Assembly: GCA_027623195.1 (NCBI GenBank) | Contig: JAQBUT010000004.1 | Coordinates: 1 to 64,000 of the forward strand | DNA length: 64,000 nucleotides | Reading direction: 5' to 3' | From: Chloroflexota bacterium | Lineage (GTDB): Bacteria; Chloroflexota; Dehalococcoidia; Lucifugimonadales; JADFKI01 | In this document: positions 1 through 64,000 of the stretch, piece after piece | How the letters are laid out: the number at the start of each line of letters is the position of its first letter | How positions within the stretch are numbered: the first letter of the stretch is position 1 | The notes under the pieces: model-generated | Databases searched by the model: none | What the model saw: the letters and a program-made list of their open reading frames with translations, nothing else | What the model was told of the DNA's origin: nothing | Position numbers and translations under genes: made by a program

Positions 1-125
1 AGAGAGCTCGCCAATTCAGCCGATTCTCTCCACTAAGTTTTCTGTCCCACTTCGCTGAATGACAACAGCAAGACGCCACGGACGGCGACGCGGTCGAAGT
101 AGGGCCGGGCACCTACGCAGATGAG

Positions 126-3100
126 GTGGCGCCGAACGTCGGCATGGTGGTTAAAAGCGGAGTTACGCTCATCGGAGCGGGCCAAGACGTTACCATTATT
201 GACGGCGCAGCCCAGGGGCCACCAGCATTTACCGCTCACGGCGTTATAGACATGGCGCCAAACGCGGCAGTAATTAGCCTCACTGTCGAAAACGGCGCAC
301 GTAGGTCGATCAGATCCACCTCAACGCCTGTGTTCATTGCAGACGTGCACACTCTGGGCGCACGCGACGCCGTGAAGATTGACCAATTTGGTGGTTCTAC
401 ACACGCTGGTGACATAGTTATTACCGGTAACCATTTCGTGGAAGGGGTCGAACTCGACAGCGATTTCCCCGGTAGATTGATCTTCTCAGGTAACACGGTG
501 ACCACGGAAAGCTTCCAGAGTGAGGGCGGGGTGTCTCTGTGCTGTGCATTTATGGGTGGCGCCTTTGTCGTAGGTAACGCGATAACCAACACCGAGGACG
601 GACTCTTCTTTGAACACGACGGTAATTTGGAAGAACAGGGTGACCCTGGATTTCCATTTGCAATTGTTAGCCGCAACTCGATATTGGGGACCGACGACGA
701 CGGCATAGACATACGTGGCCAGTATCTAGGAGGTCTGGAGGTCAGTGACAACTTCATAAGATCTAGTGATAACGGCGATTTCTTAGTCTGCTGTGAATTC
801 ACAGGCCAAGTTGCCGTAATGCGCAACGTAGTGATTAGCGGAAGCCAAGAGGTGGAGATTTGCTGCAACGGGTCCTTTGACGTCGTCGCATCTGGCAACC
901 TGCTGCAACGCACCAGAAGCTTCACTATTAAGGCCTTCCCCTGTTGTGCGGGAGGAGGAGAGCAGGTCAACGTAACCGTTAGCAAAAACGAAGTTTTGGA
1001 CGGCGGCGGCATTCTAGTGGAAGACGCGGCTGGAGGGATCGTGCTCGTCTCCGATAACTTTGTTGACGCAGGTTTTGATGTCGGTATTGAAATGGACCTT
1101 GTGGAGAATGCTCAAGTATCGGTCGTTGGAAATACGATAACTAATATGGATGATAATGGCATGGAATTCGACCGGATGAGCGGTTCGGATCTGGTCGTCG
1201 ACAGCAATATTTCCTCATTGAACTCTAGCCTCGGAATTGATTCTTTCGGAAGCGCAAATTCAGTTATTTATTCCGGAAATACCCTATCTGGCAACGGAGA
1301 AGGCGGCTTGCTACTTAGGGATCCCGCGGCCGTTGTTGACAACAACTTGTTTGAGCGCAACGGAATGGAACCAATCCTCCTAGATTCGAATCGTACACCA
1401 AGCGCAGGCTATGGCGCGAAATTCCAAGGTAGCGACGTAACTTTTACCAACAACGTAGTTATAGATAATGGCGGCAGTGGTGTGCTCATCGATGGAGGGA
1501 ACGCCAACTTGGGCACTAGAAACAGTGCCGGCCAGAACGTATTCCAAGGCAACGGCTCTTTTGATCCGACTCAGCATTTCAATATCAGAAATGACACGAC
1601 AAATCTGATCATCGCGCGCGGCAACGCGTTTGACAATGTGACTGCGCCGTTGATCGACTCCCTGGATATATTGGATGACGAAGAAGGGGTTGCTCTCGGC
1701 CTTATACTTGGCCCGGTGGATTTTAACGATTTCGACATAGGCGGCTCGAACGAGACGGTCCCCGACACTACATTAGTAGGGAAGGTGGTCGACCTCGATG
1801 GCACGGGTGTGGCCAGCTCTACGGTCACCGCAATAAATGGCAGCACAGGAACGACGGACAGCAACGGCGACTTCTCGATTTCTGGTGTGTCAACTCTGAT
1901 CGGTGACCTGCGGGTCTCGGCGTCGGTGGATATCGGTGGCAAACCCCACGTTGGCATTTCGAAATTCAAATCGGCTAATCCTGGCGGAGACACGGACGTT
2001 GGAGAATTTACGGTGACTCCTCAGATTACCTTCGCTTCGCCTTTCACAGGGAACGTCGGCGGGAGTCTGCCCAGTGGCATTACAGCTGGCGACTGGGATG
2101 GGGGTTCCGATCTTGACCTGGTTATTACCGTGCAAAACAGCGATTTGGTAGCGGTGTTGACTGGGGGAGGAGATGGATCCTTCAACGCAAAGCTGAGTGT
2201 GGTCGTTGGCGATTTGCCTAAGTCTGTTCTGGCAATCGACTTCAACGGGGATTCCTTCGACGATCTGGTCACTTTTGATGCATTAGCGGACCAGGTTTCG
2301 TTACTACTCAACGACACCACCGGAGTGTTTACCGTATCTGAGGCGATTGCTGTAGGTATCTACCCAACGTCAGGCGCGGTCGCCGACTTCAACGGCGACG
2401 GTTTCCGAGATATCGCCGTCGTAAATTCGCAAAATACAGGATTTGTGCTAGATCCGAACACCCGGGAAAATACCACTCCGAAGGGCGATATAACGGTATT
2501 GCTGGGAAACGACGCGGGCAGTTTTGACGCCGTGCCTACAACGTTCCCTACGGACGGGTTTATTCCTTCATCCATCGTGACTGCCGACTTCGACGAGGAC
2601 GGCGAGTTGGATCTTGCGGTCTTACATCCGCATTTGAATTCGGAATTTGGCTCTAACAGGTCGATAGCAGTACTGCCGGGGGACGGCGCAGGTAATTTTG
2701 GCGCTCCGACCCAGACTGCAATAGGCACGTTTGTGCGACCAATAATACTTACGGCGGATGTTAATAACAGTAGTTCTACCGACATCGTTCTATCTAACAT
2801 GGTGTTGATAGGTGATGGCGCCGGATCTTTCGAAATCAAGCCATTCGCAGCCTCCACGCTTGACAACACTATGGTCAGCGAAGATTTCAATGGCGATGGA
2901 ATTGTAGATATCGTTACTAGCATCCGTGGTATGGGTCTACTGGCCTACATTGGCGATGGAGATGGCAACTATCTGGAAACAACGGCTAGATCGGCAATTG
3001 GCTTTGACAGTGGCTTCGCGATGGCCAAAGGTGACTTCAATAATGATGAACTGACAGACTTGGTCGTTGTGCGATCTGTAAATAACTCAAACAGAACTCC

Positions 3101-3137
3101 TGAATATTGGGTATACCTGAATACCACCGGCAATTAA
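126..3137 (+). CDS. Large surface/secreted protein: right-handed parallel beta-helix, carboxypeptidase-regulatory-like domain and FG-GAP/VCBS repeats; 5' end appears truncated
   Basis: Beta-helix repeats (V.GN.I...DDGI), GKVVD..G..V...VT...GTTDSNGDFSI module, multiple D-F-N-G-D-G..D-I/L motifs. The frame is open from 63 and contains DGDAVEVGPGTY upstream of the called GTG. Confidence 0.8.
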   Translation: MAPNVGMVVKSGVTLIGAGQDVTIIDGAAQGPPAFTAHGVIDMAPNAAVISLTVENGARRSIRSTSTPVFIADVHTLGARDAVKIDQFGGSTHAGDIVITGNHFVEGVELDSDFPGRLIFSGNTVTTESFQSEGGVSLCCAFMGGAFVVGNAITNTEDGLFFEHDGNLEEQGDPGFPFAIVSRNSILGTDDDGIDIRGQYLGGLEVSDNFIRSSDNGDFLVCCEFTGQVAVMRNVVISGSQEVEICCNGSFDVVASGNLLQRTRSFTIKAFPCCAGGGEQVNVTVSKNEVLDGGGILVEDAAGGIVLVSDNFVDAGFDVGIEMDLVENAQVSVVGNTITNMDDNGMEFDRMSGSDLVVDSNISSLNSSLGIDSFGSANSVIYSGNTLSGNGEGGLLLRDPAAVVDNNLFERNGMEPILLDSNRTPSAGYGAKFQGSDVTFTNNVVIDNGGSGVLIDGGNANLGTRNSAGQNVFQGNGSFDPTQHFNIRNDTTNLIIARGNAFDNVTAPLIDSLDILDDEEGVALGLILGPVDFNDFDIGGSNETVPDTTLVGKVVDLDGTGVASSTVTAINGSTGTTDSNGDFSISGVSTLIGDLRVSASVDIGGKPHVGISKFKSANPGGDTDVGEFTVTPQITFASPFTGNVGGSLPSGITAGDWDGGSDLDLVITVQNSDLVAVLTGGGDGSFNAKLSVVVGDLPKSVLAIDFNGDSFDDLVTFDALADQVSLLLNDTTGVFTVSEAIAVGIYPTSGAVADFNGDGFRDIAVVNSQNTGFVLDPNTRENTTPKGDITVLLGNDAGSFDAVPTTFPTDGFIPSSIVTADFDEDGELDLAVLHPHLNSEFGSNRSIAVLPGDGAGNFGAPTQTAIGTFVRPIILTADVNNSSSTDIVLSNMVLIGDGAGSFEIKPFAASTLDNTMVSEDFNGDGIVDIVTSIRGMGLLAYIGDGDGNYLETTARSAIGFDSGFAMAKGDFNNDELTDLVVVRSVNNSNRTPEYWVYLNTTGN

Positions 3138-3253
3138 TTTTGAAGATGAGCGCTGCCTGTCGAGTGCTCGCAGGATTGAGAGGCTCAGGGCGATGTGCCC
3201 AAGAAAATATAGGCGAGGCTAATACAGCGTTGGAGTGAATGGTTATCTAGTCG

Positions 3254-3328
3254 TGGGGGGGCGACTGGATTCGAACCAGCGGCATTCACGTTCCGACCGT
3301 GGCGTGCTACCGACTGCGCTACGCCCCG
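3254..3328 (-). pseudogene. Degenerate tRNA-Pro(CGG)
   Basis: Reverse complement CGGGGCG-TA-GCGC-AGTCGGTA-GCAC-G-CCACG-GTCGGAA-CGTGA-ATGCC-GCTGG-TTCGAAT-CCAGT-CGCCCCC-CCA. Cloverleaf with CGG anticodon, but mismatches in the D, anticodon and acceptor stems. Confidence 0.8.
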
Positions 3329-3367
3329 ACTAAAATGCCCGATGTCAAAGTTTTGATACTCTAATGA

Positions 3368-3406
3368 TGAGTTCAGTGTACCGAACGTGGCGCGCTACCG
3401 ACTGCA
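3368..3406. repeat. att-like site copy 1 (tRNA-Pro D-arm/anticodon fragment plus non-tRNA arm)
   Basis: tgagttcagtgtaccgaacgtggcgcgctaccgactgca; 35/39 identical to 16601-16639. The reverse complement contains GCAGTCGGTAGCGCGCCACGTTCGG. Confidence 0.85.
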
Positions 3407-3639
3407 ATTGAGTAATGCGACAAATTTCATTTCAGTAAACGGAACTGGATTTCAAAAGTTCTATCTACTGTCCCCTCTCCCCATCATGAACTGTTTCCTC
3501 CATTCAGGGGCAGACAGCCCGCTCCAATTATATCAAGTACCATTCCCTCGGTCGAGTTCGGCAACAGGCCCAGCTGACGGTCTACAGCCTTGCCTACTGG
3601 CGGTTAATCGACTCTAAGACTGGTCAGACCTTATGAATC

Positions 3640-5700
3640 TTAGCCGTGGTCTCCCACCGGTTCCGGCGTGGGGGCTGGTAACGCGCTACGGACTGCACGA
3701 GTGGCGTTCTCGCCTATATCGGCGGCGGCCTGCATGGCTCCATCCGCCGCAATGGAAGCTGCCTCATCCTCCGCAACGCCCAGCGACTCCGCAGCATCTT
3801 TGACCGCGGCCACAGCGTCTAAAACGGCATCGCCAAGATCCATGCCTACCTCGTCGGCGACCTGAGTTGCGCCGTAACCAACGCCCCAAATCAGGTCTTC
3901 GGGTTCCGAAGAGGCCTTGCTCAGCGCTTCGATAACACCTTCTAAGGCAGCCCTCGCAGTGCTGCGCCGATTCCCGGCGATCTTGTCCAGCTCGTGGTAG
4001 GCTCCTCTGGAAACATTTCCAGCGACGTTCTCACCCTGGTTTTCAGTTACACGTTGTTCCTGGAGGGATGCCAGAAGTCCTTGGGTGACCCGTCTTGCCA
4101 CGTCGCCGACTGCGTGCTCTCCGACCACAGCCGCCTTGACGGCAGTACGGGCGATTGTGGCGAACTGATAGGCTGTAACGCCCAACGCTACGTCCACACC
4201 CGGAATATGCCTGAGGTAGCCGTACGGAAATTGAGTTACGAAACGAAGGCCAGGAACGGAGCTGATTCCCCGCGTCATCTGCTGGGATGGCGTAAATAGT
4301 TCAGTTATCACCTCGGACCGGTTGACCTCGCCCTCCTCAGACACAAGCGCCAGCATGTTTAGCGTCAGCATGCCCATCACGAAGGCCCCGACAAAAAGGA
4401 AGTCAAATCCCGACAGAAGTACCGTAAGCGACGTTGCGCCTCCGCTCTCGGGGTTCAGCCCGAAGGACAGGGTCATACCCCTGGATTGCACAAAGTCGGC
4501 TAGCCAGCCCCCAAACAGTGGACTCAACCCGGCGCCAAGACTCGTGGCCAGTGATGCGACGGCCAGATAGGCGGTGGCCTCGCCCTTGGGTGCGAGCTTG
4601 TACCCGATGGTGTTTACGGTGAGGTTAAGCCCTGCGGTGGCCACTCCTGAAAAGACGTGCAGCGCGATGATAATTGGAATGGTCAGGATGTGGGACTCGG
4701 GCATAGTAGTGAAGACCCAGCCCAGTATCACCAGCAGGTACAGAGATGTTGACAATGACATCACAGCCTTGCTGCCGAACCGATCTACGTAGGGTCCCCA
4801 CACTCTCATGAATATGGCGTTGAACACCTGGCTGGTAACGGCCAGGGCCATAACGGCGGAGACCGGATATCCCAACTGCACCAGCATGTAAACGGCAAAG
4901 AAGGGAGTAGCCAAGTTCGAGGCGAAAGCCCACGTGAATAGGAATCGGAGGAGCCTTCGGAAGTTGCTGTTACCCAGTGGGGCGGATAGCATGTCGCGCA
5001 AGGACGGGCGTTGACCTGTCACCAGTGCCATGGCAGGCTCGGGCATTCTTGACATGAACCAGGGGTCCCCTAGCCCGAAGATGATTGCGGCCGGAAGCAG
5101 GATTAGTGTGTAGCCGATTACCTGATGCTCAGAAGCCGCGAAGCCGCGCCAAAGGTCGATAAATACGGCGCCAGCAAGCCCGAACAGAATGGCAGCCAAC
5201 GTTGAATACGATAGTCTCTGGGCGTGAAATCGGCCCAGGATGTCCGGTGGCACCAGGTCCTTGACCCAGCCAAACCACGCGCAGTTGCACACGCCCGCGA
5301 GGGCGGCACGTACTGCCAGAAGACCAATGAGGGTGAACACCGCTGATAGACTGGGCACAGGAAGAATGACGGGAATCAGGGCTATGGGCACCCAAAGGGA
5401 CTGTGCAGGAAGCCAGGCCAGCACTGAGATTACTTTGCGCATCCGCAGGCGCTCTACCAGCAGGATGGTGGGAATCTGGATAGGCTGCATTAAGAACGGG
5501 ATTGCGGCCAGAATACCGATATGAAGGCTGTTGGCGCCCAGCGCCAGCGCAAAGGCGGCCAGAAGGCCGCTGGTAGTCACGCTGTACAGGGCGTTAGCCA
5601 TGATGCCCTCCCAGGTCATCATACGCAAGCCTTGGCTGACCTCTTGATCGGAGAGGATAGGTTTCGGCCCGAGCCAAGAGTAAAACCTGGCCTTAATCAC
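3640..5700 (-). CDS. MFS transporter with a long Ala-rich soluble C-terminal extension
   Basis: About 12 hydrophobic segments and motif-A-like WGPYVDRFGSK, followed by about 200 aa of hydrophilic Ala/Gly-rich tail. Confidence 0.8.
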   Translation of the reverse strand: MIKARFYSWLGPKPILSDQEVSQGLRMMTWEGIMANALYSVTTSGLLAAFALALGANSLHIGILAAIPFLMQPIQIPTILLVERLRMRKVISVLAWLPAQSLWVPIALIPVILPVPSLSAVFTLIGLLAVRAALAGVCNCAWFGWVKDLVPPDILGRFHAQRLSYSTLAAILFGLAGAVFIDLWRGFAASEHQVIGYTLILLPAAIIFGLGDPWFMSRMPEPAMALVTGQRPSLRDMLSAPLGNSNFRRLLRFLFTWAFASNLATPFFAVYMLVQLGYPVSAVMALAVTSQVFNAIFMRVWGPYVDRFGSKAVMSLSTSLYLLVILGWVFTTMPESHILTIPIIIALHVFSGVATAGLNLTVNTIGYKLAPKGEATAYLAVASLATSLGAGLSPLFGGWLADFVQSRGMTLSFGLNPESGGATSLTVLLSGFDFLFVGAFVMGMLTLNMLALVSEEGEVNRSEVITELFTPSQQMTRGISSVPGLRFVTQFPYGYLRHIPGVDVALGVTAYQFATIARTAVKAAVVGEHAVGDVARRVTQGLLASLQEQRVTENQGENVAGNVSRGAYHELDKIAGNRRSTARAALEGVIEALSKASSEPEDLIWGVGYGATQVADEVGMDLGDAVLDAVAAVKDAAESLGVAEDEAASIAADGAMQAAADIGENATRAVRSALPAPTPEPVGDHG

Positions 5701-5771
5701 TTTGGCGAGCCAGTTCCGTGCACGACGAACTGCGTGGGGCTAACTAGACGTTGCCCATCCAGCCAATTATA

Positions 5772-6143
5772 ACTGACATTTCCCAGTTGAAATACAGTGC
5801 TTTCATAAACGCACGATACCGCGATGGCACGACTGTACGGCTGATTGTCGCCGTTGGCAATTGCCATCCCAAATGCTACGTTTAGCCTCATATTGCAATT
5901 TTGCAGCTTCAAACCACCCACAACCGCGCTAAAGCATCTCTTTCAAGCCATACTTCCCTAAAAGGTTACACACCTCGCCCAAGGCGAACTTGGAATGAGC
6001 ACGATTCCCCTTGCGGAAGAGTCTTGCTATCCAGGAATGATAGGAAGATTGCCTATCATTTCCATCATCTCCTGGAACATTTCCCTGCCGAGGTGATGGT
6101 CGGCAGGCTGGAACACAAGCTTTCTGGTATGGCACACCAGTCG
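5772..6143 (-). mobile_element. IS1380-family remnant (transposase C-terminus and right end)
   Basis: 6143-6027 translates RLVCHTRKLVFQPADHHLGREMFQEMMEMIGNLPIIPG*, resembling the RLVRHARRLVFQLAE C-terminus of IS1380 transposases. A terminal-like GGGAAATGTCAG lies near 5773-5784. Confidence 0.6.
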
Positions 6144-6241
6144 ATATTTAGTGTGCCTAGACAATTTTGAACGGGCAAATATTCACACTCGGTCCATGCA
6201 TTTCCGTTCGAGGAAACTTGCAGAGCCTGAGCTTACTTCGG

Positions 6242-6294
6242 AAAAGATGACTCTAGCCTGGCCGAACCCGGAAAGCGGGCTAGAGTCATCTTTT
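6242..6294. terminator. Intrinsic terminator hairpin (bidirectional)
   Basis: aaaagatgactctagcc...ggctagagtcatctttt inverted repeat just after the 6312 stop. Confidence 0.8.
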
Positions 6295-6311
6295 TACCGC
6301 TGATGCCCGAA

Positions 6312-6734
6312 TTAGGACTCCTCTTCGTCGAAGTCGTCCTTTTCCACATCATTGTCTTCCAGATCTTCATCGTAAAGATCCTCTTCCTCGTCATACATGC
6401 GGTTAACGCGACTGCCAATTCGGACGTCACGCCCAAATCTCTGAGACTCCCTGGCCTTTCGCTCCTTGCCCTTACCTAGGCGGGCGACTCGACTGTTCTT
6501 CTGAGGCGTTTCGTCTTCGTTTTCTTGCATTCTTGCCATAGTATTATCCTGACCCACTAAATCCATTACCGTAGCCGTTAACAGCGGGTAGTCGTCTGCT
6601 AATCTTTCCACATTCTCGTCGTCACCGACTTCCAGGTGAAAACCGCATTGGAGGCAGTTTGAGTAATTCCCATAGCTGTCCCAGTGCTTTTGTAGGGCCC
6701 CGCCGCATCGTGGACATGCTTCTATGAAAACCAT
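6312..6734 (-). CDS. Small zinc-ribbon protein with acidic C-terminus
   Basis: MVFIEACPRCGG...CLQCG (CxxC..CxxC) and a D/E-rich tail. ATG 6734 is preferred over 6884. Confidence 0.65.
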   Translation of the reverse strand: MVFIEACPRCGGALQKHWDSYGNYSNCLQCGFHLEVGDDENVERLADDYPLLTATVMDLVGQDNTMARMQENEDETPQKNSRVARLGKGKERKARESQRFGRDVRIGSRVNRMYDEEEDLYDEDLEDNDVEKDDFDEEES

Positions 6735-6907
6735 GCCCTCACCAGTCCTTTCCCTGGTGGCTCGGACCGCACCAAACCTTGGTCCCAAACTAGAACTGTC
6801 CTTCGATCCTCTTGAGAGAGGGCCTGCCTGTCCAGGTAATGCTGTTGTGCGCCAATTCATCTGTGCAGGCAGGTTCTCCATCATGTCAATTCTTCGCCGA
6901 TGGGCTT

Positions 6908-8929
6908 CTAATCATGTATTCCGGCGTTAACCAATTCCCGTCCCGGAATTAATAGGCCGGCGTCGTTTGAGGATTCTCCAACTTCAGAGTTACGCCGTTC
7001 GATGCCTAATCGTTCCTCGGCTGTCTTGAGAATGGCGCCAAGCATTTGCGAATAGTTCATATTGTTACTGTTTGACATTTTGGCCAGGTGTCCGTCCCAG
7101 CACCAGCCGGGGTTAGGATTGGCCTCCAGCAGCCTGGGCAGGCCCTTGGCGTCGAGGCGCCAGTCAAAGCGGACATAGTCTCGGCACTCAAGTCTCTCGA
7201 ATAATTCCGTGCTCCAACTAACCAGGTCGTTCTCAGTCGCCTCTGGTAGCTCCGCCCTAATCGACTGAAGCTGCCAGTATGGCGAAGTGGGATCCCATTT
7301 TGCTTCATAGCCGCATATCTTGGGTAGGTCGATTGGCAGAGATGAGTAGTCCTCCTCCGCGATGGGCAGCACAATCAGGTTGCCCTTTGGGTTTCCGATC
7401 ATGCCTAGTGTCAGGTCTTTTCCAGTCAGGAATTCCTCGACCAGAATTGGCCTTTCATCACCAATGACATGACGTACGTCGGAGATTGCGTCGATTAGCT
7501 GATCGGCGGTATAGGCCACGCTTTTTGCCGTAATGCCGATGCTTGAATCTCCCATGTTAGGCTTGACGATTACTGGGAAATCAAATGGTATTTCGAAAGT
7601 GGAGTCTTCTGGTCGTACGAATATAGCCGAAGGCACTGGAATTCCCATCTCTTTGGCTATGCCGCGGACTAATGACTTGTCGTAGCAGTAAGCGAGGCAT
7701 TGGGGACCGCCACCTGAGTATGGAATACCCAGCATTTCCAATATGACAGGCACATGCAGTTCGTGACGAGGGTCGTTGTTGTAGCCCTCATCGCACAGGT
7801 TTAGGACATAGTCGACTTTACCTTTCAGAAGGGTGAGGTCACGAATAAGGGTATCGTGATTGCTCAGGTACGTAAACTGGTAGCCATTCAGGTCTCTCAA
7901 CGCAAACTTCATCTGGTCGATCGTATAGAAATCATCCGTATCGAAGACTCTCAGAGGCTTCAGCGGATCTTCTTTGCTGGGGTCCCCGGTGACAACCGCC
8001 ACGTGGGTGAGCGTTTGTTTTTTGGCGGAGCTACGAACAGGCGTCCACTGCTTCCTGACCTGGGCAGTAGCAATGATGCGGCGCTCCATCATGCCTAAGT
8101 CCTGGTTGCGTTGCGAGTCCGGTGAGAAGTCGCCTTTGAACTCAACATTTGTGAAACCCGCCTCGGTCAGAACATCGTTCAAAGTTTCGCGAGAATAGAG
8201 CCTTTCGGCGTAAAACTGATCGGCCACTATCCCCTTCTCCACGTCGGTTACGACTTCCCTGGATACCAGGCGGTTTCCATCTGCAGATAGAGAGCGCTCC
8301 CTGCAAACAAAGAGCTTGCTGTTTATCCACTCCCATGACCGCGCCTGGAAGTTATTCCTAAGGTATTCGCCATCCGCAATATCAACAAGAATCCTGCCCC
8401 ACGGCATAAGCACACGGAAAACCTCGCGCAGAACCTTCAAGTCATCCTGCGGCGTGTCGAAGTAACCAAAGCTGTTTCCCATGATAAGGACGGTTGCGAA
8501 TCTATCTGATTGAAATGGCAGTTTGCGAGCGTCACCGACCCTGAATTTAACATCCAGGTTCTCGGACTTCGCCCGCTGCTTGGCTTTCCCGATAAGGTAA
8601 TGAGACCTGTCGATTCCTTCAACGTTGTGAAACCCTCTGCGGGCCAACTCCAGGGTATGCCGTCCCTGTCCACAACAGAGGTCCAGAACCCTGTCATCTG
8701 CCCCAAGGTCAAGAATTTCGTTCAGAAGCGTTACTTCGTCGCTGGTGATACGGCTGTCTTCAACTACGTCGCCATCCGTTTTGAGGTACATCGAGTTGAA
8801 TATTCTCGACCACCAGTCAGAAGCCACGTGTTCTTCCAAATTGGATACGGGGCCAAGAGTTCGAGCCTGGCGCTTGCGAGTGACCTTGCTGCCGTCACCC
8901 TTCGATGTTCGCTTCTTCTGCTCTACCAC
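6908..8929 (-). CDS. Class I SAM methyltransferase fused to a D-Ala-D-Ala-ligase-like ATP-grasp domain
   Basis: VLDLCCGQGRH SAM motif; FPVIVKP..DSSIGI, LVEEFLTG, RFDWR and LEANPNPG ATP-grasp motifs. Confidence 0.9.
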   Translation of the reverse strand: MVEQKKRTSKGDGSKVTRKRQARTLGPVSNLEEHVASDWWSRIFNSMYLKTDGDVVEDSRITSDEVTLLNEILDLGADDRVLDLCCGQGRHTLELARRGFHNVEGIDRSHYLIGKAKQRAKSENLDVKFRVGDARKLPFQSDRFATVLIMGNSFGYFDTPQDDLKVLREVFRVLMPWGRILVDIADGEYLRNNFQARSWEWINSKLFVCRERSLSADGNRLVSREVVTDVEKGIVADQFYAERLYSRETLNDVLTEAGFTNVEFKGDFSPDSQRNQDLGMMERRIIATAQVRKQWTPVRSSAKKQTLTHVAVVTGDPSKEDPLKPLRVFDTDDFYTIDQMKFALRDLNGYQFTYLSNHDTLIRDLTLLKGKVDYVLNLCDEGYNNDPRHELHVPVILEMLGIPYSGGGPQCLAYCYDKSLVRGIAKEMGIPVPSAIFVRPEDSTFEIPFDFPVIVKPNMGDSSIGITAKSVAYTADQLIDAISDVRHVIGDERPILVEEFLTGKDLTLGMIGNPKGNLIVLPIAEEDYSSLPIDLPKICGYEAKWDPTSPYWQLQSIRAELPEATENDLVSWSTELFERLECRDYVRFDWRLDAKGLPRLLEANPNPGWCWDGHLAKMSNSNNMNYSQMLGAILKTAEERLGIERRNSEVGESSNDAGLLIPGRELVNAGIHD

Positions 8930-9231
8930 CTGTTATCTCCTCAACATATGAATATTTTGGTTCGTCATTGAAATGCTTTGTCTAGAATAGCCATCCACAA
9001 GTGCGTTGACCTGGTACCGGTCCCCCTTGGCTGATTGAATATGATCATCTCTAAAACTCTTTACTCTCCCAGATTTCATTAATCCGATTAGCAACTTAAA
9101 CAGCTACAGTTCGTTTATCACTGCCGCCCGTTTTGAAACCGGCTTTCCCCAATATATTTCGTCTGCAACACCTGGAAAAACGGGCCTTAAAATTCAAATA
9201 TTCCCTGATGTAACAGAGAATATTTGGGCGC

Positions 9232-9266
9232 AAAAAGCCCTCCCTAAACATTCATTAAGGGAGGGT
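9232..9266 (-). terminator. Terminator-like hairpin in the leader upstream of the methyltransferase/ATP-grasp gene
   Basis: Minus strand ccctccct-12 nt-agggaggg followed by cttttt. Confidence 0.55.
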
Positions 9267-9504
9267 AATTCGCAGCAAATATCGCCACAGGTCATCACCT
9301 GATTTATTTTAAACCGCTCTATGTAAAATTACTAAGTCATACGCGAAGAATTATAGCTCGTGAAGTATAATTCCAATAGAGTAATTTCACCCAATTTCAT
9401 AAATCACTTTGTCACATTTCCCTAGGTATGAGCCGTGAGCAGCTTCATTTTTAACCTAATTCTCTAACGGGTGTTGTAGTCCCTCTTTTTGAAAGGGAGC
9501 TTTA

Positions 9505-11523
9505 TTGAAAGCTAGACCAGTATCTATTGCAGACCTAAAGCGATTTCACTTCGTGGGTGACCCGCAGGTGAGTCCTAATGGGGAGCACGTCGCGTTTACG
9601 GTCAAGGTTATTGATGCTCAGAAGAACCGCTACCTTACGAACCTGTGGATGGCTGATATCAGCACAGGTGGGGTAAGGCAATTTACTTTTGGGGACGCGG
9701 ACGACAGCTCGCCTCGTTGGTCGCCCGACGGGAATAGCATTGCGTTCCTTCGAAGGCAGGCCGACCAGAGTCAGATGTGGATTATTCCCTACAAGGGCGG
9801 CGAGGCGAGGCAAATCACTCGCCTGCCTGAGGGATCCGTCGGACCGTCGGACTGGTCACCCGACAGCCGAAACATCGCATTTACTTTCCGGCCAACTCAT
9901 GCGGATTGGACGAAGAGCGCCGTAGGCGAGCGGTCAAAGTCGGGACAGGCTAACCCTCCTCGTGTGATTACCAGGCTGCTGTACAGGTCCGAAGGCAGTG
10001 GATTCCTGGATTGCCGCAGGCAGGTCTGGAAGTGCGATGTAGTCAACGCTGCCGCTACGCAGGTCACTTTCGCAGACTATGACGTAGACGGCCCGGTCTG
10101 GTCTCCAGACGGCCAGTACCTGGCATTCATCGCAGATCGTGATGACAAGTACGAGACCTCGCCCTATGCGCGGGAAATATGGATAACTTCCCCGGATGGG
10201 AGGGAGAGCAAAATGCTGTCCGCTTCCATGGGCTTCGCGTCCGGCCTATCATGGTCGCCTGATTGTAAACGGGTCGCATACACAGGACATGCCTTCGAAG
10301 ATGATCCGTGGAAGCCAAGACACAACCGTATTTGGATCGTACAGGTCGATGGTGGAGGCTCCCAATGCCTTACCCAATCGCTGGATAGGACCGTGGGCAA
10401 TGCCACCCTTGGCGACGTACGTGAGTACGGCAACAACCGTCCAGTCTGGTCTGCTGAGGGTGACAGACTGTTCTTTACCGTCAGCGACAGCGGCAACTGT
10501 CATCTTTACACCGTGGGGTTAGATGGCCGCCAATGTGTCCCGCTGACCAAGGGCAACCTGGACATTTCCGGATTTACCGTGGATGCGCAGTCAGAAAACA
10601 TCGCGCTACTGGTGGGAACAGCTAACCAGATGGCGGAGTTGTATGTGGCTAACATCGGCATCCCGGAGCCCGGAGCTGTCAATCTGAGACAAATCAGCCA
10701 TTTCAACGACGAAGTTACGGCCGAATTACTCATACAAGACCCTGAGGAAGTTCGCTTTGAGAGCGGCGACGGCACACCAATTCAAGGCTGGTTGCTCAAA
10801 CCGCCGGACTTCGACCCTTCCAATGCGTACCCGCTGGTGCTGTCCATCCACGGCGGCCCTCACAACCAGTACGGGAACGTGTTCTTCCTTGAACTGCGGG
10901 TCCTAGCCGCCCAGGGCTACGTGGTGCTCTACTGCAATCCCAGGGGAAGCGAGGGTTACTCGGAGGAATTCTCCGCATGCATCAGGGGAAACTGGGGTGG
11001 CGTCGACTACGATGACCTTATTGCCGCATCCGATTTCGCGGCTGGACTGGATTGGGTTGATGCAGACCGAATGGCCGTGATAGGGGGAAGTTACGGCGGT
11101 TTTATGGTCAACTGGATAATCGGGCATGACAACCGATTCAGGTGCGCTGTCACCGAAAGAACAGTCTCCAACATGCACGCCGACTTCGGCACAGTTGATC
11201 TCCCCGAATATGCTGACGGCGCCGGCTATTGGGAAGGCAATGCCTGGGACAACCCGGACGCGCTCTGGCAGCAGTCGCCCTTAAAGTACGTAGCGAATAT
11301 GCACACGCCTTTGCTGATAATGCACAGCGAAGGCGATTTGCGATGCCCCATACACCACGCCGAGCAGCTTTTCGCGGCGTTGCGGCACCTGAGACGAGAG
11401 GTTGTATTTGTGAGATACCCCATAGAGACTGATCACGGGATGTCTCGCAATGGACCTCCGGATTTGAGAGAAGACCGACTGAATCGCCTAGTCGATTGGT
11501 TGAAGGCACATCTCAAAGACTGA
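9505..11523 (+). CDS. S9 family peptidase (acylaminoacyl/dipeptidyl peptidase)
   Basis: WSPDG propeller repeats, IHGGP, GGSYGG nucleophile, DLRC and H catalytic residues. Confidence 0.95.
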   Translation: MKARPVSIADLKRFHFVGDPQVSPNGEHVAFTVKVIDAQKNRYLTNLWMADISTGGVRQFTFGDADDSSPRWSPDGNSIAFLRRQADQSQMWIIPYKGGEARQITRLPEGSVGPSDWSPDSRNIAFTFRPTHADWTKSAVGERSKSGQANPPRVITRLLYRSEGSGFLDCRRQVWKCDVVNAAATQVTFADYDVDGPVWSPDGQYLAFIADRDDKYETSPYAREIWITSPDGRESKMLSASMGFASGLSWSPDCKRVAYTGHAFEDDPWKPRHNRIWIVQVDGGGSQCLTQSLDRTVGNATLGDVREYGNNRPVWSAEGDRLFFTVSDSGNCHLYTVGLDGRQCVPLTKGNLDISGFTVDAQSENIALLVGTANQMAELYVANIGIPEPGAVNLRQISHFNDEVTAELLIQDPEEVRFESGDGTPIQGWLLKPPDFDPSNAYPLVLSIHGGPHNQYGNVFFLELRVLAAQGYVVLYCNPRGSEGYSEEFSACIRGNWGGVDYDDLIAASDFAAGLDWVDADRMAVIGGSYGGFMVNWIIGHDNRFRCAVTERTVSNMHADFGTVDLPEYADGAGYWEGNAWDNPDALWQQSPLKYVANMHTPLLIMHSEGDLRCPIHHAEQLFAALRHLRREVVFVRYPIETDHGMSRNGPPDLREDRLNRLVDWLKAHLKD

Positions 11524-11537
11524 GTGCGTTTGCGCGG

Positions 11538-11683
11538 CCTGCTCTGCGTTACCATCATAAGCAACTTATTCCGAACCCATAGCCACTGCACTTCGAATAT
11601 AAGGACAGTGAGACCCAACTAACGCGACAGGACCAGCCTGTCTCTTCTGTAGGCCGAGCTAGGAAGTTCTCCACATAGGATTG
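11538..11683. repeat. 146-bp direct repeat, copy 1
   Basis: 142/146 identical to 14488-14633 by manual alignment. Confidence 0.95.
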
Positions 11684-11887
11684 CAGCGACAGCTATTACT
11701 AACGTTGCCACACCAGTAATTATGGTGGAACGTCTGACTAATCTCACGGCGACCTCGTTCTCTTGAATTATGGAGAAGACTACACCCTGAAATCTATGAA
11801 CACTTGTAGAGCCTGTAGCGCCATAGCTCATTTCGGACGAATCTGGCATCCCGCGCGGAACCGTAAGCGAGAGTTGGACGCACGGCC

Positions 11888-13189
11888 TTAGCGTACAGTA
11901 AACAAGGCCTCATCATGAGTCACTCGGTGCCATGAACTGCCATCGGAAAATGTCCAGAAGGCGGCCGCATTCAGTTTCAGGTCAACACCAGTAGCAACGA
12001 GGCCAGTTTGAGTGAGAACCGCGTCCCGCATGAGGACTTCGCCAAATGACACTGGAATACGCTTCCATGTTGTGCCATCGGTGGACTCCCAAACGAACAC
12101 CGTGTCGTCATCGAGACTGCGGCCGAATGCGAACAGCTTGGCATCGTCGGTGACCACAATGTCCATGCGCGCCTCCTGGAGGGCTTCCGTAGGAATAACT
12201 TGAACCCAGACAATACCATCCTCCGAGACCCAAACTCCCGCAGCACGCCTGTCTCGATCGAATCCTACTGCCACGACCCCTTTCCCAAAACTCGTGAGTG
12301 AGGCTATTTCTGAATCTCCGAAGTCGACATCTAACTTAGTCCAGGACTGGCCTGACGGGGAGGCAAACATAACAGCGCCATTGTCTGACTTGCTGTAGTT
12401 GGCAGCAAGGAAACCTGCCTCAGTCGAGACGACGGCGCTCGGCTCATGTCCTCGGTCGTAGACCGGGGCGGGCTCGCCAACGGCCCACTCTCTAGGATTG
12501 GCGGCATACCAGAAGACGGAGTCGTTTCCATAGGTGGCACCGATGAGCGCGAGACTCGTTCCACTTGAGGCTAAGGCTGCGGGCTTCGCGGCGTCCTCGT
12601 TCTGCGTGCCGTCACCAAATGAAGCCACTCGCTGCCAACTGGTCCCGTCCTGTGACACCAAGGCGACTGCGGCTCCAGTTACACCGTCCTGGCCGACCAT
12701 GACGATTCCGAATTCGGTATAGGCCACATCGGCTACCTCTAAACCTGACAAAGATTCGGTCAGTGAGATTCGCGACCAGGTCGCTCCATCGATGGAGAGC
12801 CAGACGACAGCATTTCCAGCAGCGTCATCTCCCACTACAACGTAACCATCTGGAGTCTTTGTAATTGATTTTGGGCCATAATCGATTACACCGGCGAATA
12901 GGCCGAACTCCTCTTTCAAAAACGACGGGGTGCCATCGACCACGGCGCCGATAAACAGGACTCCCAGGACCAAAAGACCTGCGGTTCCCAGCGAGCGCAA
13001 GGCAAATGTGCGTGCGCGCCACGGTCGTTTGATAAGCAGCAGGATGAAAAACGAGAATGGCGTGACCGCGAATAGGGTCATTTTTCCGCTCTCTCGAAAA
13101 TCGTCGATGCCCAGGGATATGGCCAACATAGCAGGAACACTAGCCAGGAACCACGGGGCTAATTTCATTTTCCACAGTGCCTCGACCAA
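11888..13189 (-). CDS. Membrane-anchored beta-propeller protein with Asp-box/BNR-like repeats
   Basis: Three N-terminal TM segments, then repeated W.S.DG..W motifs. Confidence 0.7.
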   Translation of the reverse strand: MVEALWKMKLAPWFLASVPAMLAISLGIDDFRESGKMTLFAVTPFSFFILLLIKRPWRARTFALRSLGTAGLLVLGVLFIGAVVDGTPSFLKEEFGLFAGVIDYGPKSITKTPDGYVVVGDDAAGNAVVWLSIDGATWSRISLTESLSGLEVADVAYTEFGIVMVGQDGVTGAAVALVSQDGTSWQRVASFGDGTQNEDAAKPAALASSGTSLALIGATYGNDSVFWYAANPREWAVGEPAPVYDRGHEPSAVVSTEAGFLAANYSKSDNGAVMFASPSGQSWTKLDVDFGDSEIASLTSFGKGVVAVGFDRDRRAAGVWVSEDGIVWVQVIPTEALQEARMDIVVTDDAKLFAFGRSLDDDTVFVWESTDGTTWKRIPVSFGEVLMRDAVLTQTGLVATGVDLKLNAAAFWTFSDGSSWHRVTHDEALFTVR

Positions 13190-13204
13190 AGTAGATTTTG
13201 AATT

Positions 13205-13876
13205 TCAGCGTACATATTTTTGCAGCTTCGTAGACTTGAGCATCAGCACGACGCTGACCACCAAAGTCCAAGCCAGGAACAGAAAAACACCAATCCATGG
13301 CATCAGTAACGTTACTGATACTGCAACACCAACCCAACCAACCCAAAGTGGCAGCGCCCTGAAGCGAATGGCTAATACTGAAGTCGCCAAAGTCATCGCA
13401 ATCATTGGTGGCGTGAACAACCAGACGTAATTCCACTGGAGAAAGAATAGTGTCTTGGCTACCTGAGCGTCGGCGAGAGATACGGAATGGGTGGCAAGCT
13501 GAATGAGAATTGCGCCTAGCAGTACTCCAATCGACAGGAGTCCTCCGCCATATGCCACGGACATCAGCCACTCTACGTCACCTTCGGAAGCATGAAGATG
13601 CGCGCGTACGTATCCTAGGAACCAGAAAAATGATATTAGTCCTACCAACCCTATTAAGCTGCCTAGCTCAATCTGGTCACTCCGACTAATATAGAATTTT
13701 GCGATTTCCGTAGCGGGGCTACTGGTATCCAGAGTATCTCCGTAGTCCCCTGCCAAACCAAAGCCAATGAATATGAGAACCGCCGCTAGTAACCCGCTTC
13801 CAGCTCCCATCCACTTCCAGGCCGAGTCACTATCAACCAAGGCATTTCCCTCCGAAGAACTCTGTTGAACATACAA
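13205..13876 (-). CDS. Integral membrane protein (DUF4386-like)
   Basis: About 6 TM helices; LP.WVGW motif near the C-terminus. Confidence 0.6.
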   Translation of the reverse strand: MYVQQSSSEGNALVDSDSAWKWMGAGSGLLAAVLIFIGFGLAGDYGDTLDTSSPATEIAKFYISRSDQIELGSLIGLVGLISFFWFLGYVRAHLHASEGDVEWLMSVAYGGGLLSIGVLLGAILIQLATHSVSLADAQVAKTLFFLQWNYVWLFTPPMIAMTLATSVLAIRFRALPLWVGWVGVAVSVTLLMPWIGVFLFLAWTLVVSVVLMLKSTKLQKYVR

Positions 13877-14151
13877 ACTTTGAAAAGCGTAGGCGGGATT
13901 GTAGCAGCAGTTCGGAGAGCAAACAATCTAGCCTGAAACGCCGGTGAAAGAACGACGTGCAAGTGAGACCAGGTGATACCAAGATGGCTTGGTTATGATC
14001 GAAGAACCATGGTCAAGTATATTGGTGCTGGCTTAGGAGAGCCATACGTCATTGGGGTAATGTCTTAGTGGTTGACCCCGTGGATCCGTTTGATAGGAGG
14101 TCATACGATTTTTCGTCTACTCCTATGTGAGCATCACGAAAGGGAATTCTA

Positions 14152-14359
14152 GTGTTCAAGCATATACTACGGAATGTTATGTCAGTATCCGTGCGCGTGG
14201 ATGTAGGCGGGAGCGCAGCGGGCGTTGGCGGGCTAATGTGGATGGTCAAGGGCATTGTCATTCTCTCGGGCGGAGCGCAACCACTCTTCCTATTCGAGGG
14301 CGCACCACTGTTTTTCGGTGTGGGGCTTATCGGGATGTATTCTACGTTCGGAGCTGATC
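14152..14359 (+). pseudogene. Truncated membrane-protein gene fragment
   Basis: Hydrophobic GVGGLMWMVKGIVILSGG...LFFGVGLIGMY ends abruptly at the IS remnant. Confidence 0.4.
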
Positions 14360-14487
14360 CTGACCGCCGCCAATCTGCTCAAAGACGTGTACTACGATGT
14401 CAAGTTTGTAGATGGGCACAGAGCGATATCAACCGAGACCGAGGAGGTCGCCGCCTGACTCGTTTACACACCTATTGACGGAACCTC
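14360..14487 (+). mobile_element. IS256-family remnant (transposase C-terminus and right terminal repeat)
   Basis: LTAANLLKDVYYDVKFVDGH...EEVAA* followed by tttacacacctattgacggaacctc, resembling IS256-family right ends. Confidence 0.6.
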
Positions 14488-14633
14488 CCTGCTCTGCGTT
14501 ACCGTCATAAGCAACTTATTCCGAACCCATAGCCAGTGCACTTCGAAAATAAGGACAGTGAGATCCAACTAACGCGACAGGACCAGCCTGTCTCTTCTGT
14601 AGGCCGAGCTAGGAAGTTCTCCACATAGGATTG
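14488..14633. repeat. 146-bp direct repeat, copy 2
   Basis: 142/146 identical to 11538-11683; begins at the base after the putative IS end. Confidence 0.95.
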
Positions 14634-14919
14634 TTTTTGAATGCAAACCATGCTGCGAATGTTGCCGCTTCAGAATTCACGCCGCCAGCGCGACCTCAAT
14701 CCCGTGTTTTAGGCCGAGTTCGACCCTCCCCCGTCTCCACCAAGAACACTTGATCCTGCTTTTGTTGTCGCGACCTGAAAAACGGGCCTGAACGGTCTGA
14801 TCGAGCGTGAAAGCCAGTCGATGCACCCGCATACGCTGGGTAAACTCGCCGAGAACGGCTACAAAAAGAGAAACGCCCGTATATACTCATTGCCGCATAC
14901 GGAGGGAGACTCCCCCACT

Positions 14920-16458
14920 TTATAGGGTCCAGAAACTCCAGTTTTCTAGCAATTCAGATTCCAAACCTCCGAAGAGGTCCTCCACATAACTCACGTATTT
15001 CTGATATTTTTGCCATTCTTCTACTGACAAATTGCGATCCTGATATGCCTTAAGCATATCGGCTTCTGTGAACTTACCTTGGCCTAACTGTTTACTTTCA
15101 ATTATATGTTTCAGCCAGTTCTGTAATATCCTTAGTTCTTCTACTTTCCCTTCCTGGTCCAGTTCCGGCAGATCCGCACCCAGGTTCTGGACAGGGTGGC
15201 CGAAGTGGTCGCTCCCTGTAAGTAATCCATCATCGCTTAGACCAAGATCGTATACTTCCATGCCATTCTTGGGGGCCAATTTGGCCTCTGTTCCCGCTGG
15301 CATAGGGACCCAATCTCCCGTCGTATCGTCCTTGTATTCGAACGTCACAATTCCGCCATTTTCAGTGGCCTTGAGTTTCCCTATGGGGGATTGGGGTAGA
15401 TATTTATAAAATTTGTCTGCCTTGGCTGCGCTCTCGAAGTACATGAAGGACCTGTCACCCTCGTGAAAGAACTGACTCGGGACCCGATATTTATTTATCG
15501 GCGCGTATCTTTCGTATCCAGTCGGTGTGACGTGATATTCTGAATTTTCTATGTTCGGATCATCGTTGTCCGTCCTGAACTTCGCCTCGACGTTATTGAA
15601 TGGGATCCTTTGGATAGTTCTCTGTAACTCATCGCCGGACTGCTGCACCACGTGTGTCAGTTCATGGGCCAGTGTCTCCTGCCCTTCGCTACTTTCAGGC
15701 TTGTACTCTCCCTTGGCGAAGAAAATGTCCTGTCCAGTGGTGAAGGCGCGGGCGCTCATCGATTTGCTCAAGGCATCGGAATCTGAGCTGTCATGAACGG
15801 TCACTCCGCTGAAGTCCGCTCCGAATCCCTGCTCCATTCGGGTCCGAAGATTTTTGGGCAACCGCTTACCTTGACCCTGTGCACTTTCTAACGCGGATGA
15901 GGATTCCCGGCCAATCTCGCCGCCTTCCAAACCGATATCCGCAGACTCAGAAGCCACGCCGTCACGACGAAGCATTTGAATTTCTTCTTCCTCTTCCTGG
16001 CGCTGAATTTCCAGAGGCCGCATCTGCACTTCGTCTTCCTCTTGGCGCTGGGCAGAATCCCCGGACGAATTGACAATCTCTTTGGCTACACGGTCTGCTT
16101 CTTTTTCATATTGTTCTCCAACAGGTCCAACTTTCATCTTGCCCTGGATTTCGGTTGTCCTTAGCTGGCCAACGTGCTCGACGAGCCGTTGCACGTATCG
16201 ATTTCCATAGTCTCTTTGGATTTGCCGAACTAGATCCGCCTTCCGTTGTGCATACATAGGCGATGACATGCTTGGGTTGCTCAGCAGATCGACGTGCTGT
16301 CGGAATGCTTCCTCGCCAGAGCCCCTGAAATTCCCCCTGCCGATGAGGCCTAAGTTATCTGCCGGCGCGCGGGAGTTTGGCGAATTTATATGGCCCCGCT
16401 TTCCCTGATGCAGCGCTGGTTTTCGCCTGTCGTCTTTCTTATGGAATTTATCCGCCAT
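14920..16458 (-). CDS. DUF4157 (eCIS core domain) protein with unknown C-terminal domain
   Basis: LP..LR..ME..FGADFSGV.VH, ARAFTTG.DIFF..G.Y.P, LAHELTHVVQQ, QRQEEEE repeats and an IQR junction. ATG 16458 has a GGGGG RBS (alternative start 16545). Confidence 0.9.
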   Translation of the reverse strand: MADKFHKKDDRRKPALHQGKRGHINSPNSRAPADNLGLIGRGNFRGSGEEAFRQHVDLLSNPSMSSPMYAQRKADLVRQIQRDYGNRYVQRLVEHVGQLRTTEIQGKMKVGPVGEQYEKEADRVAKEIVNSSGDSAQRQEEDEVQMRPLEIQRQEEEEEIQMLRRDGVASESADIGLEGGEIGRESSSALESAQGQGKRLPKNLRTRMEQGFGADFSGVTVHDSSDSDALSKSMSARAFTTGQDIFFAKGEYKPESSEGQETLAHELTHVVQQSGDELQRTIQRIPFNNVEAKFRTDNDDPNIENSEYHVTPTGYERYAPINKYRVPSQFFHEGDRSFMYFESAAKADKFYKYLPQSPIGKLKATENGGIVTFEYKDDTTGDWVPMPAGTEAKLAPKNGMEVYDLGLSDDGLLTGSDHFGHPVQNLGADLPELDQEGKVEELRILQNWLKHIIESKQLGQGKFTEADMLKAYQDRNLSVEEWQKYQKYVSYVEDLFGGLESELLENWSFWTL

Positions 16459-16600
16459 AAAATCTACCCCCAAGTCAGTTGATTCCTCAGTCTTTACCTG
16501 AATGCCATCAGCCAAAACGTCTTTTTTGCGTCTTCCCAAATCCATGCAATGCTGCGGCAGCCTTCGCTTAACACTCGAAAGCGGGTCAGGATATGGGAGT

Positions 16601-16639
16601 TGAGCTCAGTGTCCCGAACGTGGCCCGCTACCGACCGCA
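16601..16639. repeat. att-like site copy 2
   Basis: tgagctcagtgtcccgaacgtggcccgctaccgaccgca; 35/39 to 3368-3406; 140 bp downstream of the recombinase stop. Confidence 0.85.
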
Positions 16640-16778
16640 GAACAAAGCGCAGCCAATACCGTAGCTGGACTTTTCCGAGTAAGCACTTTCCTTGAAACCC
16701 CTACCTCTGGGCAAGCTAGAGGTAATCTGCGAGCATGCCAATTCGCAAGCTTGCGTCGTAGCAGCATGATGACAATTT

Positions 16779-18260
16779 CTATAGCCGGAACTCAATTTCA
16801 GTACGATCATCCCTGTATATATACGCGGCTCTCAGGATTTTCTGCAGATGGGCTTTGGCGAGTCTTACTTCCATATCACCGAAGTCTTTTACGAATGTTT
16901 CGATGGCTGCCGGCGCTCTCTCCGCTGACGAAGACTTGCCCTCTTGCTCCTCCAGCCATTGGCCTAGCTCTCGTTGCTTATCTTCTAGTGCAGCCTTCTG
17001 ACCGCGTATGGACTCGTTTGCCTTGGCAAACTCTCCTTCATTGAGGACTTGCCGTTCGAGTAGACCAAGATGGGCCAGGAACTTGCCCTCGATATCTTTT
17101 AATCCCTTCTCGGCCTCCTCAAGTTCCTTACGCTTTCGGGATATGTCTCTCTTGCCGGCAGCCTCCATATGTTCGCGAACGATTTGGGGGTCCGAGAATT
17201 GCCCAAGGTACTCCAGGATCGCTGCTTCCAGCTTTGGCGCAGAGTGGCCGTTGTAATAGGCGCAGTCTGCCTTGGATTTCATGGCCCTTGTGCACCAGTA
17301 GTTGCGATATCGTTTGCCCTTTCTAATGGCCCCCACTTTACCTGCCATGGGCCCGCCGCAGTGACCGCATTTGATGATGCCGCTAAGGAGGTAATCGCTA
17401 GCGTGGGTCTTGCCTCGTGAGTTCTCCCGTCTATTGCCAATACGCTCCTGAAGTTTGTCCCATTCCTCCTGCTTGAGTATGGCAGGAAAGAAGCTCTCCA
17501 CCCGAACAATTTTTTGTGGAGGATTGCCTTTTCTCGGCTTCTTGCCATATGCAAGGGTACCCTTGAGGGCTTCGTTGTTCAGTATGCGCTGCACTGCAAA
17601 GGCTGCAAATGGACGGCCGTTTCTGGTCTTGTGCCCGGCGTCGGAGATACTGTCACCTATGGCCTTGTAACCAAGGTTTTCTTCTACGGCTAGTCGGTAC
17701 ATCTCCCTGACCGCTGGAGCCTCAACCGGATCAATCTCCCAGTGGAAGTCTTTCCCTTCGTAGATTTTCCTCAGGCCGAACGGAGCCCCGGCTACGTGGA
17801 CTCCCTTCGCAACTGCGCTGCTCATGTTAGACCTAACCCTTTCCGATGTCCGTTTGCTTTCTGCTCCTGCCATGCCTGCCTTAATAAGCAAAAGGAGCTC
17901 TTCGCGGATATCTTCGTCTGTGGTTTCAACAGAAACGCCGTGATCCTCTAGATCCCCGTAATGGCGGAGGATTTCTTTGGGGTTGCGACCGAACCTGTCC
18001 AGGAGCTGGACTACGACCACATCGGCGCCACCATGCATGACGAAGTCTACCATTTGCAAGTACTCTCGGCGGTCGTCCCCCCAACCGGAGACAACGTCTT
18101 GGAAGGTCCTGATGGGAGTGTAGTTGGGTGCGTCGCAATTCTGCAGATATAGTGTTTCCTGCGTCTCAAGGGAGGAGTGGCGTTGGCCCGTTTGGCCAGA
18201 GCTAGAAACTCGTCTGTAACAAACGGCGCGCTTAGCGCCTGTGAGGACCGGAGTAGCCAT
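16779..18260 (-). CDS. Large serine recombinase (integrase)
   Basis: YRRVSS catalytic Ser, DRFGR, recombinase domain, LLSGIIKCGHCG...YWC...C zinc ribbon, coiled coil. Confidence 0.95.
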   Translation of the reverse strand: MATPVLTGAKRAVCYRRVSSSGQTGQRHSSLETQETLYLQNCDAPNYTPIRTFQDVVSGWGDDRREYLQMVDFVMHGGADVVVVQLLDRFGRNPKEILRHYGDLEDHGVSVETTDEDIREELLLLIKAGMAGAESKRTSERVRSNMSSAVAKGVHVAGAPFGLRKIYEGKDFHWEIDPVEAPAVREMYRLAVEENLGYKAIGDSISDAGHKTRNGRPFAAFAVQRILNNEALKGTLAYGKKPRKGNPPQKIVRVESFFPAILKQEEWDKLQERIGNRRENSRGKTHASDYLLSGIIKCGHCGGPMAGKVGAIRKGKRYRNYWCTRAMKSKADCAYYNGHSAPKLEAAILEYLGQFSDPQIVREHMEAAGKRDISRKRKELEEAEKGLKDIEGKFLAHLGLLERQVLNEGEFAKANESIRGQKAALEDKQRELGQWLEEQEGKSSSAERAPAAIETFVKDFGDMEVRLAKAHLQKILRAAYIYRDDRTEIEFRL

Positions 18261-18299
18261 GGTTCACCTCGCGATTACAAGATGACACAATTATGTCAC

Positions 18300-18345
18300 G
18301 CTCAGTACGTGGAGGCCGCTGGTTCGAATCCAGTCGTCCCGACCA
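18300..18345 (+). repeat. attR-like site: gctcagt arm joined to the tRNA-Pro 3' half
   Basis: ACGTGGAGGCCGCTGGTTCGAATCCAGTCGTCCCGACCA (18307-18345: anticodon 3' stem, T arm, CCA) with no 5' half; 40 bp upstream of the integrase ATG. Confidence 0.85.
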
Positions 18346-18553
18346 GTTTTCCAATTTCTACTTTCGATTCCGCATTCATCAGTTCCTTTATGGCTTCTTT
18401 GTCTTGACGCCCCACAGATTAGCAATTTCACTGACGTATTGACGAAACCGTTGCGCCGAGGTAGCCTACCCGTATGTCCCAATACAGGGCCCATCTCAAG
18501 GCTAAGACTCGCACGAAAATGCTGCATTTCGTTTTTATAGTTAGGAGCTTGCG

Positions 18554-19696
18554 TTGAAAGTAACTGGCCTCAAGACCATGGTCGTAGAGAACGTCGAGCC
18601 GTACATAGGCGGGAAATACTTCCTGTTTCTGGAACTCTCAACCGACGAAGGAATTACGGGAATTGGAGAACGCATAGCAGGCAGTTCTTACTCGAATCAC
18701 CTTTCCGACATTCAGTCGCAGATCAGGCTAATAGAGGAGTTCGTAGGCCAGTTCATCATTGGCGAAAACCCATTCAACACCGAACGACTCTGGGATCGGA
18801 TGTACGCCTCCCGACACGACCTCCGCCACCCTAGCTTGTACTCAACCCCTGTCATAAGCGGAATCGACATGGCGCTGTGGGACATCGTAGGCAAGGCGAC
18901 GAACCAGCCGATCTACAATCTGCTCGGCGGCAAGTATCACGAGAAGCTGCGAGCGTACGCTTACATGCCGGGAGGCGCCTTCAAAGACAATCCCGAGGAG
19001 GCTGGCGAGGTCGCAGCCCGACTTCTAGAGGAAGGGAATTCGGCCTGCAAGCTCGATCCATTCTCCCCCCTATACCCAATACCTCGGGATATCCCCCTGT
19101 GGGAGATAGAGCATGCCGCGAAGATATTCCGGAGTATTCGGGACGCCGTCGGCAACAAGTTGGAGGTGGGGATTGGGACTCACGGCCAGTTGACGACCTA
19201 TAGCGCCATCCGAGTCGCCAAATATCTCGAGCCGTACTGGCCCTTCTGGTTCGAAGAGCCTGTGCCGCCAGAGAATATCGACGAGATGGCCAGAGTTGCC
19301 GCCCACACCAGCATCCCTATAGCAACCGGGGAACGCCTGGTTACGAAGTACGAATTCTCCCAGCTGCTTGAGAAGAAGGCGGCCCAGATTATTCAATTGG
19401 ATGTTGGGCAGTGTGGCGGTATAACGGAGGCGAAGAAGATCGCCGCCATCGCTGAGGCCCACTACGCCATGATCGCGCCCCACATGTACTGCGGGCCGGT
19501 TGCCGCCGCCGCCGCAATTCAGATCGACACCTGCTCGCCGAACTTCCTTATACAGGAGGCAAACATGGGGCCGCTCCACAGGTCAATCTTCAAGGAGCCC
19601 CTTGTTTTTGAGAACGGTTACATCACCCCACCAACAGGACCGGGGCTAGGCGTCGAGTTTGACTTGGACGTGCTGAAGCCGCGCATTGTCGAGTAA
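18554..19696 (+). CDS. Mandelate racemase/muconate lactonizing enzyme family (galactonate dehydratase-like)
   Basis: SGIDMALWDI.GK, WFEEP, IATGERL, PTGPGLGVE. Confidence 0.9.
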   Translation: MKVTGLKTMVVENVEPYIGGKYFLFLELSTDEGITGIGERIAGSSYSNHLSDIQSQIRLIEEFVGQFIIGENPFNTERLWDRMYASRHDLRHPSLYSTPVISGIDMALWDIVGKATNQPIYNLLGGKYHEKLRAYAYMPGGAFKDNPEEAGEVAARLLEEGNSACKLDPFSPLYPIPRDIPLWEIEHAAKIFRSIRDAVGNKLEVGIGTHGQLTTYSAIRVAKYLEPYWPFWFEEPVPPENIDEMARVAAHTSIPIATGERLVTKYEFSQLLEKKAAQIIQLDVGQCGGITEAKKIAAIAEAHYAMIAPHMYCGPVAAAAAIQIDTCSPNFLIQEANMGPLHRSIFKEPLVFENGYITPPTGPGLGVEFDLDVLKPRIVE

Positions 19697-19900
19697 GCCA
19701 AGGTCCATTCCAAGTAAGGTATAAATAACCGGTAATCGATTTTGCAGACGGCCCCACTTATTTTGGGGCTGCCTTCCATCACCTGTCCAAATCCTCATGC
19801 TTCCCTCACTAACGCCCAACATCGCATTCATCCTGCCTGCATCCTATTGTGCGAAGTACCAAAAATACGCGCATCAAAAAATTACGACGAGGTGAGGGGA

Positions 19901-21562
19901 ATGCATTTTCTGAGAGATTTAGTCGGAGCTCGGCTACTACTACGCGGCGGGCTGCCGGTGCTTTTAGCCCTGATGCTCGCTTTTCCACTAGTGGGCAGCA
20001 ATATGCCCTCTGCATCTGCACAGGGGATAGATAAGGACCGCCTGGATACGACGCTCCTACAGGCCTATTTCCTGTCCGTAGACAATTTCGCCGGGCCTGT
20101 GATGATGGGAGGCGTCGGCATCCCTCTCGTGCCCAACATGATTCCACCTGAGATGTTTATGGGGATGATGGGACAAATGGGGCAGATGGCCAACTTCGAC
20201 CCAGCCAACATGCCGGCAAATCCCGGTTTGCTGAGCGCGGTCTACGCCTCCGCCGATCCGCGCCTGGTTCCCGACGCCACAGTGGACCCCATGGACTTCG
20301 GCACCATGCGCTGGGACCCGGAAGGCTTCGACACCACCATAGCAACCCGCGACCAGGCCATGCTTATCATGAAATTTGCGGAGTGGGCCAAGTTCTTCCA
20401 TAAGGGCTTCAATGGCGAGTCCATCCTCTTTCCCTCGCCTGAGATGGAGGCATTCCTATCACTGGCCTTCACCGCAGACGGAATGATGATTCTCCAGTTC
20501 GTTGGGGCCAACCTGATGACCGAAAACGGCTACGTTACCTCCATAAACATGGATGGCGGCACAAGGCAGGTCGTGGACGATGGTGTGGACTCGTTCGACC
20601 AGGCCGTGATGCTGTGGGCGCTGTCGGACTTCATGTATACCATTAAAGATACTGAGGACTACCCGATGTTGGGCGCGTTCGCTCAGCAGATGGCGACCCC
20701 TGAGCAGATGGAGCAACTCATGGGCATGTGGGGCCAGACCTTTGAACTTGTGAAGGCCAACCCCGTGACGGAAGTCAAAGACAAGGGTCTGGCGATAGTG
20801 GCGCTGACCTGGTACGCCGCCGCGATGGGCGAGCAGGCCCCGATGGCTGACATCACCCAGGAGGTAGAAAACCTTGCTCTCGGCCTTGGCAATGTTGAGA
20901 CTACCGCTTTCGAGAAGGCTGCCTCGATAAGGGGTCTCATTGAGGCCTGGCGGCTGACCGGAAACATCAAGTACCTGAACACGGCGCTGGACCTGTGGGA
21001 CGAGCTTGAAGCCCTGTGGGACGAGGACGCCCAGACCTATGCAACGGAAGCAGGCGCAACGACGTACACGTACACCCCTTGGGACACAGGTCTCATTATA
21101 GGGGCGCTCTCCGAAATCATCGTCGCGTCGGACAATCCACTGGTCGGCCTGGTACGAGAGGACATCGGAGAGCAGGCTACGAACAGGTTCATGGACTTCT
21201 TCGACGGCACCATTATGGGGTCGGGTTTTGTGCATGCCCCAGTTCCCACACCGGGTCGAACCGGCCTTCTGGTGAGCAACATCAGCTACGACACCTCGTC
21301 GGGCAACTGGACGGTTAACGATTCGAGGTACTCGACGGCGGGCTCGCAGTACGCCGCCAACGAGATGATCTGGATGGAGGGAACGCTGCAAGGCCGTTTA
21401 ACGGGCTACCCTGAAATTACCGCCGCACCGCCGAGGACGCCAAGTGTTGGCGACGTGAGCATATCCAACTGGGGCCTCGCCGGTCTGGCGGGAATCGGCG
21501 CGCTGCTGCTGGGCGCGGGCTCGCTGCTTCTTGCGCGAAGACATACCATACTGCACAGCTAA
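19901..21562 (+). CDS. Secreted Met-rich protein with C-terminal PSVGD-TM-RR sorting-like signal
   Basis: GAGGGG RBS before ATG 19901; signal peptide ending ASA-Q; C-terminal TPSVGD, hydrophobic helix, RRH. Confidence 0.75.
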   Translation: MHFLRDLVGARLLLRGGLPVLLALMLAFPLVGSNMPSASAQGIDKDRLDTTLLQAYFLSVDNFAGPVMMGGVGIPLVPNMIPPEMFMGMMGQMGQMANFDPANMPANPGLLSAVYASADPRLVPDATVDPMDFGTMRWDPEGFDTTIATRDQAMLIMKFAEWAKFFHKGFNGESILFPSPEMEAFLSLAFTADGMMILQFVGANLMTENGYVTSINMDGGTRQVVDDGVDSFDQAVMLWALSDFMYTIKDTEDYPMLGAFAQQMATPEQMEQLMGMWGQTFELVKANPVTEVKDKGLAIVALTWYAAAMGEQAPMADITQEVENLALGLGNVETTAFEKAASIRGLIEAWRLTGNIKYLNTALDLWDELEALWDEDAQTYATEAGATTYTYTPWDTGLIIGALSEIIVASDNPLVGLVREDIGEQATNRFMDFFDGTIMGSGFVHAPVPTPGRTGLLVSNISYDTSSGNWTVNDSRYSTAGSQYAANEMIWMEGTLQGRLTGYPEITAAPPRTPSVGDVSISNWGLAGLAGIGALLLGAGSLLLARRHTILHS

Positions 21563-21578
21563 ATCCACGGCCCGTAGT

Positions 21579-21611
21579 CCCGCTAATAATCGAAGAAGAT
21601 TATTAGCGGGG
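21579..21611. terminator. Terminator-like hairpin
   Basis: cccgctaataatc...gattattagcggg immediately after the stop. Confidence 0.65.
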
Positions 21612-21904
21612 CTTCCTCTACATCAGGCGCTCTCCGGAAACCAGCCTGACCTCTTGACCCCGCAACCGCGACGATTGGCAATTAGCCCCTTCCGGTATAC
21701 CATACCGACCGACGTTGAGATGAATCGAATCTGGTATGGCCAAGAAGATTGATACTCCTCACACCGAAAATCTCGGCCCGTCCGCTATCCTGCTCGGCGC
21801 AACAGCCAAAACAATACCCGGGGTCATTGCGCATTGAAGAATTTTTAGTCCCCACTAAATAGCAAATTCTCAAAGCAACCGCCTGGAATTAAAAGGAGTA
21901 GCCA

Positions 21905-22873
21905 ATGAGCTCAAAAAAGAAACATAAGGTAATCGCCCTGGAGGAACACTACTGGGACAGGGAGATTGCGGATACCTTCCCGCCTACCGAGCGGCACGGC
22001 CCTCGAATCCTGGACCGACTATTCGACTACAGCGAGTTGCGTCTGGCGGAGATGGACGAGGCCGGGGTAGACATGCAGGTGCTCTCTCAAGGTGCGCCGT
22101 CGGTGCAGCGTCTGGACTCTGAGACGGCGGTCCGCATCTCCAGGGGCGCCAACGACCGCCTGGCCGCAATGGTGGCCGCCCACCCGGACCGGTTCGCCGC
22201 CTTCGCTGCCTTGCCAACCGCAGACCCGGCGGCGGCCGCAAACGAGTTGGAACGCTGTGTGACACAGCTTGGCTTCAAGGGCGCAATGGTCCACGGTCTG
22301 ACCAACGGGCTTTTCCTGGACGACAAGCAGTTCTGGCCTATATTCGAGCGGGCTCAAGCGTTGGACGTTCCCCTGTACCTGCACCCGGCCACGCCAGATG
22401 AGGCGGTGGTCGAGCGGTACTACAGGGATTACGTGGAAGACTTCCCCAGCATCCTGGCAGCGTCTTGGGGCTTCACGGTGGAGACGGCGACGCAGGGCAT
22501 CCGCATGGTGCTGTCCGGCGTGTTCGACAAGTACCCTGGTCTGAAAATCATTCTGGGCCACATGGGCGAGGGTTTGCCTTTCCTCCTGTGGCGCATCGAC
22601 TATACGCTGAAGAGACAAGGCAACAAGATCATGCCGCGCACCTACCGGGAGTATTTTTCAGAGCATTTTTGGATCACTACTAGCGGCAACTTCTCCAACC
22701 CTGCACTATTGTGCTCGGTCATGGAGTTGGGCGTGGACCGCATCATGTTCTCCATCGACTACCCCTTCGTGGACAACAAACCGGGCACCGACTGGATACC
22801 GCACATCCCGCTCAGCGAGGAAGACAAGGCCAAAATCCTGCACGGCAACGCGGAGAGGCTGCTGAGGCTGTAG
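21905..22873 (+). CDS. Amidohydrolase-2 family (aromatic acid decarboxylase-like)
   Basis: IALEEH, YLHP, GHMGEGLPF, FSIDYPF. Confidence 0.9.
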   Translation: MSSKKKHKVIALEEHYWDREIADTFPPTERHGPRILDRLFDYSELRLAEMDEAGVDMQVLSQGAPSVQRLDSETAVRISRGANDRLAAMVAAHPDRFAAFAALPTADPAAAANELERCVTQLGFKGAMVHGLTNGLFLDDKQFWPIFERAQALDVPLYLHPATPDEAVVERYYRDYVEDFPSILAASWGFTVETATQGIRMVLSGVFDKYPGLKIILGHMGEGLPFLLWRIDYTLKRQGNKIMPRTYREYFSEHFWITTSGNFSNPALLCSVMELGVDRIMFSIDYPFVDNKPGTDWIPHIPLSEEDKAKILHGNAERLLRL

Positions 22874-22931
22874 GCTCAACCGAAACCTGGTGAGAAAGGG
22901 CAAGCAAAGTAGCCGCAAGGTTCCGGGGGGA

Positions 22932-23360
22932 CTAGAACACCTTGAATGTGCCCTTTTGCGCAAGATAGTAACCGTTACCCGTTGTGAAATACGCCAATTC
23001 GGCGAATTTGCCAATAATCTCCAAAAGTTGTTGTTCGTTACCCTCCTGCTCCACATAATCAGCCAATTCAAGAACGGCATCAGTTAAGGCAACGAAATAC
23101 GCATCGGTCAGTCTTACGATTGGCTCACCTTGTGTAATAGATTGCTGTCGCCCAGCTATCACATTGTGAGTCTGCTGTGTGGCAAACCATATCAACACAA
23201 GCTCCGTATCCCAATGCCAATTCAGTACCCTAGTGGCCTCTCCAAACAGCACCGAAAAATAGTAAAGCTTTTCGGCAGGAGAATCTGACTCAGTCATGCG
23301 AGTGGCAGCTATCCGAAATTCGCCTGCAAGTTTGTCGTGTAATTCTTTAGGCAGCTTCAT
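22932..23360 (-). CDS. Hypothetical helical protein, third gene of a TA-like operon
   Basis: ATG 23360 with AGGGG RBS, overlapping the antitoxin stop by 14 nt. Confidence 0.7.
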   Translation of the reverse strand: MKLPKELHDKLAGEFRIAATRMTESDSPAEKLYYFSVLFGEATRVLNWHWDTELVLIWFATQQTHNVIAGRQQSITQGEPIVRLTDAYFVALTDAVLELADYVEQEGNEQQLLEIIGKFAELAYFTTGNGYYLAQKGTFKVF

Positions 23361-23910
23361 AAACAAACCCCCTTTTCCGAGGTGCTCTAATTTGCTGAGG
23401 TGTTTCAACATCAGTAGTTGCGAAGTTACTGACGGCCAATGCATCCGCACTATATGCAGACAAATTCGAATCTCTTATTAGGTCATCATCTACTATGAAT
23501 GTGTCGCTTTCCCACCAGTTATCTGTTGTCTCGTGAACCCCGGCGAAGGTCATTTGCCGTTCTTCGTCATAGCTTGGTGGCGCAATTATTTCAGGCGTCA
23601 GATTGGCGGCATTTCTGATTAAATCTCTGAAAGAGACGAAATTCACCTGCAAAGCCACATCAAAAGCGGATGCAAGGATTTTAAGGGTTTTCAGGGTGTA
23701 ACTTCCATAATCAGGATTTTCCAATTGAGAAATTACTTCCTGCCTCTTGCCAGCACGCCTAGCAAATTCTTCCTGCGTCCAGCCGAATTTCTCCCTCATT
23801 GCTCGAATCTGATAAGCCAAACCAACACCAATATGTTCTTGTACAAAAGTATCTCTGTAATCTTTGTCCTGAAAACTCTCAAATAATTGTTTCTCTTTAA
23901 GAGTAGTCAT
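23347..23910 (-). CDS. XRE-family HTH antitoxin (HigA-like) with long acidic C-terminal extension
   Basis: QIRAMREKFGWTQEEFARRAGKRQEVISQLENPDY..YTLKTL..LA.AFDV. Confidence 0.85.
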   Translation of the reverse strand: MTTLKEKQLFESFQDKDYRDTFVQEHIGVGLAYQIRAMREKFGWTQEEFARRAGKRQEVISQLENPDYGSYTLKTLKILASAFDVALQVNFVSFRDLIRNAANLTPEIIAPPSYDEERQMTFAGVHETTDNWWESDTFIVDDDLIRDSNLSAYSADALAVSNFATTDVETPQQIRAPRKRGFVYEAA

Positions 23911-24313
23911 GTTCTCTCCTATATTTCACGGGTTCGGATTCAACTAATGCTCTAACCCCTTGCGCTCTTTCGCATGTATCACGGGGTTCAAAATTACCGC
24001 CGACTTCCTTAGCTCCAAATATGAGCGTTGCAGTCCCCTTATCAGGCCCATGGAACCCGATAAGTCTATATTGGATCCTGCTTATTTCATGTCTAATTTC
24101 AAACAAACCATGACATGAGCCATGCAAGCTGTCAACGGAAGGTCGTTTCCAATTAGTGGGATAATCGCCCTCCAAATGCAATAATGTGTTTGTAAACCGT
24201 GCCTTAACCCTAATACTATCCTTCCCGCCACCACCGACGTCCCTTAACCACTGGGAAATTTCATTCTCCCCGCTGCTATTAACGTAATCATAAAATGTAA
24301 CTTCTGAACCCAT
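23897..24313 (-). CDS. RelE/HigB (Gp49-like) toxin
   Basis: FYDY....G...I..WL, GLFEIR, QYRLIGF; lies upstream of and overlaps the HTH gene. Confidence 0.75.
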   Translation of the reverse strand: MGSEVTFYDYVNSSGENEISQWLRDVGGGGKDSIRVKARFTNTLLHLEGDYPTNWKRPSVDSLHGSCHGLFEIRHEISRIQYRLIGFHGPDKGTATLIFGAKEVGGNFEPRDTCERAQGVRALVESEPVKYRREHDYS

Positions 24314-24632
24314 ATTATCACAATTTTATTATACCATCAATTCAGACCGCGTTATAATAAATTTCTTATATCTCTAATTATTAGGCAGATTTGCACAAGA
24401 CTCCTAATTATCATAAGTCAATTGACCTATAATGCACTGCTTTAATAGTCGATAGCTTAGAACTGGGTATAATAAAACCTGACGAAAGGCGATTGTTGAG
24501 GCGTTAGGCGTCAGCCTTGGGGTGAGCTTTGACTTCGAAATTGCAGACTAAGCCGTTAAAAGCGCACGATAACTGCATCCCCCATCATTGTTGACACTTC
24601 GCCCTCTTTTTGCTAGTCTTGTTTAACTGTCG

Positions 24633-24641
24633 TGTTAAAAT
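24633..24641 (+). promoter_or_regulatory. Extended -10 promoter for the T-box leader
   Basis: TG-t-TAAAAT just upstream of stem I. Confidence 0.5.
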
Positions 24642-24647
24642 AATCAC

Positions 24648-24960
24648 AATGCTGTGAAGGGGAGTAGTACCGAAGGTACCGGCAAGAGAGAGTCGGCGAT
24701 GGTGGGAATCCGACGCCAGGGCCTTGGAGAACTCGCCCCAGAGCACCTGACCTGAAGGGTAGTAGGAGTAATCATGTCGCAGAACATATCCATGGCACAG
24801 TGGATAATTTGTTCTGCGCAATCTGTACTCCCCCCAAACTACATATAGGGTCGGGCGGTTGGCTCCGTTATAGCCTCTGAGAGGTTCGCCGGTGGCGAGC
24901 AAATTGGGTGGTACCACGAGACACAACGTCCCGTCCCTTTACTTGGACGGGATTTTTTTA
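24648..24960 (+). ncRNA. T-box riboswitch (Leu, CUC specifier) controlling the ilv-leu operon
   Basis: AGTA, AGAGA and GGTGGGAA boxes; GAA-CTC specifier; CCGTTA; AATTGGGTGGTACCACG T-box; terminator tcccgtcc/ggacggga plus T run. Confidence 0.93.
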
Positions 24961-25036
24961 TTGCATTTTTTTCGCTGACGGAACAGGTGTTCCGCAGTAT
25001 CAATCGAAGCCACGATTAAGTTGGAGGACTACTGAA

Positions 25037-26734
25037 ATGAAGATGAACGGCGGCCAGATGGTCTGCGCGAGCCTGATCCGTGAGGGCGTGGACGTTATAT
25101 TCGGCCTCCCCGGCGGCGCTATACTGCCGCTTTACCAGGCGCTGCCCGAGTTCCCGGAGCTTAAGCACATTCTGGTGCGCCACGAACAGGGCGCAGCACA
25201 CGCCGCCGACGGCTACGCCAGGGTGAAGGGCCGTCCTGGGGTTGCGTGGGCCACGTCCGGCCCCGGCGCGACCAACCTTGTTACAGGCATTGCCACGGCG
25301 CATATGGACTCTGTACCAATCGTCGTAATTACCGGTCAGGTAGGTCGCGCCGCCATCGGCACCGACGCCTTCCAGGAGTGCGACATCACCGGCATCACCC
25401 TACCCATCACCAAGCACAACTACCTGGTGATGACGGCAGAGGAGATTCCTCGGGTTATAAAGGAGGCGTTCCACATCGCCAGCACGGGCCGTCCTGGTCC
25501 GGTTCTGGTGGACATCCCCAAGGACGTATTCACCGAGGTCGGCGAGTTCGTTTATCCCGAGGAGATTGACCTGCCGGGCTACAAGCCCAACCTGGACCCT
25601 CACATGGGTCAGGTGAAGAGAGCCGCACAGCTAATAAGCGAAGCGGAGCGCCCGGTCATCCTGGCAGGCCACGGCATCATCCTGTCCAAGGCTTACGACG
25701 AGCTGCTGGAGCTTGCCGAAAAGGCACAGATTCCAGTTGTGACTACGCTGTTGGGCGTCAGCGGATTCCCGACCAGCCACGTGCTCTACTCGGGCTGGCC
25801 GGGGATGCACGGCATGGCGTACGCCAGCCTGACCATAGAAGAGTCAGACCTGATAATAGCCCTGGGCATGCGATTCGATGACCGTATTACCGGAAACACG
25901 GCCACGTTCGCCACAGGCTCAAAGAAGATTCATGTTGACGTGGACCCTTCGGAGATTGGCAAGAACGTTCAGGTGGACGTGCCGATTGTGGGTGACGTCA
26001 AACGGGTGTTAACTGCCCTGAACAAACAGGTAAAGCCGGCAACCCATGTCGATTGGGTGAACCACGTACATCAACTCAGGCGTGATCATCCGCTAATGGG
26101 CAGCGACAACGGCAAGATGGAGATGCGCTACATCATCAATGAGATAGCTGAGGCTACTAACGGCGACGCCATCATTGTGACGGGCGTAGGCCAGCACCAG
26201 ATGTGGGCGGCGCAGTACTACCCGTTCAACCAGCCCTGCTCTCTTATCTCGTCATGTGGCTCGGGGGCCATGGGTTACGAGGTGCCTGGGGCCATGGGTG
26301 CGCAGGTAGCCGCGCCGGATAGAGTGGTCTGGTCCATCGCGGGTGACGGCGGCTTCCAGATGACCATGGTGGAGCTGGCAACTTTAGTTGAAAACAATAT
26401 TCCTGTGAAATTTGCCATCATGAACAACAACTGCCTGGGCATGGTCCGGCAGTGGCAGGACTTCTTCTACGAGAAGAGCCACGTCGCAACCGTGTATAGC
26501 GGCAACCCCGACTTCGTGAAGCTGGCTGACGCCTACGGCATCCTGGGCATTCGGGTCACCGATAAGAATGACGTACGGGCGGCGGTAGATAAGGCCATGG
26601 AACATGACGGCCCGGTGATTATCGACTTCGTGGTGGAGCAGGACGACAACGTGTACCCCATGATTCCTGCGGGCATGGCCGTTGACCACCTTATAGAAGA
26701 GCCCCGACCCGCTCGACAGGAGGTACGGGGTTGA
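25037..26734 (+). CDS. ilvB: Acetolactate synthase large subunit
   Basis: GLPGGAILP, RHEQGA, TSGPGATN, GDGGFQM, GMVRQWQ; GGAGG RBS before ATG 25037. Confidence 0.96.
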   Translation: MKMNGGQMVCASLIREGVDVIFGLPGGAILPLYQALPEFPELKHILVRHEQGAAHAADGYARVKGRPGVAWATSGPGATNLVTGIATAHMDSVPIVVITGQVGRAAIGTDAFQECDITGITLPITKHNYLVMTAEEIPRVIKEAFHIASTGRPGPVLVDIPKDVFTEVGEFVYPEEIDLPGYKPNLDPHMGQVKRAAQLISEAERPVILAGHGIILSKAYDELLELAEKAQIPVVTTLLGVSGFPTSHVLYSGWPGMHGMAYASLTIEESDLIIALGMRFDDRITGNTATFATGSKKIHVDVDPSEIGKNVQVDVPIVGDVKRVLTALNKQVKPATHVDWVNHVHQLRRDHPLMGSDNGKMEMRYIINEIAEATNGDAIIVTGVGQHQMWAAQYYPFNQPCSLISSCGSGAMGYEVPGAMGAQVAAPDRVVWSIAGDGGFQMTMVELATLVENNIPVKFAIMNNNCLGMVRQWQDFFYEKSHVATVYSGNPDFVKLADAYGILGIRVTDKNDVRAAVDKAMEHDGPVIIDFVVEQDDNVYPMIPAGMAVDHLIEEPRPARQEVRG

Positions 26735-27303
26735 ACTATAACGGAACGTCCAACCGACACACCATCACAGCATTGGTGGAGGACAAGCCAGGCGTCTTGA
26801 ACAGGGTGACCAGCATGTTCAGGAGACGAGGCTTCAACATTGCCAGCCTGGCTGTAGGTCACAGCGAGATACCTAACCTGTCCCGCATGACCTTCGTGGT
26901 GGAGGGCGACGACCGGGTGGTGGACCAGGTGACCAAGCACCTGCACAAGCTGATCGATGTTATCAAAGTGTCCGACATTTCGGGCGACAACGCGGTGACT
27001 CGTGAGCTTGCCCTGATTCGCGTGAAGGCCAATGTGCAGTCGCGCAGCGAGATCATGCAGATAGTGGACCTGTTCCGAGCCAACATCATCGACGTATCGC
27101 CGGAGACGCTGATCGTAGAGGTGGTGGGCGACGAGGACAAGATCGACGCTTTGCAGAACCTGCTGAAGTCGTTTGGCATTCAGGAAGTGATGCGGACGGG
27201 CTCTGTAGCTATGAGCCGAGGCATGGATAGCGCCTTCGACACCAACGGAAGCAGGAATGCAAAGGCCGTCAAGCCTGTGATAATGGAGACAGGCAGCGTA
27301 TAA
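26731..27303 (+). CDS. ilvN: Acetolactate synthase small subunit
   Basis: LVEDKPGVLNRV..MF.RRGFNI.SL ACT domain. Confidence 0.96.
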   Translation: MNYNGTSNRHTITALVEDKPGVLNRVTSMFRRRGFNIASLAVGHSEIPNLSRMTFVVEGDDRVVDQVTKHLHKLIDVIKVSDISGDNAVTRELALIRVKANVQSRSEIMQIVDLFRANIIDVSPETLIVEVVGDEDKIDALQNLLKSFGIQEVMRTGSVAMSRGMDSAFDTNGSRNAKAVKPVIMETGSV

Positions 27304-27416
27304 GAAAACCTTTCGGTTGTCAGCAGTCAGCAATCAGTAGCATAATACCCAAAGCTGGCGGCTAATAGCTGAATGTTCGAACCTATTTTATAAAATAATC
27401 TGGAGAGTGAGCCACC

Positions 27417-28415
27417 ATGGCCAAGATGTATTACGAAGCCGACGCCGATATGTCCTTGATAAAGGACAAGGCAATAGGAATTATCGGCTACGGCAGCCAG
27501 GGGCACGCCCACGCCCTAAATCTTAAAGACAGCGGATTGAATGTCATGGTCGGCCTTTACGAGGGCAGCAAGAGCTGGCCCAAGGCCGAGGCGGACGGGT
27601 TGAAAGTCGGCACAGTGGCGCAGACGGCAGAGGCATCTGACATCATCATGATGCTGATTCCCGACCACCTGCAGGCAGAGATTTACAAAGAATCCATTGA
27701 GCCCCACCTGTTGCCGGGCAAAACATTGATGTTCGCCCACGGATTTTGCATTCACTACGAAACCATCAAACCACCCGAAGGCGTGGACGTCTCCATGATG
27801 GCGCCCAAGGCTCCAGGACACCGCGTACGAGAGGTCTTCATCAGGGGCTCGGGCGTGCCTGGGTTGATCGCCGTACACCAGGACGCGACCGGGAAAGCCC
27901 ACGACGTTGCTCTCGCCTACGGAAGAGGCATCGGCTGCACCAGGGCAGGCGTGCTGGACAGCACATTCAAGGAAGAGACTGAAACGGACCTCTTCGGGGA
28001 GCAGGCAGTGCTTTGCGGCGGCGTCACAGCGCTGGTCAAGGCGGCTTACGAGACACTGGTCGAGGCCGGATACGAGCCTGAGTCTGCTTACTTCGAATGC
28101 ATGCACGAGCTGAAACTGATCGTTGACCTGATGTACCAGGGCGGCATGGGTTACATGCGTTACTCCATCAGCGACACGGCGGAGTTCGGCGACTACACCA
28201 GCGGCCCGGTGGTCATAGACGCGTCCGTTAAGGAGCGAATGAAGGGTATCCTCGACCGGATCCAGGACGGCAGTTTCGCCCGCCAGTGGATCACTGAGAA
28301 CGACGAGGGCAGGCCTACGTTCTACCGCATGCGGGAGGAAAACGCGAACCATCCTATAGAAAAAGTCGGTAAGGAGCTTCGCGGCATGATGTCTTTCCTC
28401 AAGGATGATGATTAG
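27417..28415 (+). CDS. ilvC: Ketol-acid reductoisomerase
   Basis: [27 protein letters not shown]. Confidence 0.97.
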
Positions 28416-28464
28416 TCACTAACAGCCCTTAACACCAGACACATTCGACAGGAGTCCGGAAATT

Positions 28465-28557
28465 ATGAATGGCATAGAGGTATACCACGTAGTTCGCCGC
28501 AATGGGCGGGTCCTAGCAGGGCTCGTTCTGGCGGACTACGTTGTCCTTTGGCAGTAG
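28465..28557 (+). CDS. Putative 30-aa Val/Leu-rich leader peptide upstream of leuA
   Basis: AGGAG RBS, then MNGIEVYHVVRRNGRVLAGLVLADYVVLWQ*; 12 of 30 residues are branched-chain. Confidence 0.45.
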   Translation: MNGIEVYHVVRRNGRVLAGLVLADYVVLWQ

Positions 28558-28606
28558 CTAGTAATCCATCAACTTATTACTGGAAACTCACTTTCAGGAG
28601 CATAAA

Positions 28607-30160
28607 ATGCCAAACGACAAAGTCATAATATTTGATACTACCCTGCGAGATGGCGAACAGTCCGCGGGCATCGGCTTGACCACCCACGAGAAGATGGAGA
28701 TCGCTAAGCAGTTGGACAGGCTGGGCGTCGACGTAATCGAGGCAGGCTTCGCAGCGAGCTCGCCCGGCGACTTCGAGGCCGTGCAGGCCATCGCACGAGA
28801 GGTACGCAGGCCCATCATAGCTTCATTGGCTCGGTGCGTGTTGCCCGACGTTGACGCAGCATGGGGGGCCATCAAAGACGCAGCGCATCCCAGGATTCAC
28901 GTCTTCATATCCAGCTCCGATGTGCAAATCATGCACCAGCTTCGGCGCAATCCCGAAGAGGTCATGGAAATGGCTATCGCCGCCGTGGAGCGGGCCAAGA
29001 GCTACTGCGACGACGTAGAGTTCTCGCCAATGGACGCCACTCGAACAGACATGGACTTCCTCTACAAGATGCTGGAGGGAGTGATCGCCGCAGGAGCCAA
29101 TACCATAAACATCCCGGACACCGTGGGTTACATCTATCCCTGGGAGTTCCGAGAGCGCCTGCGGTTGATTAAGGAGAACGTTTCCAATTTCGATCAGGCC
29201 GTTCTCAGCGTGCACTGCCACAACGACCTGGGTCAGGCCGTGAGTAATAGCCTGGCCGCGGTCGTAGAGGGTGCACGGCAGGTAGAAGGCTGCATCAATG
29301 GCCTGGGAGAGCGGGCAGGCAACGCCGCCCTGGAAGAAGTCATCATGGGTCTGGAGACCCGCAAGGACCTCTACAAGGTAGATACCAACATCGACACTCG
29401 CCAGATCTACCGCACTAGCAGGCTGGTTAGCGATATCACTGGATTCGCCGTCCAGCCAAACAAGGCCATTGTAGGAGCCAACGCCTTCAGGCATGCCTCA
29501 GGTATCCATCAGGACGGCATACTGAAAGAGCGCTCAACATTCGAGATCATGGACCCGCAGTCCATTGGCTGGCCGAATAACAAACTGGTACTGGGCAAGC
29601 TCAGCGGGCGCGCCGGCCTAAGATCCCGGTTGGAAGAGCTAGGCTACAACCTGGAAAAAGAAGCGCTAAACGAGGCCTTTGAGGAGTTCAAGCTCCTGGC
29701 AGATCGAAAGCCCGAGGTAACGGACACCGACCTTGAGTCCTTGATGTCCAGCCAACGCCGCACGGTAGACGTTCCGTCCATTTACCAGTTGGAGCATGTT
29801 CAGGTGTCTTGCGGTAACCGTGAGATACCAACCGCGACCATCACGATCATAGACCCCGACGGACGATCGATAACCGACGCCGCCACCGGCACTGGTCCGG
29901 TTGACGCGGTGTACAAGGCCATCAACCGCATGGTAAACGTGCCAAATAAGCTGACCGAATACCGTGTTGATGCTGTGACAGAGGGCATCGACGCCCTGGG
30001 GGACGTTACCATTCGTATCGAGAAGGACAACAAGGCCTACGTAGGCCGTGGCTCCGACGTTGACATCATCGTCGCCAGCGCCAAGGCGTACATGAATGCC
30101 CTGAACCGACTTCTGGCCACCGAGAGCACGCGCCCGGCCGCAGAAGTCCCTACTTCATAG
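28607..30160 (+). CDS. leuA: 2-isopropylmalate synthase
   Basis: DTTLRDGEQ, HCHNDLG, GERAGNA, C-terminal regulatory domain. Confidence 0.96.
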   Translation: MPNDKVIIFDTTLRDGEQSAGIGLTTHEKMEIAKQLDRLGVDVIEAGFAASSPGDFEAVQAIAREVRRPIIASLARCVLPDVDAAWGAIKDAAHPRIHVFISSSDVQIMHQLRRNPEEVMEMAIAAVERAKSYCDDVEFSPMDATRTDMDFLYKMLEGVIAAGANTINIPDTVGYIYPWEFRERLRLIKENVSNFDQAVLSVHCHNDLGQAVSNSLAAVVEGARQVEGCINGLGERAGNAALEEVIMGLETRKDLYKVDTNIDTRQIYRTSRLVSDITGFAVQPNKAIVGANAFRHASGIHQDGILKERSTFEIMDPQSIGWPNNKLVLGKLSGRAGLRSRLEELGYNLEKEALNEAFEEFKLLADRKPEVTDTDLESLMSSQRRTVDVPSIYQLEHVQVSCGNREIPTATITIIDPDGRSITDAATGTGPVDAVYKAINRMVNVPNKLTEYRVDAVTEGIDALGDVTIRIEKDNKAYVGRGSDVDIIVASAKAYMNALNRLLATESTRPAAEVPTS

Positions 30161-30188
30161 TCAAAGCTAGAATCATATAACGAAGCGA

Positions 30189-30212
30189 AGGGGCACGATT
30201 CACGTGCCCCTT
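30189..30212. terminator. Hairpin between leuA and leuC
   Basis: aggggcacg-attca-cgtgcccctt. Confidence 0.5.
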
Positions 30213-30243
30213 GCATATCCTACAGTGAGGTTTGTTGAGAAAT

Positions 30244-31644
30244 ATGGCGCCCAAAACAATGTTCGAGAAAATGTGGGACAGTCACATCGTCCACGAAGAG
30301 GAAGGACAGCCGACTGTACTCTACGTAGACCTACATCTAGTCCACGAGGTCACCTCTCCACAGGCGTTTGATGGCCTGCGCATGAACAACCGCAAGGTTC
30401 GGCGTCCCGAACTTACGGTAGCCACAGCGGACCACAACACGCCCACATGGGAACTAACCAAGCCAATCATAGACCCAATTGCCAAGGCACAACTGGACGC
30501 CTTGGACAAGAACTGTGATGAGTTCGGTGTAACGCTTTATGACCGATTCAGTCCTCTGCAGGGCATCGTCCATGTGATTGGGCCTGAGCAGGGATACACC
30601 CAGCCGGGCAAGATCATCGTTTGCGGCGACAGTCACACATCTACCCACGGGGCGTTTGGCGCATTCGCCATGGGCATCGGCACATCCGAGGTTGAGCACG
30701 TGCTGGCCACCCAGACGATTCGCCAGTTCAAACCCAAGACCATGGAGATACGCATCGACGGAACCCTGGGCAAGGGCGTTACAGCCAAAGACGTAATTCT
30801 GGCGATCATCGGAAAGATCGGCATTGGCGGCGCTACCGGCCACGCCATAGAGTACACAGGCGAGGTTATGCGGAACATGTCCATGGAGGGCCGCATGACG
30901 GTGTGCAACATGTCCATCGAGGGCGGCGCACGCGCAGGCATGGTGGCTCCCGACGACACAACATTCGAGTACATGCGAGGCCGCGCCCAGGTTCCCCAGG
31001 GTGACGAGTTCGACGCTGCCGTTGAACAGTGGCGTAACCTGGCCACCGACGAAGGCGCTACCTACGATACGGTCGTAACTATCGACGGAAGCTCTCTTGA
31101 GCCACACCTAACCTGGGGAACCAACCCGGGAATGGAAGGCCCTATATCCGGCAAAGTACCCAACCCCGCTTCTTACGAAGACGCTGGCGACAGAGAGTCC
31201 ATTGGCCGGGCCCTGGAATACATGGGGCTGGAGCCGGACACTCTAATGACGGACATAAAGCTTGATCGTGTGTTCATCGGGTCTTGCACCAATTCCAGAA
31301 TTGATGACCTGCGAGCGGCGGCCAACATTGCCAAGGGCAAGAAGGTCAGCGACAGCGTATACGCCATGGTGGTTCCGGGCTCCGCCGCCATCAAAAAGCA
31401 GGCGGAAGAGGAAGGCCTGGACAAGATTTTCACGGAGGCCGGTTTCGACTGGCGTATCGCGGGCTGCTCCATGTGCCTGGGGATGAACCCCGACATATTG
31501 AGCCCCGGTGAGCGCTGCGCATCAACTTCGAATCGCAATTTCGAGGGTCGCCAGGGCAAGGGGGGCCGAACGCATCTGGTCAGCCCTGAGATGGCGGCAG
31601 CGGCTGCCATAGCTGGCCACTTCGTGGACGTCCGAGACTGGTAA
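30244..31644 (+). CDS. leuC: 3-isopropylmalate dehydratase large subunit
   Basis: [37 protein letters not shown]. Confidence 0.97.
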
Positions 31645-31666
31645 AGCACTAACAGGAGACTAACAA

Positions 31667-32284
31667 ATGGAACCATTCATAAAGCATAACGGCGCCGTAC
31701 TCCCGCTTAACCGGGTTAACGTCGACACGGACCAGATCATACCCAAGCAGTTTCTGAAGCGCATCGAGAGGACCGGTTTCGGCCAGTTCCTGTTCAACGA
31801 TTGGCGCTTTCTGGAGGACGGCTCGCCCAACCCTGACTTCATCCTAAACAAGCCGGGCTATGAGAACGCTTCAATCCTGGTGGGCGGACGCAATTTCGGC
31901 TGCGGCTCATCCCGTGAACACGCGCCGTGGGCCTTACTGGACTATGGCTTCAAATGCGTGATAGCGCCAAGCTTCGCCGACATATTTTTCAATAACTGTT
32001 TCCAGAACGGCGTATTGCCGGTCGTCCTGCCCGAGGAGACCGTGAACCAGATCCTCGAAAAGGCGGAGGCCAACCCAGGCTACCAGCTTCACATCGATCT
32101 GGACGGCCAGCGTGTCTGGGACGAGGACGAGGAGATAGTTTCAGGCTTCGAAATCGAGTCATTCCGGCGCTACCTGCTGTTGAATGGGCTGGACGACATA
32201 GGCCTCACCCTGGAGCGCGACGACGAGATCGCAACCTTCGAGGCCAACCGCAGCACTCACGGCGGGGTTCTCACCGGCGACTAA
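31667..32284 (+). CDS. leuD: 3-isopropylmalate dehydratase small subunit
   Basis: [24 protein letters not shown]. Confidence 0.97.
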
Positions 32285-32325
32285 GTTGCCGCACGAATAC
32301 CAACTACAGCAAATGCCATAACATC

Positions 32326-32352
32326 AGGGTCCGCTTATTGCGGGCCCTTTTG
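32326..32352 (+). terminator. Intrinsic terminator of the ilv-leu operon
   Basis: agggtccgc-ttatt-gcgggccct followed by a T run. Confidence 0.8.
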
Positions 32353-32856
32353 CTTGCACACCTAAACCCCACTCCTACTAATCGTTAATCTCACCTACCG
32401 TCCCTTCCCAACCACTAAACTGGGGTTGACTAGCTTAAACTCTTAAAGACATTCAAACGAGGAAAGACCATGATCCGACCACCGGAATGGGACTAATTCA
32501 GATCAAGTGTCGACCAGGCGAAGGTGCTCTTATAGCCGCCTCCCTCACCTTGGCCATGCCATAGCGCGCGGGTTAACAGAAATGTCACTCGCTCTCCACC
32601 CGTTTTGTCCCCAGTGTTATGTAAACTGCGGTCAAGGGCAGTGGGAGGACCCCCTTGCTTGGAAGGGCGATGTACCTCCTCCTCTAAGCAACTTCCTCTG
32701 CCCCGAACCACACTCCCCTAATCTTCCAACTGCATCATCTGCTATTCACCGCATTAATATTCCCTTCCCCTTGCGCAGACACCTCTCATGTATGGTTTGG
32801 CCTATGCCATGCTAGAGTTTCAGGCTTGAGTAATCTCTGACGAACCCAAAGTAAAT

Positions 32857-32893
32857 AAAACGGCCCCTGGCATTTAAGCCAAGGGCCGTTTTT
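32857..32893. terminator. Bidirectional intrinsic terminator
   Basis: aaaacggccc.tggc...gcca.gggccgttttt downstream of accDA. Confidence 0.8.
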
Positions 32894-32918
32894 GCGTGCG
32901 TTCTAATGGGTGTCCAGA

Positions 32919-34724
32919 TTAAACTTCGATTATCTCTTCATCGTTAACGGGCGTGCCGGACTGCCTCCGGGCGATTCGCCTTACACCAGTCGCCACGTAA
33001 CCCTGAAGTGCGCTGGCCTCGCGACCCACAGCGGTACGGAACCTGGAGCTATATTCGCCCATATTTCGAAACTTCTTGTACCTGCTTCGAAGCATCTTGC
33101 GCTTGGACTCAGAACGCAATTCCGCAAGCTCCTGAAGGAGAATGCGTCGTAGTTGCCTGCCCGCCTCCTCAGGATCGACGTGGGCGCCACCCGGTGGCTC
33201 CTGCACTATTAGGTCCACGATACCGTAGTCCAGACAGTCCTGCGCCGTAAGCTTTAGCGACTCGGCAGCCTCTTCGGCCCTAGATTCGTCCTGGTAAAGC
33301 AACTCGGCAGCGCCCTCAGGCGAGATGACCGTGTAGATGGCGTTCTCCATCATCAAAACTCGGTCCGCCACGCCCAGGGCAAGCGCACCCTCGCTGCCAC
33401 CCTCTCCAATGACGACAGATATGGATGGCGTCTCCAACTGACCCATTTCCGCCATCGTGCGTGCCAGGGCATTCCCCAGACCGCGCTCCTCGGAATCCAA
33501 GCTGTCATCCGCACCCGATGTGTCTATGAGCGTAATCAACGGCAGGCCAAACTTCTGAGCCAGCGCGATGGCTCTACTGGCCTTTCGGAATCCTTCGGGC
33601 CTGATGCCTGAGGAATCGTCGTAGCCAGACTTTCCTTTGCACTGGCCGATTACAACGACGGTCTGAGCCGCCAGTTGGCCGAATCCGCATAGAATTGCAC
33701 CGTCGTCGCCGTGTATTCGGTCACCATGTATCTCAACAAAATTGGTAAATATGCGAGCTATGTAATCGGACGAGGTGGGTCTGGACTCGTGCCGAGCCAA
33801 CTGAACGGAGTTCCAGGCTTCGACCTGTTGAGGCTCAACCGTAGGCGCAGCGGTTCTGTCGCCTGCAGTGAGCTGATATTGCGGTCCCAAAAGGTCTAAC
33901 ACGACGCTGAGGAGCGTTCGTAGGTGGGAGCGGTCTACCACGCCATCCAATAGGCCATGCCGCATGTGGGACTCAGCAGTATGGGCGCCGACCGGCAGAG
34001 GCTCATCGCTGGAGCGTTTGATCGCCCTCATGGGAGAGAAACCAATTATGGCCCCAGGTTCTGACACGACAATGTCGGCCAGGCTTCCGAAGCTTGCGTA
34101 TGTCTGTCCCGTGGCGGGGTTTGCCAGCACGGCGATGAAGGGGAGGCCCTTCTTGGCGAACTGGGTAGCGGCTATGCTAGTTTTGGCCATCTGCATTAGC
34201 GAGAGCACGCCCTCTTGTATACGAGCGCCTCCGCTGGTAATCACGGCGATCACCGGGAGTTTCTTCTTAGCCGCCTGCTCGAAAGCCAGCGCGACCTTTT
34301 CGCCCACAACGCAACCCATGGAGCCGCCCATGAATCCGAAGTCGAGCACTATGAGCATGGCGGGACAGCCGCCTACAGCACAGGTACCAGTCACCACGGC
34401 TTCAGTCAATCCCGTGCGCTTCTGGTCCTTAAAGATACGCTGCTTGTAGGAACCTTTGGAGGAGAAGGACAGCGGGTCCGTAGATGTGACGGACCGGTTG
34501 ATCTCTTGGAATGTATCCAGGTCGATGAGCGAGTCGATACGCTCTCGTGCGGTCATGCTGTAGTGGAATCTACAAACGTGGCAAACTCGGTGCCGGGCGT
34601 AAAGCTCTGAACCGGCAAATTGGGCGGCGCAAACTAAACAGGTTTCCCTGACTTCCGGATCGGCTTCTCCGTTATGGTCGCCTCCAGCAGAGCTGCTGAA
34701 GAGACCAGCAACACTTCGCACCAC
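32919..34724 (-). CDS. accDA: Fused acetyl-CoA carboxylase carboxyltransferase beta and alpha subunits (AccD-AccA)
   Basis: CxxC..CxxC zinc finger, FMGGSMG, SGGARIQEG (beta); PEGFRKA.R, GEGGSEGAL, ISPEG (alpha). Confidence 0.92.
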   Translation of the reverse strand: MVRSVAGLFSSSAGGDHNGEADPEVRETCLVCAAQFAGSELYARHRVCHVCRFHYSMTARERIDSLIDLDTFQEINRSVTSTDPLSFSSKGSYKQRIFKDQKRTGLTEAVVTGTCAVGGCPAMLIVLDFGFMGGSMGCVVGEKVALAFEQAAKKKLPVIAVITSGGARIQEGVLSLMQMAKTSIAATQFAKKGLPFIAVLANPATGQTYASFGSLADIVVSEPGAIIGFSPMRAIKRSSDEPLPVGAHTAESHMRHGLLDGVVDRSHLRTLLSVVLDLLGPQYQLTAGDRTAAPTVEPQQVEAWNSVQLARHESRPTSSDYIARIFTNFVEIHGDRIHGDDGAILCGFGQLAAQTVVVIGQCKGKSGYDDSSGIRPEGFRKASRAIALAQKFGLPLITLIDTSGADDSLDSEERGLGNALARTMAEMGQLETPSISVVIGEGGSEGALALGVADRVLMMENAIYTVISPEGAAELLYQDESRAEEAAESLKLTAQDCLDYGIVDLIVQEPPGGAHVDPEEAGRQLRRILLQELAELRSESKRKMLRSRYKKFRNMGEYSSRFRTAVGREASALQGYVATGVRRIARRQSGTPVNDEEIIEV

Positions 34725-34767
34725 CAGCCATGACCCTCATAAAGAAATCCAGTGTGATGTTAATCGA

Positions 34768-37452
34768 CTATACCTGATTCATTATAACATCCCGGGACTT
34801 GGAGCCGTCACTGGGGCCTACCACGGATTTTTCTTCCAATTCGTCCATTAGCCTCGCAGCTCGCGGATATCCGATACGCAACCTCCGCTGGAGCAGAGAC
34901 GTTGAAAGCTTGTTGTGCGCATGAGCCAACTCAACGGCCTTACCGAACATTTCGTCCGCGTAGGAGTCTTTTCCATCACTGGTATCTCCGTCAGAGCCGT
35001 CCTCGCTTTTCACGGGACGCAAGAATATCTGGGGTGTCCATCCCCTGGGTGTGGACTGCCAGAATTTGACCAGGTTCTCTATCTCTGCGTCGGATACGTA
35101 AGCTCCCTGTATCCTCTGGGGCCTGGAGGCGTCACGAGGCAGGTACAACATGTCGCCCTTGCCTATGAGCTTCTCAGCTCCTGTTGCGTCCAAGATCGTC
35201 CGAGAGTCGATGGACGACGTAACCCCGAAGCTCACACGGCTGGGGAAATTAGCCTTTATGAGGCCTGTAACGACGTCCACTGAAGGTCTCTGCGTGGCCA
35301 AGATCAGGTGAATGCCGGTAGCCCGACCCAGTTGCGCCAGACGACACAGAGCCTGCTCCACGTCAAAGGCTGCGGTCATCATCAGGTCCGCAAGCTCGTC
35401 CACAACCACCATAAGGAACGGCATCTGGTCTTCAGGTACCCGCTTGTTGTACACCTCGATATTCCTGACGCTAACCTCTTCCATGCGGCGATAGCGGTCC
35501 ATCATTTCACTGATGACACCCTTGAGCATGCCGACCACTTCGTCGGAATTGACCACCACCGGCGCGAGCAGGTGAGGTATGCCGTTATAAGGCGTCAGTT
35601 CCACGCGTTTGGGATCTATAAGAAGCATGCGCATTTCCGCTGGGCTTTTCTCCATTAGCAGACATGTCAAAATGGAGTTCAGGCAGACGCTCTTACCGCT
35701 ACCCGTTGCGCCAGCAATCAGCAAGTGGGGCATCTTGGCCAGGTCAATTACGACGGTTTCGCCGCCGCTGCCCTTGCCGAATGCTACTGGCAGATCACCG
35801 GAACGCTTTAGGCTCTGATATTCCTCGGTATTCATAACGCCGAGGAGGGTTACGGGACTGGGATTTGCGTTAGGTATCTCTATGCCAATCTGTGCCTTGC
35901 CCATCACAGGAGTCTCTATGCGCAGGCTGGGCGTCTTCAAGGCCAGGGACAGGTCCTTCTCTCTAGAAAGGATGCTGTCGACCTTGACGCGGGTCTTCTG
36001 CTCCATGCGTGTCACGATCTGCTTGCCACGCTCGTCCAGAACAGGCAGGCCATTTTCGTCAACCTTCTTGACCAGCTTGTCGCGCCTGACCCAGCCAGGT
36101 ATAAATCCGTACATCGTAACTGTAGGCCCGGGCCTTATCTGACCGACCTCAACCTCGATGTCGTAGTCGCCAAGCGTCTTCTTAATGATCTGTGCGGTCT
36201 CTAATATCTGGCTCTCAGATATTCCTTGCCCAGGCAGGTCCTTGAGGATACTGATTGGAGGTTTAGACCACTTCTCCTTGCGTTTTCCCAGGAGCGAAAT
36301 TGTTTTCACAATGTGGCCGTTGGAACCGCTGCTTTCGTTGATGGGAATAACGATATTCTCAGGCTCGACGACAGGCTGTGGGGCAGGAGTAGAGTCCGAT
36401 CCCCAAAAGCGGTTGAACTTGTTCCTTAAACCCGAGGTGCCTTCGTCGTCCACAGAATCTTCTGGCTCCAGGCCGTCAGAGCGTTCAAATTCAATTACGT
36501 CGTCCAAAGCCGATGGCGACGCCTGGTCGAAAATACTTACGGGCTCTGCCACATCTGCCCAGGCGTTATTAATTCCATCGCTGCCGTGGCGTTCGAATGC
36601 CGAATTCAGCTCACCATTTATGTCACTGGAAATGTCTTCTTCATCCTCGTATTCGTCACCAAGAAACGAAGCGGAGGGAAGAGTGGAAATAATCGATCCG
36701 GTGAATGCTGACGCAGGTTCGGGCATATGCGTGCCACCGTTCTGCGCGGAGATATCAAGTTCATCCAAGGAACGCAGCTTTGCGTAAGAGGAGTAGGCAT
36801 CAGAGCCGTTAGAGGTCGTTTCAAGAACCGGCTCTGCCATTTCTGTTGGGAGATTTTTCTTACGATATATTTTGCCTATGCCCCGAGCGGCAAGGACCAA
36901 CGAAATATACGCGTAGACCAGTATCTTGCCCAGGGCCATCACGGCAAAAGCGGCGAATACCGGGGACGCAAGAGCCACTATTGCGGCTCCAATGCCAACC
37001 ATTCTAAGGACGGCTTGCCATTCCACGGGGCCTGCAATCAGGTCTCCGGTCTCTCCTCCCAGGTTCACATAGCCGTTCAGGGTGAAGGAGTGCAACAGCC
37101 AATCATAAGTCTGGAAAAACGAAAGTACGCCGAGGGTGAGTGCAACGAGACCTATGGAGGCGACCCACAGCCGATAGTGCTTGAAAAGACGAGGTCTGAG
37201 GGCCAGAACGCCGACGAAGGCCACTAGCCATAACGCCACTGGAATGACACCCACACCCAAGTAAAAGAGGACCTCGTTTTGTCCAGTGAAGTAAAGCTGG
37301 GCCAGATAATCGCGGAACCAGTAGATGGCCACGCCAATTGCCACAACAGGAATTGCCAGAAGCTCGTGCCATGTCAGCCGCGATGTAATCGCCGCCATTG
37401 GGGACTTGCCGGACTGTTGGGACAGAGTAGTGTCTGCGCTGCTCTTGGCCAT
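34768..37452 (-). CDS. ftsK: DNA translocase FtsK/SpoIIIE
   Basis: N-terminal TMs, PHLLIAGATGSGKS, DELADLMM, ATQRPS, gamma domain LQRRLRIGYPRAAR. Confidence 0.95.
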   Translation of the reverse strand: MAKSSADTTLSQQSGKSPMAAITSRLTWHELLAIPVVAIGVAIYWFRDYLAQLYFTGQNEVLFYLGVGVIPVALWLVAFVGVLALRPRLFKHYRLWVASIGLVALTLGVLSFFQTYDWLLHSFTLNGYVNLGGETGDLIAGPVEWQAVLRMVGIGAAIVALASPVFAAFAVMALGKILVYAYISLVLAARGIGKIYRKKNLPTEMAEPVLETTSNGSDAYSSYAKLRSLDELDISAQNGGTHMPEPASAFTGSIISTLPSASFLGDEYEDEEDISSDINGELNSAFERHGSDGINNAWADVAEPVSIFDQASPSALDDVIEFERSDGLEPEDSVDDEGTSGLRNKFNRFWGSDSTPAPQPVVEPENIVIPINESSGSNGHIVKTISLLGKRKEKWSKPPISILKDLPGQGISESQILETAQIIKKTLGDYDIEVEVGQIRPGPTVTMYGFIPGWVRRDKLVKKVDENGLPVLDERGKQIVTRMEQKTRVKVDSILSREKDLSLALKTPSLRIETPVMGKAQIGIEIPNANPSPVTLLGVMNTEEYQSLKRSGDLPVAFGKGSGGETVVIDLAKMPHLLIAGATGSGKSVCLNSILTCLLMEKSPAEMRMLLIDPKRVELTPYNGIPHLLAPVVVNSDEVVGMLKGVISEMMDRYRRMEEVSVRNIEVYNKRVPEDQMPFLMVVVDELADLMMTAAFDVEQALCRLAQLGRATGIHLILATQRPSVDVVTGLIKANFPSRVSFGVTSSIDSRTILDATGAEKLIGKGDMLYLPRDASRPQRIQGAYVSDAEIENLVKFWQSTPRGWTPQIFLRPVKSEDGSDGDTSDGKDSYADEMFGKAVELAHAHNKLSTSLLQRRLRIGYPRAARLMDELEEKSVVGPSDGSKSRDVIMNQV

Positions 37453-37612
37453 TCGCCTTACCTCGTGTGGTGTGTTTGCTACCAATGGAAAATATGGTTC
37501 CATCTGTATTATGCGGTAGCAAGCATTACCAGGGTGTTACGGAAGATCACCTGAGGCACGCATACCATAAATTGTCCCGTAGAAAGGAAATGGCGCGGAG
37601 GGTATCTGCTAA

Positions 37613-39271
37613 TTACACCTGGTCGATGATAGTCAGCACTGTGGGGCGCCTTCGGGTCTCTTTAAACAGGAACCTGGAAATGGAATCCGTGACCTTGGCT
37701 TTCAACTCTTCCAACTCTAGGCCCCCTGCACCGCCCTCCTCTAGGTTTGTTGTGACCATTTTTGACGTTCTTTCAAAAAGGTCTTGGCTTTCGTCCAATT
37801 CCGCAAAGCCAGACGACACGACCTCAGGAGGAGAAAACGCCTTGCCTGTGCTCTCGCTGAGGACCACAGACACCACGACTACCCCATCCTTGGCCAGCCG
37901 CCGCCGCTCGGAGATTATGTTGCTGTGCATATCCAAAAGGTACCGGCCATCGACGAAAATGTGTCCAGCCTGGACCTTGTCAACGACATGCCCTTCTTTC
38001 GCCGTTAGCTCCAGCACATCGCCATCATCCAGGACAAACGTGTTTTCCTCTGGGATGCCCATGGACTGACCCAATTTTGCGTGGCTTATGAGGTGCCTGT
38101 GTTCGCCGTGAACCGGCACCAGATACTGGGGGTTCACCAGGCTGAGCATCATCTTCAGCTCCTCCTGGCTTGCATGGCCGTGGACGTGTACCGTCGCTAT
38201 GCGGCTGTACAGAACGTTGGCCCCTTTCCGGAACAGGTTGTCGATGGTTTTAGCCACCACCAACTCATTTCCGGGAATGGGAGATGCGGAGATTATGACG
38301 GTATCACCGGGAACGACCTCGACATCCTGATGCTGGCCGTTAGAGATCCGCACCAACGCAGAGGTGGGTTCGCCCTGGCTGCCCGTGGCCATAATGATGA
38401 CCTTATTGTGGGGAAGCTGCCGGGCATCCTTCATGGCGACTATGGTTCCCGAAGGAGCCGTCAGGTAGCCCATGTTAAGGGCCATGTTGACGTTGTTGCT
38501 CATACTGCGACCAACGACGGTTACCTTACGGTCGTACTTGATCGCCGCATCTATGACGTGCTGCACCCTGGAAATAAGGGAGGCGAAGGTAGCAACCATC
38601 ACCCTGCCCTTGGCCTCGCGTATGGCACTGTCCAGCGCCTCGCCTACGATCTTCTCAGATTCCGTGTAGCCCTTCACTTCGGCATAAGTGGAGTCAGAGC
38701 ATAGGAGCAGTACACCGTCTGCGGTGATTTGAGCCAGCGAGGCGAAGTCGGTTGCATGGCCATCAGCGGGCGTATGGTCGATCTTGAAGTCGCCGGTGTG
38801 GACCACGATGCCCAGTGGAGTGGTGATAGCTATCCCCATGGCATCTGGTATCGAATGACACACGCGGAAGAACTCCACGCGGAATTTGCCAACCTTGAAA
38901 GGCGCATAAGGCTCCACGACGTTCAAACGCGCGTCCTTGAGGGCGCCGCGTTCTCGAAGCTTCACGCTAATCAAGCCGTGGGTCAGACGCGAGGCGTACA
39001 CCGGCACGTCCAACTCTTTCAGCACATAGGGCAGCGCGCCAATGTGGTCCTCGTGCCCGTGGGTAATGAGGATAGCGCGTATCTTATCCTTGTTTTCGAT
39101 GAGGTACGTGATATCCGGTATGGCGAAGTCCACGCCAGGCATATCGCCTTCCGCGAATAGTACGCCCGCGTCAACTACAACTATGTCGTCCTCGTACTCG
39201 AAGACCATCATGTTTTGGCCTATTTCACCGAGGCCGCCCAGTGGGATAACCCTAAGAGGGGAATCTGGCAT
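37613..39271 (-). CDS. rnj: Ribonuclease J
   Basis: PLGGLGEIGQN, THGHEDHIG, HVHGHA, PVHGE. Confidence 0.96.
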   Translation of the reverse strand: MPDSPLRVIPLGGLGEIGQNMMVFEYEDDIVVVDAGVLFAEGDMPGVDFAIPDITYLIENKDKIRAILITHGHEDHIGALPYVLKELDVPVYASRLTHGLISVKLRERGALKDARLNVVEPYAPFKVGKFRVEFFRVCHSIPDAMGIAITTPLGIVVHTGDFKIDHTPADGHATDFASLAQITADGVLLLCSDSTYAEVKGYTESEKIVGEALDSAIREAKGRVMVATFASLISRVQHVIDAAIKYDRKVTVVGRSMSNNVNMALNMGYLTAPSGTIVAMKDARQLPHNKVIIMATGSQGEPTSALVRISNGQHQDVEVVPGDTVIISASPIPGNELVVAKTIDNLFRKGANVLYSRIATVHVHGHASQEELKMMLSLVNPQYLVPVHGEHRHLISHAKLGQSMGIPEENTFVLDDGDVLELTAKEGHVVDKVQAGHIFVDGRYLLDMHSNIISERRRLAKDGVVVVSVVLSESTGKAFSPPEVVSSGFAELDESQDLFERTSKMVTTNLEEGGAGGLELEELKAKVTDSISRFLFKETRRRPTVLTIIDQV

Positions 39272-39439
39272 ATTTAAAGGTTCTCAATCTTACCTAAATA
39301 GGTGCTAAAAATCAGCGCTAACTTCACTGTTTCGTAAGCTAAAATTATACTCGATTTCCCCCAGCCACGTAACAGAAATGCAGTCACATTTGGCTCAAGA
39401 AAACGGGTACCAAGCTATCACCATCCCACGAAAGACAGG

Positions 39440-40063
39440 CTAGAACATAGTCACCTGCTCGGATTTGGTAGGTTCCACGGCCGATGCTGACCCAGCACTT
39501 ACCACATCCGGCTGAACAACCTGCCCTATAAGCTCCGTTAGCTGGCCGAAGTCGTGCTCTAGCACAGGCCGCAGCTTGGGGTTGTACAGAGAAGCCGCTG
39601 GATGGTACATAGGGTACACAGTCAAGTCCTTCCAACGTCTCGGCTTCCCTCGTGCATTCGTTATCGATTCACCTGGAAAGAATTTGCCGAAAGAGAACCT
39701 GCCCAGCGTGACGATGACTTTGGGCTTAATCAACGCTATCTGGGCGTCCATAAAGCCAGAGCACGCGCTCAACTCGTCAGCCATGGGGTCCCGGTTGTCC
39801 GGGGGCCTGCACTTGACCATGTTGGTGATGTAGACGTCTTCCCTGCTAAGACCTATGCCCTCCAGCAGTCCTGTCAGCACGCTGCCGGCCCGACCAATGA
39901 AGGGCTTGCCATCTCTGTCTTCGTTAGAGCCCGGGCCTTCACCAATGAACATGATGTCAGCGGTTGGCGAACCTTCACCAGGCACCGCCTGAATCCTTCC
40001 CTTCGAAAGCACGCACTGGGTACAGGATTTTATTTGTTGAAACAGCTTTTCATATTCAGACAT
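39440..40063 (-). CDS. Uracil-DNA glycosylase family 4
   Basis: CxxC, GEGPG, KCRPP.NR, YHPAA. Confidence 0.93.
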
Positions 40064-40266
40064 GTTTTACTTCCCTGTATCTCAGACTCATTTCCTCGGG
40101 CGTCTCGCCCTGCATCTTATTTAAGACGTCTTTCAAGATTCAATACCATTCCTATGGATTTAAGATGACTTGTGCTTCCCGTCATGCCTCTCGGCCGTTT
40201 AGGCAAAACTATTTGTGTGGGTATGAACGCCTTGATATACTGACAGCGGAGGCACAGGCAGCATAT

Positions 40267-41127
40267 ATGACCAGGCTTGTCGGCATATTCGGATACCCCC
40301 TATCCCACTCGTTATCGCCCGCTATACAGCAGGCCGCCTTCGATTACCACAACATCGATGCAGTCTACAGTCCTTGGCAAACGCCGCCCGATGCCCTTGC
40401 ATCCGAAATCGCAAAGCTACGGGGAGACCAGTACCTTGGGGCCAACGTCACCATCCCGCACAAAGAACAGGTGATGCGACACTTGGACCGCATCGATCAG
40501 ATGGCCACTGACATCGGAGCCGTCAACACCATCGTCAAGGAAGGCAGCGAGTTGGTCGGTTACAACACCGACGCCTACGGCTTTATCAGGTCGCTCAAAG
40601 AAGGCAGCGGCCTGGAGCCCATGGGCAAACGAGCGCTGCTCCTTGGAGCCGGTGGTGCAGCTCGCGCGGCGGCCTACGCGCTGGCCCAAGAACGGGTGAT
40701 CTGCCTCACAATTGCCAACCGCACGCTTTCCCGAGCCGAATCGTTGGCAGGCGAAATCAGAAAAATTCTTCCTGAGGTTAGAGCCATTGCCACAGGCGGA
40801 CCCGACTTGCAAGAGGCCTCCCGTGAGGCCGATCTGATAGTCAATTCGACATCTATGGGCATGTGGTACGGGGAAGGCGAGGGCCAGACCATGCTGACCG
40901 CAGACTCAATTCTATTGACTGCTGTTGTGTACGACATGGTGTACAACCCACCGGAGACACCGCTTATGGTCGAGGCCCGTCATGCAGGCGCAACAGTTGT
41001 GGGCGGGCTGTCCATGCTGATCCACCAGGGCGCCGCTGCCTTCCAGCGATGGACTGGCAAAGAGGCGCCGATCACGTTGATGATGGAAGCGGGCGAGGAA
41101 GCGCTGTCCCAGATGGTAAGCGGTTAG
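40267..41127 (+). CDS. aroE: Shikimate dehydrogenase
   Basis: GYPLSHSLSP, NVTIPHK, GAVNT, NTD, GAGGAA; ATG 40267. Confidence 0.95.
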   Translation: MTRLVGIFGYPLSHSLSPAIQQAAFDYHNIDAVYSPWQTPPDALASEIAKLRGDQYLGANVTIPHKEQVMRHLDRIDQMATDIGAVNTIVKEGSELVGYNTDAYGFIRSLKEGSGLEPMGKRALLLGAGGAARAAAYALAQERVICLTIANRTLSRAESLAGEIRKILPEVRAIATGGPDLQEASREADLIVNSTSMGMWYGEGEGQTMLTADSILLTAVVYDMVYNPPETPLMVEARHAGATVVGGLSMLIHQGAAAFQRWTGKEAPITLMMEAGEEALSQMVSG

Positions 41128-42792
41128 TTGACTACACAGGCGAAATCCAACATCTACGTCACCGGCTTTTCCGGCACCGGCAAGACAACTGTGAGCATGG
41201 AGTTGGCCCGTCTCTTGAACAGGCGCTACGTCGACCTGGATGACGAGATTACGAACGCTGCTGGCAAAGCCATCCAAGAAATCTTTGCGGACGAAGGCGA
41301 GGCCCGGTTTCGAGAAATTGAGAGCCAGGCTCTTAGAAATATAAGTTTGGCTGGCGATCAGGTCGTGTCAACGGGCGGCGGCATTGTGACCGACTCCGAC
41401 AATAGATCTATCATGGATTCCACTGGATTCGTCGTATGCCTGGAAGCCTCGCCGGAAACCATATACAGTCGCCTGGAGGCACAGCGTCCGGACGAGCCAG
41501 GTGTAGCGCGCCCTATGCTCGACTCCGAAGATCCCCTGGAACGCATCCGCTCGTTGAAAAGCCAGCGTCAGGTGCACTATACTACCGCCCACTGCACTGT
41601 AGACACCGACGGCCTTACACCGGTTCAGGTGGCAGAGAAAATAGTAGTGGCGTGGAATATGCGAAACAGTCAGCCTAATGCAAACAAAGATGCCCAAGAC
41701 TCGGATTTGGCCTCCATCGTTAGGACATCTCAGGGCGACTACCCCATCTGGGTGGGATGGGGAATTCTCGACGAGTTAGGCGAGCGTATCCAGCGCACTC
41801 TCTCGCCCGGAACCGCGTACATCATCTCGGACGAACACGTGTCGCGACACGCTAGACGCGCGCAGCTTGCCATGGAAGCTGTAGGAATCCCGACCCACAT
41901 ATTCATGATGCCTCCCGGAGAACAGCACAAGACCCTGGAAACGGTGCAGCATGTTTACGCCTGGTTGGCAGACCGAAAAGCAGAGCGCGGGCACTTGATC
42001 GTTGCCGTGGGGGGCGGGGTCGTAGGCGACCTGGCGGGACTGGTTGCGGCCACATATTTACGAGGCATGCCTTTTGCCCAGGTACCAACAAGCCTACTGG
42101 CCATGATGGACGCTGCCATAGGGGGCAAGGTCGCAGTAGACCTACCACAGGGCAAAAACCTGGTTGGCGCCTTCTACCAGCCGAAGTTCGTTCTTTCGGA
42201 TGTGAGCACCCTACAAACGCTGCCGAAGCGGGAGCTAACGTCAGGTTGGGCCGAGGCAATCAAGCACGGGCTTATTCTAGATCCGGAACTGCTGGACTCG
42301 TTCGAGCGCGACCGAGAAGACATACTTTCCTTACAGCCGGACGTGGCCACGGACATCATCCGACGCAGCGTAGCTATAAAGGCAAATATCGTCTCGCAGG
42401 ACGAGCGCGAGACCCTGGGCATTCGAATACTGCTCAACTACGGCCACACTCTGGGTCACGCCATCGAGGCTGCCAGCGGATACGGCAACTTCCTACATGG
42501 CGAGGCCGTCAGCATCGGAATGATGGGATCAGCGTACATCGGCAACGCAATGGGTATGATGAGCGACGACGAGGTGGAGCGTCAACGTGCTGTGCTGGAG
42601 AGCTATGGCCTTCCACTAACCTGCGGCGAGATCAATATTGAGGCCATCAATAATGCCATGCTGTCTGATAAGAAAACGGCTGGGCGGGCCATCCGATGGG
42701 TCCTGCTGGACGGCATAGGAAACGCAACCACCCGAAACGATATACCCGCCGAAAAAGTTCAGGAGATCATTAGAAAGCTCACGGCAGACTAG
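41128..42792 (+). CDS. aroB: Bifunctional shikimate kinase / 3-dehydroquinate synthase (AroK-AroB)
   Basis: GFSGTGKTT, STGGG; GGGVVGDLAG, LNYGHTLGHAIE. Confidence 0.94.
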   Translation: MTTQAKSNIYVTGFSGTGKTTVSMELARLLNRRYVDLDDEITNAAGKAIQEIFADEGEARFREIESQALRNISLAGDQVVSTGGGIVTDSDNRSIMDSTGFVVCLEASPETIYSRLEAQRPDEPGVARPMLDSEDPLERIRSLKSQRQVHYTTAHCTVDTDGLTPVQVAEKIVVAWNMRNSQPNANKDAQDSDLASIVRTSQGDYPIWVGWGILDELGERIQRTLSPGTAYIISDEHVSRHARRAQLAMEAVGIPTHIFMMPPGEQHKTLETVQHVYAWLADRKAERGHLIVAVGGGVVGDLAGLVAATYLRGMPFAQVPTSLLAMMDAAIGGKVAVDLPQGKNLVGAFYQPKFVLSDVSTLQTLPKRELTSGWAEAIKHGLILDPELLDSFERDREDILSLQPDVATDIIRRSVAIKANIVSQDERETLGIRILLNYGHTLGHAIEAASGYGNFLHGEAVSIGMMGSAYIGNAMGMMSDDEVERQRAVLESYGLPLTCGEINIEAINNAMLSDKKTAGRAIRWVLLDGIGNATTRNDIPAEKVQEIIRKLTAD

Positions 42793-43650
42793 ATGTTTGA
42801 AATTCAGTGGCTGTGGCTCATTCTAATGGGCCTGGGCACAGGGATTTACGGCGTGCTTGTTGGGGCCGGTGGTGGCTTTATTCTGGCTCCACTTCTTTTG
42901 ATATTCTTCCACAAGGATCCCGCAATGGTGGCCGGTACGGTTCTGGCACTGGTGGCCGTTAACAGTATCTCCGGCGCAATTACGTTCGGGCGCATGGGTA
43001 TCGTCGATAAGCGCAGTGCATACCTTTTCGCGGCGGCGGCCATTCCAGGATCTGTAATAGCCCCGTTCATACTGAAGGCCTTGGTTAAGGGTTCACCAGG
43101 CCTCTTCCATATTCTATTCGGGGTTATACTTTTACTCCTGGCCATTCGAATCCTAACCAAGCAAAAAAGCGATGCGGCGGAGCAGCAACCCCAAAGTGCG
43201 CCCGTGACATTGCCTGACACAAAGTTGGTTCGCAGTCGCACCATAATTTCAAAACGTGGTCAGACCTACAAATATCGATTTAATGAGGGGTCGGCCACTG
43301 CGATAAATTTCGTGCTCGGCTTCATATCCAGCTTCTTTGGTATTGGCGGAGGGTTCCTTCGCACCCCGATACTAATTTACGGCTTTGGCTTCCCGGTCCA
43401 GGTGGCAGTGGCGACATCGATATTCACATTGGCGTTCCCTGCCACGGCCGGAGCGCTGACCCATGCATGGCTGGGTCATGTCGATTTTTTCCCCACCTTC
43501 GTCCTTGCCGGCGCGGGCCTCATAGTCGGCGGTCAGATTGGCGCCAAGCTAACGGGCGTGGTTAAAGATCAATGGATAATGCGACTGCTTTTGCTAGTGG
43601 TATTCATACTGGGCATAAGTCTGATGATTCAGGGCTTCACAGGATTGTAA
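42793..43650 (+). CDS. TauE/SafE (TSUP) family transporter
   Basis: GAGGGFILAP and GIGGGFL..P repeats; about 8 TMs. Confidence 0.9.
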   Translation: MFEIQWLWLILMGLGTGIYGVLVGAGGGFILAPLLLIFFHKDPAMVAGTVLALVAVNSISGAITFGRMGIVDKRSAYLFAAAAIPGSVIAPFILKALVKGSPGLFHILFGVILLLLAIRILTKQKSDAAEQQPQSAPVTLPDTKLVRSRTIISKRGQTYKYRFNEGSATAINFVLGFISSFFGIGGGFLRTPILIYGFGFPVQVAVATSIFTLAFPATAGALTHAWLGHVDFFPTFVLAGAGLIVGGQIGAKLTGVVKDQWIMRLLLLVVFILGISLMIQGFTGL

Positions 43651-44825
43651 TGTCAGCTTTCACACTTGGCAAAACCGACGGTGACGCCCGCGCAGGCACT
43701 TTGCACACGCCGCACGGCGACGTTCCTACTCCCGCCTTCATGCCAGTGGCGACGCAAGGCTCTGTCAAGGCACTGGACCCTGATGATCTGAAGAAAGTCG
43801 GCGCCAGAATAGTGCTGTCCAACACCTACCATATGTACCTCAGGCCGGGTGTCGAGATAGTGCGCTCACTGGGTGGGCTGCATGGGTTTATGCAGTGGGA
43901 CGGCCCAATGCTAACCGACAGCGGCGGGTTCCAGGGCTTCAGCCTGGCACATCTTCGCAAGATCACCGAAGACGCCATCATATTCAAATCCCACATCGAC
44001 GGAAGCACGCACTACTTCAGCCCTGCCGCAGCGACGCAACACCAGGAGGGCCTGGGCGCTGACATCATCATGCCTTTAGATATCTGCGTGCCCGCAGACA
44101 GCGACCGCGCCACCGCTGATGCGGCTGTCGAAAAGACCAACCGCTGGGTGATGCTGTGCCGCGAAGCCCACACGCGACAGGACCAGCACCTTTTCGGAAT
44201 CGTGCAGGGTGGGCTATTCCCCGACCTTCGCAAGAAGTCGGCAGACTTCCTTACTTCGTTAGGCTTTCCGGGTTACGCGGTGGGCGGACTTAGTGTTGGA
44301 GAGTCCAAGCATGACATGTACGAAGCCGTCGGATTCACAACGCCTTTGTTGCCAAAGGATTCGCCACGTTACCTCATGGGCGTGGGCTCTCCGGAGGACC
44401 TGGTGGAGTGCGTGGCTCGCGGCATAGATATGTTCGACTGCGTGCTGCCGACAAGAATTGCCCGTAACGGCGCCCTGTTCGTGAAAAGCGGCCGGGTGAA
44501 CATCGACAACGCACGTTTCAGGTCAATGGACGCCCCGGTTGAAGAGGGCTGCGATTGCTACACCTGCCGCACCTTCTCCGCCGCCTACGTGCACCACCTG
44601 TTCAGGACCAAGGAGCTGCTGGCTTTCCGGCTAGCCACTATCCATAACCTTCGCTTCATACTGAGGCTAATGGAGGAGATGAGGGAGGCCATTCTGCAGG
44701 GGACATTCGCGGAGTACCACAATGCTTTCAACGAGCGTTTCACGGCACCGGACGAGGCTACGCGGAGGGAACAAAAGCGGAAGTGGTTGGATGCGCTGGC
44801 CAAGTCAAAATCGACTTCAGGATAA
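43650..44825 (+). CDS. tgt: tRNA-guanine transglycosylase
   Basis: TPAFMPV, TDSGGFQ, YLMGVG, DMFDCVLPTR, CDCYTC. Confidence 0.96.
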   Translation: MSAFTLGKTDGDARAGTLHTPHGDVPTPAFMPVATQGSVKALDPDDLKKVGARIVLSNTYHMYLRPGVEIVRSLGGLHGFMQWDGPMLTDSGGFQGFSLAHLRKITEDAIIFKSHIDGSTHYFSPAAATQHQEGLGADIIMPLDICVPADSDRATADAAVEKTNRWVMLCREAHTRQDQHLFGIVQGGLFPDLRKKSADFLTSLGFPGYAVGGLSVGESKHDMYEAVGFTTPLLPKDSPRYLMGVGSPEDLVECVARGIDMFDCVLPTRIARNGALFVKSGRVNIDNARFRSMDAPVEEGCDCYTCRTFSAAYVHHLFRTKELLAFRLATIHNLRFILRLMEEMREAILQGTFAEYHNAFNERFTAPDEATRREQKRKWLDALAKSKSTSG

Positions 44826-44895
44826 AACAAATGAAGAGGGCACAACCAGCCACGGCGGGTCATACCCTCTTCTAGAAAACTGAATGGCTATTAGG

Positions 44896-45174
44896 CTAGA
44901 AGCCGCCTGCTACGGCTGGCACGATGCTAACCTCGTCCCCGGTCTTGGTAGCCGTGCCCAAACCATCTAGGAAACGGACATCCTCTCCGTTCACGTATAT
45001 GTTAACGAAGTTCCTGAGCGCTCCCTGATCGTCACAGAGCCGACCCCTGATACCTGGATATTGCGCCTCCATCGAGTCGATGATTCCGCCCAGGGTTGCC
45101 CCCTCCACGGTCACTTTGTCGTCGCCGTTGGTAACCCGGCGAAGGGGCGTGGGAATTCTCACCATGATACTCAT
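44896..45174 (-). CDS. MoaD/ThiS/CysO-like ubiquitin-like sulfur carrier
   Basis: VRIPTPLR, NIYVNGEDVR, PAVAGGF. Confidence 0.92.
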   Translation of the reverse strand: MSIMVRIPTPLRRVTNGDDKVTVEGATLGGIIDSMEAQYPGIRGRLCDDQGALRNFVNIYVNGEDVRFLDGLGTATKTGDEVSIVPAVAGGF

Positions 45175-45248
45175 TCGTCCATTTCCTCCATCAGTTCGCT
45201 CTGCCTGAGCGCTGTTTGACTAGTTGGATGCTAAAAAAGATGTACGGG

Positions 45249-45491
45249 TTAACCTTCTACAACGTCGCCGCTAACAGGATCAACCCTGACGCCCGACTCG
45301 ACGATCCAATGCAGGCCTCTTTCGATTTCGTGTTCCTCGCCGTCGAGCTCTAGCACGACCCAGCCCATATTCTCGCGAACGTCGGCCCTGCGAATATTCG
45401 ACACGATCTCGAAGTTCTTTCCCAGCAGGTGGATTAGAGGCTCCTTAACCATGTCCTGCGGAAACGTAAGTTTGATTCGGCGACGAGTCAT
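45249..45491 (-). CDS. NIL domain protein
   Basis: LTFP...VKEPLI..L...F....NIRRADV....GWVVLELDG. Confidence 0.88.
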   Translation of the reverse strand: MTRRRIKLTFPQDMVKEPLIHLLGKNFEIVSNIRRADVRENMGWVVLELDGEEHEIERGLHWIVESGVRVDPVSGDVVEG

Positions 45492-46729
45492 TGGCTTTTT
45501 CCATTCGTATGAGCGGCCATGGATTCCATAAAGTCGTTGTAGCTGGGGGAAGTGAAAACGGGGTTAATCACGCCCTCTATGGCCTCCTGGGTTTTGAGGC
45601 CGTTTCCGGTGATATAGGCCACCGTCACATCGTCGGGTTTGATCGCTCCGGAGAGGGCCAGCTTTCGCAGACCGGATATTACCACGCCGCCTGCCGTCTC
45701 CGTGAAGATTCCCTCGGTCTCAGCCAGAAGCTGAATGCCCTCGACGATCTCGTCCTCAGGCGCTATGACGGCGCTGCCATGGGAGTCCTGTATTGTTTGG
45801 ATGGAGTAGAATCCGTCCGCTGGATTCCCGATGGCCAAGGACTTCGCAATGGTGTTCGGTGTAACCGGTCGCACATGAGGCGTACCCTCTTCATATGCCC
45901 TCGCTATGGGCGAGCAACCTTCCGCCTGAGCCATGTGCATTCTAGTATCGTTCTTTTCTATCAACCCAAGGTCGGTTAGCTCTTTTAGGCCCTTCCATAT
46001 CTTGGTGAACAGAGACCCTGATGCGCCAGGGACCACACAAACGTCCGGTGCCCTCCAGCCCAGTTGCTCCGCCACCTCGTAAGCAAGGGTCTTGCTCCCC
46101 TCGGAATAGAAGGGGCGCATATTGATATTAACGAATGCCCAACGGTGATTGTCCGCCAGCTCACTGCAAAGGCGGTTTACCTGGTCGTAGTTACCCTCCA
46201 CGGCCACCAACGTAGCACCGTAGATACCGGCCCCCAGAATCTTGCCCCGCTCCAGGTCTGCCGGGAAAAAGACCATGGTGTCCATACCGGCCTTGGCTCC
46301 GTGGGCCGACACTGATCCAGCCAGGTTACCCGTGGAGGCGCAGGCCAGCGTATCAAATTCGAATTCCAAGGCTTTTGCAGACGCAGTCGCGACCACCCGG
46401 TCCTTGAAAGAGAACGTAGGATTAACACTGTCGTTCTTGATGTACAGCTTGTTAAGCCCGAGCTTACCGCCCAGGTTCTTGGCATGGATAAGAGGTGTAA
46501 ATCCGGTGCCCATATCCAAAGCCATTTCGACGTCCACGGGCAGAAGATCGTGGTAACGCCACATGGTCAGAGGCCCTTTGGCTATGCTTTCGTGACTGAT
46601 GACTCTGGCAATGGAATCGTAGTCGTATGCGACCTCCAATGGCCCGAAGCAGAAATCACAAACGTATATGGGCTCTACCGGGTACTCGGTGCCGCACTCG
46701 CGACATCGAAGGCACTTCACATGGGACAC
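45488..46729 (-). CDS. thrC: Threonine synthase-like PLP enzyme
   Basis: N-terminal CxxC..CxxC, NPTFSFKDR, CASTGN, TGNGLK; GTG 46729 with GGAGG RBS. Confidence 0.85.
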   Translation of the reverse strand: MSHVKCLRCRECGTEYPVEPIYVCDFCFGPLEVAYDYDSIARVISHESIAKGPLTMWRYHDLLPVDVEMALDMGTGFTPLIHAKNLGGKLGLNKLYIKNDSVNPTFSFKDRVVATASAKALEFEFDTLACASTGNLAGSVSAHGAKAGMDTMVFFPADLERGKILGAGIYGATLVAVEGNYDQVNRLCSELADNHRWAFVNINMRPFYSEGSKTLAYEVAEQLGWRAPDVCVVPGASGSLFTKIWKGLKELTDLGLIEKNDTRMHMAQAEGCSPIARAYEEGTPHVRPVTPNTIAKSLAIGNPADGFYSIQTIQDSHGSAVIAPEDEIVEGIQLLAETEGIFTETAGGVVISGLRKLALSGAIKPDDVTVAYITGNGLKTQEAIEGVINPVFTSPSYNDFMESMAAHTNGKSQ

Positions 46730-46800
46730 TTGTCCCCTCCCCACAAACTGAATCGTTCAATTATACAAAAACCCGCTAGGTGCGGGCAATAAACATCGGA

Positions 46801-46830
46801 ATCTTAGCAATTTACAAGGGTTATTGTCAA
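46801..46830 (-). promoter_or_regulatory. Sigma70-type promoter of the thrC-NIL-moaD operon
   Basis: TTGACA-18 nt (ending TGc)-TAAGAT on the minus strand. Confidence 0.65.
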
Positions 46831-46950
46831 CCAGCCGCCCCGTGGGACAGGTGCGCAGCCTCTTTGTCCTTCACGCGTCGGCGTACCCATCTGTAACGGA
46901 CTTGTGGACTCATAAAATGCCTTATATACTTTACCAGTAAGCCACAGGGG

Positions 46951-47610
46951 GTGACTATGGCGCCCAGAGAACGAAACCTTCCCCTATTTCCGCTCAACAC
47001 GGTTCTGTTTCCTAATGCTAGCTTGCCACTTCAGATATTTGAGGATCGGTACAAGGAAATGCTGCAGGACTGCCTTGACGCGGACTCCAGATTCGGGATT
47101 GTCCTTATCAAAGAAGGCCAAGAGGTCGGCGAGGGAGCCGTCCCCTACGGCATAGGCACGGTGGGCCATATCGTCCAGGTTAACGAAGCAAGAGGCGGAA
47201 ATCGGTTCTTCGTTTCTATCCAGGGCGAGCGTCGGTTCTCCATCAAGAACATAACTCAACACCGGCCATACATGACCGCAGATGTGGTGTTGCTGGACGA
47301 CGAGTCCCAGCCGGACCTGGTTGGCGAGGAGATGGAGGACGTAAAAAAGGCGCTGATCCAGTATCGAAGTCTGATAACCGGATTGGAAGGCGGCTGGCAA
47401 GGCGAGGCCAATATCACAGCCAATCCCGTTTACCTTTCCTACCACATCGCCAGCGTGCTGCAGATCAAGATGCGTGAGCGCCAGGCTCTCCTGGAAGAAC
47501 CCTCTGCCTCCGCCCGATTGCAAGCAGAGTTGAAATACCTTCAGCGTGATGTGGAGGCGCTAACGCGCCAGGTCTCCCGAAACCTCCGCCGCAAATTCAG
47601 CAATCAATAG
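46951..47610 (+). CDS. Lon protease N-terminal (substrate-binding) domain protein
   Basis: LPLFPL..VLFP...LPL.IFE.RY..M. Confidence 0.92.
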   Translation: MTMAPRERNLPLFPLNTVLFPNASLPLQIFEDRYKEMLQDCLDADSRFGIVLIKEGQEVGEGAVPYGIGTVGHIVQVNEARGGNRFFVSIQGERRFSIKNITQHRPYMTADVVLLDDESQPDLVGEEMEDVKKALIQYRSLITGLEGGWQGEANITANPVYLSYHIASVLQIKMRERQALLEEPSASARLQAELKYLQRDVEALTRQVSRNLRRKFSNQ

Positions 47611-47780
47611 TTTGGGATCGTCGGGCAAAAGAGGACTGGTCAAGTGGTGACAGGTTCGATTGCCAGAACGCATCGAGAAATGCGAATCTATTCGCAAATG
47701 GAGTCCCGGCTGACACTCTCTGGATTTAACATTCGTGGTGAGTTCGTCGAACCACAGGCCAACGTACCCGACCCTATCAT

Positions 47781-48713
47781 TTACTCAGCCGCTGGGAATT
47801 TTGTAAGGCGGACGGCATCATTCGCCTGAAGCGGCGCATCGAAGATCCCTGGCTGAACCACCTGTGCCAACAACTCCAACGCATCAACCAGCCTTGGCCC
47901 GCTACGGCTGAAGTAAGCGCTGGCATCCGCCATGTATGCCCTACCTTCGCGAACAGCCCTTAGCTCTTTCCACTCGCCCAGGTTTTCAAGACCGGATAAC
48001 TCTTTTACGCCCCGCGTTACGCCCATGCCGCAAGGCATCATAAGCAGAACGTCGGGGTCGGCATTTCGCAAATCGTCCATCGTGATGCGCTTGGAGGGCT
48101 GACCCGGTTCGGCCAATGCGTCAACACCGCCTGCCATCTCCACCATCTCCGGCACCCAGTGACCAGCCACGATTGTCGGCTCCAACCACTCGATGCAGGC
48201 CACGCGGGGCTTATCCTCAGCCGACGCAGCCTGAGAACGTACCTTGTAAATCCTGGATTGAAGTTCGGCGGCTATCTCTTTGGCTCGGGGAAGAGTACCC
48301 GTAAAACGCCCCACGTTCTCAATGTCCTGTAGCACGTCGCCGATGCTGCCAGGGTCTAAAGACATTACAACCGGCGGCATTTCCAGTTGCACAACCGCCT
48401 GCTGAACATCTTCGTAAGACACGGCACAAACGTCGCATAGCTCCTGCGTAAGAACCAGCTCCGGCTTCAGTTCCTCAAGGGCCTTCTGATCAACCTCGTA
48501 AATTCGTTCGCCTCGTGCGTACATTTCTGAGACAACGCGGTCGATTTCCTTGCCGCTCAAGGACGACGCGTCGAACTTGCTCCGAACGACTTTGGGCTTA
48601 GCGAGCGCCTCAGTGGGGAAGTCGCATTCGTGGCTAACGGCCATCAATGAGTCGCCAAGCCCCAGAGCGTAAACGATCTCCGTGGCGCTGGGCAAAAAGG
48701 AACATATCCTCAT
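47781..48713 (-). CDS. BtuF-like periplasmic-binding family (cobalamin-binding-like) protein
   Basis: RICSFLPSATEIV, SHECDFP, TQELCDVCAV, YFSRSGPRL. Confidence 0.85.
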   Translation of the reverse strand: MRICSFLPSATEIVYALGLGDSLMAVSHECDFPTEALAKPKVVRSKFDASSLSGKEIDRVVSEMYARGERIYEVDQKALEELKPELVLTQELCDVCAVSYEDVQQAVVQLEMPPVVMSLDPGSIGDVLQDIENVGRFTGTLPRAKEIAAELQSRIYKVRSQAASAEDKPRVACIEWLEPTIVAGHWVPEMVEMAGGVDALAEPGQPSKRITMDDLRNADPDVLLMMPCGMGVTRGVKELSGLENLGEWKELRAVREGRAYMADASAYFSRSGPRLVDALELLAQVVQPGIFDAPLQANDAVRLTKFPAAE

Positions 48714-48842
48714 TATTTTTAAATCCGTTCTTTTGAGTCTTATTGATTACGATATTCCAAAGCATTGGCAATATTGGGAAAGGTCAAAATGCCGCAAGTC
48801 CCAGTGTCGCGGCCAATCGTACCATAGCAGCGCGGGCAAAAT

Positions 48843-48875
48843 GAAAGGCCGACAGGAACATCCCGTCGGCCTTTC
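48843..48875 (-). terminator. Intrinsic terminator
   Basis: gaaaggccgac...gtcggcctttc. Confidence 0.7.
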
Positions 48876-48896
48876 TCACATTAAGCTAAGTCGGTG

Positions 48897-50102
48897 CTAA
48901 GCGTTGAGCACGCCTTCTTTAGCAAAGGAATCCGCAAGACGGGCTATGCCTTCATGGATATCCTCGGGGGTGTTGTATCCGAAGCACAGCCGGGCGTAGT
49001 TCTTGCCAGACACGCCATCAGGAGCGAATAGAGGGCCGGACTGGTATCCAACGTCGGCCGTATCCAGAACCTTGTCGCGAATGGCCTGAAGGTCGGCCTC
49101 TTCCTGCATCTTAAGCCAGATGAACAGACCACCCTTAGGCTCGCTCCATTCAGCTGCGGAGCCGAAATTCTCGCCCAGAGCGGCAATCATGGCGTCGCGC
49201 TTGCCCCTCTGAATGTTATTTATCTCTACGATGTGTTCGTCCAGGTGGCCCGTGGCGTAACGATGTACGGCCCAGGCGGCGAACTGGTTGACGGATCCGC
49301 CACTCTTCACGCCCCTGGCAATGTCCATTACAGCTTTGGGGGCCGTCATGTAACCCAGGCGCATCCCAGGACCGATAATCTTCGAGAATGAGGCCGTGTA
49401 CATCACGCTGCCTGTGTCGTCCATCGAGTAAATGGAAGGGACAGATTCCCCCTCGTATCGAAGGTCGACGTAGCAGTCGTCTTCCAGAATTGGCACGCCG
49501 TACTGATGCGATATCTTCAGCATGGCCTCTCGCCGCTCTCGGGTGGCGGTCCACCCCTGTGGGTTCTGAAAGGTTGGGATGGTGTAGATGAACTTGGGCT
49601 TCTTGCCCTGGCCGATGGCATTCTTGATAGTGGATTCCAGGGCGTCGGGCAGCATGCCCTCCTGGTCGCAGGCCACACCGCGAATGTCCGTGTGAAAGCG
49701 TCGGAGTTGCCCCAGCGTACCCGAATACACGAAGTCCTCTGTAAGGACAACGTCACCAGGGTCCAGCAGCGTCTCGCATATCATATGTATGGGCTGCCCG
49801 GAGCCGTCGCCCAGAATGATATCGTCAGCAGAAACGTTGATACCGCTATCGCGAGCCAGTTTTTGAGCGACAAATTCTCTTAATGGAGAATAGCCACTCT
49901 GATGGGTATAGAGGGCCAGATCTCCGCCCTCTTCCGCCATGGCTTCCTTCAGACCTTCCAGCAGGCCATCGGTCGGCACGGAGGCCGGATCGGGGTATGC
50001 AACAGCAAAGTCGTATTTGCCCCGCTTCACTATAGGCGCTTCTCTGGGTTCTGGAGAGTTTTTTGCGAACAGTCCCTCAAAGCTGAACTGGGAACCTGCC
50101 AT
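48897..50102 (-). CDS. PLP-dependent aminotransferase class I/II (LysN/Aro8-like)
   Basis: YTIPTFQNPQG, EDDCY, SFSKIIGPGMRLG. Confidence 0.92.
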   Translation of the reverse strand: MAGSQFSFEGLFAKNSPEPREAPIVKRGKYDFAVAYPDPASVPTDGLLEGLKEAMAEEGGDLALYTHQSGYSPLREFVAQKLARDSGINVSADDIILGDGSGQPIHMICETLLDPGDVVLTEDFVYSGTLGQLRRFHTDIRGVACDQEGMLPDALESTIKNAIGQGKKPKFIYTIPTFQNPQGWTATRERREAMLKISHQYGVPILEDDCYVDLRYEGESVPSIYSMDDTGSVMYTASFSKIIGPGMRLGYMTAPKAVMDIARGVKSGGSVNQFAAWAVHRYATGHLDEHIVEINNIQRGKRDAMIAALGENFGSAAEWSEPKGGLFIWLKMQEEADLQAIRDKVLDTADVGYQSGPLFAPDGVSGKNYARLCFGYNTPEDIHEGIARLADSFAKEGVLNA

Positions 50103-50321
50103 TCGTCATCCTCCTTGATCCGGCGTTTTGGGGTGCGGCACAATTACGAGCGTGCCACAGGGCTGTACCGGCAATTTACCGATTAGTGTATTACCTTTCC
50201 TGAAAGAATACAACGCACCTCAAAGGAACAAGCCAATGGCCTTTACAGGGGCATAAGGGCGTGCTATGAAATAAGGGAATACCTCTAGACATCTGCAGTC
50301 TCGACGAGATCGTCAGGCGCA

Positions 50322-50876
50322 ATGAACAGGACGCATTTGCTTACATTCATCAGGGTACTGTTTCTGGGCTTGGTAGCCGCCACATTTCTGACGAACTTGG
50401 GATGGAGGAAACGCCTCGTTATCCTGGCCTTTTCCGGCCTCGGACTAATTGTGGGGTCTATCATTGTTATTTCGCTTACGAGCAATACAAGCAAAGAGCC
50501 AACTTTGCCCACATCGCCTACTGCCATAGTAGTAGTCTCGCCGGCCCCCACTCGAGAGCCTGAGGAACCCAGCTTCGAATCTGCATGCCGACTATTCCGG
50601 CTGGTTGTGCAAGATATTGAATCAGACCAACTAGGGGCATTCGACGAACGCAACCGGCGATTCAATGAGATTCGGGCCAACGCCAAGTTTCCGGGTTCGC
50701 CAGCCTCGTTTCTCGATCTAATTAACACCTATGCAGCCGCAGTGGACAAGAAGTTGGGTGTAGACGGGGCAGCAGAGCCTCCTATTTTCACGGAGACTGA
50801 CGTAATAGTGCTGGACAGGGCCATACGCAGGTCCCGCGACGATATGCTCAGCGAATGCCGCGCCAGGGAGGGCTAA
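50322..50876 (+). CDS. Hypothetical membrane-anchored protein
   Basis: Two N-terminal hydrophobic segments, Pro/Thr linker, helical domain with a Cys pair. Confidence 0.55.
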   Translation: MNRTHLLTFIRVLFLGLVAATFLTNLGWRKRLVILAFSGLGLIVGSIIVISLTSNTSKEPTLPTSPTAIVVVSPAPTREPEEPSFESACRLFRLVVQDIESDQLGAFDERNRRFNEIRANAKFPGSPASFLDLINTYAAAVDKKLGVDGAAEPPIFTETDVIVLDRAIRRSRDDMLSECRAREG

Positions 50877-52087
50877 ACGACGCCCATCTCCCTGAGCCGA
50901 ACGAGGTCTTCTTTTGAGAATCCCAGCAGGTCGCCGTAAACCTCCTGGTTATGCTGACCCAGCGTAGGCGCGGGGTTCAGTTCCCAGTCGATGCCTCGCG
51001 GCTGATAGGGGCCGACCGGGTACTCCAGTTCCCCTGCCACAGGGTGAAGGACCTTGGTGAAGTAGTCTCGCTCTCGCAGGTGCTCCCAGCCTAGAATGTC
51101 CTCGGGTGAGGCGACGTAGGCGAAGGCCAGTCCCATATCCTGGGCCTTCTCGAATATCTCGCGCTTGCGGTGCTCCAAGAGCCAGGGCAACATCAGGCCG
51201 TCTAGCTCGTCTGCGTTGGCGCCTCTACCAGCGCGGTCGTCGAACTTGGGATCGGCCAGAGCGCCAATCTCCATGAGCTCGGAAACCTGCGGCCACCGAT
51301 GGTCTGGGCCGGCAATCACTCCAACGTATCCATCTTTGCAAGGATAAGGCCCCCATGCTGCGCGTCCGTAACCGCGGTTGCCCGTCCTTCGAAAGTTGCT
51401 GCCGGTGTAGCTGTACTGGCTGAGGGCGTTTTCGAGAATGGTCGAAAGGTACTCCGATATGGCCACGTCCACCTGCTGGCCCTGCCCGGTGCTATCGCGG
51501 TGCCACAGCGCGCTCAGCGTGCCGACGAAGCCATTTTGACCTGCCCCATACTGAGCCAGTCGAACGCCCATGTGCAGCGGTTCCCTGTCCGGGTCGCCGG
51601 TGATGTACATGAGTCCGCCCAGGGCGTACAGATTGATCTCTCTAGCGGAGTAGTCACGATATGGCCCCGTCTGCCCAAAATTGGAGATGGACGTCATCAC
51701 CAGTTCTGGCTTGATGCCCTTTAGAGTCTCGTAGTCCAGGCCCAGGCTAGCCATAACCCTGGGCTGGTAATTTTCGACGACAACGTCGGCCCAACCCAGC
51801 ATCTCAAGGAAGATGTTTTTCCCAGTCGACTTTTTTAGATCGAGAGTTACGCTTTTCTTGCTGCAGTTGAGGGCAAGGAACAGCCCGCTCTTCTCAGGGT
51901 CTGGATTGTCGTCAGGGAAGGGCCCGAGGTGCCTGGAAGGGTCGCCAAAGCCTGGACGCTCGATCTTGATAACATCAGCGCCCTGCGTGGCCATGAGACG
52001 TGTAGCGTAAGGCCCAGCCACGTAGTGCGTTAGGTCCAACACCTTGAGTCCCGACAGCAGCCCCTGATTGGTCAGTGGTTCTTCTAT
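50873..52087 (-). CDS. Family III CoA transferase (CaiB/BaiF)
   Basis: LSGLKVLDLT, GADVIKIE, ADVVVEN, SNFGQTGPY, APTLGQHN. Homology extends upstream of 52042; probable ATA or CTG start after TAAGGA. Confidence 0.92.
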   Translation of the reverse strand: MEEPLTNQGLLSGLKVLDLTHYVAGPYATRLMATQGADVIKIERPGFGDPSRHLGPFPDDNPDPEKSGLFLALNCSKKSVTLDLKKSTGKNIFLEMLGWADVVVENYQPRVMASLGLDYETLKGIKPELVMTSISNFGQTGPYRDYSAREINLYALGGLMYITGDPDREPLHMGVRLAQYGAGQNGFVGTLSALWHRDSTGQGQQVDVAISEYLSTILENALSQYSYTGSNFRRTGNRGYGRAAWGPYPCKDGYVGVIAGPDHRWPQVSELMEIGALADPKFDDRAGRGANADELDGLMLPWLLEHRKREIFEKAQDMGLAFAYVASPEDILGWEHLRERDYFTKVLHPVAGELEYPVGPYQPRGIDWELNPAPTLGQHNQEVYGDLLGFSKEDLVRLREMGVV

Positions 52088-52126
52088 GGTAAGTCCTTAT
52101 TCCGGAGTTCGGCTGGCAACCGCCAA

Positions 52127-52498
52127 CTACTGAATGGGTATAACGGCCCGCTTGTGGTTGGCCACCGCGATGCGCTTGTCCGGCCCCTCGTAGACCTCAA
52201 TGTCGTAGGTCAACCTGTTCCGATCGACCCCGGAGAGCAGTACCTTGACTTGCACCTTCTCGCCCAGGGCGGTCGGCGCAACGTGTCGCAACCCATCGAC
52301 GGCATACCCGACGGTCGTGTGCTGCTCAGGCAGGTAAGGCTCGGACTGCAGGATGCATGTGTTCTCCATCAGGCCCAACAGCGCCGGGGTGGAGAGCACG
52401 TCGGCCCCTTCCTTACCCATCCGGTTGACACTGTGGTCTTTCGTGATCACAACCTCCTGCTCGAAGGTCTGCCCCATCTGGAATTTATCCATTGTCAT
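52127..52498 (-). CDS. Hotdog-fold thioesterase (FlK-like)
   Basis: VLSTPALLGLME, TTVG....L.H.APT..G. Confidence 0.88.
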   Translation of the reverse strand: MTMDKFQMGQTFEQEVVITKDHSVNRMGKEGADVLSTPALLGLMENTCILQSEPYLPEQHTTVGYAVDGLRHVAPTALGEKVQVKVLLSGVDRNRLTYDIEVYEGPDKRIAVANHKRAVIPIQ

Positions 52499-52664
52499 TT
52501 CACTGCTCCGTCAGGCTGCGACCCTGGCCAATCGCCAAAGTCCGGCCATTGTTCTTTGCTGCTTTCCCAAACGAGAGTAGCCATTTTCTATCGAGATGTC
52601 ACATCTAAGCCCAGGTTCCGTTTACCAAGTGACCTTCTCTTTAGTCAGCCCCCGCCTTAATTAT

Positions 52665-53438
52665 TCAAAAGACTTCGATGCGCTTGAAAGCTTCTGCATA
52701 TTGGACGCCGATGCGCCTGCCAACTTCCGTGTAACGCGTACGCGCCCGGACATCGCGCAGCTCCCAGCCTTGCTCGACCTGGCTGCGATGGCAACTGAGC
52801 GCCCTAAGCTTGGTCTCAAAGGAATCGGTTACGTCCAGGAAGGTGTCGGGCTCAGGCGATCCCCACAGATACACCTCGCGGACCTTATGCGGCTCCAGGC
52901 CCTCCCTGATGTGTTCCGGAAAGGCATGTACATCCCTGGCAAACGGAAATACGCAATTCAGCGTAACTCGACCAGCAGTGTAATGGTCTGGGTGGCGAAT
53001 GTATGGTCGATTCGGGTCCACTGTGACGACCGTTTCCGGACGATGAATGCGAATCTGCCGGGATATCTTCTCTCGCAATTCGTAGCAATCTTCCAGGGCC
53101 TGGTCTGGAAACCGCAAGAACACAACCTCAGACAGCCCTAACACTTCGGCCGAATTCTTCTGCTCTTCTTCTCGAGTGGCAGCCAGAACTTCCGGGGCCA
53201 TATCGAGATCGGAAGTGCCCTTGTTGCCGTTGGTACAAACAACCAGGACTACCTTTCGTCCCTGCGCGGCCCACCTGGCTACCGTACCGCCAGCGCCCGA
53301 CTCCATGTCGTCGGGATGAGGGCTAACCACGAGGACAGGCGTGGTGCTTCGAGAGGTATTCATTGGGTCCTCAGGAATGGGGTAAGGCGACCCGCTGGGT
53401 TCCTGACTCACATTTCTGCGCGAACTAGACTCTGTCAT
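52665..53438 (-). CDS. PIG-L/LmbE family deacetylase
   Basis: SPHPDD.E, HPDH, CHRSQ. Confidence 0.92.
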   Translation of the reverse strand: MTESSSRRNVSQEPSGSPYPIPEDPMNTSRSTTPVLVVSPHPDDMESGAGGTVARWAAQGRKVVLVVCTNGNKGTSDLDMAPEVLAATREEEQKNSAEVLGLSEVVFLRFPDQALEDCYELREKISRQIRIHRPETVVTVDPNRPYIRHPDHYTAGRVTLNCVFPFARDVHAFPEHIREGLEPHKVREVYLWGSPEPDTFLDVTDSFETKLRALSCHRSQVEQGWELRDVRARTRYTEVGRRIGVQYAEAFKRIEVF

Positions 53439-53474
53439 TTACACAACCCTAACCCAAAATTTTGAACTGTTCCC

Positions 53475-54242
53475 CTACTGGCCACGGAACACCGGCGTGC
53501 GCTTCTCCTGGAAAGCTTTGATTCCTTCCAGGGCGTCCTCTGTGCTCTGCAATCGGCGATTCACTATTCCCGCCAGACGGACCCTGTCTTCAAGCCTCAT
53601 GTTCTGGCCGCGCACCGCTACTTCCTTGATAGTGCGCATTGGCAATGGTGCGTTTTGCTTGAGTTTATGGATAAGTTTTTCTACCTCATCCATTAGGTCC
53701 TCGTGCGGCACTACATGGTTGACCATGCCAATCTGGTAGGCACGTTCTGCGGAGATCATGTCTCCCGTAAAGAGGTGCTCCAGTGCGAGATTGATTGGCA
53801 CCTTCTGGGCTAGCATGCACGGGCCGCTCACAGAGCCGATACCTCGCTTGGCCTGGGGCCATCCGAACTGGGCCTGGTCAGAAGCTATGCGAATATCCGA
53901 AGCCAGAGCAAGCCCGCCTCCCTGTGCCAGGCAGAAGCCGTTTACTGCGGCAATCAAAGGCTTGAATATCTCGGCCTGGTAAACGTACAGGTCCTCGGTG
54001 GAGATCTCCGGATCATAGAGAGCGTCGCTTCGACCCGACATCGATGCCAGGTCATGCCCTACCGAGAATGCCCGACCATTGCCGGTGATGACCGCCATCC
54101 AGATATCGGGATTGTCGTTTACCTCATGCAGGGCCTGCCAAAGCTCCCTGCGCATCTCAACGTCGATGGCATTCAGCTTTTCCGGCCTGTTCATGGTGAT
54201 GTAACCGACCTTCTCCCTGATCTCGAACTCCACTGTTGACAT
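53475..54242 (-). CDS. Enoyl-CoA hydratase/isomerase family
   Basis: NRPEKLNA, AFSVGHDL, KPLIAAVNG, AFQEKR.P.F.G. Confidence 0.92.
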   Translation of the reverse strand: MSTVEFEIREKVGYITMNRPEKLNAIDVEMRRELWQALHEVNDNPDIWMAVITGNGRAFSVGHDLASMSGRSDALYDPEISTEDLYVYQAEIFKPLIAAVNGFCLAQGGGLALASDIRIASDQAQFGWPQAKRGIGSVSGPCMLAQKVPINLALEHLFTGDMISAERAYQIGMVNHVVPHEDLMDEVEKLIHKLKQNAPLPMRTIKEVAVRGQNMRLEDRVRLAGIVNRRLQSTEDALEGIKAFQEKRTPVFRGQ

Positions 54243-54559
54243 CTGTTACTCCTGTATTTCTTGCATCACGGTAGTTATTTTGATTCAAAATGCTGTTCAA
54301 GGCGCGCAGCATGCCAGCGAAAATATAGCATAGGGCCGATGCCCTAACAAGCAAAGCGAGCCTCTTTCAGGCTCAAAGGGGCAACGTTCTTTGAACAGTG
54401 TCACCACTCGTGGACTGCGTCAAGTTACTCTGCATTGTTACCTGTCTATAATAGCTATGCAAACGGCTTAGACTTGACAATGCTGCAGTCCTGCTAGAAG
54501 ATTCACCGCATGAAGGTGTTAAAATAAGTTTAAAGGCTCTTGAAACGGGGGCAATAGAA

Positions 54560-54790
54560 GTGCCAAAAGTCCCATATAAAGGCAGAGACGTTGACGGGGA
54601 TGACGTTAGTTTCAGCGTTACCAACGAAGATTGGAATAGATACCAGTTACATGACGGCACTGAAATCCGCATACGTCTCATAGTCCAAGATGTAATCAAA
54701 ATACCGGGCGAAGTTGACGCCCAGGGCAATCCAGCATATGTGGTTCGGTCAAGCCAGATTATGGTTGTTAAGCCGCCTGAAACCAGGTAA
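54560..54790 (+). CDS. Small beta-rich hypothetical protein
   Basis: GGGGG RBS and GTG start; E.WN.Y.L.DGT..., G.P.Y.V pattern; first gene of a three-gene unit. Confidence 0.7.
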   Translation: MPKVPYKGRDVDGDDVSFSVTNEDWNRYQLHDGTEIRIRLIVQDVIKIPGEVDAQGNPAYVVRSSQIMVVKPPETR

Positions 54791-54816
54791 TAAGAGGACC
54801 TCAAGGTGAGAACAAA

Positions 54817-55194
54817 ATGGTGACTACCTCTTCCGCTCCTAGTGACTTAACTGTGTCCAGTGAATACCCCCCAACGCAGACGGAAATAGAAATAATTGAT
54901 AGCCAGTCGCAAAGTTGGATTAGCATGATAAGTGAAACTGTCTATGCTAATCCGGCGGTGGAGGCTCTTTTTGTGTCTAGGGGCGAAGAGGCCGTAAGGG
55001 ATTACTGGGTGGTAATTCCGGAACGGGACATTGCCTTGGTTCGGGAACTTATTAGCGAACAGCAGAACAAGGTTCTCCGATTGTTCGCGCACACTGACGC
55101 CCCTTTTCAGTTGGATTTTCATATTGTGTACAGAAATGAGCGGGATATTAATGAATTGATTCCTAGTGAGGCCATTTCTATACCAAAGCCGTAA
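54817..55194 (+). CDS. Hypothetical protein, possibly a degenerate minimal nucleotidyltransferase fold
   Basis: AAGGTG RBS; VEALFV..., DYWVVI..., LDFHIV strand pattern; immediately upstream of a HEPN-like gene. Confidence 0.55.
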   Translation: MVTTSSAPSDLTVSSEYPPTQTEIEIIDSQSQSWISMISETVYANPAVEALFVSRGEEAVRDYWVVIPERDIALVRELISEQQNKVLRLFAHTDAPFQLDFHIVYRNERDINELIPSEAISIPKP

Positions 55195-55203
55195 GCGAAG
55201 AGA

Positions 55204-55578
55204 ATGCCAACACGACAAGCTCACATCGACCAAGCAGAACATAATCATGCCTTTTGGTCTCAAATTGAACTTGATACGACCCAATTTCTCGATTGGGTCG
55301 TTGTCGGCATGTTTTATGAGGCTGCCCACTGGATAGAAGCCTATCTCGCACAAAATAACAGACACTCCAGTAATCACCATGAAAGAGGCATGAGCCTCGC
55401 ATCATTCCCTGATTTGGCCAATGCACCAAACTTGGGGACAGACTACGGCGTCCTGCGCACTGAGAGCGAAGCGGCGCGATATTGGGCCCAAAAGTACTCT
55501 CCTGAGCAGATACAGAATGATTTGATACCTCTGGTCGATAACATTCGAACGGTCATTCAACCACTACTCGGCATTTAG
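55204..55578 (+). CDS. HEPN-like domain protein
   Basis: H..QA.HN, DW.V...FY.A.H..EAYL, RHSSNH, Y..L...S..ARY. Confidence 0.75.
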   Translation: MPTRQAHIDQAEHNHAFWSQIELDTTQFLDWVVVGMFYEAAHWIEAYLAQNNRHSSNHHERGMSLASFPDLANAPNLGTDYGVLRTESEAARYWAQKYSPEQIQNDLIPLVDNIRTVIQPLLGI

Positions 55579-55804
55579 CTCCGCTTACCATCTATCCAAT
55601 ACGCCCCTTCTTCACCCTATAAATATGCAACACGCTCAAGTTAATGGCACCTCTGAACGGTCTAAGCCGACCAACCCGCCCGGGGCCAACGACGGCCCTG
55701 GGGACAGGATTGAGTTTGGCGAGAAATCGACATTTGTGGTACCCTTTGCCACAGAGTTTATGCCCGTATTGCCAGCTTAACGCTGCGACGGATAGGAGAG
55801 GCAA

Positions 55805-57442
55805 ATGGCAAAAGTTACCGGCAGTTACCTCATCGCAAGGACTTTGAAGGAAGAGGGTGTTGAAAAAATCTTCTACCTTATGGGCGGCCCTAACTTCGAC
55901 ATAATGATGGCAGCCCAGGACTTTGGCATAGAAACCATCGACTTCCGGCATGAGCAGGCAGCGGCCTTTGCCGCCCACGCATACGCTCGCGTCACCGGCA
56001 AGCCCGGCGTGGTTGCTGCGGCATCCGGTCCTGGCACGCTGAACCTTCTAACAGGCGTTTACACCGCATCAGTAGACTGCGCACCTATGTTGATCCTTGG
56101 AGGCGCAGGCCCCGTGCACGAAATCGGACGCGGCGCATTCCAAGAAATAGACCAAACGGGAATCATGAAGCCTCTTTGCAAGTACTGGCACCAGCCTACT
56201 AAAGCAGCCCGGTACCCCGAAATCGTTAGCACGGCCTACCGCCAATGCCTTTCCGGAACGCCCGGCCCGGTCTACATAGACTGCGGCGCAGACGTCCTCT
56301 ACGAAGAAATCGAAGAGTCAGATGCAGTCGCTCCTACCCACGCGGTCAGGAAGAGCGCACCCGCGGGCGACCCTGTTGCGATAAAAGAAGCCGTCGACAT
56401 GCTGGCAGATTCCAAGAAACCGATCATATTCGCAGGAGGCGGAGTCTTCTTCTCCGGCGGAGCGCCGGACCTGGAGAAGCTGGTCGACATGACCAGCACG
56501 CCGTTCTACACCGCCCCTATGTCACGCGGCCTGGTACCAGAGGATCATGTGGTCTCATTCCAGGCAGCCCGCAGCACGGCCATGCGCGAGACCGATCTGG
56601 TCCTGGTTATCGGCACTCGCATGAACTGGATGCTTCAGTATGGACGCCGGTTCCCCAACGCCAAGGTTGTACAGGTGGATATCAACGCCGCCGAGATCGC
56701 TCACAACCGTGACGTTGACCTGGGTATCGTTGGCGACGCCAAATTAATTCTGGGTCAGATGAACGCTGAGATCGAAGCCCGGCCGCAGGACTTCGCTGGC
56801 AGGCTGGAAGGCGAGTGGGTAACCCACCTACGCGATGAAAACGACCGCCGCGCAGAACGCAGCGCGGCCATACTTAACTCACCGGCCAAGCCCATTCATC
56901 CTCTGCGCCTCTGCAAGGAGATTGGCGACTTCCTGGACAGAGACGCCATTCTTTGCGTGGACGGCAACGAAATTCTGCACTTCGGACGGCAGTCGCTGGC
57001 AACATACGTGCCAGGCCATCGGCTTAACTCCGGCGTGACGGGGACCATGGGCGTGGGTCTGCCATACGGCATCGGAGCCAAGATTGCCAAGCCAGACAAT
57101 CAGGTGCTGGTACTTCACGGCGACGGCTCTATGGGCATGAACGCCATGGAGTTGGACACCTGTGTGAGGCACAGCATCAATGTGGTGACGGTCATCAGCA
57201 ACAACGCAGGCTGGACAGCCAGGACGCCCGACCACCGCAAGCCAGGCCGAGAGCTAGGCTTCACCAACTTCGATGGCATGGCCAGAGAGTTAGGCGGTTA
57301 CGGAGAGACGGTGGAGGACCCGGACGAGATTCGTCCTGCCCTTGAGCGAGCCTTCGCCAGCGGAAAGCCCGCCGTGATCAACGTCATCGTCGAGACTACT
57401 GCAGCCGGCGTATCCCGGTCATGGGGCGGCTCGAATATGTAG
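55805..57442 (+). CDS. Thiamine-pyrophosphate enzyme (2-hydroxyacyl-CoA lyase/oxalyl-CoA decarboxylase/AHAS-like)
   Basis: RHEQAA, SGPG, GTMGVG, GDGS...NN TPP motif. Confidence 0.9.
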   Translation: MAKVTGSYLIARTLKEEGVEKIFYLMGGPNFDIMMAAQDFGIETIDFRHEQAAAFAAHAYARVTGKPGVVAAASGPGTLNLLTGVYTASVDCAPMLILGGAGPVHEIGRGAFQEIDQTGIMKPLCKYWHQPTKAARYPEIVSTAYRQCLSGTPGPVYIDCGADVLYEEIEESDAVAPTHAVRKSAPAGDPVAIKEAVDMLADSKKPIIFAGGGVFFSGGAPDLEKLVDMTSTPFYTAPMSRGLVPEDHVVSFQAARSTAMRETDLVLVIGTRMNWMLQYGRRFPNAKVVQVDINAAEIAHNRDVDLGIVGDAKLILGQMNAEIEARPQDFAGRLEGEWVTHLRDENDRRAERSAAILNSPAKPIHPLRLCKEIGDFLDRDAILCVDGNEILHFGRQSLATYVPGHRLNSGVTGTMGVGLPYGIGAKIAKPDNQVLVLHGDGSMGMNAMELDTCVRHSINVVTVISNNAGWTARTPDHRKPGRELGFTNFDGMARELGGYGETVEDPDEIRPALERAFASGKPAVINVIVETTAAGVSRSWGGSNM

Positions 57443-57483
57443 GTGGGGCGTTGGTTCTTTGTTGCTAGTCTTTGGTATTTAGT

Positions 57484-57527
57484 AAACAGGGACGGACCAC
57501 CGTGGTGGTCCGTCCCTGTTTGGTTTT
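57484..57527 (+). terminator. Strong intrinsic terminator
   Basis: aaacagggacggaccac-cgtg-gtggtccgtccctgttt, then a T-rich run. Confidence 0.85.
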
Positions 57528-57581
57528 TCTGAAATACACAGTGGAAACTCTGGTATTGCCCACCCCTGCTAAAATGAATCC

Positions 57582-58727
57582 ATGACCCCATCCAAACAAT
57601 CCGAAAGGCACGACTTTACGGCGCACCTAACTCGTTTTTCCCGGGTGCTGCGTGGGCATGGGTTTCTGATTGGCCCGCTGGAAACGGCGGACGTCATCAA
57701 AGCGATGAGCGCCGTGGATATGATGGACCGAGGTCGTGTTTACTGGGCACTGCGTAGCCTACTTGTCTCACGACAGGACGAGTTCCTCACATACGACATG
57801 CTCTTCGAAAAATTTTGGAACTTCGAGCCCATGCCGACTCGAGGTCCCTCCAGCGAAGGCTCCAAGAAGCTTGAAGAGTCGATGACCCTTCAGCGCAGAC
57901 CAAGATCGCTGTTCGGGGTGAGCAACGACCAGCAGTCCGAAGATATAGCCATCCAGGAAATGCGGGTCGGAGCCAGCGACGTGGAGCTAAACGCCAAGAA
58001 AGACTTTACCGTGATCCGCGCAGATGAGTTCTCGGAGCTTTCCCGCATCGCCGCGCGAATGGTGAAGGCCCTGGCCTCCCGCCCCGGACGCCGACGCAAG
58101 CGTCACAAGCGCAAAGGCACCCCCGACCTGCGTGGCGCAATGCGACTGAACCTCTCCTCCGGTGGCGACCCTATCATCGTGCCCCGACGCAAGCGCGTAC
58201 CCAGAGTCCCACGCCTGCTGGTGCTGCTGGACGTTAGCGGGTCCATGGAGCGGCACGTCCAGCTACTTCTGCAGTTGGCCTACGCAGTTTCCCAGCAGAC
58301 CAGGCGTGTGGAGGCCTTCGTATTCAGCACAAAGGTTACGCGGGTAACACGAGAGCTTGCCATGCCATCATTTACCGATGCCCTGAAGCGCATTGGCGAT
58401 GAGGCATCCCACTGGTCTGGCGGCACGCGCATTGGCGAGGCTCTGTCCACCGTGAACACAGACTTCGACTATCTGCTGGACAAGCACACAACCGTGTTCC
58501 TACTCAGCGACGGTTGGGACACCGGGGACCCCGACCAACTAGCATCCCAAATTCGGCGCATGCAGCGGCGCGTACGAAGCTTCGTGTGGCTAAACCCGCT
58601 AATGGGAACCCAGGACTACCAGCCTCTGACCCGAAGCCTGCAATCGGCCGAGCCATACGTGGACCACTTCGCCTCGGCCATGGACGTAGCGCATCTGCGG
58701 CGGCTACCCCAGTTACTACGCTCTTGA
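57582..58727 (+). CDS. CoxE-like VWA domain protein
   Basis: DVSGSM MIDAS, WSGGTRIG, SDGWD, WLNP. Confidence 0.9.
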   Translation: MTPSKQSERHDFTAHLTRFSRVLRGHGFLIGPLETADVIKAMSAVDMMDRGRVYWALRSLLVSRQDEFLTYDMLFEKFWNFEPMPTRGPSSEGSKKLEESMTLQRRPRSLFGVSNDQQSEDIAIQEMRVGASDVELNAKKDFTVIRADEFSELSRIAARMVKALASRPGRRRKRHKRKGTPDLRGAMRLNLSSGGDPIIVPRRKRVPRVPRLLVLLDVSGSMERHVQLLLQLAYAVSQQTRRVEAFVFSTKVTRVTRELAMPSFTDALKRIGDEASHWSGGTRIGEALSTVNTDFDYLLDKHTTVFLLSDGWDTGDPDQLASQIRRMQRRVRSFVWLNPLMGTQDYQPLTRSLQSAEPYVDHFASAMDVAHLRRLPQLLRS

Positions 58728-58984
58728 AAAGGTTATGTATCCCATAGCCATCACCTGAATCCCACACCTTTCTTGAACACTTTCCACACTAACGACCGAG
58801 GGCCACCCCCGTACACTATTACCTGTGGCGAGTTCCCCAAGACCTCAATGGGGCATCACTCTATCCCTTCAATCGTGAACTAGACGGCAAAGCTCTGGTA
58901 GCTCTTCGCAAACTGAGCGCTACCTAGAGCAAAACTGCGTCAATGCGGGCTGTAGCTGACAAGCTTTAGGAAAAGGATTAGCAG

Positions 58985-59647
58985 ATGATGAACGCCGTCA
59001 ACATAAGGCCTTTGCGATTGCCCAGGGTGGTGTGGCCCCCAGAGGCAATAAACGCAGACCTTCACGTTGACGATTTCGTCCTTAGCCCCCAGGGACTAAA
59101 GACCTCATCGATGAGCCTTGGCATGATCCTTCCCTTGGCTGCGGCGCTTGCCTTTTCTGTGCTGATCGTATTCCTCATGGTCGAGTTCCGCCACGTCATC
59201 GCGGACCTTGGACGTTGGGGTTACCTGGGCGTATTTTTCATCGAGCTAGCCAACAGCGCGACTATCTTGTTCCCGACGGCTGGACAGTCGTATACCTTTG
59301 CGCTGGGAGTAACCCTCAACCCTCTTATGATCGGTCTGATCGGCGGCATAGGTTCCGCTATTGGCGAGTTGACCGGCTACGCAGTGGGCGCAAAGACGGG
59401 CCAGCGATTCAAGGGCGGGCGCATCTTTAACAAGCTCCAGAGATTCACAATGCGTTGGGGAGGCTTTTCGCTATTCTTGTTCGCTACGATACCCGGACCT
59501 TTTGAAGTGGCAGGTCTGTGGGCCGGCACTGTCCGGTATCCATTAGCACGCTTCTTCGTGTTCGTCGCTATCGGCAAGATACTAAAGGTTACCGCCTTCG
59601 CTCTGGCAGGTTACTACAGCCTCACCTGGCTGCTAGGCGGAAGCTAA
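58985..59647 (+). CDS. DedA/VTT (SNARE-associated) membrane protein
   Basis: GYLGVF, G...GELTGY..G, F....GK..K. Confidence 0.85.
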   Translation: MMNAVNIRPLRLPRVVWPPEAINADLHVDDFVLSPQGLKTSSMSLGMILPLAAALAFSVLIVFLMVEFRHVIADLGRWGYLGVFFIELANSATILFPTAGQSYTFALGVTLNPLMIGLIGGIGSAIGELTGYAVGAKTGQRFKGGRIFNKLQRFTMRWGGFSLFLFATIPGPFEVAGLWAGTVRYPLARFFVFVAIGKILKVTAFALAGYYSLTWLLGGS

Positions 59648-59782
59648 GTTTTCTGCCCAACTATGTCCTGCGCCCTCCGAACCACTTCAGGACACATAGC
59701 CCCAACTGAATTCCTGGATAGTATCTCGGAAACCGGCATGTGTTAGCATAACGCCTCATAATCCCTTCTCTCGAAGGAAACC

Positions 59783-61381
59783 ATACCAGAAATCGTTGTC
59801 GCCTTCGGCCTCATCGCCACCGTACTAATCATCAAAGCCTTGGCCTCGGGGCTGGTAGAACGCTCCATACTTTCGTTCCCCTTCCTATTCATAGCGTTAG
59901 GCTTTGTACTTGGAGAGCGAGGCGTCGGCCTGCTGAATCTGGGACCGCACAGCGCCATCCTCGAGATCGTTGCCACACTAACGCTGGCCCTGGTGTTATT
60001 CCTAGACGCCGTAAAACTGCAGGTCAAGGAACTGGGCAAACGTTGGCTCATTCCTTTTCTGATTCTGGTGCCAGGCACAGCGCTCATCATAATACTGGGG
60101 GCTCTGCCTCTGGCCTTGATTTTGGGTTTTGGCTGGGTCATGGCTTTCATAGGCGGCGCGCTTCTTGCCTCCACGGATCCTGTCGTATTACGCGATATCC
60201 TCCGCGACAACCGTATACCGAGGCCTGTGCGGCAAATCCTCAAGTTAGAAGGCGGCACGAACGACCTGGTGGTCTTGCCCGTCGTGCTGATTCTTATAGC
60301 GATAACCACCGCGCAAGCAGGAGGCCCGGAACAGTGGGCGCCATTTCTGATCCAACTGCTGATTCTAGGCCCGCTGATGGGAGCAGTCGTAGGCGTCGTA
60401 GGCGCATGGTGCATGTCCCGGGTGGACGAGAAGATGGGCATTCGGCTGGAGCATCAGGCGCTGTTTGGGATTGGCCTCGTGCTGGCTGCGTACGCGTCGG
60501 CAACCATAGTTGGCGGTGATGGCTTCCTGGGAGCATTCTTCGCGGGCATAGCCGTCGTAATGCTTAACCAGAAGCTTTGCACCTGCTTCCTGGACTACGG
60601 CGAGGTCACATCCGAAATGATGATGATGTTGGCCTTCGTCCTGTTCGGCGCTGTCCTGTCTGGCATCATCGACACAGTCCCGCTGGTACCGGCCCTAATC
60701 CTGGCTGCACTGGTAATCTTCGTGATTCGACCGTCCGTCATTAACCTTGTTCTGGTCAAGGCTAATATAAGCTGGGAGGCACGCGCCTTCATTAGCTGGT
60801 TCGGCCCAAGAGGGCTAAATTCGCTGCTGCTTGCTTTGCTCGTGGTCCAGGCGGCGGTGCCCGGCGCTGAACTGCTGCTGGCAACCGTTGGCATCGTGGC
60901 TCTGGCATCAGTGGTGATACACGGAGCATCCGCTTCACCTATAACGGCATGGTACGGCCGTAAAGCGTCAGAGGAAACGCTGGCGGAGGAGCGCCAGAGC
61001 ACGGTCGTGGGACTGTTCAGACCGGAAGAGCCAGAGCTGATCCGCATTACGCCGGACGAGCTTAACGAGATGATTTCCGGCGAGGACTCTCCTGTGATAT
61101 TGGACGTGCGCTCTAGATCGACCTTCGAGCACGATGACGCAGAGATTCCTAGAAGCGTGCGAGTCCTGCCTGATCAAGTCCTCGAATGGGCCAGCGATGA
61201 GTCGAATCGGGGCCTCGCTGACAGGCTGGTGGTCGCGTACTGCACTTGACCGGATGAGGCGACTAGCGCCCGTGTGGCGCGACATCTCATTTCCGAAGGA
61301 ATAAAGGCGGTCGCACTGGAGGGTGGATTCAACGCTTGGCGGGCCAAGTACCCGGTGAGCCCATTGACTGCAGTGGCCTAG
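59783..61381 (+). CDS. Cation:proton antiporter (CPA1/NhaP-like) fused to a C-terminal rhodanese domain; probable selenoprotein (Sec at TGA 61247-61249)
   Basis: ASTDPV, EGG.ND and WFGPRG antiporter motifs; ILDVR...VVAYCT-TGA-PDEATSARVA..L...G......LEGGFNAW continues in frame to TAG 61379. TM1 starts at ATA 59783 after GAAGGA. Confidence 0.85.
61250..61295 (+). promoter_or_regulatory. Candidate bacterial SECIS element
   Basis: GCGCC-CGTGT-GGCGC apical hairpin with the loop 21 nt after UGA; lower stem ATGAG/CTCAT and CGGA/TCCG. Confidence 0.65.
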
Positions 61382-61488
61382 CCAATTTCCGTCCGATTCC
61401 CTCTACACACACACCATGTTCCTACCTGACGCAAACTGGCATATGGGTGTAGAATTAGGTATGCGATACGCCCCCGGAGGCCACCCAA

Positions 61489-63462
61489 CTGCCTGAATTC
61501 GAGATAGTCTCAGACTTTGTTCCCACTGGAGACCAGCCCGAAGCCATCAACAGGACAGTCGAGGGCATCAACAAGGGAATGACACATCAGACGTTGTTGG
61601 GTGTAACCGGCAGCGGCAAGACGTTTACCATGGCCTGCATCGTTGAAAAGGTGCAGCGTCCGACTCTTGTCCTAGTCCACAACAAGACGCTGGCAGCCCA
61701 ACTAGCCACGGAGTTCAAGGAGTTCTTCCCGAACAACGCCGTTGAGTACTTCGTCAGCTACTACGACTACTACCAGCCAGAGGCGTACGTTCCTCGCAGC
61801 GATACCTATATCGAGAAGGACGCCGACGTTAACGAGGAGTTGGACAAGCTCCGCCACGCCGCAACACGCGGTCTTCTTACTCGACGCGACGTGCTTATAG
61901 TGGCCTCTGTCTCCTGCATCTTCGGCCTGGGATCGCCAGAGGAGTACCAGAGCTTCGTCGCCTACATACGCAAAGGTGAGCAGCGCAACCGCGGCCGCCT
62001 GATGCGCCAACTTGTAGACATGCAGTACGAGAGAAATGACATGGACTTCTCCAGGGGCAAGTTCCGCATACGCGGCGACACCATGGAGATCCTGCCCGCG
62101 TACGACGAAGTAGGCGTACGCATCGAGTTCTGGGGCGACCAGGTAGACCGCATCATGATGGTGGACCCCCTCACCGGAGAGGTGTTGGGCGAACGAGATG
62201 ATATAGAGATATACCCTGCTAAGCACTTCGTGACCTCCCAGGAGAAGATGGACCTGGCGATGGTGGACATCGAGGAGGAGCTGCAGGAGCGTGTAGCGCT
62301 GTTTAAGGAACAGGGCAAGCCGCTTGAGGCTGAACGGATCGAATCCCGCACTCGCTACGACATAGAGATGATGCGTGAAACAGGCTACTGCGGAGGAGTC
62401 GAGAACTACTCTCGCCACCTGGCACGACGCGAGGCGGGTAGCTCACCGTACACCCTGCTCGACTACTTCCCTGAAGACTACCTGCTGTTCGTCGATGAGT
62501 CCCACATGACACTGCCCCAGGTACGTGGGATGTTCTTTGGAGACAAATCTCGGAAAGAAACCCTGGTGGACTTCGGATTCCGTCTCCCTTCAGCGCTGGA
62601 CAACCGGCCGCTTAATTTCAGCGAGTTCGAGGAGCGAGTCAATCAGGCCGTATACGTCTCTGCGACGCCCGGCCCATACGAGTATGAGCACTCACAGGCA
62701 ATCATCCCGCAGGTTATTCGGCCAACTGGGCTGATCGATCCCCTGATAGAGGTGAAGCCCACCAAAGGCCAGATCGACGACCTGCTATACCAGATAAGAA
62801 TGCGCGTGGAAAAGGGCCAACGATGCCTGGTAACTACGCTGACGAAGCGTATGTCCGAAGAGTTGGCGGATTTCTTACGCGAGATGGGCGTCAAGGTCCA
62901 CTACCTGCACTCGGAAATCGACACACTGGAACGCAGCGAGATCCTCCGAGACCTGCGTCTGGGCGTATACGATGTCGTGGTTGGCATCAACCTGCTCCGG
63001 GAAGGCTTGGACCTGCCGGAAGTTAGCCTCGTCGCCATACTTGACGCAGATAAAGAGGGCTACCTCAGGTCGCAGACTGCTCTGACGCAGACGGTAGGAC
63101 GCGCAGCGCGACACGTCGAAGGCCACGTCATCATGTACGCAGACGTTGTCACCGGCTCGATGAAGCGCACTATCGACGAGACTGATCGGCGACGGACCAT
63201 ACAGGAGGCCCATAACCTCGAACACGGCATAACGCCGCAGGGCATTCAAAAAACAATCCACGACATAACCGAGCGTGTAAAGGCCATTGCTGAAACAAGG
63301 ACGCCATACATCACTCAGAGAGATCTGCCAAAGGACGATATCCTGCGGCTAATCAAGGACCTGGAATCCCAGATGAAGACGGCCGCCAGGAACCTGGAGT
63401 TCGAAAAAGCCTCACTGTTGAGGGACCAGATAATAGACCTTCGCAAGGTAGTCGTCGACTGA
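61489..63462 (+). CDS. uvrB: Excinuclease ABC subunit B
   Basis: [48 protein letters not shown] start 61489 with GGAGG RBS. Confidence 0.97.
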
Positions 63463-63486
63463 GGGCGGCGCCTCAACGTACAGATA

Positions 63487-64000
63487 ATGATGATTACTAA
63501 CAGGCATGTGGAACGGAAGACGAGGTTGTTGAGGGCTTGGGCCACGAGCTTGGCGCTGCTATTTGTATTTGTTGCAACCGGCTGCGAAACCGCCACACTT
63601 ACAGGAAACGCCCTGTTGCCGGCAGGCATGAATGAAGCTGAGGTGCCTCAAGTTGAATCTCGAGGATATCTGTACTTCAACACAGGCTCCCCTGTCATTG
63701 TGTCCGGTGGACTCTTTAACGTTGGTCTACCAGTAAGCGAAATACCAGAGTCTATCTCCTTGGACAAAGCCACCCTTATATTGGGTTCCAACACTGAAAA
63801 CGTCGGAGCCTCTCTCCAATTCTCCTCTGAGAACGATAGTCAGGCAGCCTGGGACATTGTTTCGGCTACTCTAGCCTCTGAAAATATTTGGGGCCAGAGA
63901 CAGGATAACCAGCTGTTCTTGGCTACCGGCGATCAGTCATGGCGCGACGCCGTCACTGGCGCTTACGTTAGTCGGGAGCTGGAATCCGTGAAGACGGCAT
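63487..64000 (+). CDS. Putative lipoprotein (partial, runs off the window)
   Basis: Frame open to the window end; basic N-region, hydrophobic core, VATG-C lipobox-like motif. Confidence 0.65.
   Translation, partial: MMITNRHVERKTRLLRAWATSLALLFVFVATGCETATLTGNALLPAGMNEAEVPQVESRGYLYFNTGSPVIVSGGLFNVGLPVSEIPESISLDKATLILGSNTENVGASLQFSSENDSQAAWDIVSATLASENIWGQRQDNQLFLATGDQSWRDAVTGAYVSRELESVKTA

Follow-up and report, generated by a model that had tools for sequence, protein, structure and literature searches.

The large serine integrases of phiC31, Bxb1 and SPbeta (SprA) act on a 2-bp core, and their quasi-palindromic attP site lies beside the integrase gene. A large survey of large serine recombinases (LSRs) classed their targets by protein-coding genes, and the word 'tRNA' is absent from its main text (PMC10083194). 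Disruption of a tRNA gene of the host and replacement of this gene by a copy carried on the incoming element has been described for phages and integrative conjugative elements (ICEs) with tyrosine integrases (PMC10865867, PMC6028734). According to the available description, the tRNA-dependent lysogeny of actinobacteriophages (Fionnbharth and others) relies on a tyrosine integrase with a core of about 8–10 bp, and the tRNA gene of Fionnbharth is equipped with a strong promoter of its own and overlaps with a second gene (PMC10865867). The Pasteurellaceae ICEs found at tRNA-Leu (ICEPmu1/ICEMh1 type) are described as conjugative elements with an XerD-family tyrosine integrase, a 10–13-nt core and the tRNA copy located after parA (PMC6028734). 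Two further systems are known for the accumulation of cargo next to structured RNA genes. In the ssrA islands of Dehalococcoides (DsiB/DsiA) the target is the T-loop of ssrA, the gene stays whole with a 20-bp 3' repeat, and a six-gene dsiB/dsiA/recF/parB/mom module is reported, in which the 3' end of dsiB overlaps attL (PMC3146451). Tycheposons are reported to carry tyrosine recombinases in 910 of 937 cases; many have replication genes, and either these or packaging genes are often present. Partial tRNA copies separate the elements, the target gene is restored and the older elements are pushed along (bioRxiv 10.1101/2020.12.28.424599).

Here we present a candidate family of Dehalococcoidia islands in which, with a probability that we put at roughly 0.78, a serine integrase splits a proline tRNA gene and a spare copy of the gene is carried just behind the cut. 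The starting point was the window, i.e. the whole 64,000-nt stretch of DNA analysed, which appears to contain one true island end (site 4) and the worn remnants of older arrivals (sites 1–3). The relevant features are as follows (C11 is the contig with site 4, C13 another contig of the same assembly, G numbers denote genomes):

1..67, end of a multicopy insertion sequence (IS), located at the contig break; C13, which carries the likely native attL, finishes with the other end of this IS
3254..3328, minus strand, site 1: tRNA-Pro(CGG), the decayed replacement gene from a putative secondary cassette (ARAGORN tRNA-Pro(cgg) at 3255–3328; Rfam)
3329..3377, minus strand, P' arm of attP and spacer, which connect sites 2 and 1 and are as long (49 nt) as their counterpart on C13
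3378..3405, minus strand, site 2: eroded tRNA 5' half (positions 12–39) with the AC core at its end, an attL-type junction
3640..16545, cargo: MFS transporter, methyltransferase/ATP-grasp fusion, S9 peptidase, BNR-like protein, eCIS-core-domain protein and unknowns
3682..3696, minus strand (as sites 1–3), fifth remnant: 15-nt D-arm fragment with 1 mismatch
11538..14633, plus strand, module flanked by 146-nt direct repeats, at half depth in run X1
14716..14743, plus strand, exact copy of the ssrA (tmRNA) 3' end
16601..16638, minus strand, site 3: putative eroded attL with tRNA positions 12–39, AC core and about 10 nt of the P' arm, without a tRNA behind
16779..18260, minus strand, LSR: open frame of 493 aa with Resolvase, Recombinase and Zn ribbon domains, between sites 3 and 4
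18283..18306, plus strand, P arm of attP, immediately upstream of the LSR start and divergent from it (from the family alignment)
18307..18345, plus strand, site 4 (putative attR): AC core and native tRNA-Pro(CGG) 3' half, positions 38–76, right end of the island
24908..26731, plus strand, ilvB-type gene, which in G024 and G006 lies directly downstream of an intact tRNA-Pro(CGG)

The four tRNA-Pro-derived sites had been recognized in a first-pass annotation, and all of them are present at the positions and on the strands given there. Site 1, reported as a decayed tRNA-Pro(CGG) on the minus strand, is called by ARAGORN; its Rfam tRNA score is 44.6 bits, with several pairings lost, versus 70.1 bits for the intact C13 copy, and its folding yields no cloverleaf; the region around it is 89% identical over 148 nt to the attL and tRNA cassette of C13. 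Sites 2 and 3 correspond to the 39-nt direct repeat noticed previously (3368–3406 and 16601–16639, 35/39 or 90% identical, E-value 4e-6 against the 3.0-Mb genome); both are truncated at position 12 of the tRNA and, on the other side, ten bases inside P'. The 15-nt D-arm motif occurs four times in the window versus 0.25 expected, a count reached in none of 100 shuffles. In our reading sites 2 and 1 together would constitute a second, decayed cassette of attL and replacement tRNA, site 3 would be an eroded attL, and site 4, which is inverted relative to site 1, would be the attR of an island that the neighboring LSR produced. The core, AC, comprises tRNA positions 38–39; it is 2 bp long, non-palindromic and about 3.5 nt off the dyad axis of the anticodon stem. 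The junctions fall in the anticodon loop, as proposed, though at its 3' edge and not centred on the stem dyad. The symmetry about the core resides in the attP arms and not in the tRNA: the P arm and the P' arm of C13 form an inverted repeat at 16 of 24 positions.

The LSR, correctly placed by the first-pass annotation outside the direct repeats, exhibits the catalytic Ser19, the DRFGR motif and four zinc-ribbon cysteines, and S19, D88-R89..R92 and C298/301/323/333 are invariant across 64 sequences. Its domains and motifs are those of a large serine integrase, as are the 2-bp core and the inverted symmetry of the attP arms, and its best match in the PDB is SprA/YokA. Across 188 conserved columns this protein shows 11 changes, against a median of 4.5; it has drifted and may be weak or dead. 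A sigma-70 scan identified no LSR promoter in the P arm. The LSR adjoining ssrA in the source genome is only about 25% identical to the tRNA-Pro-linked one; 40 relatives revealed no LSR above ~37% identity, and the best 8 of 486 records, all below 60%, included no annotated phage integrase above ~28%. Neither a directionality factor nor a transfer gene was identified, and no partner gene is conserved in the 8 kb that lie downstream of the LSRs.

The matching attL of site 4 is likely to be a junction on C13, where the native promoter, the native 5' half, the other attP arm (P') and, 49 bp on, a complete, apparently promoterless replacement tRNA-Pro follow one another. In G001, G002 and G003 the intact gene has the same upstream genes as this 5' half, while the operon downstream of site 4 is that of the intact gene in G024 and G006, where the position of the ilvB-type gene downstream of the intact tRNA marks site 4 as the native 3' half; against this counts the same-genus G001, in which the downstream neighbor of the intact tRNA is not the ilv operon. 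The sole promoter-like match in the 400-nt C13 region precedes the native half. A genome search for the intact gene and further copies, as had been suggested, thus yielded the intact replacement and the native 5' half on C13 as well as the fifth remnant. Apart from the C13 copy, no intact tRNA-Pro(CGG) occurs in the assembly (87% complete), which also contains a TGG isoacceptor that might cover CCG codons. The replacement and the native half differ in sequence in G000, G473, G456 and at the TGG locus of G043, which argues that the replacement came from elsewhere. C13 and C11 are separate contigs, so the two island ends are unjoined in the assembly, in which 11 IS contig ends are of the window type and 8 of the opposite type; no target-site-duplication match was found between the IS ends of C11 and C13.

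An alignment-based search of genome contigs identified LSR homologs that a single-protein scan had not found, and 115 of 128 loci, with near-duplicates among them, were scored for a tRNA-Pro 3' half just upstream of the LSR. The half is present in 53 of 54 loci with at least 55% identity to the LSR of the window (opposite-strand control: 0/54), in 6/10 at 50–55% and 6/19 at 45–50%, and in none of the 32 below 45%, which bears out the earlier suggestion of tRNA-Pro(CGG) as the target. The attR core is AC in 56 of 65 cases and AG in 6 (TGG-type halves). Among 33 distinct attL-type junctions (41 rows minus 7 chance matches and site 1 itself), 25 are followed ~25–62 nt downstream by a whole tRNA or a further attL, and attL units stack up to three; four of the remaining 8 are interrupted by a contig end or gap and one has its tRNA displaced by 1.3 kb. 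The order half-arm-tRNA repeats in many genera, with differing arms and spacers. Continuous examples are the locus L111 (attL, tRNA, LSR and attR within 4.1 kb), G043 (three attL + tRNA, with attR and LSR 39 kb off and a second attR 66 kb off) and G042:C1 (42 kb); in all three, attL and attR are in direct orientation around the element, the corresponding ends in the source genome being on separate contigs. Eroded secondary cassettes distant from the native gene are found also in G458, G470, G474, G041, G042 and G025. Several genomes with attR and the LSR (G041:C6, G451, G452, G447 and G475) have an intact native tRNA with no attL there, which requires an added step, either cross-excision or a collapse between the two 39-nt 5' halves. 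Over the 100 kb examined, G043 shows three attL versus two attR, and two of its units do not differ from each other; hence the stacks may partly be tandem duplications. No phage families were detected among 85 ORFs of the G043 and G042 islands; one LSR homolog came from a viral contig, at 41% identity and without a tRNA-Pro site, and two pattern scans of IMG/VR, for attL with tRNA and for the attP junction, gave a single match each, both by chance. Contigs of 4 runs, which drop rare variants, contained no attP junction, circle, excision joint or inversion joint.

We propose that an active LSR would recombine attP, with its quasi-palindromic arms P and P' around the 2-bp AC core, with tRNA-Pro at positions 38–39, splitting the gene in two. 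The element would bring a complete promoterless tRNA-Pro gene 25–62 nt behind P', while the LSR gene would sit divergently beside P at its other end. After integration the carried tRNA would be positioned just downstream of the host promoter and the stranded 5' half and, presumably by read-through transcription, would substitute for the broken gene. As a perfect attB, the replacement could then accept later elements, and this order of events would generate stacked attL units and nested islands. In the source genome attL and the working replacement would be those on C13 and attR would be site 4, which presupposes a physical link between C13 and C11. The eroded attL and replacement remnants at sites 2+1 and 3, carried within the island in the opposite orientation, are most likely passengers there, probably inverted or imported via IS or ssrA-type island activity and not by backwards integration, a route of which we are about half sure. 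It is tempting to speculate further, with somewhat less than even confidence, that this is a self-renewing landing pad: each element would plant a working attB under the host promoter and permit unlimited nesting, the attL stack would be a record of arrivals, excision that pairs an attL with an attR other than its partner would shuffle the cargo and transport orphan attL + tRNA cassettes to other locations as seeds of secondary integration hotspots, sites 1–3 would be seeds of this kind, and the process, interleaved with the ssrA-island system, would be a main route of cargo build-up in Dehalococcoidia.

Could the LSR instead enter tRNA-Pro in either orientation via the dyad-symmetric anticodon stem, and move the 13.2 kb between the repeats as a unit, broadly as the first-pass annotation suggested? 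The 39-nt direct repeat formed by sites 2 and 3 is genuine and its shared endpoints suggest a common origin, opposite orientations are present in the window, an inverted 3' half occurs within a G043 island, and the depth in X1 halves left of about 3261–3542. However, a non-palindromic core sets the orientation under the established rules for serine integrases, and the core AC is both non-palindromic and off the stem axis. Sites 2 and 3 are both attL-type and hence not a substrate pair, the distal P' arm is absent from site 3, and no joint at the cores that would remove or invert the segment occurs in the 4 runs. A 3344-to-16598 joint in X2 has 19 other letters in between and reads as a stacked attL unit of a relative, and no listed homolog with at least 50% identity has an attL site directly past the LSR stop. 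We regard this explanation as unlikely.

It is also distinctly unlikely that the 'half + arm + tRNA' units are tandem duplications of the host, selected after the tRNA had been broken, and that the spare tRNA is not element-borne. The native half does equal the copy in G043 (CGG locus) and G044, two G043 units repeat exactly, and some attR-bearing genomes show the intact gene only; yet a lethal break would leave no time for repeated rescue, the same order of units with different arms and spacers recurs in many genera, several genomes have a copy whose sequence is not that of the native half, and P' is the inverted counterpart of the LSR-adjacent P arm. Very unlikely, in turn, is a switch in which sites 3 and 4, as an inverted attL/attR pair, flip the 1.7-kb LSR segment. 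These sites do flank the LSR gene alone with an identical core, and at locus L187 an attL stack lies just past the LSR stop on the same strand, but the L187 protein is a 40% relative with a non-tRNA target and the arrangement is not conserved in close homologs; moreover, the contigs of both studies agree in orientation and contain no joint from a flip, C13 already accounts for the native 5' half, and the P' arm of site 3 is truncated. Finally, an assembly or binning artefact is highly improbable, for although the source is a short-read MAG (65 contigs, 87% complete) and no second-study contig holds all four sites, the contigs of that study bridge sites 1–2 with the left flank (X2 68–3505, X4 1170–3505) and site 3, the LSR and site 4 (X2 14711–18345, X4 16606–20000) and tile the cargo at even depth, which bears on the concern about mis-assembly raised with the original annotation.

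The proposal of cargo accretion, on the other hand, has held up: the island is absent from relatives, and the cargo was not found in 30 of them except for tRNA and short repeats. No phage, conjugation or replication families were detected in the cargo of the window. The 11538..14633 module, given its half depth in X1, is probably polymorphic and independent of the tRNA-Pro sites, and the ssrA end at 14716..14743 would be the boundary of a second, ssrA-type island system within the cargo. A degenerate ssrA-like end near 3470 failed a 3-mismatch search and was not counted.

A serine integrase joins two unlike sites over 2 bp and therefore cannot rebuild a tRNA cut in mid-gene as most tRNA-targeting tyrosine integrases do. 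The way round it predicted for this island family is to ship a whole spare gene behind attP and to borrow the host promoter; the spare copy would keep the host supplied and offer the next island a fresh landing site. This would extend tRNA-dependent integration beyond tyrosine-integrase phages and ICEs and predicts nested, not side-by-side, growth of islands, whose boundaries may be wrongly assigned by island finders that seek a displaced tRNA fragment beside a restored gene. It also provides dozens of LSRs for which attB, attP and core have been inferred precisely and whose target is a conserved gene in a class of bacteria that are difficult to engineer. The inverted arrangement in the window is mostly debris and less important than the family.

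No serine-integrase version of disrupt-and-replace that regenerates its own target turned up in the literature searched; a database entry for these islands may exist. Domain order, catalytic motifs, core size and location of attP are shared with phage-type large serine integrases. The parallel to ssrA islands and tycheposons drawn in the first-pass annotation misses the main point: in those systems the target gene remains whole and a partial repeat marks the far end, whereas here the gene is split and then replaced by a full copy borne on the element. The ssrA islands of Dehalococcoides share with the present family the host class, a large serine recombinase, a structured-RNA target and cargo accretion without transfer genes (PMC3146451), but here, unlike in the ssrA islands as described, tRNA-Pro is split mid-gene at 38–39, the LSR is oriented divergently to attR, and neither the six-gene module nor any other conserved one was found. 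As in the account of tycheposons, cargo elements amass at tRNA hotspots, and their islands retain partial tRNAs together with broken integrases (bioRxiv 10.1101/2020.12.28.424599); unlike those described there, the present islands would nest inside the carried full copy, and the target gene is not restored at attL. The Pasteurellaceae ICEs are closer, with a broken tRNA replaced by an intact copy at the element end and a crossover in the anticodon-loop region, while stacked attL units do not figure in their description (PMC6028734). With the tRNA-dependent lysogeny of actinobacteriophages the family shares the breakage of a host tRNA on integration and an element-encoded tRNA of the same isotype, and it departs from the published account of those phages in its serine LSR, its 2-bp core and the lack of phage genes in the Dehalococcoidia islands. 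Unlike the tRNA of Fionnbharth as described, that of the islands abuts attP, is apparently promoterless and is near-identical to the target, by which it would regenerate attB and build the stacks.

All four tRNA-Pro-derived sites of the first-pass annotation were found in the window, which covers the initial 64 kb of contig C11 in an assembly of 3.0 Mb (65 contigs, 87% complete). Here an attL-type junction comprises the tRNA-Pro 5' half, an AC core and a P' arm, while attR comprises a P arm, AC and the tRNA-Pro 3' half.

Features in the window, with copies of the ssrA 3' end on two other contigs of the genome (C13, C63)
3254-3328, minus: site 1, decayed tRNA-Pro(CGG)
3378-3405, minus: site 2, attL-type
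3682-3696: fifth tRNA-Pro remnant
14716-14743: ssrA 3'-end copy
16601-16638, minus: site 3, attL-type
16779-18260, minus: large serine recombinase (LSR), 493 aa
18307-18345, plus: site 4, attR
C13:1080-1101, 1181-1206: ssrA 3'-end copies
C63:2034-2062, 4593-4617: ssrA 3'-end copies

At 44.6 bits site 1 scores well below the intact copy (70.1), and its best fold is not a cloverleaf. Sites 2 and 3, both built of 5' half, core and P', are identical at 35/39 positions, with only ~10 bases of P' left in site 3; site 4 carries the tRNA 3' half on the strand opposite to sites 1-3. The D-arm motif was observed 4 times in the window against 0.25 expected, and its matches brought out the fifth remnant. 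Mis-assembly is an unlikely source of the layout, as the contigs of a second study show sites 1-2 joined to the left flank, and also site 3-LSR-site 4; no single one of them spans all four sites.

The LSR exhibits the three expected domains with intact catalytic and zinc-binding residues, and 11 changes at 188 conserved columns (median 4.5). No close relative was identified in 40 related genomes; all 120 database homologues among the matches listed are at least 54% identical, and those named belong to Chloroflexota/Dehalococcoidia, SAR202 included, which suggests the same placement for the host. A search with a 64-sequence alignment yielded 48 genome loci and the best 80 of 140 metagenome loci, 115/128 with enough upstream sequence to score, some of them near-duplicates, so that locus counts are not counts of independent events. 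Immediately upstream of the LSR, and directed away from it, a tRNA-Pro 3' half is present in 53/54 loci at >=55% identity (opposite-strand control: 0/54), 6/10 at 50-55%, 6/19 at 45-50% and 0/32 below. A quick tree (80 rows) places the window LSR inside a well-supported 12-row set, every row of which targets tRNA-Pro, and the target label changes 5 times on the tree versus 26 for shuffles. The 3' half begins with AC in 56/65 cases and with AG in 6, mostly TGG-type halves. The arm preceding AC mirrors, as an inverted repeat, the one that follows AC in attL (16/24 positions in this genome), a pattern typical of a serine-integrase attP, here with its 2-bp core at tRNA positions 38-39. The 8 kb downstream of the LSRs hold no conserved accessory gene. 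Sister groups at 40-48% identity (loci L085, L088, L090, L091, L094, L164, L187; L080, L084, L087, L089) have the same P-arm layout and other targets, one apparently in a protein-kinase-like coding stretch, another a common non-tRNA motif. In G043, ~8 separate fragments lie scattered through the island (G043:C3:192800-242700; L250, L232-L234), each encoding only the C-terminal 40-120 residues of the LSR, as if cargo modules each ended in an LSR tail.

The intact tRNA-Pro(CGG) of the genome was located on C13, complete, behind a full tRNA-Pro 5' half, AC and a 49-nt non-tRNA stretch; this 148-nt cassette recurs at 89% identity as sites 2+1. Upstream, the C13 half has the same genes as the intact gene of three relatives (G001, G002, G003). 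The ilv operon, found 6 kb beyond site 4, immediately follows the intact gene in G024 and G006, not in G001. At acceptor stem position 6 the C13 half pairs with site 4, and the replacement tRNA carries a different pair. On the evidence of the flanking genes and this pairing, the native gene was split, its 5' half now on C13 and its 3' half being site 4. The promoter-like match before the native half is the only one in 400 nt around the cassette. C13 and C11 each stop at an end of the same multicopy IS, the two ends being opposite ones, which would fit a join that sets both halves in direct orientation; no target-site duplication is common to the two flanks. The multicopy IS whose end lies in the window (1-67) breaks 19 contig ends; by 8-9-bp target duplications only 2/8 ends could be paired. 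This copy may be recent, since one contig of the second study (run X2) runs 9.5 kb past position 68 into other sequence. Around the tRNA-Pro locus, C19 and C13 of this genome do not share the gene order of L194 in the same-genus G001, which hints at a larger rearrangement close to the island.

Over all loci examined, 41 distinct 5'-half matches do not continue as tRNA; 8 were excluded (7 chance matches in other DNA, and site 1). Behind 25 of the 33 attL-type junctions a whole tRNA or a further such unit follows within about 25-62 nt; among the other 8, four reach a contig end or gap, one has its tRNA displaced by 1.3 kb, and three have no tRNA behind (site 3, C63, L108). Tandem units occur in 8/40 LSR-bearing genomes (40 of the 48 genome loci, the remainder apparently repeating the same genomes) and, by a strict pattern, in 3/400 other genomes of the class (control: 0). 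Continuous elements are present at L111 (4.1 kb), G042:C1 (42 kb) and in G043, which has three stacked attL, a tRNA and two attR at 39 and 66 kb; the TGG gene of G043 bears a second element. Stacks were seen in G004 and G478 too, their oldest halves decaying. The replacement tRNA is imported in G000 (this genome), G473, G456 and at the G043 TGG locus, since the copy there is unlike the native half. Such a mechanism for the family, in which integration breaks tRNA-Pro and an attP-adjacent copy replaces it, is well supported by sequence (probability about 0.78). Secondary processes, perhaps collapse between 39-nt repeats, cross-excision and tandem duplication, would be needed as well, because G041:C6, G451, G452, G447 and G475 have attR and LSR with the native gene intact and no attL there, and two G043 units are identical. 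In G025, intact tRNA-Pro(CGG) copies belong to secondary attL cassettes, and another (L193:18755-18910) has a D-loop insertion of ~70 nt and lacks part of its 3' end.

The mixed orientation in the window is probably debris. Eroded 'attL + tRNA' cassettes are common at a distance from the native gene, as in G458, G470 (where 230 kb separate it from the intact gene), G474, G041, G042 and G025 (twice), their 5' halves trimmed to differing lengths, as expected from decay, and inverted remnants occur also on C13 and within a G043 island. The tRNA-Pro remnants of this genome are opposite to the ssrA 3'-end copies in the window, C13 and C63, with IS ends near. Some of the cargo varies within the population at boundaries that are not tRNA-Pro cores; a module between 146-nt repeats and the leftmost gene are at half depth in run X1. 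Sites 3 and 2+1 probably derive from an older stack or cassette into which later cargo came; that IS or ssrA-island activity then inverted them has about even odds. In serine integrases a non-palindromic core fixes orientation. With AC non-palindromic and the stem dyad off-centre from the crossover, integration in the reverse sense is unlikely. Of the first-pass reading, tRNA-Pro is supported as the target of the LSR family; integration in both orientations is not supported, nor are sites 2 and 3 as a substrate pair around 13.2 kb, both being attL-type rather than attL/attR. Four runs of contigs, which drop rare variants, showed neither an excision nor an inversion joint at the cores. The one joint from 3344 to 16598 has 19 other letters in between and looks like a stacked unit from a relative.

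Neither the window cargo nor a set of 85 ORFs from two other islands yielded any phage, conjugation or replication family; the genes of those two islands are metabolic, regulatory or of IS type. Several ssrA 3'-end copies lie far from ssrA, in or near tRNA-Pro islands, as well as inside the islands of G041, G042, G043, G473 and G004; because of these copies, the tRNA-Pro and ssrA island systems appear to be interleaved. The LSR beside ssrA on C11 is ~25% identical. At 11538-14633, direct repeats (97%) surround the 2.9-kb half-depth module, probably a polymorphic insertion. A 105-117-nt repeat next to site 2 (3470-3586), common to C19 and C23, opens with a weak ssrA-end-like motif. A stretch of ~365 nt between ORFs (5775-6140) has counterparts at 71-73% identity in G025 (twice) and G002 and is possibly a small gene or regulatory element of the islands. 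The protein encoded at 6908-8929 fuses a class I methyltransferase to a D-Ala-D-Ala-ligase-like ATP-grasp domain and scores below all curated ligase cut-offs; a 541-aa protein with an eCIS core domain (14920-16545) lies directly behind site 3. A tRNA-Pro(GGG) 3' fragment at C16:71664-71695, 9 kb from the intact gene, is the ordinary displaced-fragment pattern of a separate island.

Searches of the full-text literature, mostly the main text of non-subscription papers, found no serine integrase described as having a replacement tRNA next to attP. The word 'tRNA' is absent from the main text of the large LSR survey (PMC10083194), and PMC12884075 and PMC13313380 offered nothing specific to the comparison. 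According to the portions covered of the respective papers, Dehalococcoides ssrA islands have an LSR and a six-gene module and leave a 20-bp repeat (PMC3146451), and tycheposons have mostly tyrosine recombinases and leave partial repeats (10.1101/2020.12.28.424599); the tRNA-Pro system belongs to neither. The corresponding portions of two further papers describe tyrosine-integrase actinophages that break a tRNA and carry a spare, with its own promoter in Fionnbharth (PMC10865867), and Pasteurellaceae ICEs with XerD-type integrases, where the tRNA is broken and a spare carried (PMC6028734). The tRNA-Pro LSR system works like tRNA-dependent lysogeny, but stands outside it in having a serine enzyme and no phage.

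Follow-up and report, generated by a model that had tools for sequence, protein, structure and literature searches.

Near the end of the analysed stretch of Chloroflexota DNA (64,000 nucleotides, hereafter the window), a gene annotated as a cation:proton antiporter appears to end at a TGA triplet (61247-61249) in the middle of a C-terminal rhodanese domain, which raises the question of whether this TGA is a stop, a lesion or a codon for selenocysteine (Sec). The first-pass annotation had proposed a hidden selenoprotein, in which an antiporter is fused to a Sec-containing rhodanese domain, and the codon itself, the sel genes of the genome, the frame downstream and a nearby hairpin support this proposal. 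On comparative sequence grounds, we assign a probability of about 0.88 to the reading that the gene is an intact selenoprotein gene, whose UGA is decoded as Sec to give the full antiporter-rhodanese protein. We postulate that tRNA-Sec and SelB would decode UGA 61247-61249, that a small GC-rich hairpin 16 nt downstream would recruit both of them to this codon, and that the product of ~532 residues would comprise a 13-helix Na+(K+)/H+ antiporter of the NhaP/CPA1 type that is joined by a conserved linker to a rhodanese domain in the cytoplasm. In gene calls, which end at the UGA, the protein is a 'cation:proton antiporter' of 484-488 residues whose rhodanese domain is broken.

Gene layout and start codon

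As described in the first-pass annotation, the table-11 open reading frame closes with ...VVAYCT at the TGA, and reading continues in frame over 43 further codons (PDEATSARVARHLISEGIKAVALEGGFNAWRAKYPVSPLTAVA) up to the TAG stop (Table 1). This triplet is the sole in-frame TGA of the frame 59783..61381 (forward strand), and it is located within the active-site loop of the rhodanese domain. Among the 37 long frames of the window, 11 end in TGA, so the triplet has not been reassigned throughout the genome.

At 59783 the frame has ATA, a non-canonical start that is specific to the window copy; the next canonical start, TTG at 59840, lies 19 codons further on, into TM1. An independent, nearly identical population (~99.4% identity) has G at 59785, which restores ATG, and its TGA is unchanged. 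Because the start codon of the family reads ATA here, expression of the window copy may be weak.

Table 1. Features of the antiporter-rhodanese locus (window coordinates).
Feature	Position	Strand	Details
Shine-Dalgarno-like run and start site	59774..59785	+	AAGGAA 59774-59779, then ATA 59783-59785; relatives have ATG or GTG at the ATA site
Putative antiporter-rhodanese selenoprotein gene, NhaP/CPA1 type	59783..61381	+	532 codons, one in-frame TGA, stop TAG 61379-61381
Antiporter domain, residues 16-390	59828..60952	+	Pfam PF00999 Na_H_Exchanger, E 6e-37; 13 predicted TM helices; AF2 pLDDT 85.5
C266-x-C268 of the invariant LCxCF motif	60578..60586	+	predicted cytoplasmic start of TM10
Conserved linker L400..F412	60980..61018	+	consensus TLxEERESTAAGLF; connects TM13 to the rhodanese domain
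Rhodanese domain, residues 423-521	61049..61345	+	PF00581 profile positions 1-101 of 102, E 2.5e-9; PDB matches 3iwh, 2hhg, 6mxv
C487-T488-U489	61241..61249	+	TGC ACT TGA; TGA is the predicted Sec codon, where the rhodanese loop has its canonical catalytic residue
Candidate SECIS core GCGCC-CGUGU-GGCGC	61266..61280	+	GCGCC 61266-61270, loop 61271-61275, GGCGC 61276-61280; distance from the UGA 16 nt to the stem and 21 nt to the loop

Conservation of the TGA and of the downstream frame

A lone TGA might reflect a nonsense mutation, a sequencing error or a decaying gene, and the ATA that replaces the family ATG in the window copy, as well as the visible damage in two relatives (two TAG codons and a deletion in G001, a frameshift in G336), would fit decay. 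This reading is extremely unlikely in view of how the TGA recurs. Homologues were to be inspected for Cys or TGA at this codon, and of 80 species-level loci (80 of 289 genome matches), which belong to Chloroflexota including SAR202, Actinomycetota and Armatimonadota, 65 have TGA, 14 have TGC or TGT and 1 is unresolved. Among 41 relatives, TGA is found in G001, G002, G004 and G031, and TGT in G027. A class-wide sample of 401 genomes contained 10 full-length orthologues (49-62% identity), each of which possesses a single TGA, at this codon. Moreover, 112 of the best 120 database homologues end exactly at ...YCx, thus implying the same TGA (the other eight comprise 4 Cys forms, 2 Ser forms and 2 uninformative entries), and the triplet itself is present in 4/4 sequencing runs from two studies.

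The frame beyond the TGA is open and coding-constrained, as the first-pass annotation had required of a genuine selenoprotein, and this also argues against decay. In the 66 Sec forms (the 65 TGA-bearing loci and the window) the non-consensus fraction is 0.28, 0.25 and 0.49 at codon positions 1, 2 and 3, i.e., third positions downstream of the UGA are about twice as variable as first and second positions, and 63 of the 65 loci have no further stop for 38-63 codons past the UGA, the other two running off the locus. These data bear on a further alternative, in which translation truly stops at the UGA, the antiporter has 488 residues and what follows is retained for another purpose, e.g., as an RNA element or a separate peptide. 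Other frames of the window do use TGA as a normal stop. In bacteria, Sec decoding of UGA competes with termination, hence some truncated protein is probably produced, above all under selenium scarcity, which is a point in favour of this alternative. We nevertheless regard it as highly improbable: the third-position variation fits translation in the same frame, neither a ribosome site nor a start codon is found 3' of TGA 61247-61249, and the Cys-form database proteins, with YCTC(H/R)NE and YCACIDE motifs, are continuous through the codon. A true stop would, in addition, split the rhodanese fold at its active-site loop, and the complete PF00581 match needs both halves, that is, read-through of the TGA.

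Selenocysteine machinery and the candidate SECIS hairpin

The search for selA, selB, selC and selD suggested at the outset found all four over their cut-offs in this genome, which is 87% complete (selA 554 bits, selB 311 bits, selD 385 bits, tRNA-Sec 63 bits). ARAGORN calls the tRNA as tRNA-SeC with anticodon TCA, and selD of the genome itself carries an in-frame TGA. The selA gene was also over its cut-off in 5/5 Sec-form genomes tested, from three phyla.

Bacterial SECIS elements lie directly 3' of the UGA. The hairpin reported in the first-pass annotation stood in its inner part, with the GC stem, loop and distance as listed in Table 1, whereas its outer stem is not conserved: ATGAG/CTCAT (61254-61258 / 61286-61290) exists in the window, but among relatives it is 44.5% paired, no better than shuffles. 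The 5-bp GC stem, by comparison, is paired in 99.1% of cells across the 66 sequences, and all five pairs form in 62 of 65 Sec forms versus 3 of 14 Cys forms, the latter indicating that some of the pairing follows from the S-A-R-V-A codons. Compensatory changes were observed at two stem pairs (CG>UA three times and GC>AU once), together with 14 wobble changes; since the stem has only 5 bp and is almost invariant, this covariation is thin (four double-change cells). When the whole gene was scanned for synonymous-codon identity, the top twelve 12-codon segments all began between -4 and +7 of the UGA, with values of 0.63-0.70 versus 0.42 gene-wide, and the peak coincides with the hairpin. The loop has the consensus CGNGY, and the hairpin of selD from the same genome also has a GUG loop. 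RNAalifold recovered the 5-bp stem alone from 14 sequences. The fold of the single sequence is unexceptional (z -1.21); support for the hairpin comes from the comparison between genomes. An Rfam search of the hairpin gave no family, with Ref68 at chance level (15 bits, E 0.32). The comparative data support the GC hairpin as a SECIS-like element at the right distance and a candidate SelB target.

The Sec identity of the inserted residue is deduced from sequence, and the UGA could in principle be read by a standard tRNA (a Trp, Cys or Arg near-cognate) or otherwise recoded without selenium. We consider this very unlikely given the full Sec pathway and Sec-type selD in the genome, the selA genes of the tested Sec-form genomes, the presence of Cys, the usual counterpart of Sec, as the homologous residue, and a hairpin at SECIS distance that is conserved fully paired only together with TGA.

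The antiporter and the predicted Sec-rhodanese domain

By profile, fold and motifs, the N-terminal part is a CPA1/NhaP cation:proton antiporter, with exchange activity predicted. Its PF00999 score reaches 127.8 bits against a gathering cut-off of 26.2, and the top Foldseek matches are PaNhaP (4cz8, target-normalised TM-score (TMt) 0.75-0.77) and MjNhaP1 (4czb, 0.77), with E 1.5e-11. TDP and ND motifs have an ion-site role and are taken to define electroneutral CPA1 exchange; here they occur as ASTDP (T131, D132) and TND (N160, D161). In the homologue alignment, D132 and D161 do not vary, and N160 shows at least 90% conservation. PaNhaP and MjNhaP1 share the 13-helix fold and both motifs with the window protein, but they are archaeal proteins of 18-20% identity that lack both a C-terminal domain and LCxCF.

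In the alignments, the six-residue active-site loop begins with Sec489, not Cys487, at the position of the catalytic Cys, and Cys487 is two residues upstream. The solved rhodaneses 3iwh and 6mxv have their catalytic Cys opposite U489, with no gap in the alignment; the exception is 2hhg, whose catalytic Cys aligns with C487 by way of a 2-residue gap. The motif is YCTU in the window and YC[TSADNG]U across relatives, and the loop that follows reads U-P-D-E-A-T-S in the window and is acidic (U-P-D/N-E-A-T-S) across relatives. The expectation that related rhodaneses carry YCxCPNE at this place was borne out, a [YF]CxC...[ST] loop being present in 67 of the best 150 representatives.

The linker that precedes this domain was modelled at low confidence (pLDDT ~51, AF2), and its residues L400, E402, E403, R404, E405, T407, G410, L411 and F412 are invariant or at least 90% conserved. 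A second cysteine motif lies in the transporter part. The CTC motif that the first-pass annotation had placed in a transporter loop is real (C266-T-C268), but the model helices put it at the cytoplasmic start of TM10, with no long loop. In the best 120 database matches Cys occupies C266 in 120/120 and C268 in 118/120, while none of 12 distant NhaP homologues (matches ending before the rhodanese part) has a Cys at the aligned place. The membrane side of LCxCF was inferred from the helix order of the model and the positive-inside rule, and on this basis LCxCF and C-x-U are both predicted to face the cytoplasm. We looked among the relatives for correlated loss of the two motifs and found none; since relatives with Ser or Thr at position 489 retain LCxCF and two Cys-form relatives lack C268, the motifs do not co-vary.

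Possible functions of the fusion

We tentatively suggest that C-x-U acts as a redox- or persulfide-reactive switch, whose state is relayed through the linker and tunes ion/proton exchange. In this scheme the C-x-U pair would form a selenenylsulfide or a Se-S adduct, the conserved linker would relay its state to the antiporter, and the invariant cytoplasmic LCxCF of TM10 would be a candidate partner. The suggestion is drawn by analogy: in KefC, a CPA2 protein, thiol chemistry on a cytoplasmic domain (glutathione and its adducts) gates the antiporter. KefC (9emb), SOS1, NHE1 and SLC9C1, all among the fold matches, likewise have a transporter core and, after it, a domain in the cytoplasm, but the domains that regulate them (KTN/RCK, CNBD and others) bear no relation to rhodanese and lack Sec; for control by thiol chemistry KefC is the closest parallel, from which we infer regulation of the window protein. 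A docking prediction between the transporter and rhodanese parts of natural Cys- and Ser-form homologues scored 0.00 and 0.00 and gave no answer either way.

Alternatively, the Sec-rhodanese could be a membrane-anchored sulfur- or selenium-transferase, or a reductase, that serves a transport-linked substrate and has no regulatory role. Rhodanese domains are usually sulfurtransferases, Sec is at the catalytic position, and the same CxC-type rhodanese is also found on VTT/DedA membrane domains and as standalone proteins (~110-125 residues). The loop is, however, acidic, unlike the anion-binding loops of sulfurtransferases. Conserved neighbours in sulfur or selenium metabolism are absent as well (conserved gene neighbours were found only within the closest relatives), and the invariance of the linker suggests that the rhodanese is coupled to the transporter. 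We consider a non-regulatory transferase unlikely.

It is improbable, in our estimate, that C487/U489 and the adjacent Asp/Glu, possibly with the LCxCF cysteines, constitute a thiophilic metal site (e.g., for Cu, Zn or Hg) for sensing or handling. The two invariant CxC-type motifs do have acidic flanks (LCDCF; CxUPDE) and are predicted on the same membrane face, and several of the predicted selenoprotein transporters in the accessible part of PMC13188914 are tied to metal resistance. Against a metal site, the forms with Ser or Thr at 489 keep LCxCF, and metal-resistance genes were not seen among the neighbours.

Relation to known selenoproteins and rhodanese fusions

The CxU rhodanese selenoprotein as such is already known, from reviews too, as the standalone family NF041203 ('rhodanese_LYCAU'); only its fusion to an antiporter is uncatalogued. 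Of the specific NCBIfam models, NF041203 scores best on the window domain (E 2e-21), and the two share the fold, the C-x-U motif and Sec at its second position. The difference is that NF041203 is standalone, with a profile of 126 positions, whereas the window domain forms the C-terminus (423-521) of a 532-residue fusion with a 13-TM antiporter, and it scores 75.9 bits (protein) or 72.4 bits (DNA), below the curated cut-off of 115. This genome (87% complete) yielded no standalone NF041203 protein that scores above the cut-off.

As far as the accessible part of PMC13188914 goes, it lists TsoB (NF045694), a selenoprotein of the rhodanese/DsbD fusion-like kind, along with further selenoproteins predicted to be transporters. 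TsoB would be a precedent for Sec-rhodanese on a membrane protein, and the predicted transporters for Sec in transport; according to the same part of that source, TsoB differs in having a DsbD-like partner instead of CPA1, a UxxxxU motif and two Sec residues. Fusions of VTT/DedA with rhodanese (PF09335 + PF00581) are noted, with their role called unclear, in the accessible part of PMC10127716. They have the same YCxCPxE-type loop, C-terminal on a membrane protein, but a different membrane domain, and the examples found are Cys forms. A VTT-domain gene lies directly upstream of the window gene, an adjacency seen in only 3 of 80 loci.

The antiporter fusion is absent from the selenoprotein lists that we searched, and literature searches on selenoprotein rhodanese-antiporters, Sec in proton antiporters, Sec in SAR202 and rhodanese-NhaP returned nothing relevant. 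Supplements aside, the words 'antiporter' and 'exchanger' do not occur in PMC13188914 and PMC2398784, and 'antiporter' does not occur in PMC9312934 and PMC1088965.

Implications

Since public gene calls truncate at the UGA, a widespread selenoprotein would have been missed when the selenoproteomes of abundant marine and soil lineages were counted; the named proteins among the best 120 database matches are labelled plain 'cation:proton antiporter'. The nearly invariant 15-nt hairpin, together with the YCxU context, offers a simple signature with which the family can be found and re-annotated. Speculatively, and with considerable doubt as to the whole, this may be the first selenoprotein ion antiporter, in which the Sec-rhodanese would sense redox state, sulfane sulfur or selenium supply and gate Na+(K+)/H+ exchange through the linker, possibly with LCxCF; it would be standard in ocean SAR202/Dehalococcoidia and in many soil Chloroflexota and Actinomycetota, and invisible in annotation. 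Such a protein would extend the use of Sec to a secondary ion transporter and link selenium chemistry to pH and ion homeostasis.

Results

From comparative sequence data, we conclude that the NhaP-type antiporter-rhodanese gene is very probably (about 0.9) a genuine selenoprotein gene; the first-pass annotation's proposal of an antiporter fused to a Sec-containing rhodanese is borne out by a conserved TGA/Cys codon, a coding downstream frame, a hairpin and the sel genes. As that annotation had described, the table 11 ORF list closes the antiporter ORF at the single in-frame TGA (...VVAYCT-TGA-PDEATSARVARHL...), and the same frame continues for 43 codons before a TAG. The read-through product carries a Na_H_Exchanger domain (residues 16-390, E 6e-37) and a complete Rhodanese domain (423-521, E 2.5e-9; profile positions 1-101 of 102), the predicted completion of the fold thus being confirmed.

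Coordinates of the antiporter-rhodanese gene, its hairpin, flanking genes and selD
Feature	Position	Strand	Details
VWA/CoxE-like protein, flanking gene	57582-58727	+	PF05762, E 7e-51
VTT/DedA-family membrane protein	58985-59647	+	220 residues; PF09335, 50.9 bits
Antiporter-rhodanese gene	59783-61381	+	TGA (codon 489) 61247-61249; TAG 61379-61381
Hairpin after UGA	61266-61280	+	GCGCC 61266-61270, loop CGTGT, GGCGC 61276-61280; flanked by ATGAG/CTCAT
uvrB, flanking gene	61462-63462	+	Full set of UvrB domains when read from 61462, so that the start lies upstream of ATG 61579 (ORF list)
selD (locus L011)	G000:C46:6726-7649 (source genome)	-	In-frame TGA (..SCAG-TGA-ASKFSPKDL..), then 9-bp hairpin, GUG loop

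Homologues mostly bear TGA (Sec forms) or TGC/TGT (Cys forms) at codon 489. Among 41 relatives examined, the orthologue has TGA in genomes G001, G002, G004 and G031 and TGT in G027. Sampling 401 genomes across the class gave ten full-length orthologues (49-62% identity), each with exactly one TGA, at codon 489; an eleventh (G336) is frameshifted with this TGA kept. A one-genome-per-species collection yielded 80 named loci out of 289 relatives, 65 with TGA and 14 with TGC/TGT; the last (L124) matches residues 1-395 only and gives no call. Sec forms occur in Dehalococcoidia/SAR202, Chloroflexia, Thermomicrobiales, Caldilineae, Herpetosiphonaceae, Roseiflexaceae and Ardenticatenales, and further in Rubrobacter and other Actinomycetota, Acidimicrobiia and Armatimonadota. 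Anaerolineae and Caldilineae supply most of the Cys forms. In an 80-row FastTree without L124, the Cys forms are nested among Sec forms, requiring at least four to five state changes, the direction of which is unreadable since the tree is unrooted. Among the 120 best protein-database matches, named, where at all, 'cation:proton antiporter' or 'NhaP-type antiporter', 112 terminate exactly at ...YC[TSADNG]; the others comprise four full-length Cys forms, two Ser forms (YCSS...) and two uninformative entries.

Individual loci deviate. L077, from a Chloroflexota MAG, reads Y-Y-A-U, lacking the Cys at -2 and keeping the TGA and hairpin; L063 and L027 (G001) each have a deletion of about five codons in the rhodanese domain, 3' of the hairpin. 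L093, a Cys form, bears the label 'Bacteroidetes bacterium' yet groups closely with Anaerolineae sequences on the FastTree, a placement that suggests a mis-binned contig or a transfer.

The frame beyond the UGA is conserved, in line with the first-pass reading: it stays open for 38-63 codons in 63 of 65 Sec-form loci, the other two running off the locus. Non-consensus bases in codons +12 to +39 of 66 Sec forms (window included) amount to 0.28 at first, 0.25 at second and 0.49 at third codon positions, as coding sequence should show. Moreover, the post-TGA motifs of Sec forms (EATSAR...L.GG..AW..YPVEP) agree with those of Cys forms.

The assembly (65 contigs, 87% complete) holds all four Sec components that the first-pass annotation had proposed seeking: selA (554 bits), selB (311 bits, plus its C-terminal piece), selD (385 bits, with one in-frame TGA) and tRNA-Sec (63 bits with Rfam; tRNA-SeC, anticodon TCA, by ARAGORN). 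Within the window, TGA closes 11 of 37 long frames; therefore, it is not globally reassigned. selA scored above cut-off in 5/5 Sec-form and 3/5 Cys-form genomes tested. selD is a second selenoprotein gene of the source genome.

The proposed hairpin lies where it had been placed, its loop beginning 21 nt past the UGA; its GCGCC/GGCGC stem stood (99.1% of stem cells paired in 66 sequences), while the outer ATGAG/CTCAT stem, 44.5% paired, lacks such conservation. None of 500 shuffles reached 99.1%, and slid registers gave at most 63%; the single-sequence fold is not unusual (z -1.21). All five pairs form in 62 of 65 Sec forms and four in the other three; full pairing is limited to 3 of 14 Cys forms, even where the S-A-R-V-A peptide is identical. 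The Sec-form loop consensus is CGNGY, and the hairpin after the selD UGA likewise has a GUG loop. By synonymous-codon identity among 12 orthologues, the top twelve 12-codon windows of the whole gene all start at -4 to +7 of the UGA (0.63-0.70 vs 0.42 gene-wide), with Ser encoded by AGC (12/12), Arg by CGT (11/12) and Ala by GCC (11/11). This constraint acts on RNA, not protein. Because the stem hardly varies, covariation is thin (three changes of C-G to U-A, one of G-C to A-U, 14 wobble changes), and no Rfam family matched the hairpin. This thin covariation is the weakest link of the selenoprotein reading, in which Sec at codon 489 is a predicted assignment.

The window copy has ATA at the start position (59783-59785), with AAGGAA at 59774-59779; relatives use ATG or GTG. 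Position 59785 is G (giving ATG) in contigs from a nearly identical but independent population and A, at 33.6x depth, in the probable source runs. Starting instead at TTG 59840, the nearest canonical start further on, would take 19 residues off TM1. The window copy may thus have a weak non-canonical start codon or be poorly expressed.

An AlphaFold2 model (47-row alignment; pLDDT 85.5, pTM 0.76) has 13 membrane helices, then a linker modelled with low confidence (406-417) and finally a rhodanese domain of alpha/beta type. In fold comparison it comes closest to PaNhaP (4cz8) and MjNhaP1 (4czb), with SOS1, SLC9C1, NHE1 and KefC next, and D132 (ASTDP) and D161 (TND) are invariant among homologues. 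The K/R-rich loops (~79-88, 141-150, 213-222, 316-334 and beyond 392) share one membrane side; hence, by the positive-inside rule and the known topology of NhaP, the rhodanese domain is predicted to be cytoplasmic. The catalytic Cys of 3iwh and 6mxv falls on U489 in gapless alignments, so the loop is U-P-D-E-A-T-S; the gapped 2hhg alignment uses C487 instead. In the model, C487-T-U489 lies between strand 483-486 and helix 490-504 (strand-CxU-helix). The transporter 'CTC' motif also proved real: LCxCF, located where TM10 is predicted to begin on the cytoplasmic side, is invariant in the fusion clade (C266 in 120/120 homologues, C268 in 118/120), and the aligned place lacks Cys in 12/12 distant NhaP homologues with matches that stop short of the rhodanese domain. 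The nearly invariant linker (consensus TLxEERESTAAGLF) is a second marker of this clade.

Discussion

A C-x-U at a helix N-terminus in a rhodanese catalytic site would suit a selenenylsulfide or an Se-S(H) adduct. We tentatively favour, at well under even odds, a Sec-rhodanese acting as a sensor that tunes the antiporter, given the invariant linker and a domain predicted to face the same side as LCxCF. A tethered sulfur/selenium transferase is less likely, and a thiophilic metal site is the least probable of the three. Position-489 Ser and Thr forms retain LCxCF, two Cys forms lack C268 and no informative conserved neighbour genes were found around the loci, all of which argues against any simple coupling. 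The VTT/DedA gene lies directly upstream on the same strand, 135 nt apart, and adjoins in 3/80 loci only, all close relatives; VTT domains are fused to YCxCPxE-type rhodaneses in database proteins P0141, P0154, P0165 and P0199.

The first-pass annotation had related the domain to rhodaneses with a YCxCPNE-type loop, and such YCxCPxE loops are indeed common (67 of the best 150 representatives), found standalone or attached to NhaP cores or VTT/DedA domains. A CxU rhodanese selenoprotein, NF041203, appears in PMC13188914 as 'form 3' and in PMC9312934 as 'COG0607 form 2'. Our domain scores 75.9 bits against its cut-off of 115 and is thus a relative, not a member; unlike the standalone NF041203, it forms the C-terminal part of an antiporter. 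The selenoprotein lists and literature searched, in their main text, mention no antiporter, and NCBIfam release 20.0 contains no model dedicated to the fusion. The antiporter fusion is a new architecture around an already known kind of Sec-rhodanese, a very probable selenoprotein that public annotation systematically truncates at the UGA.
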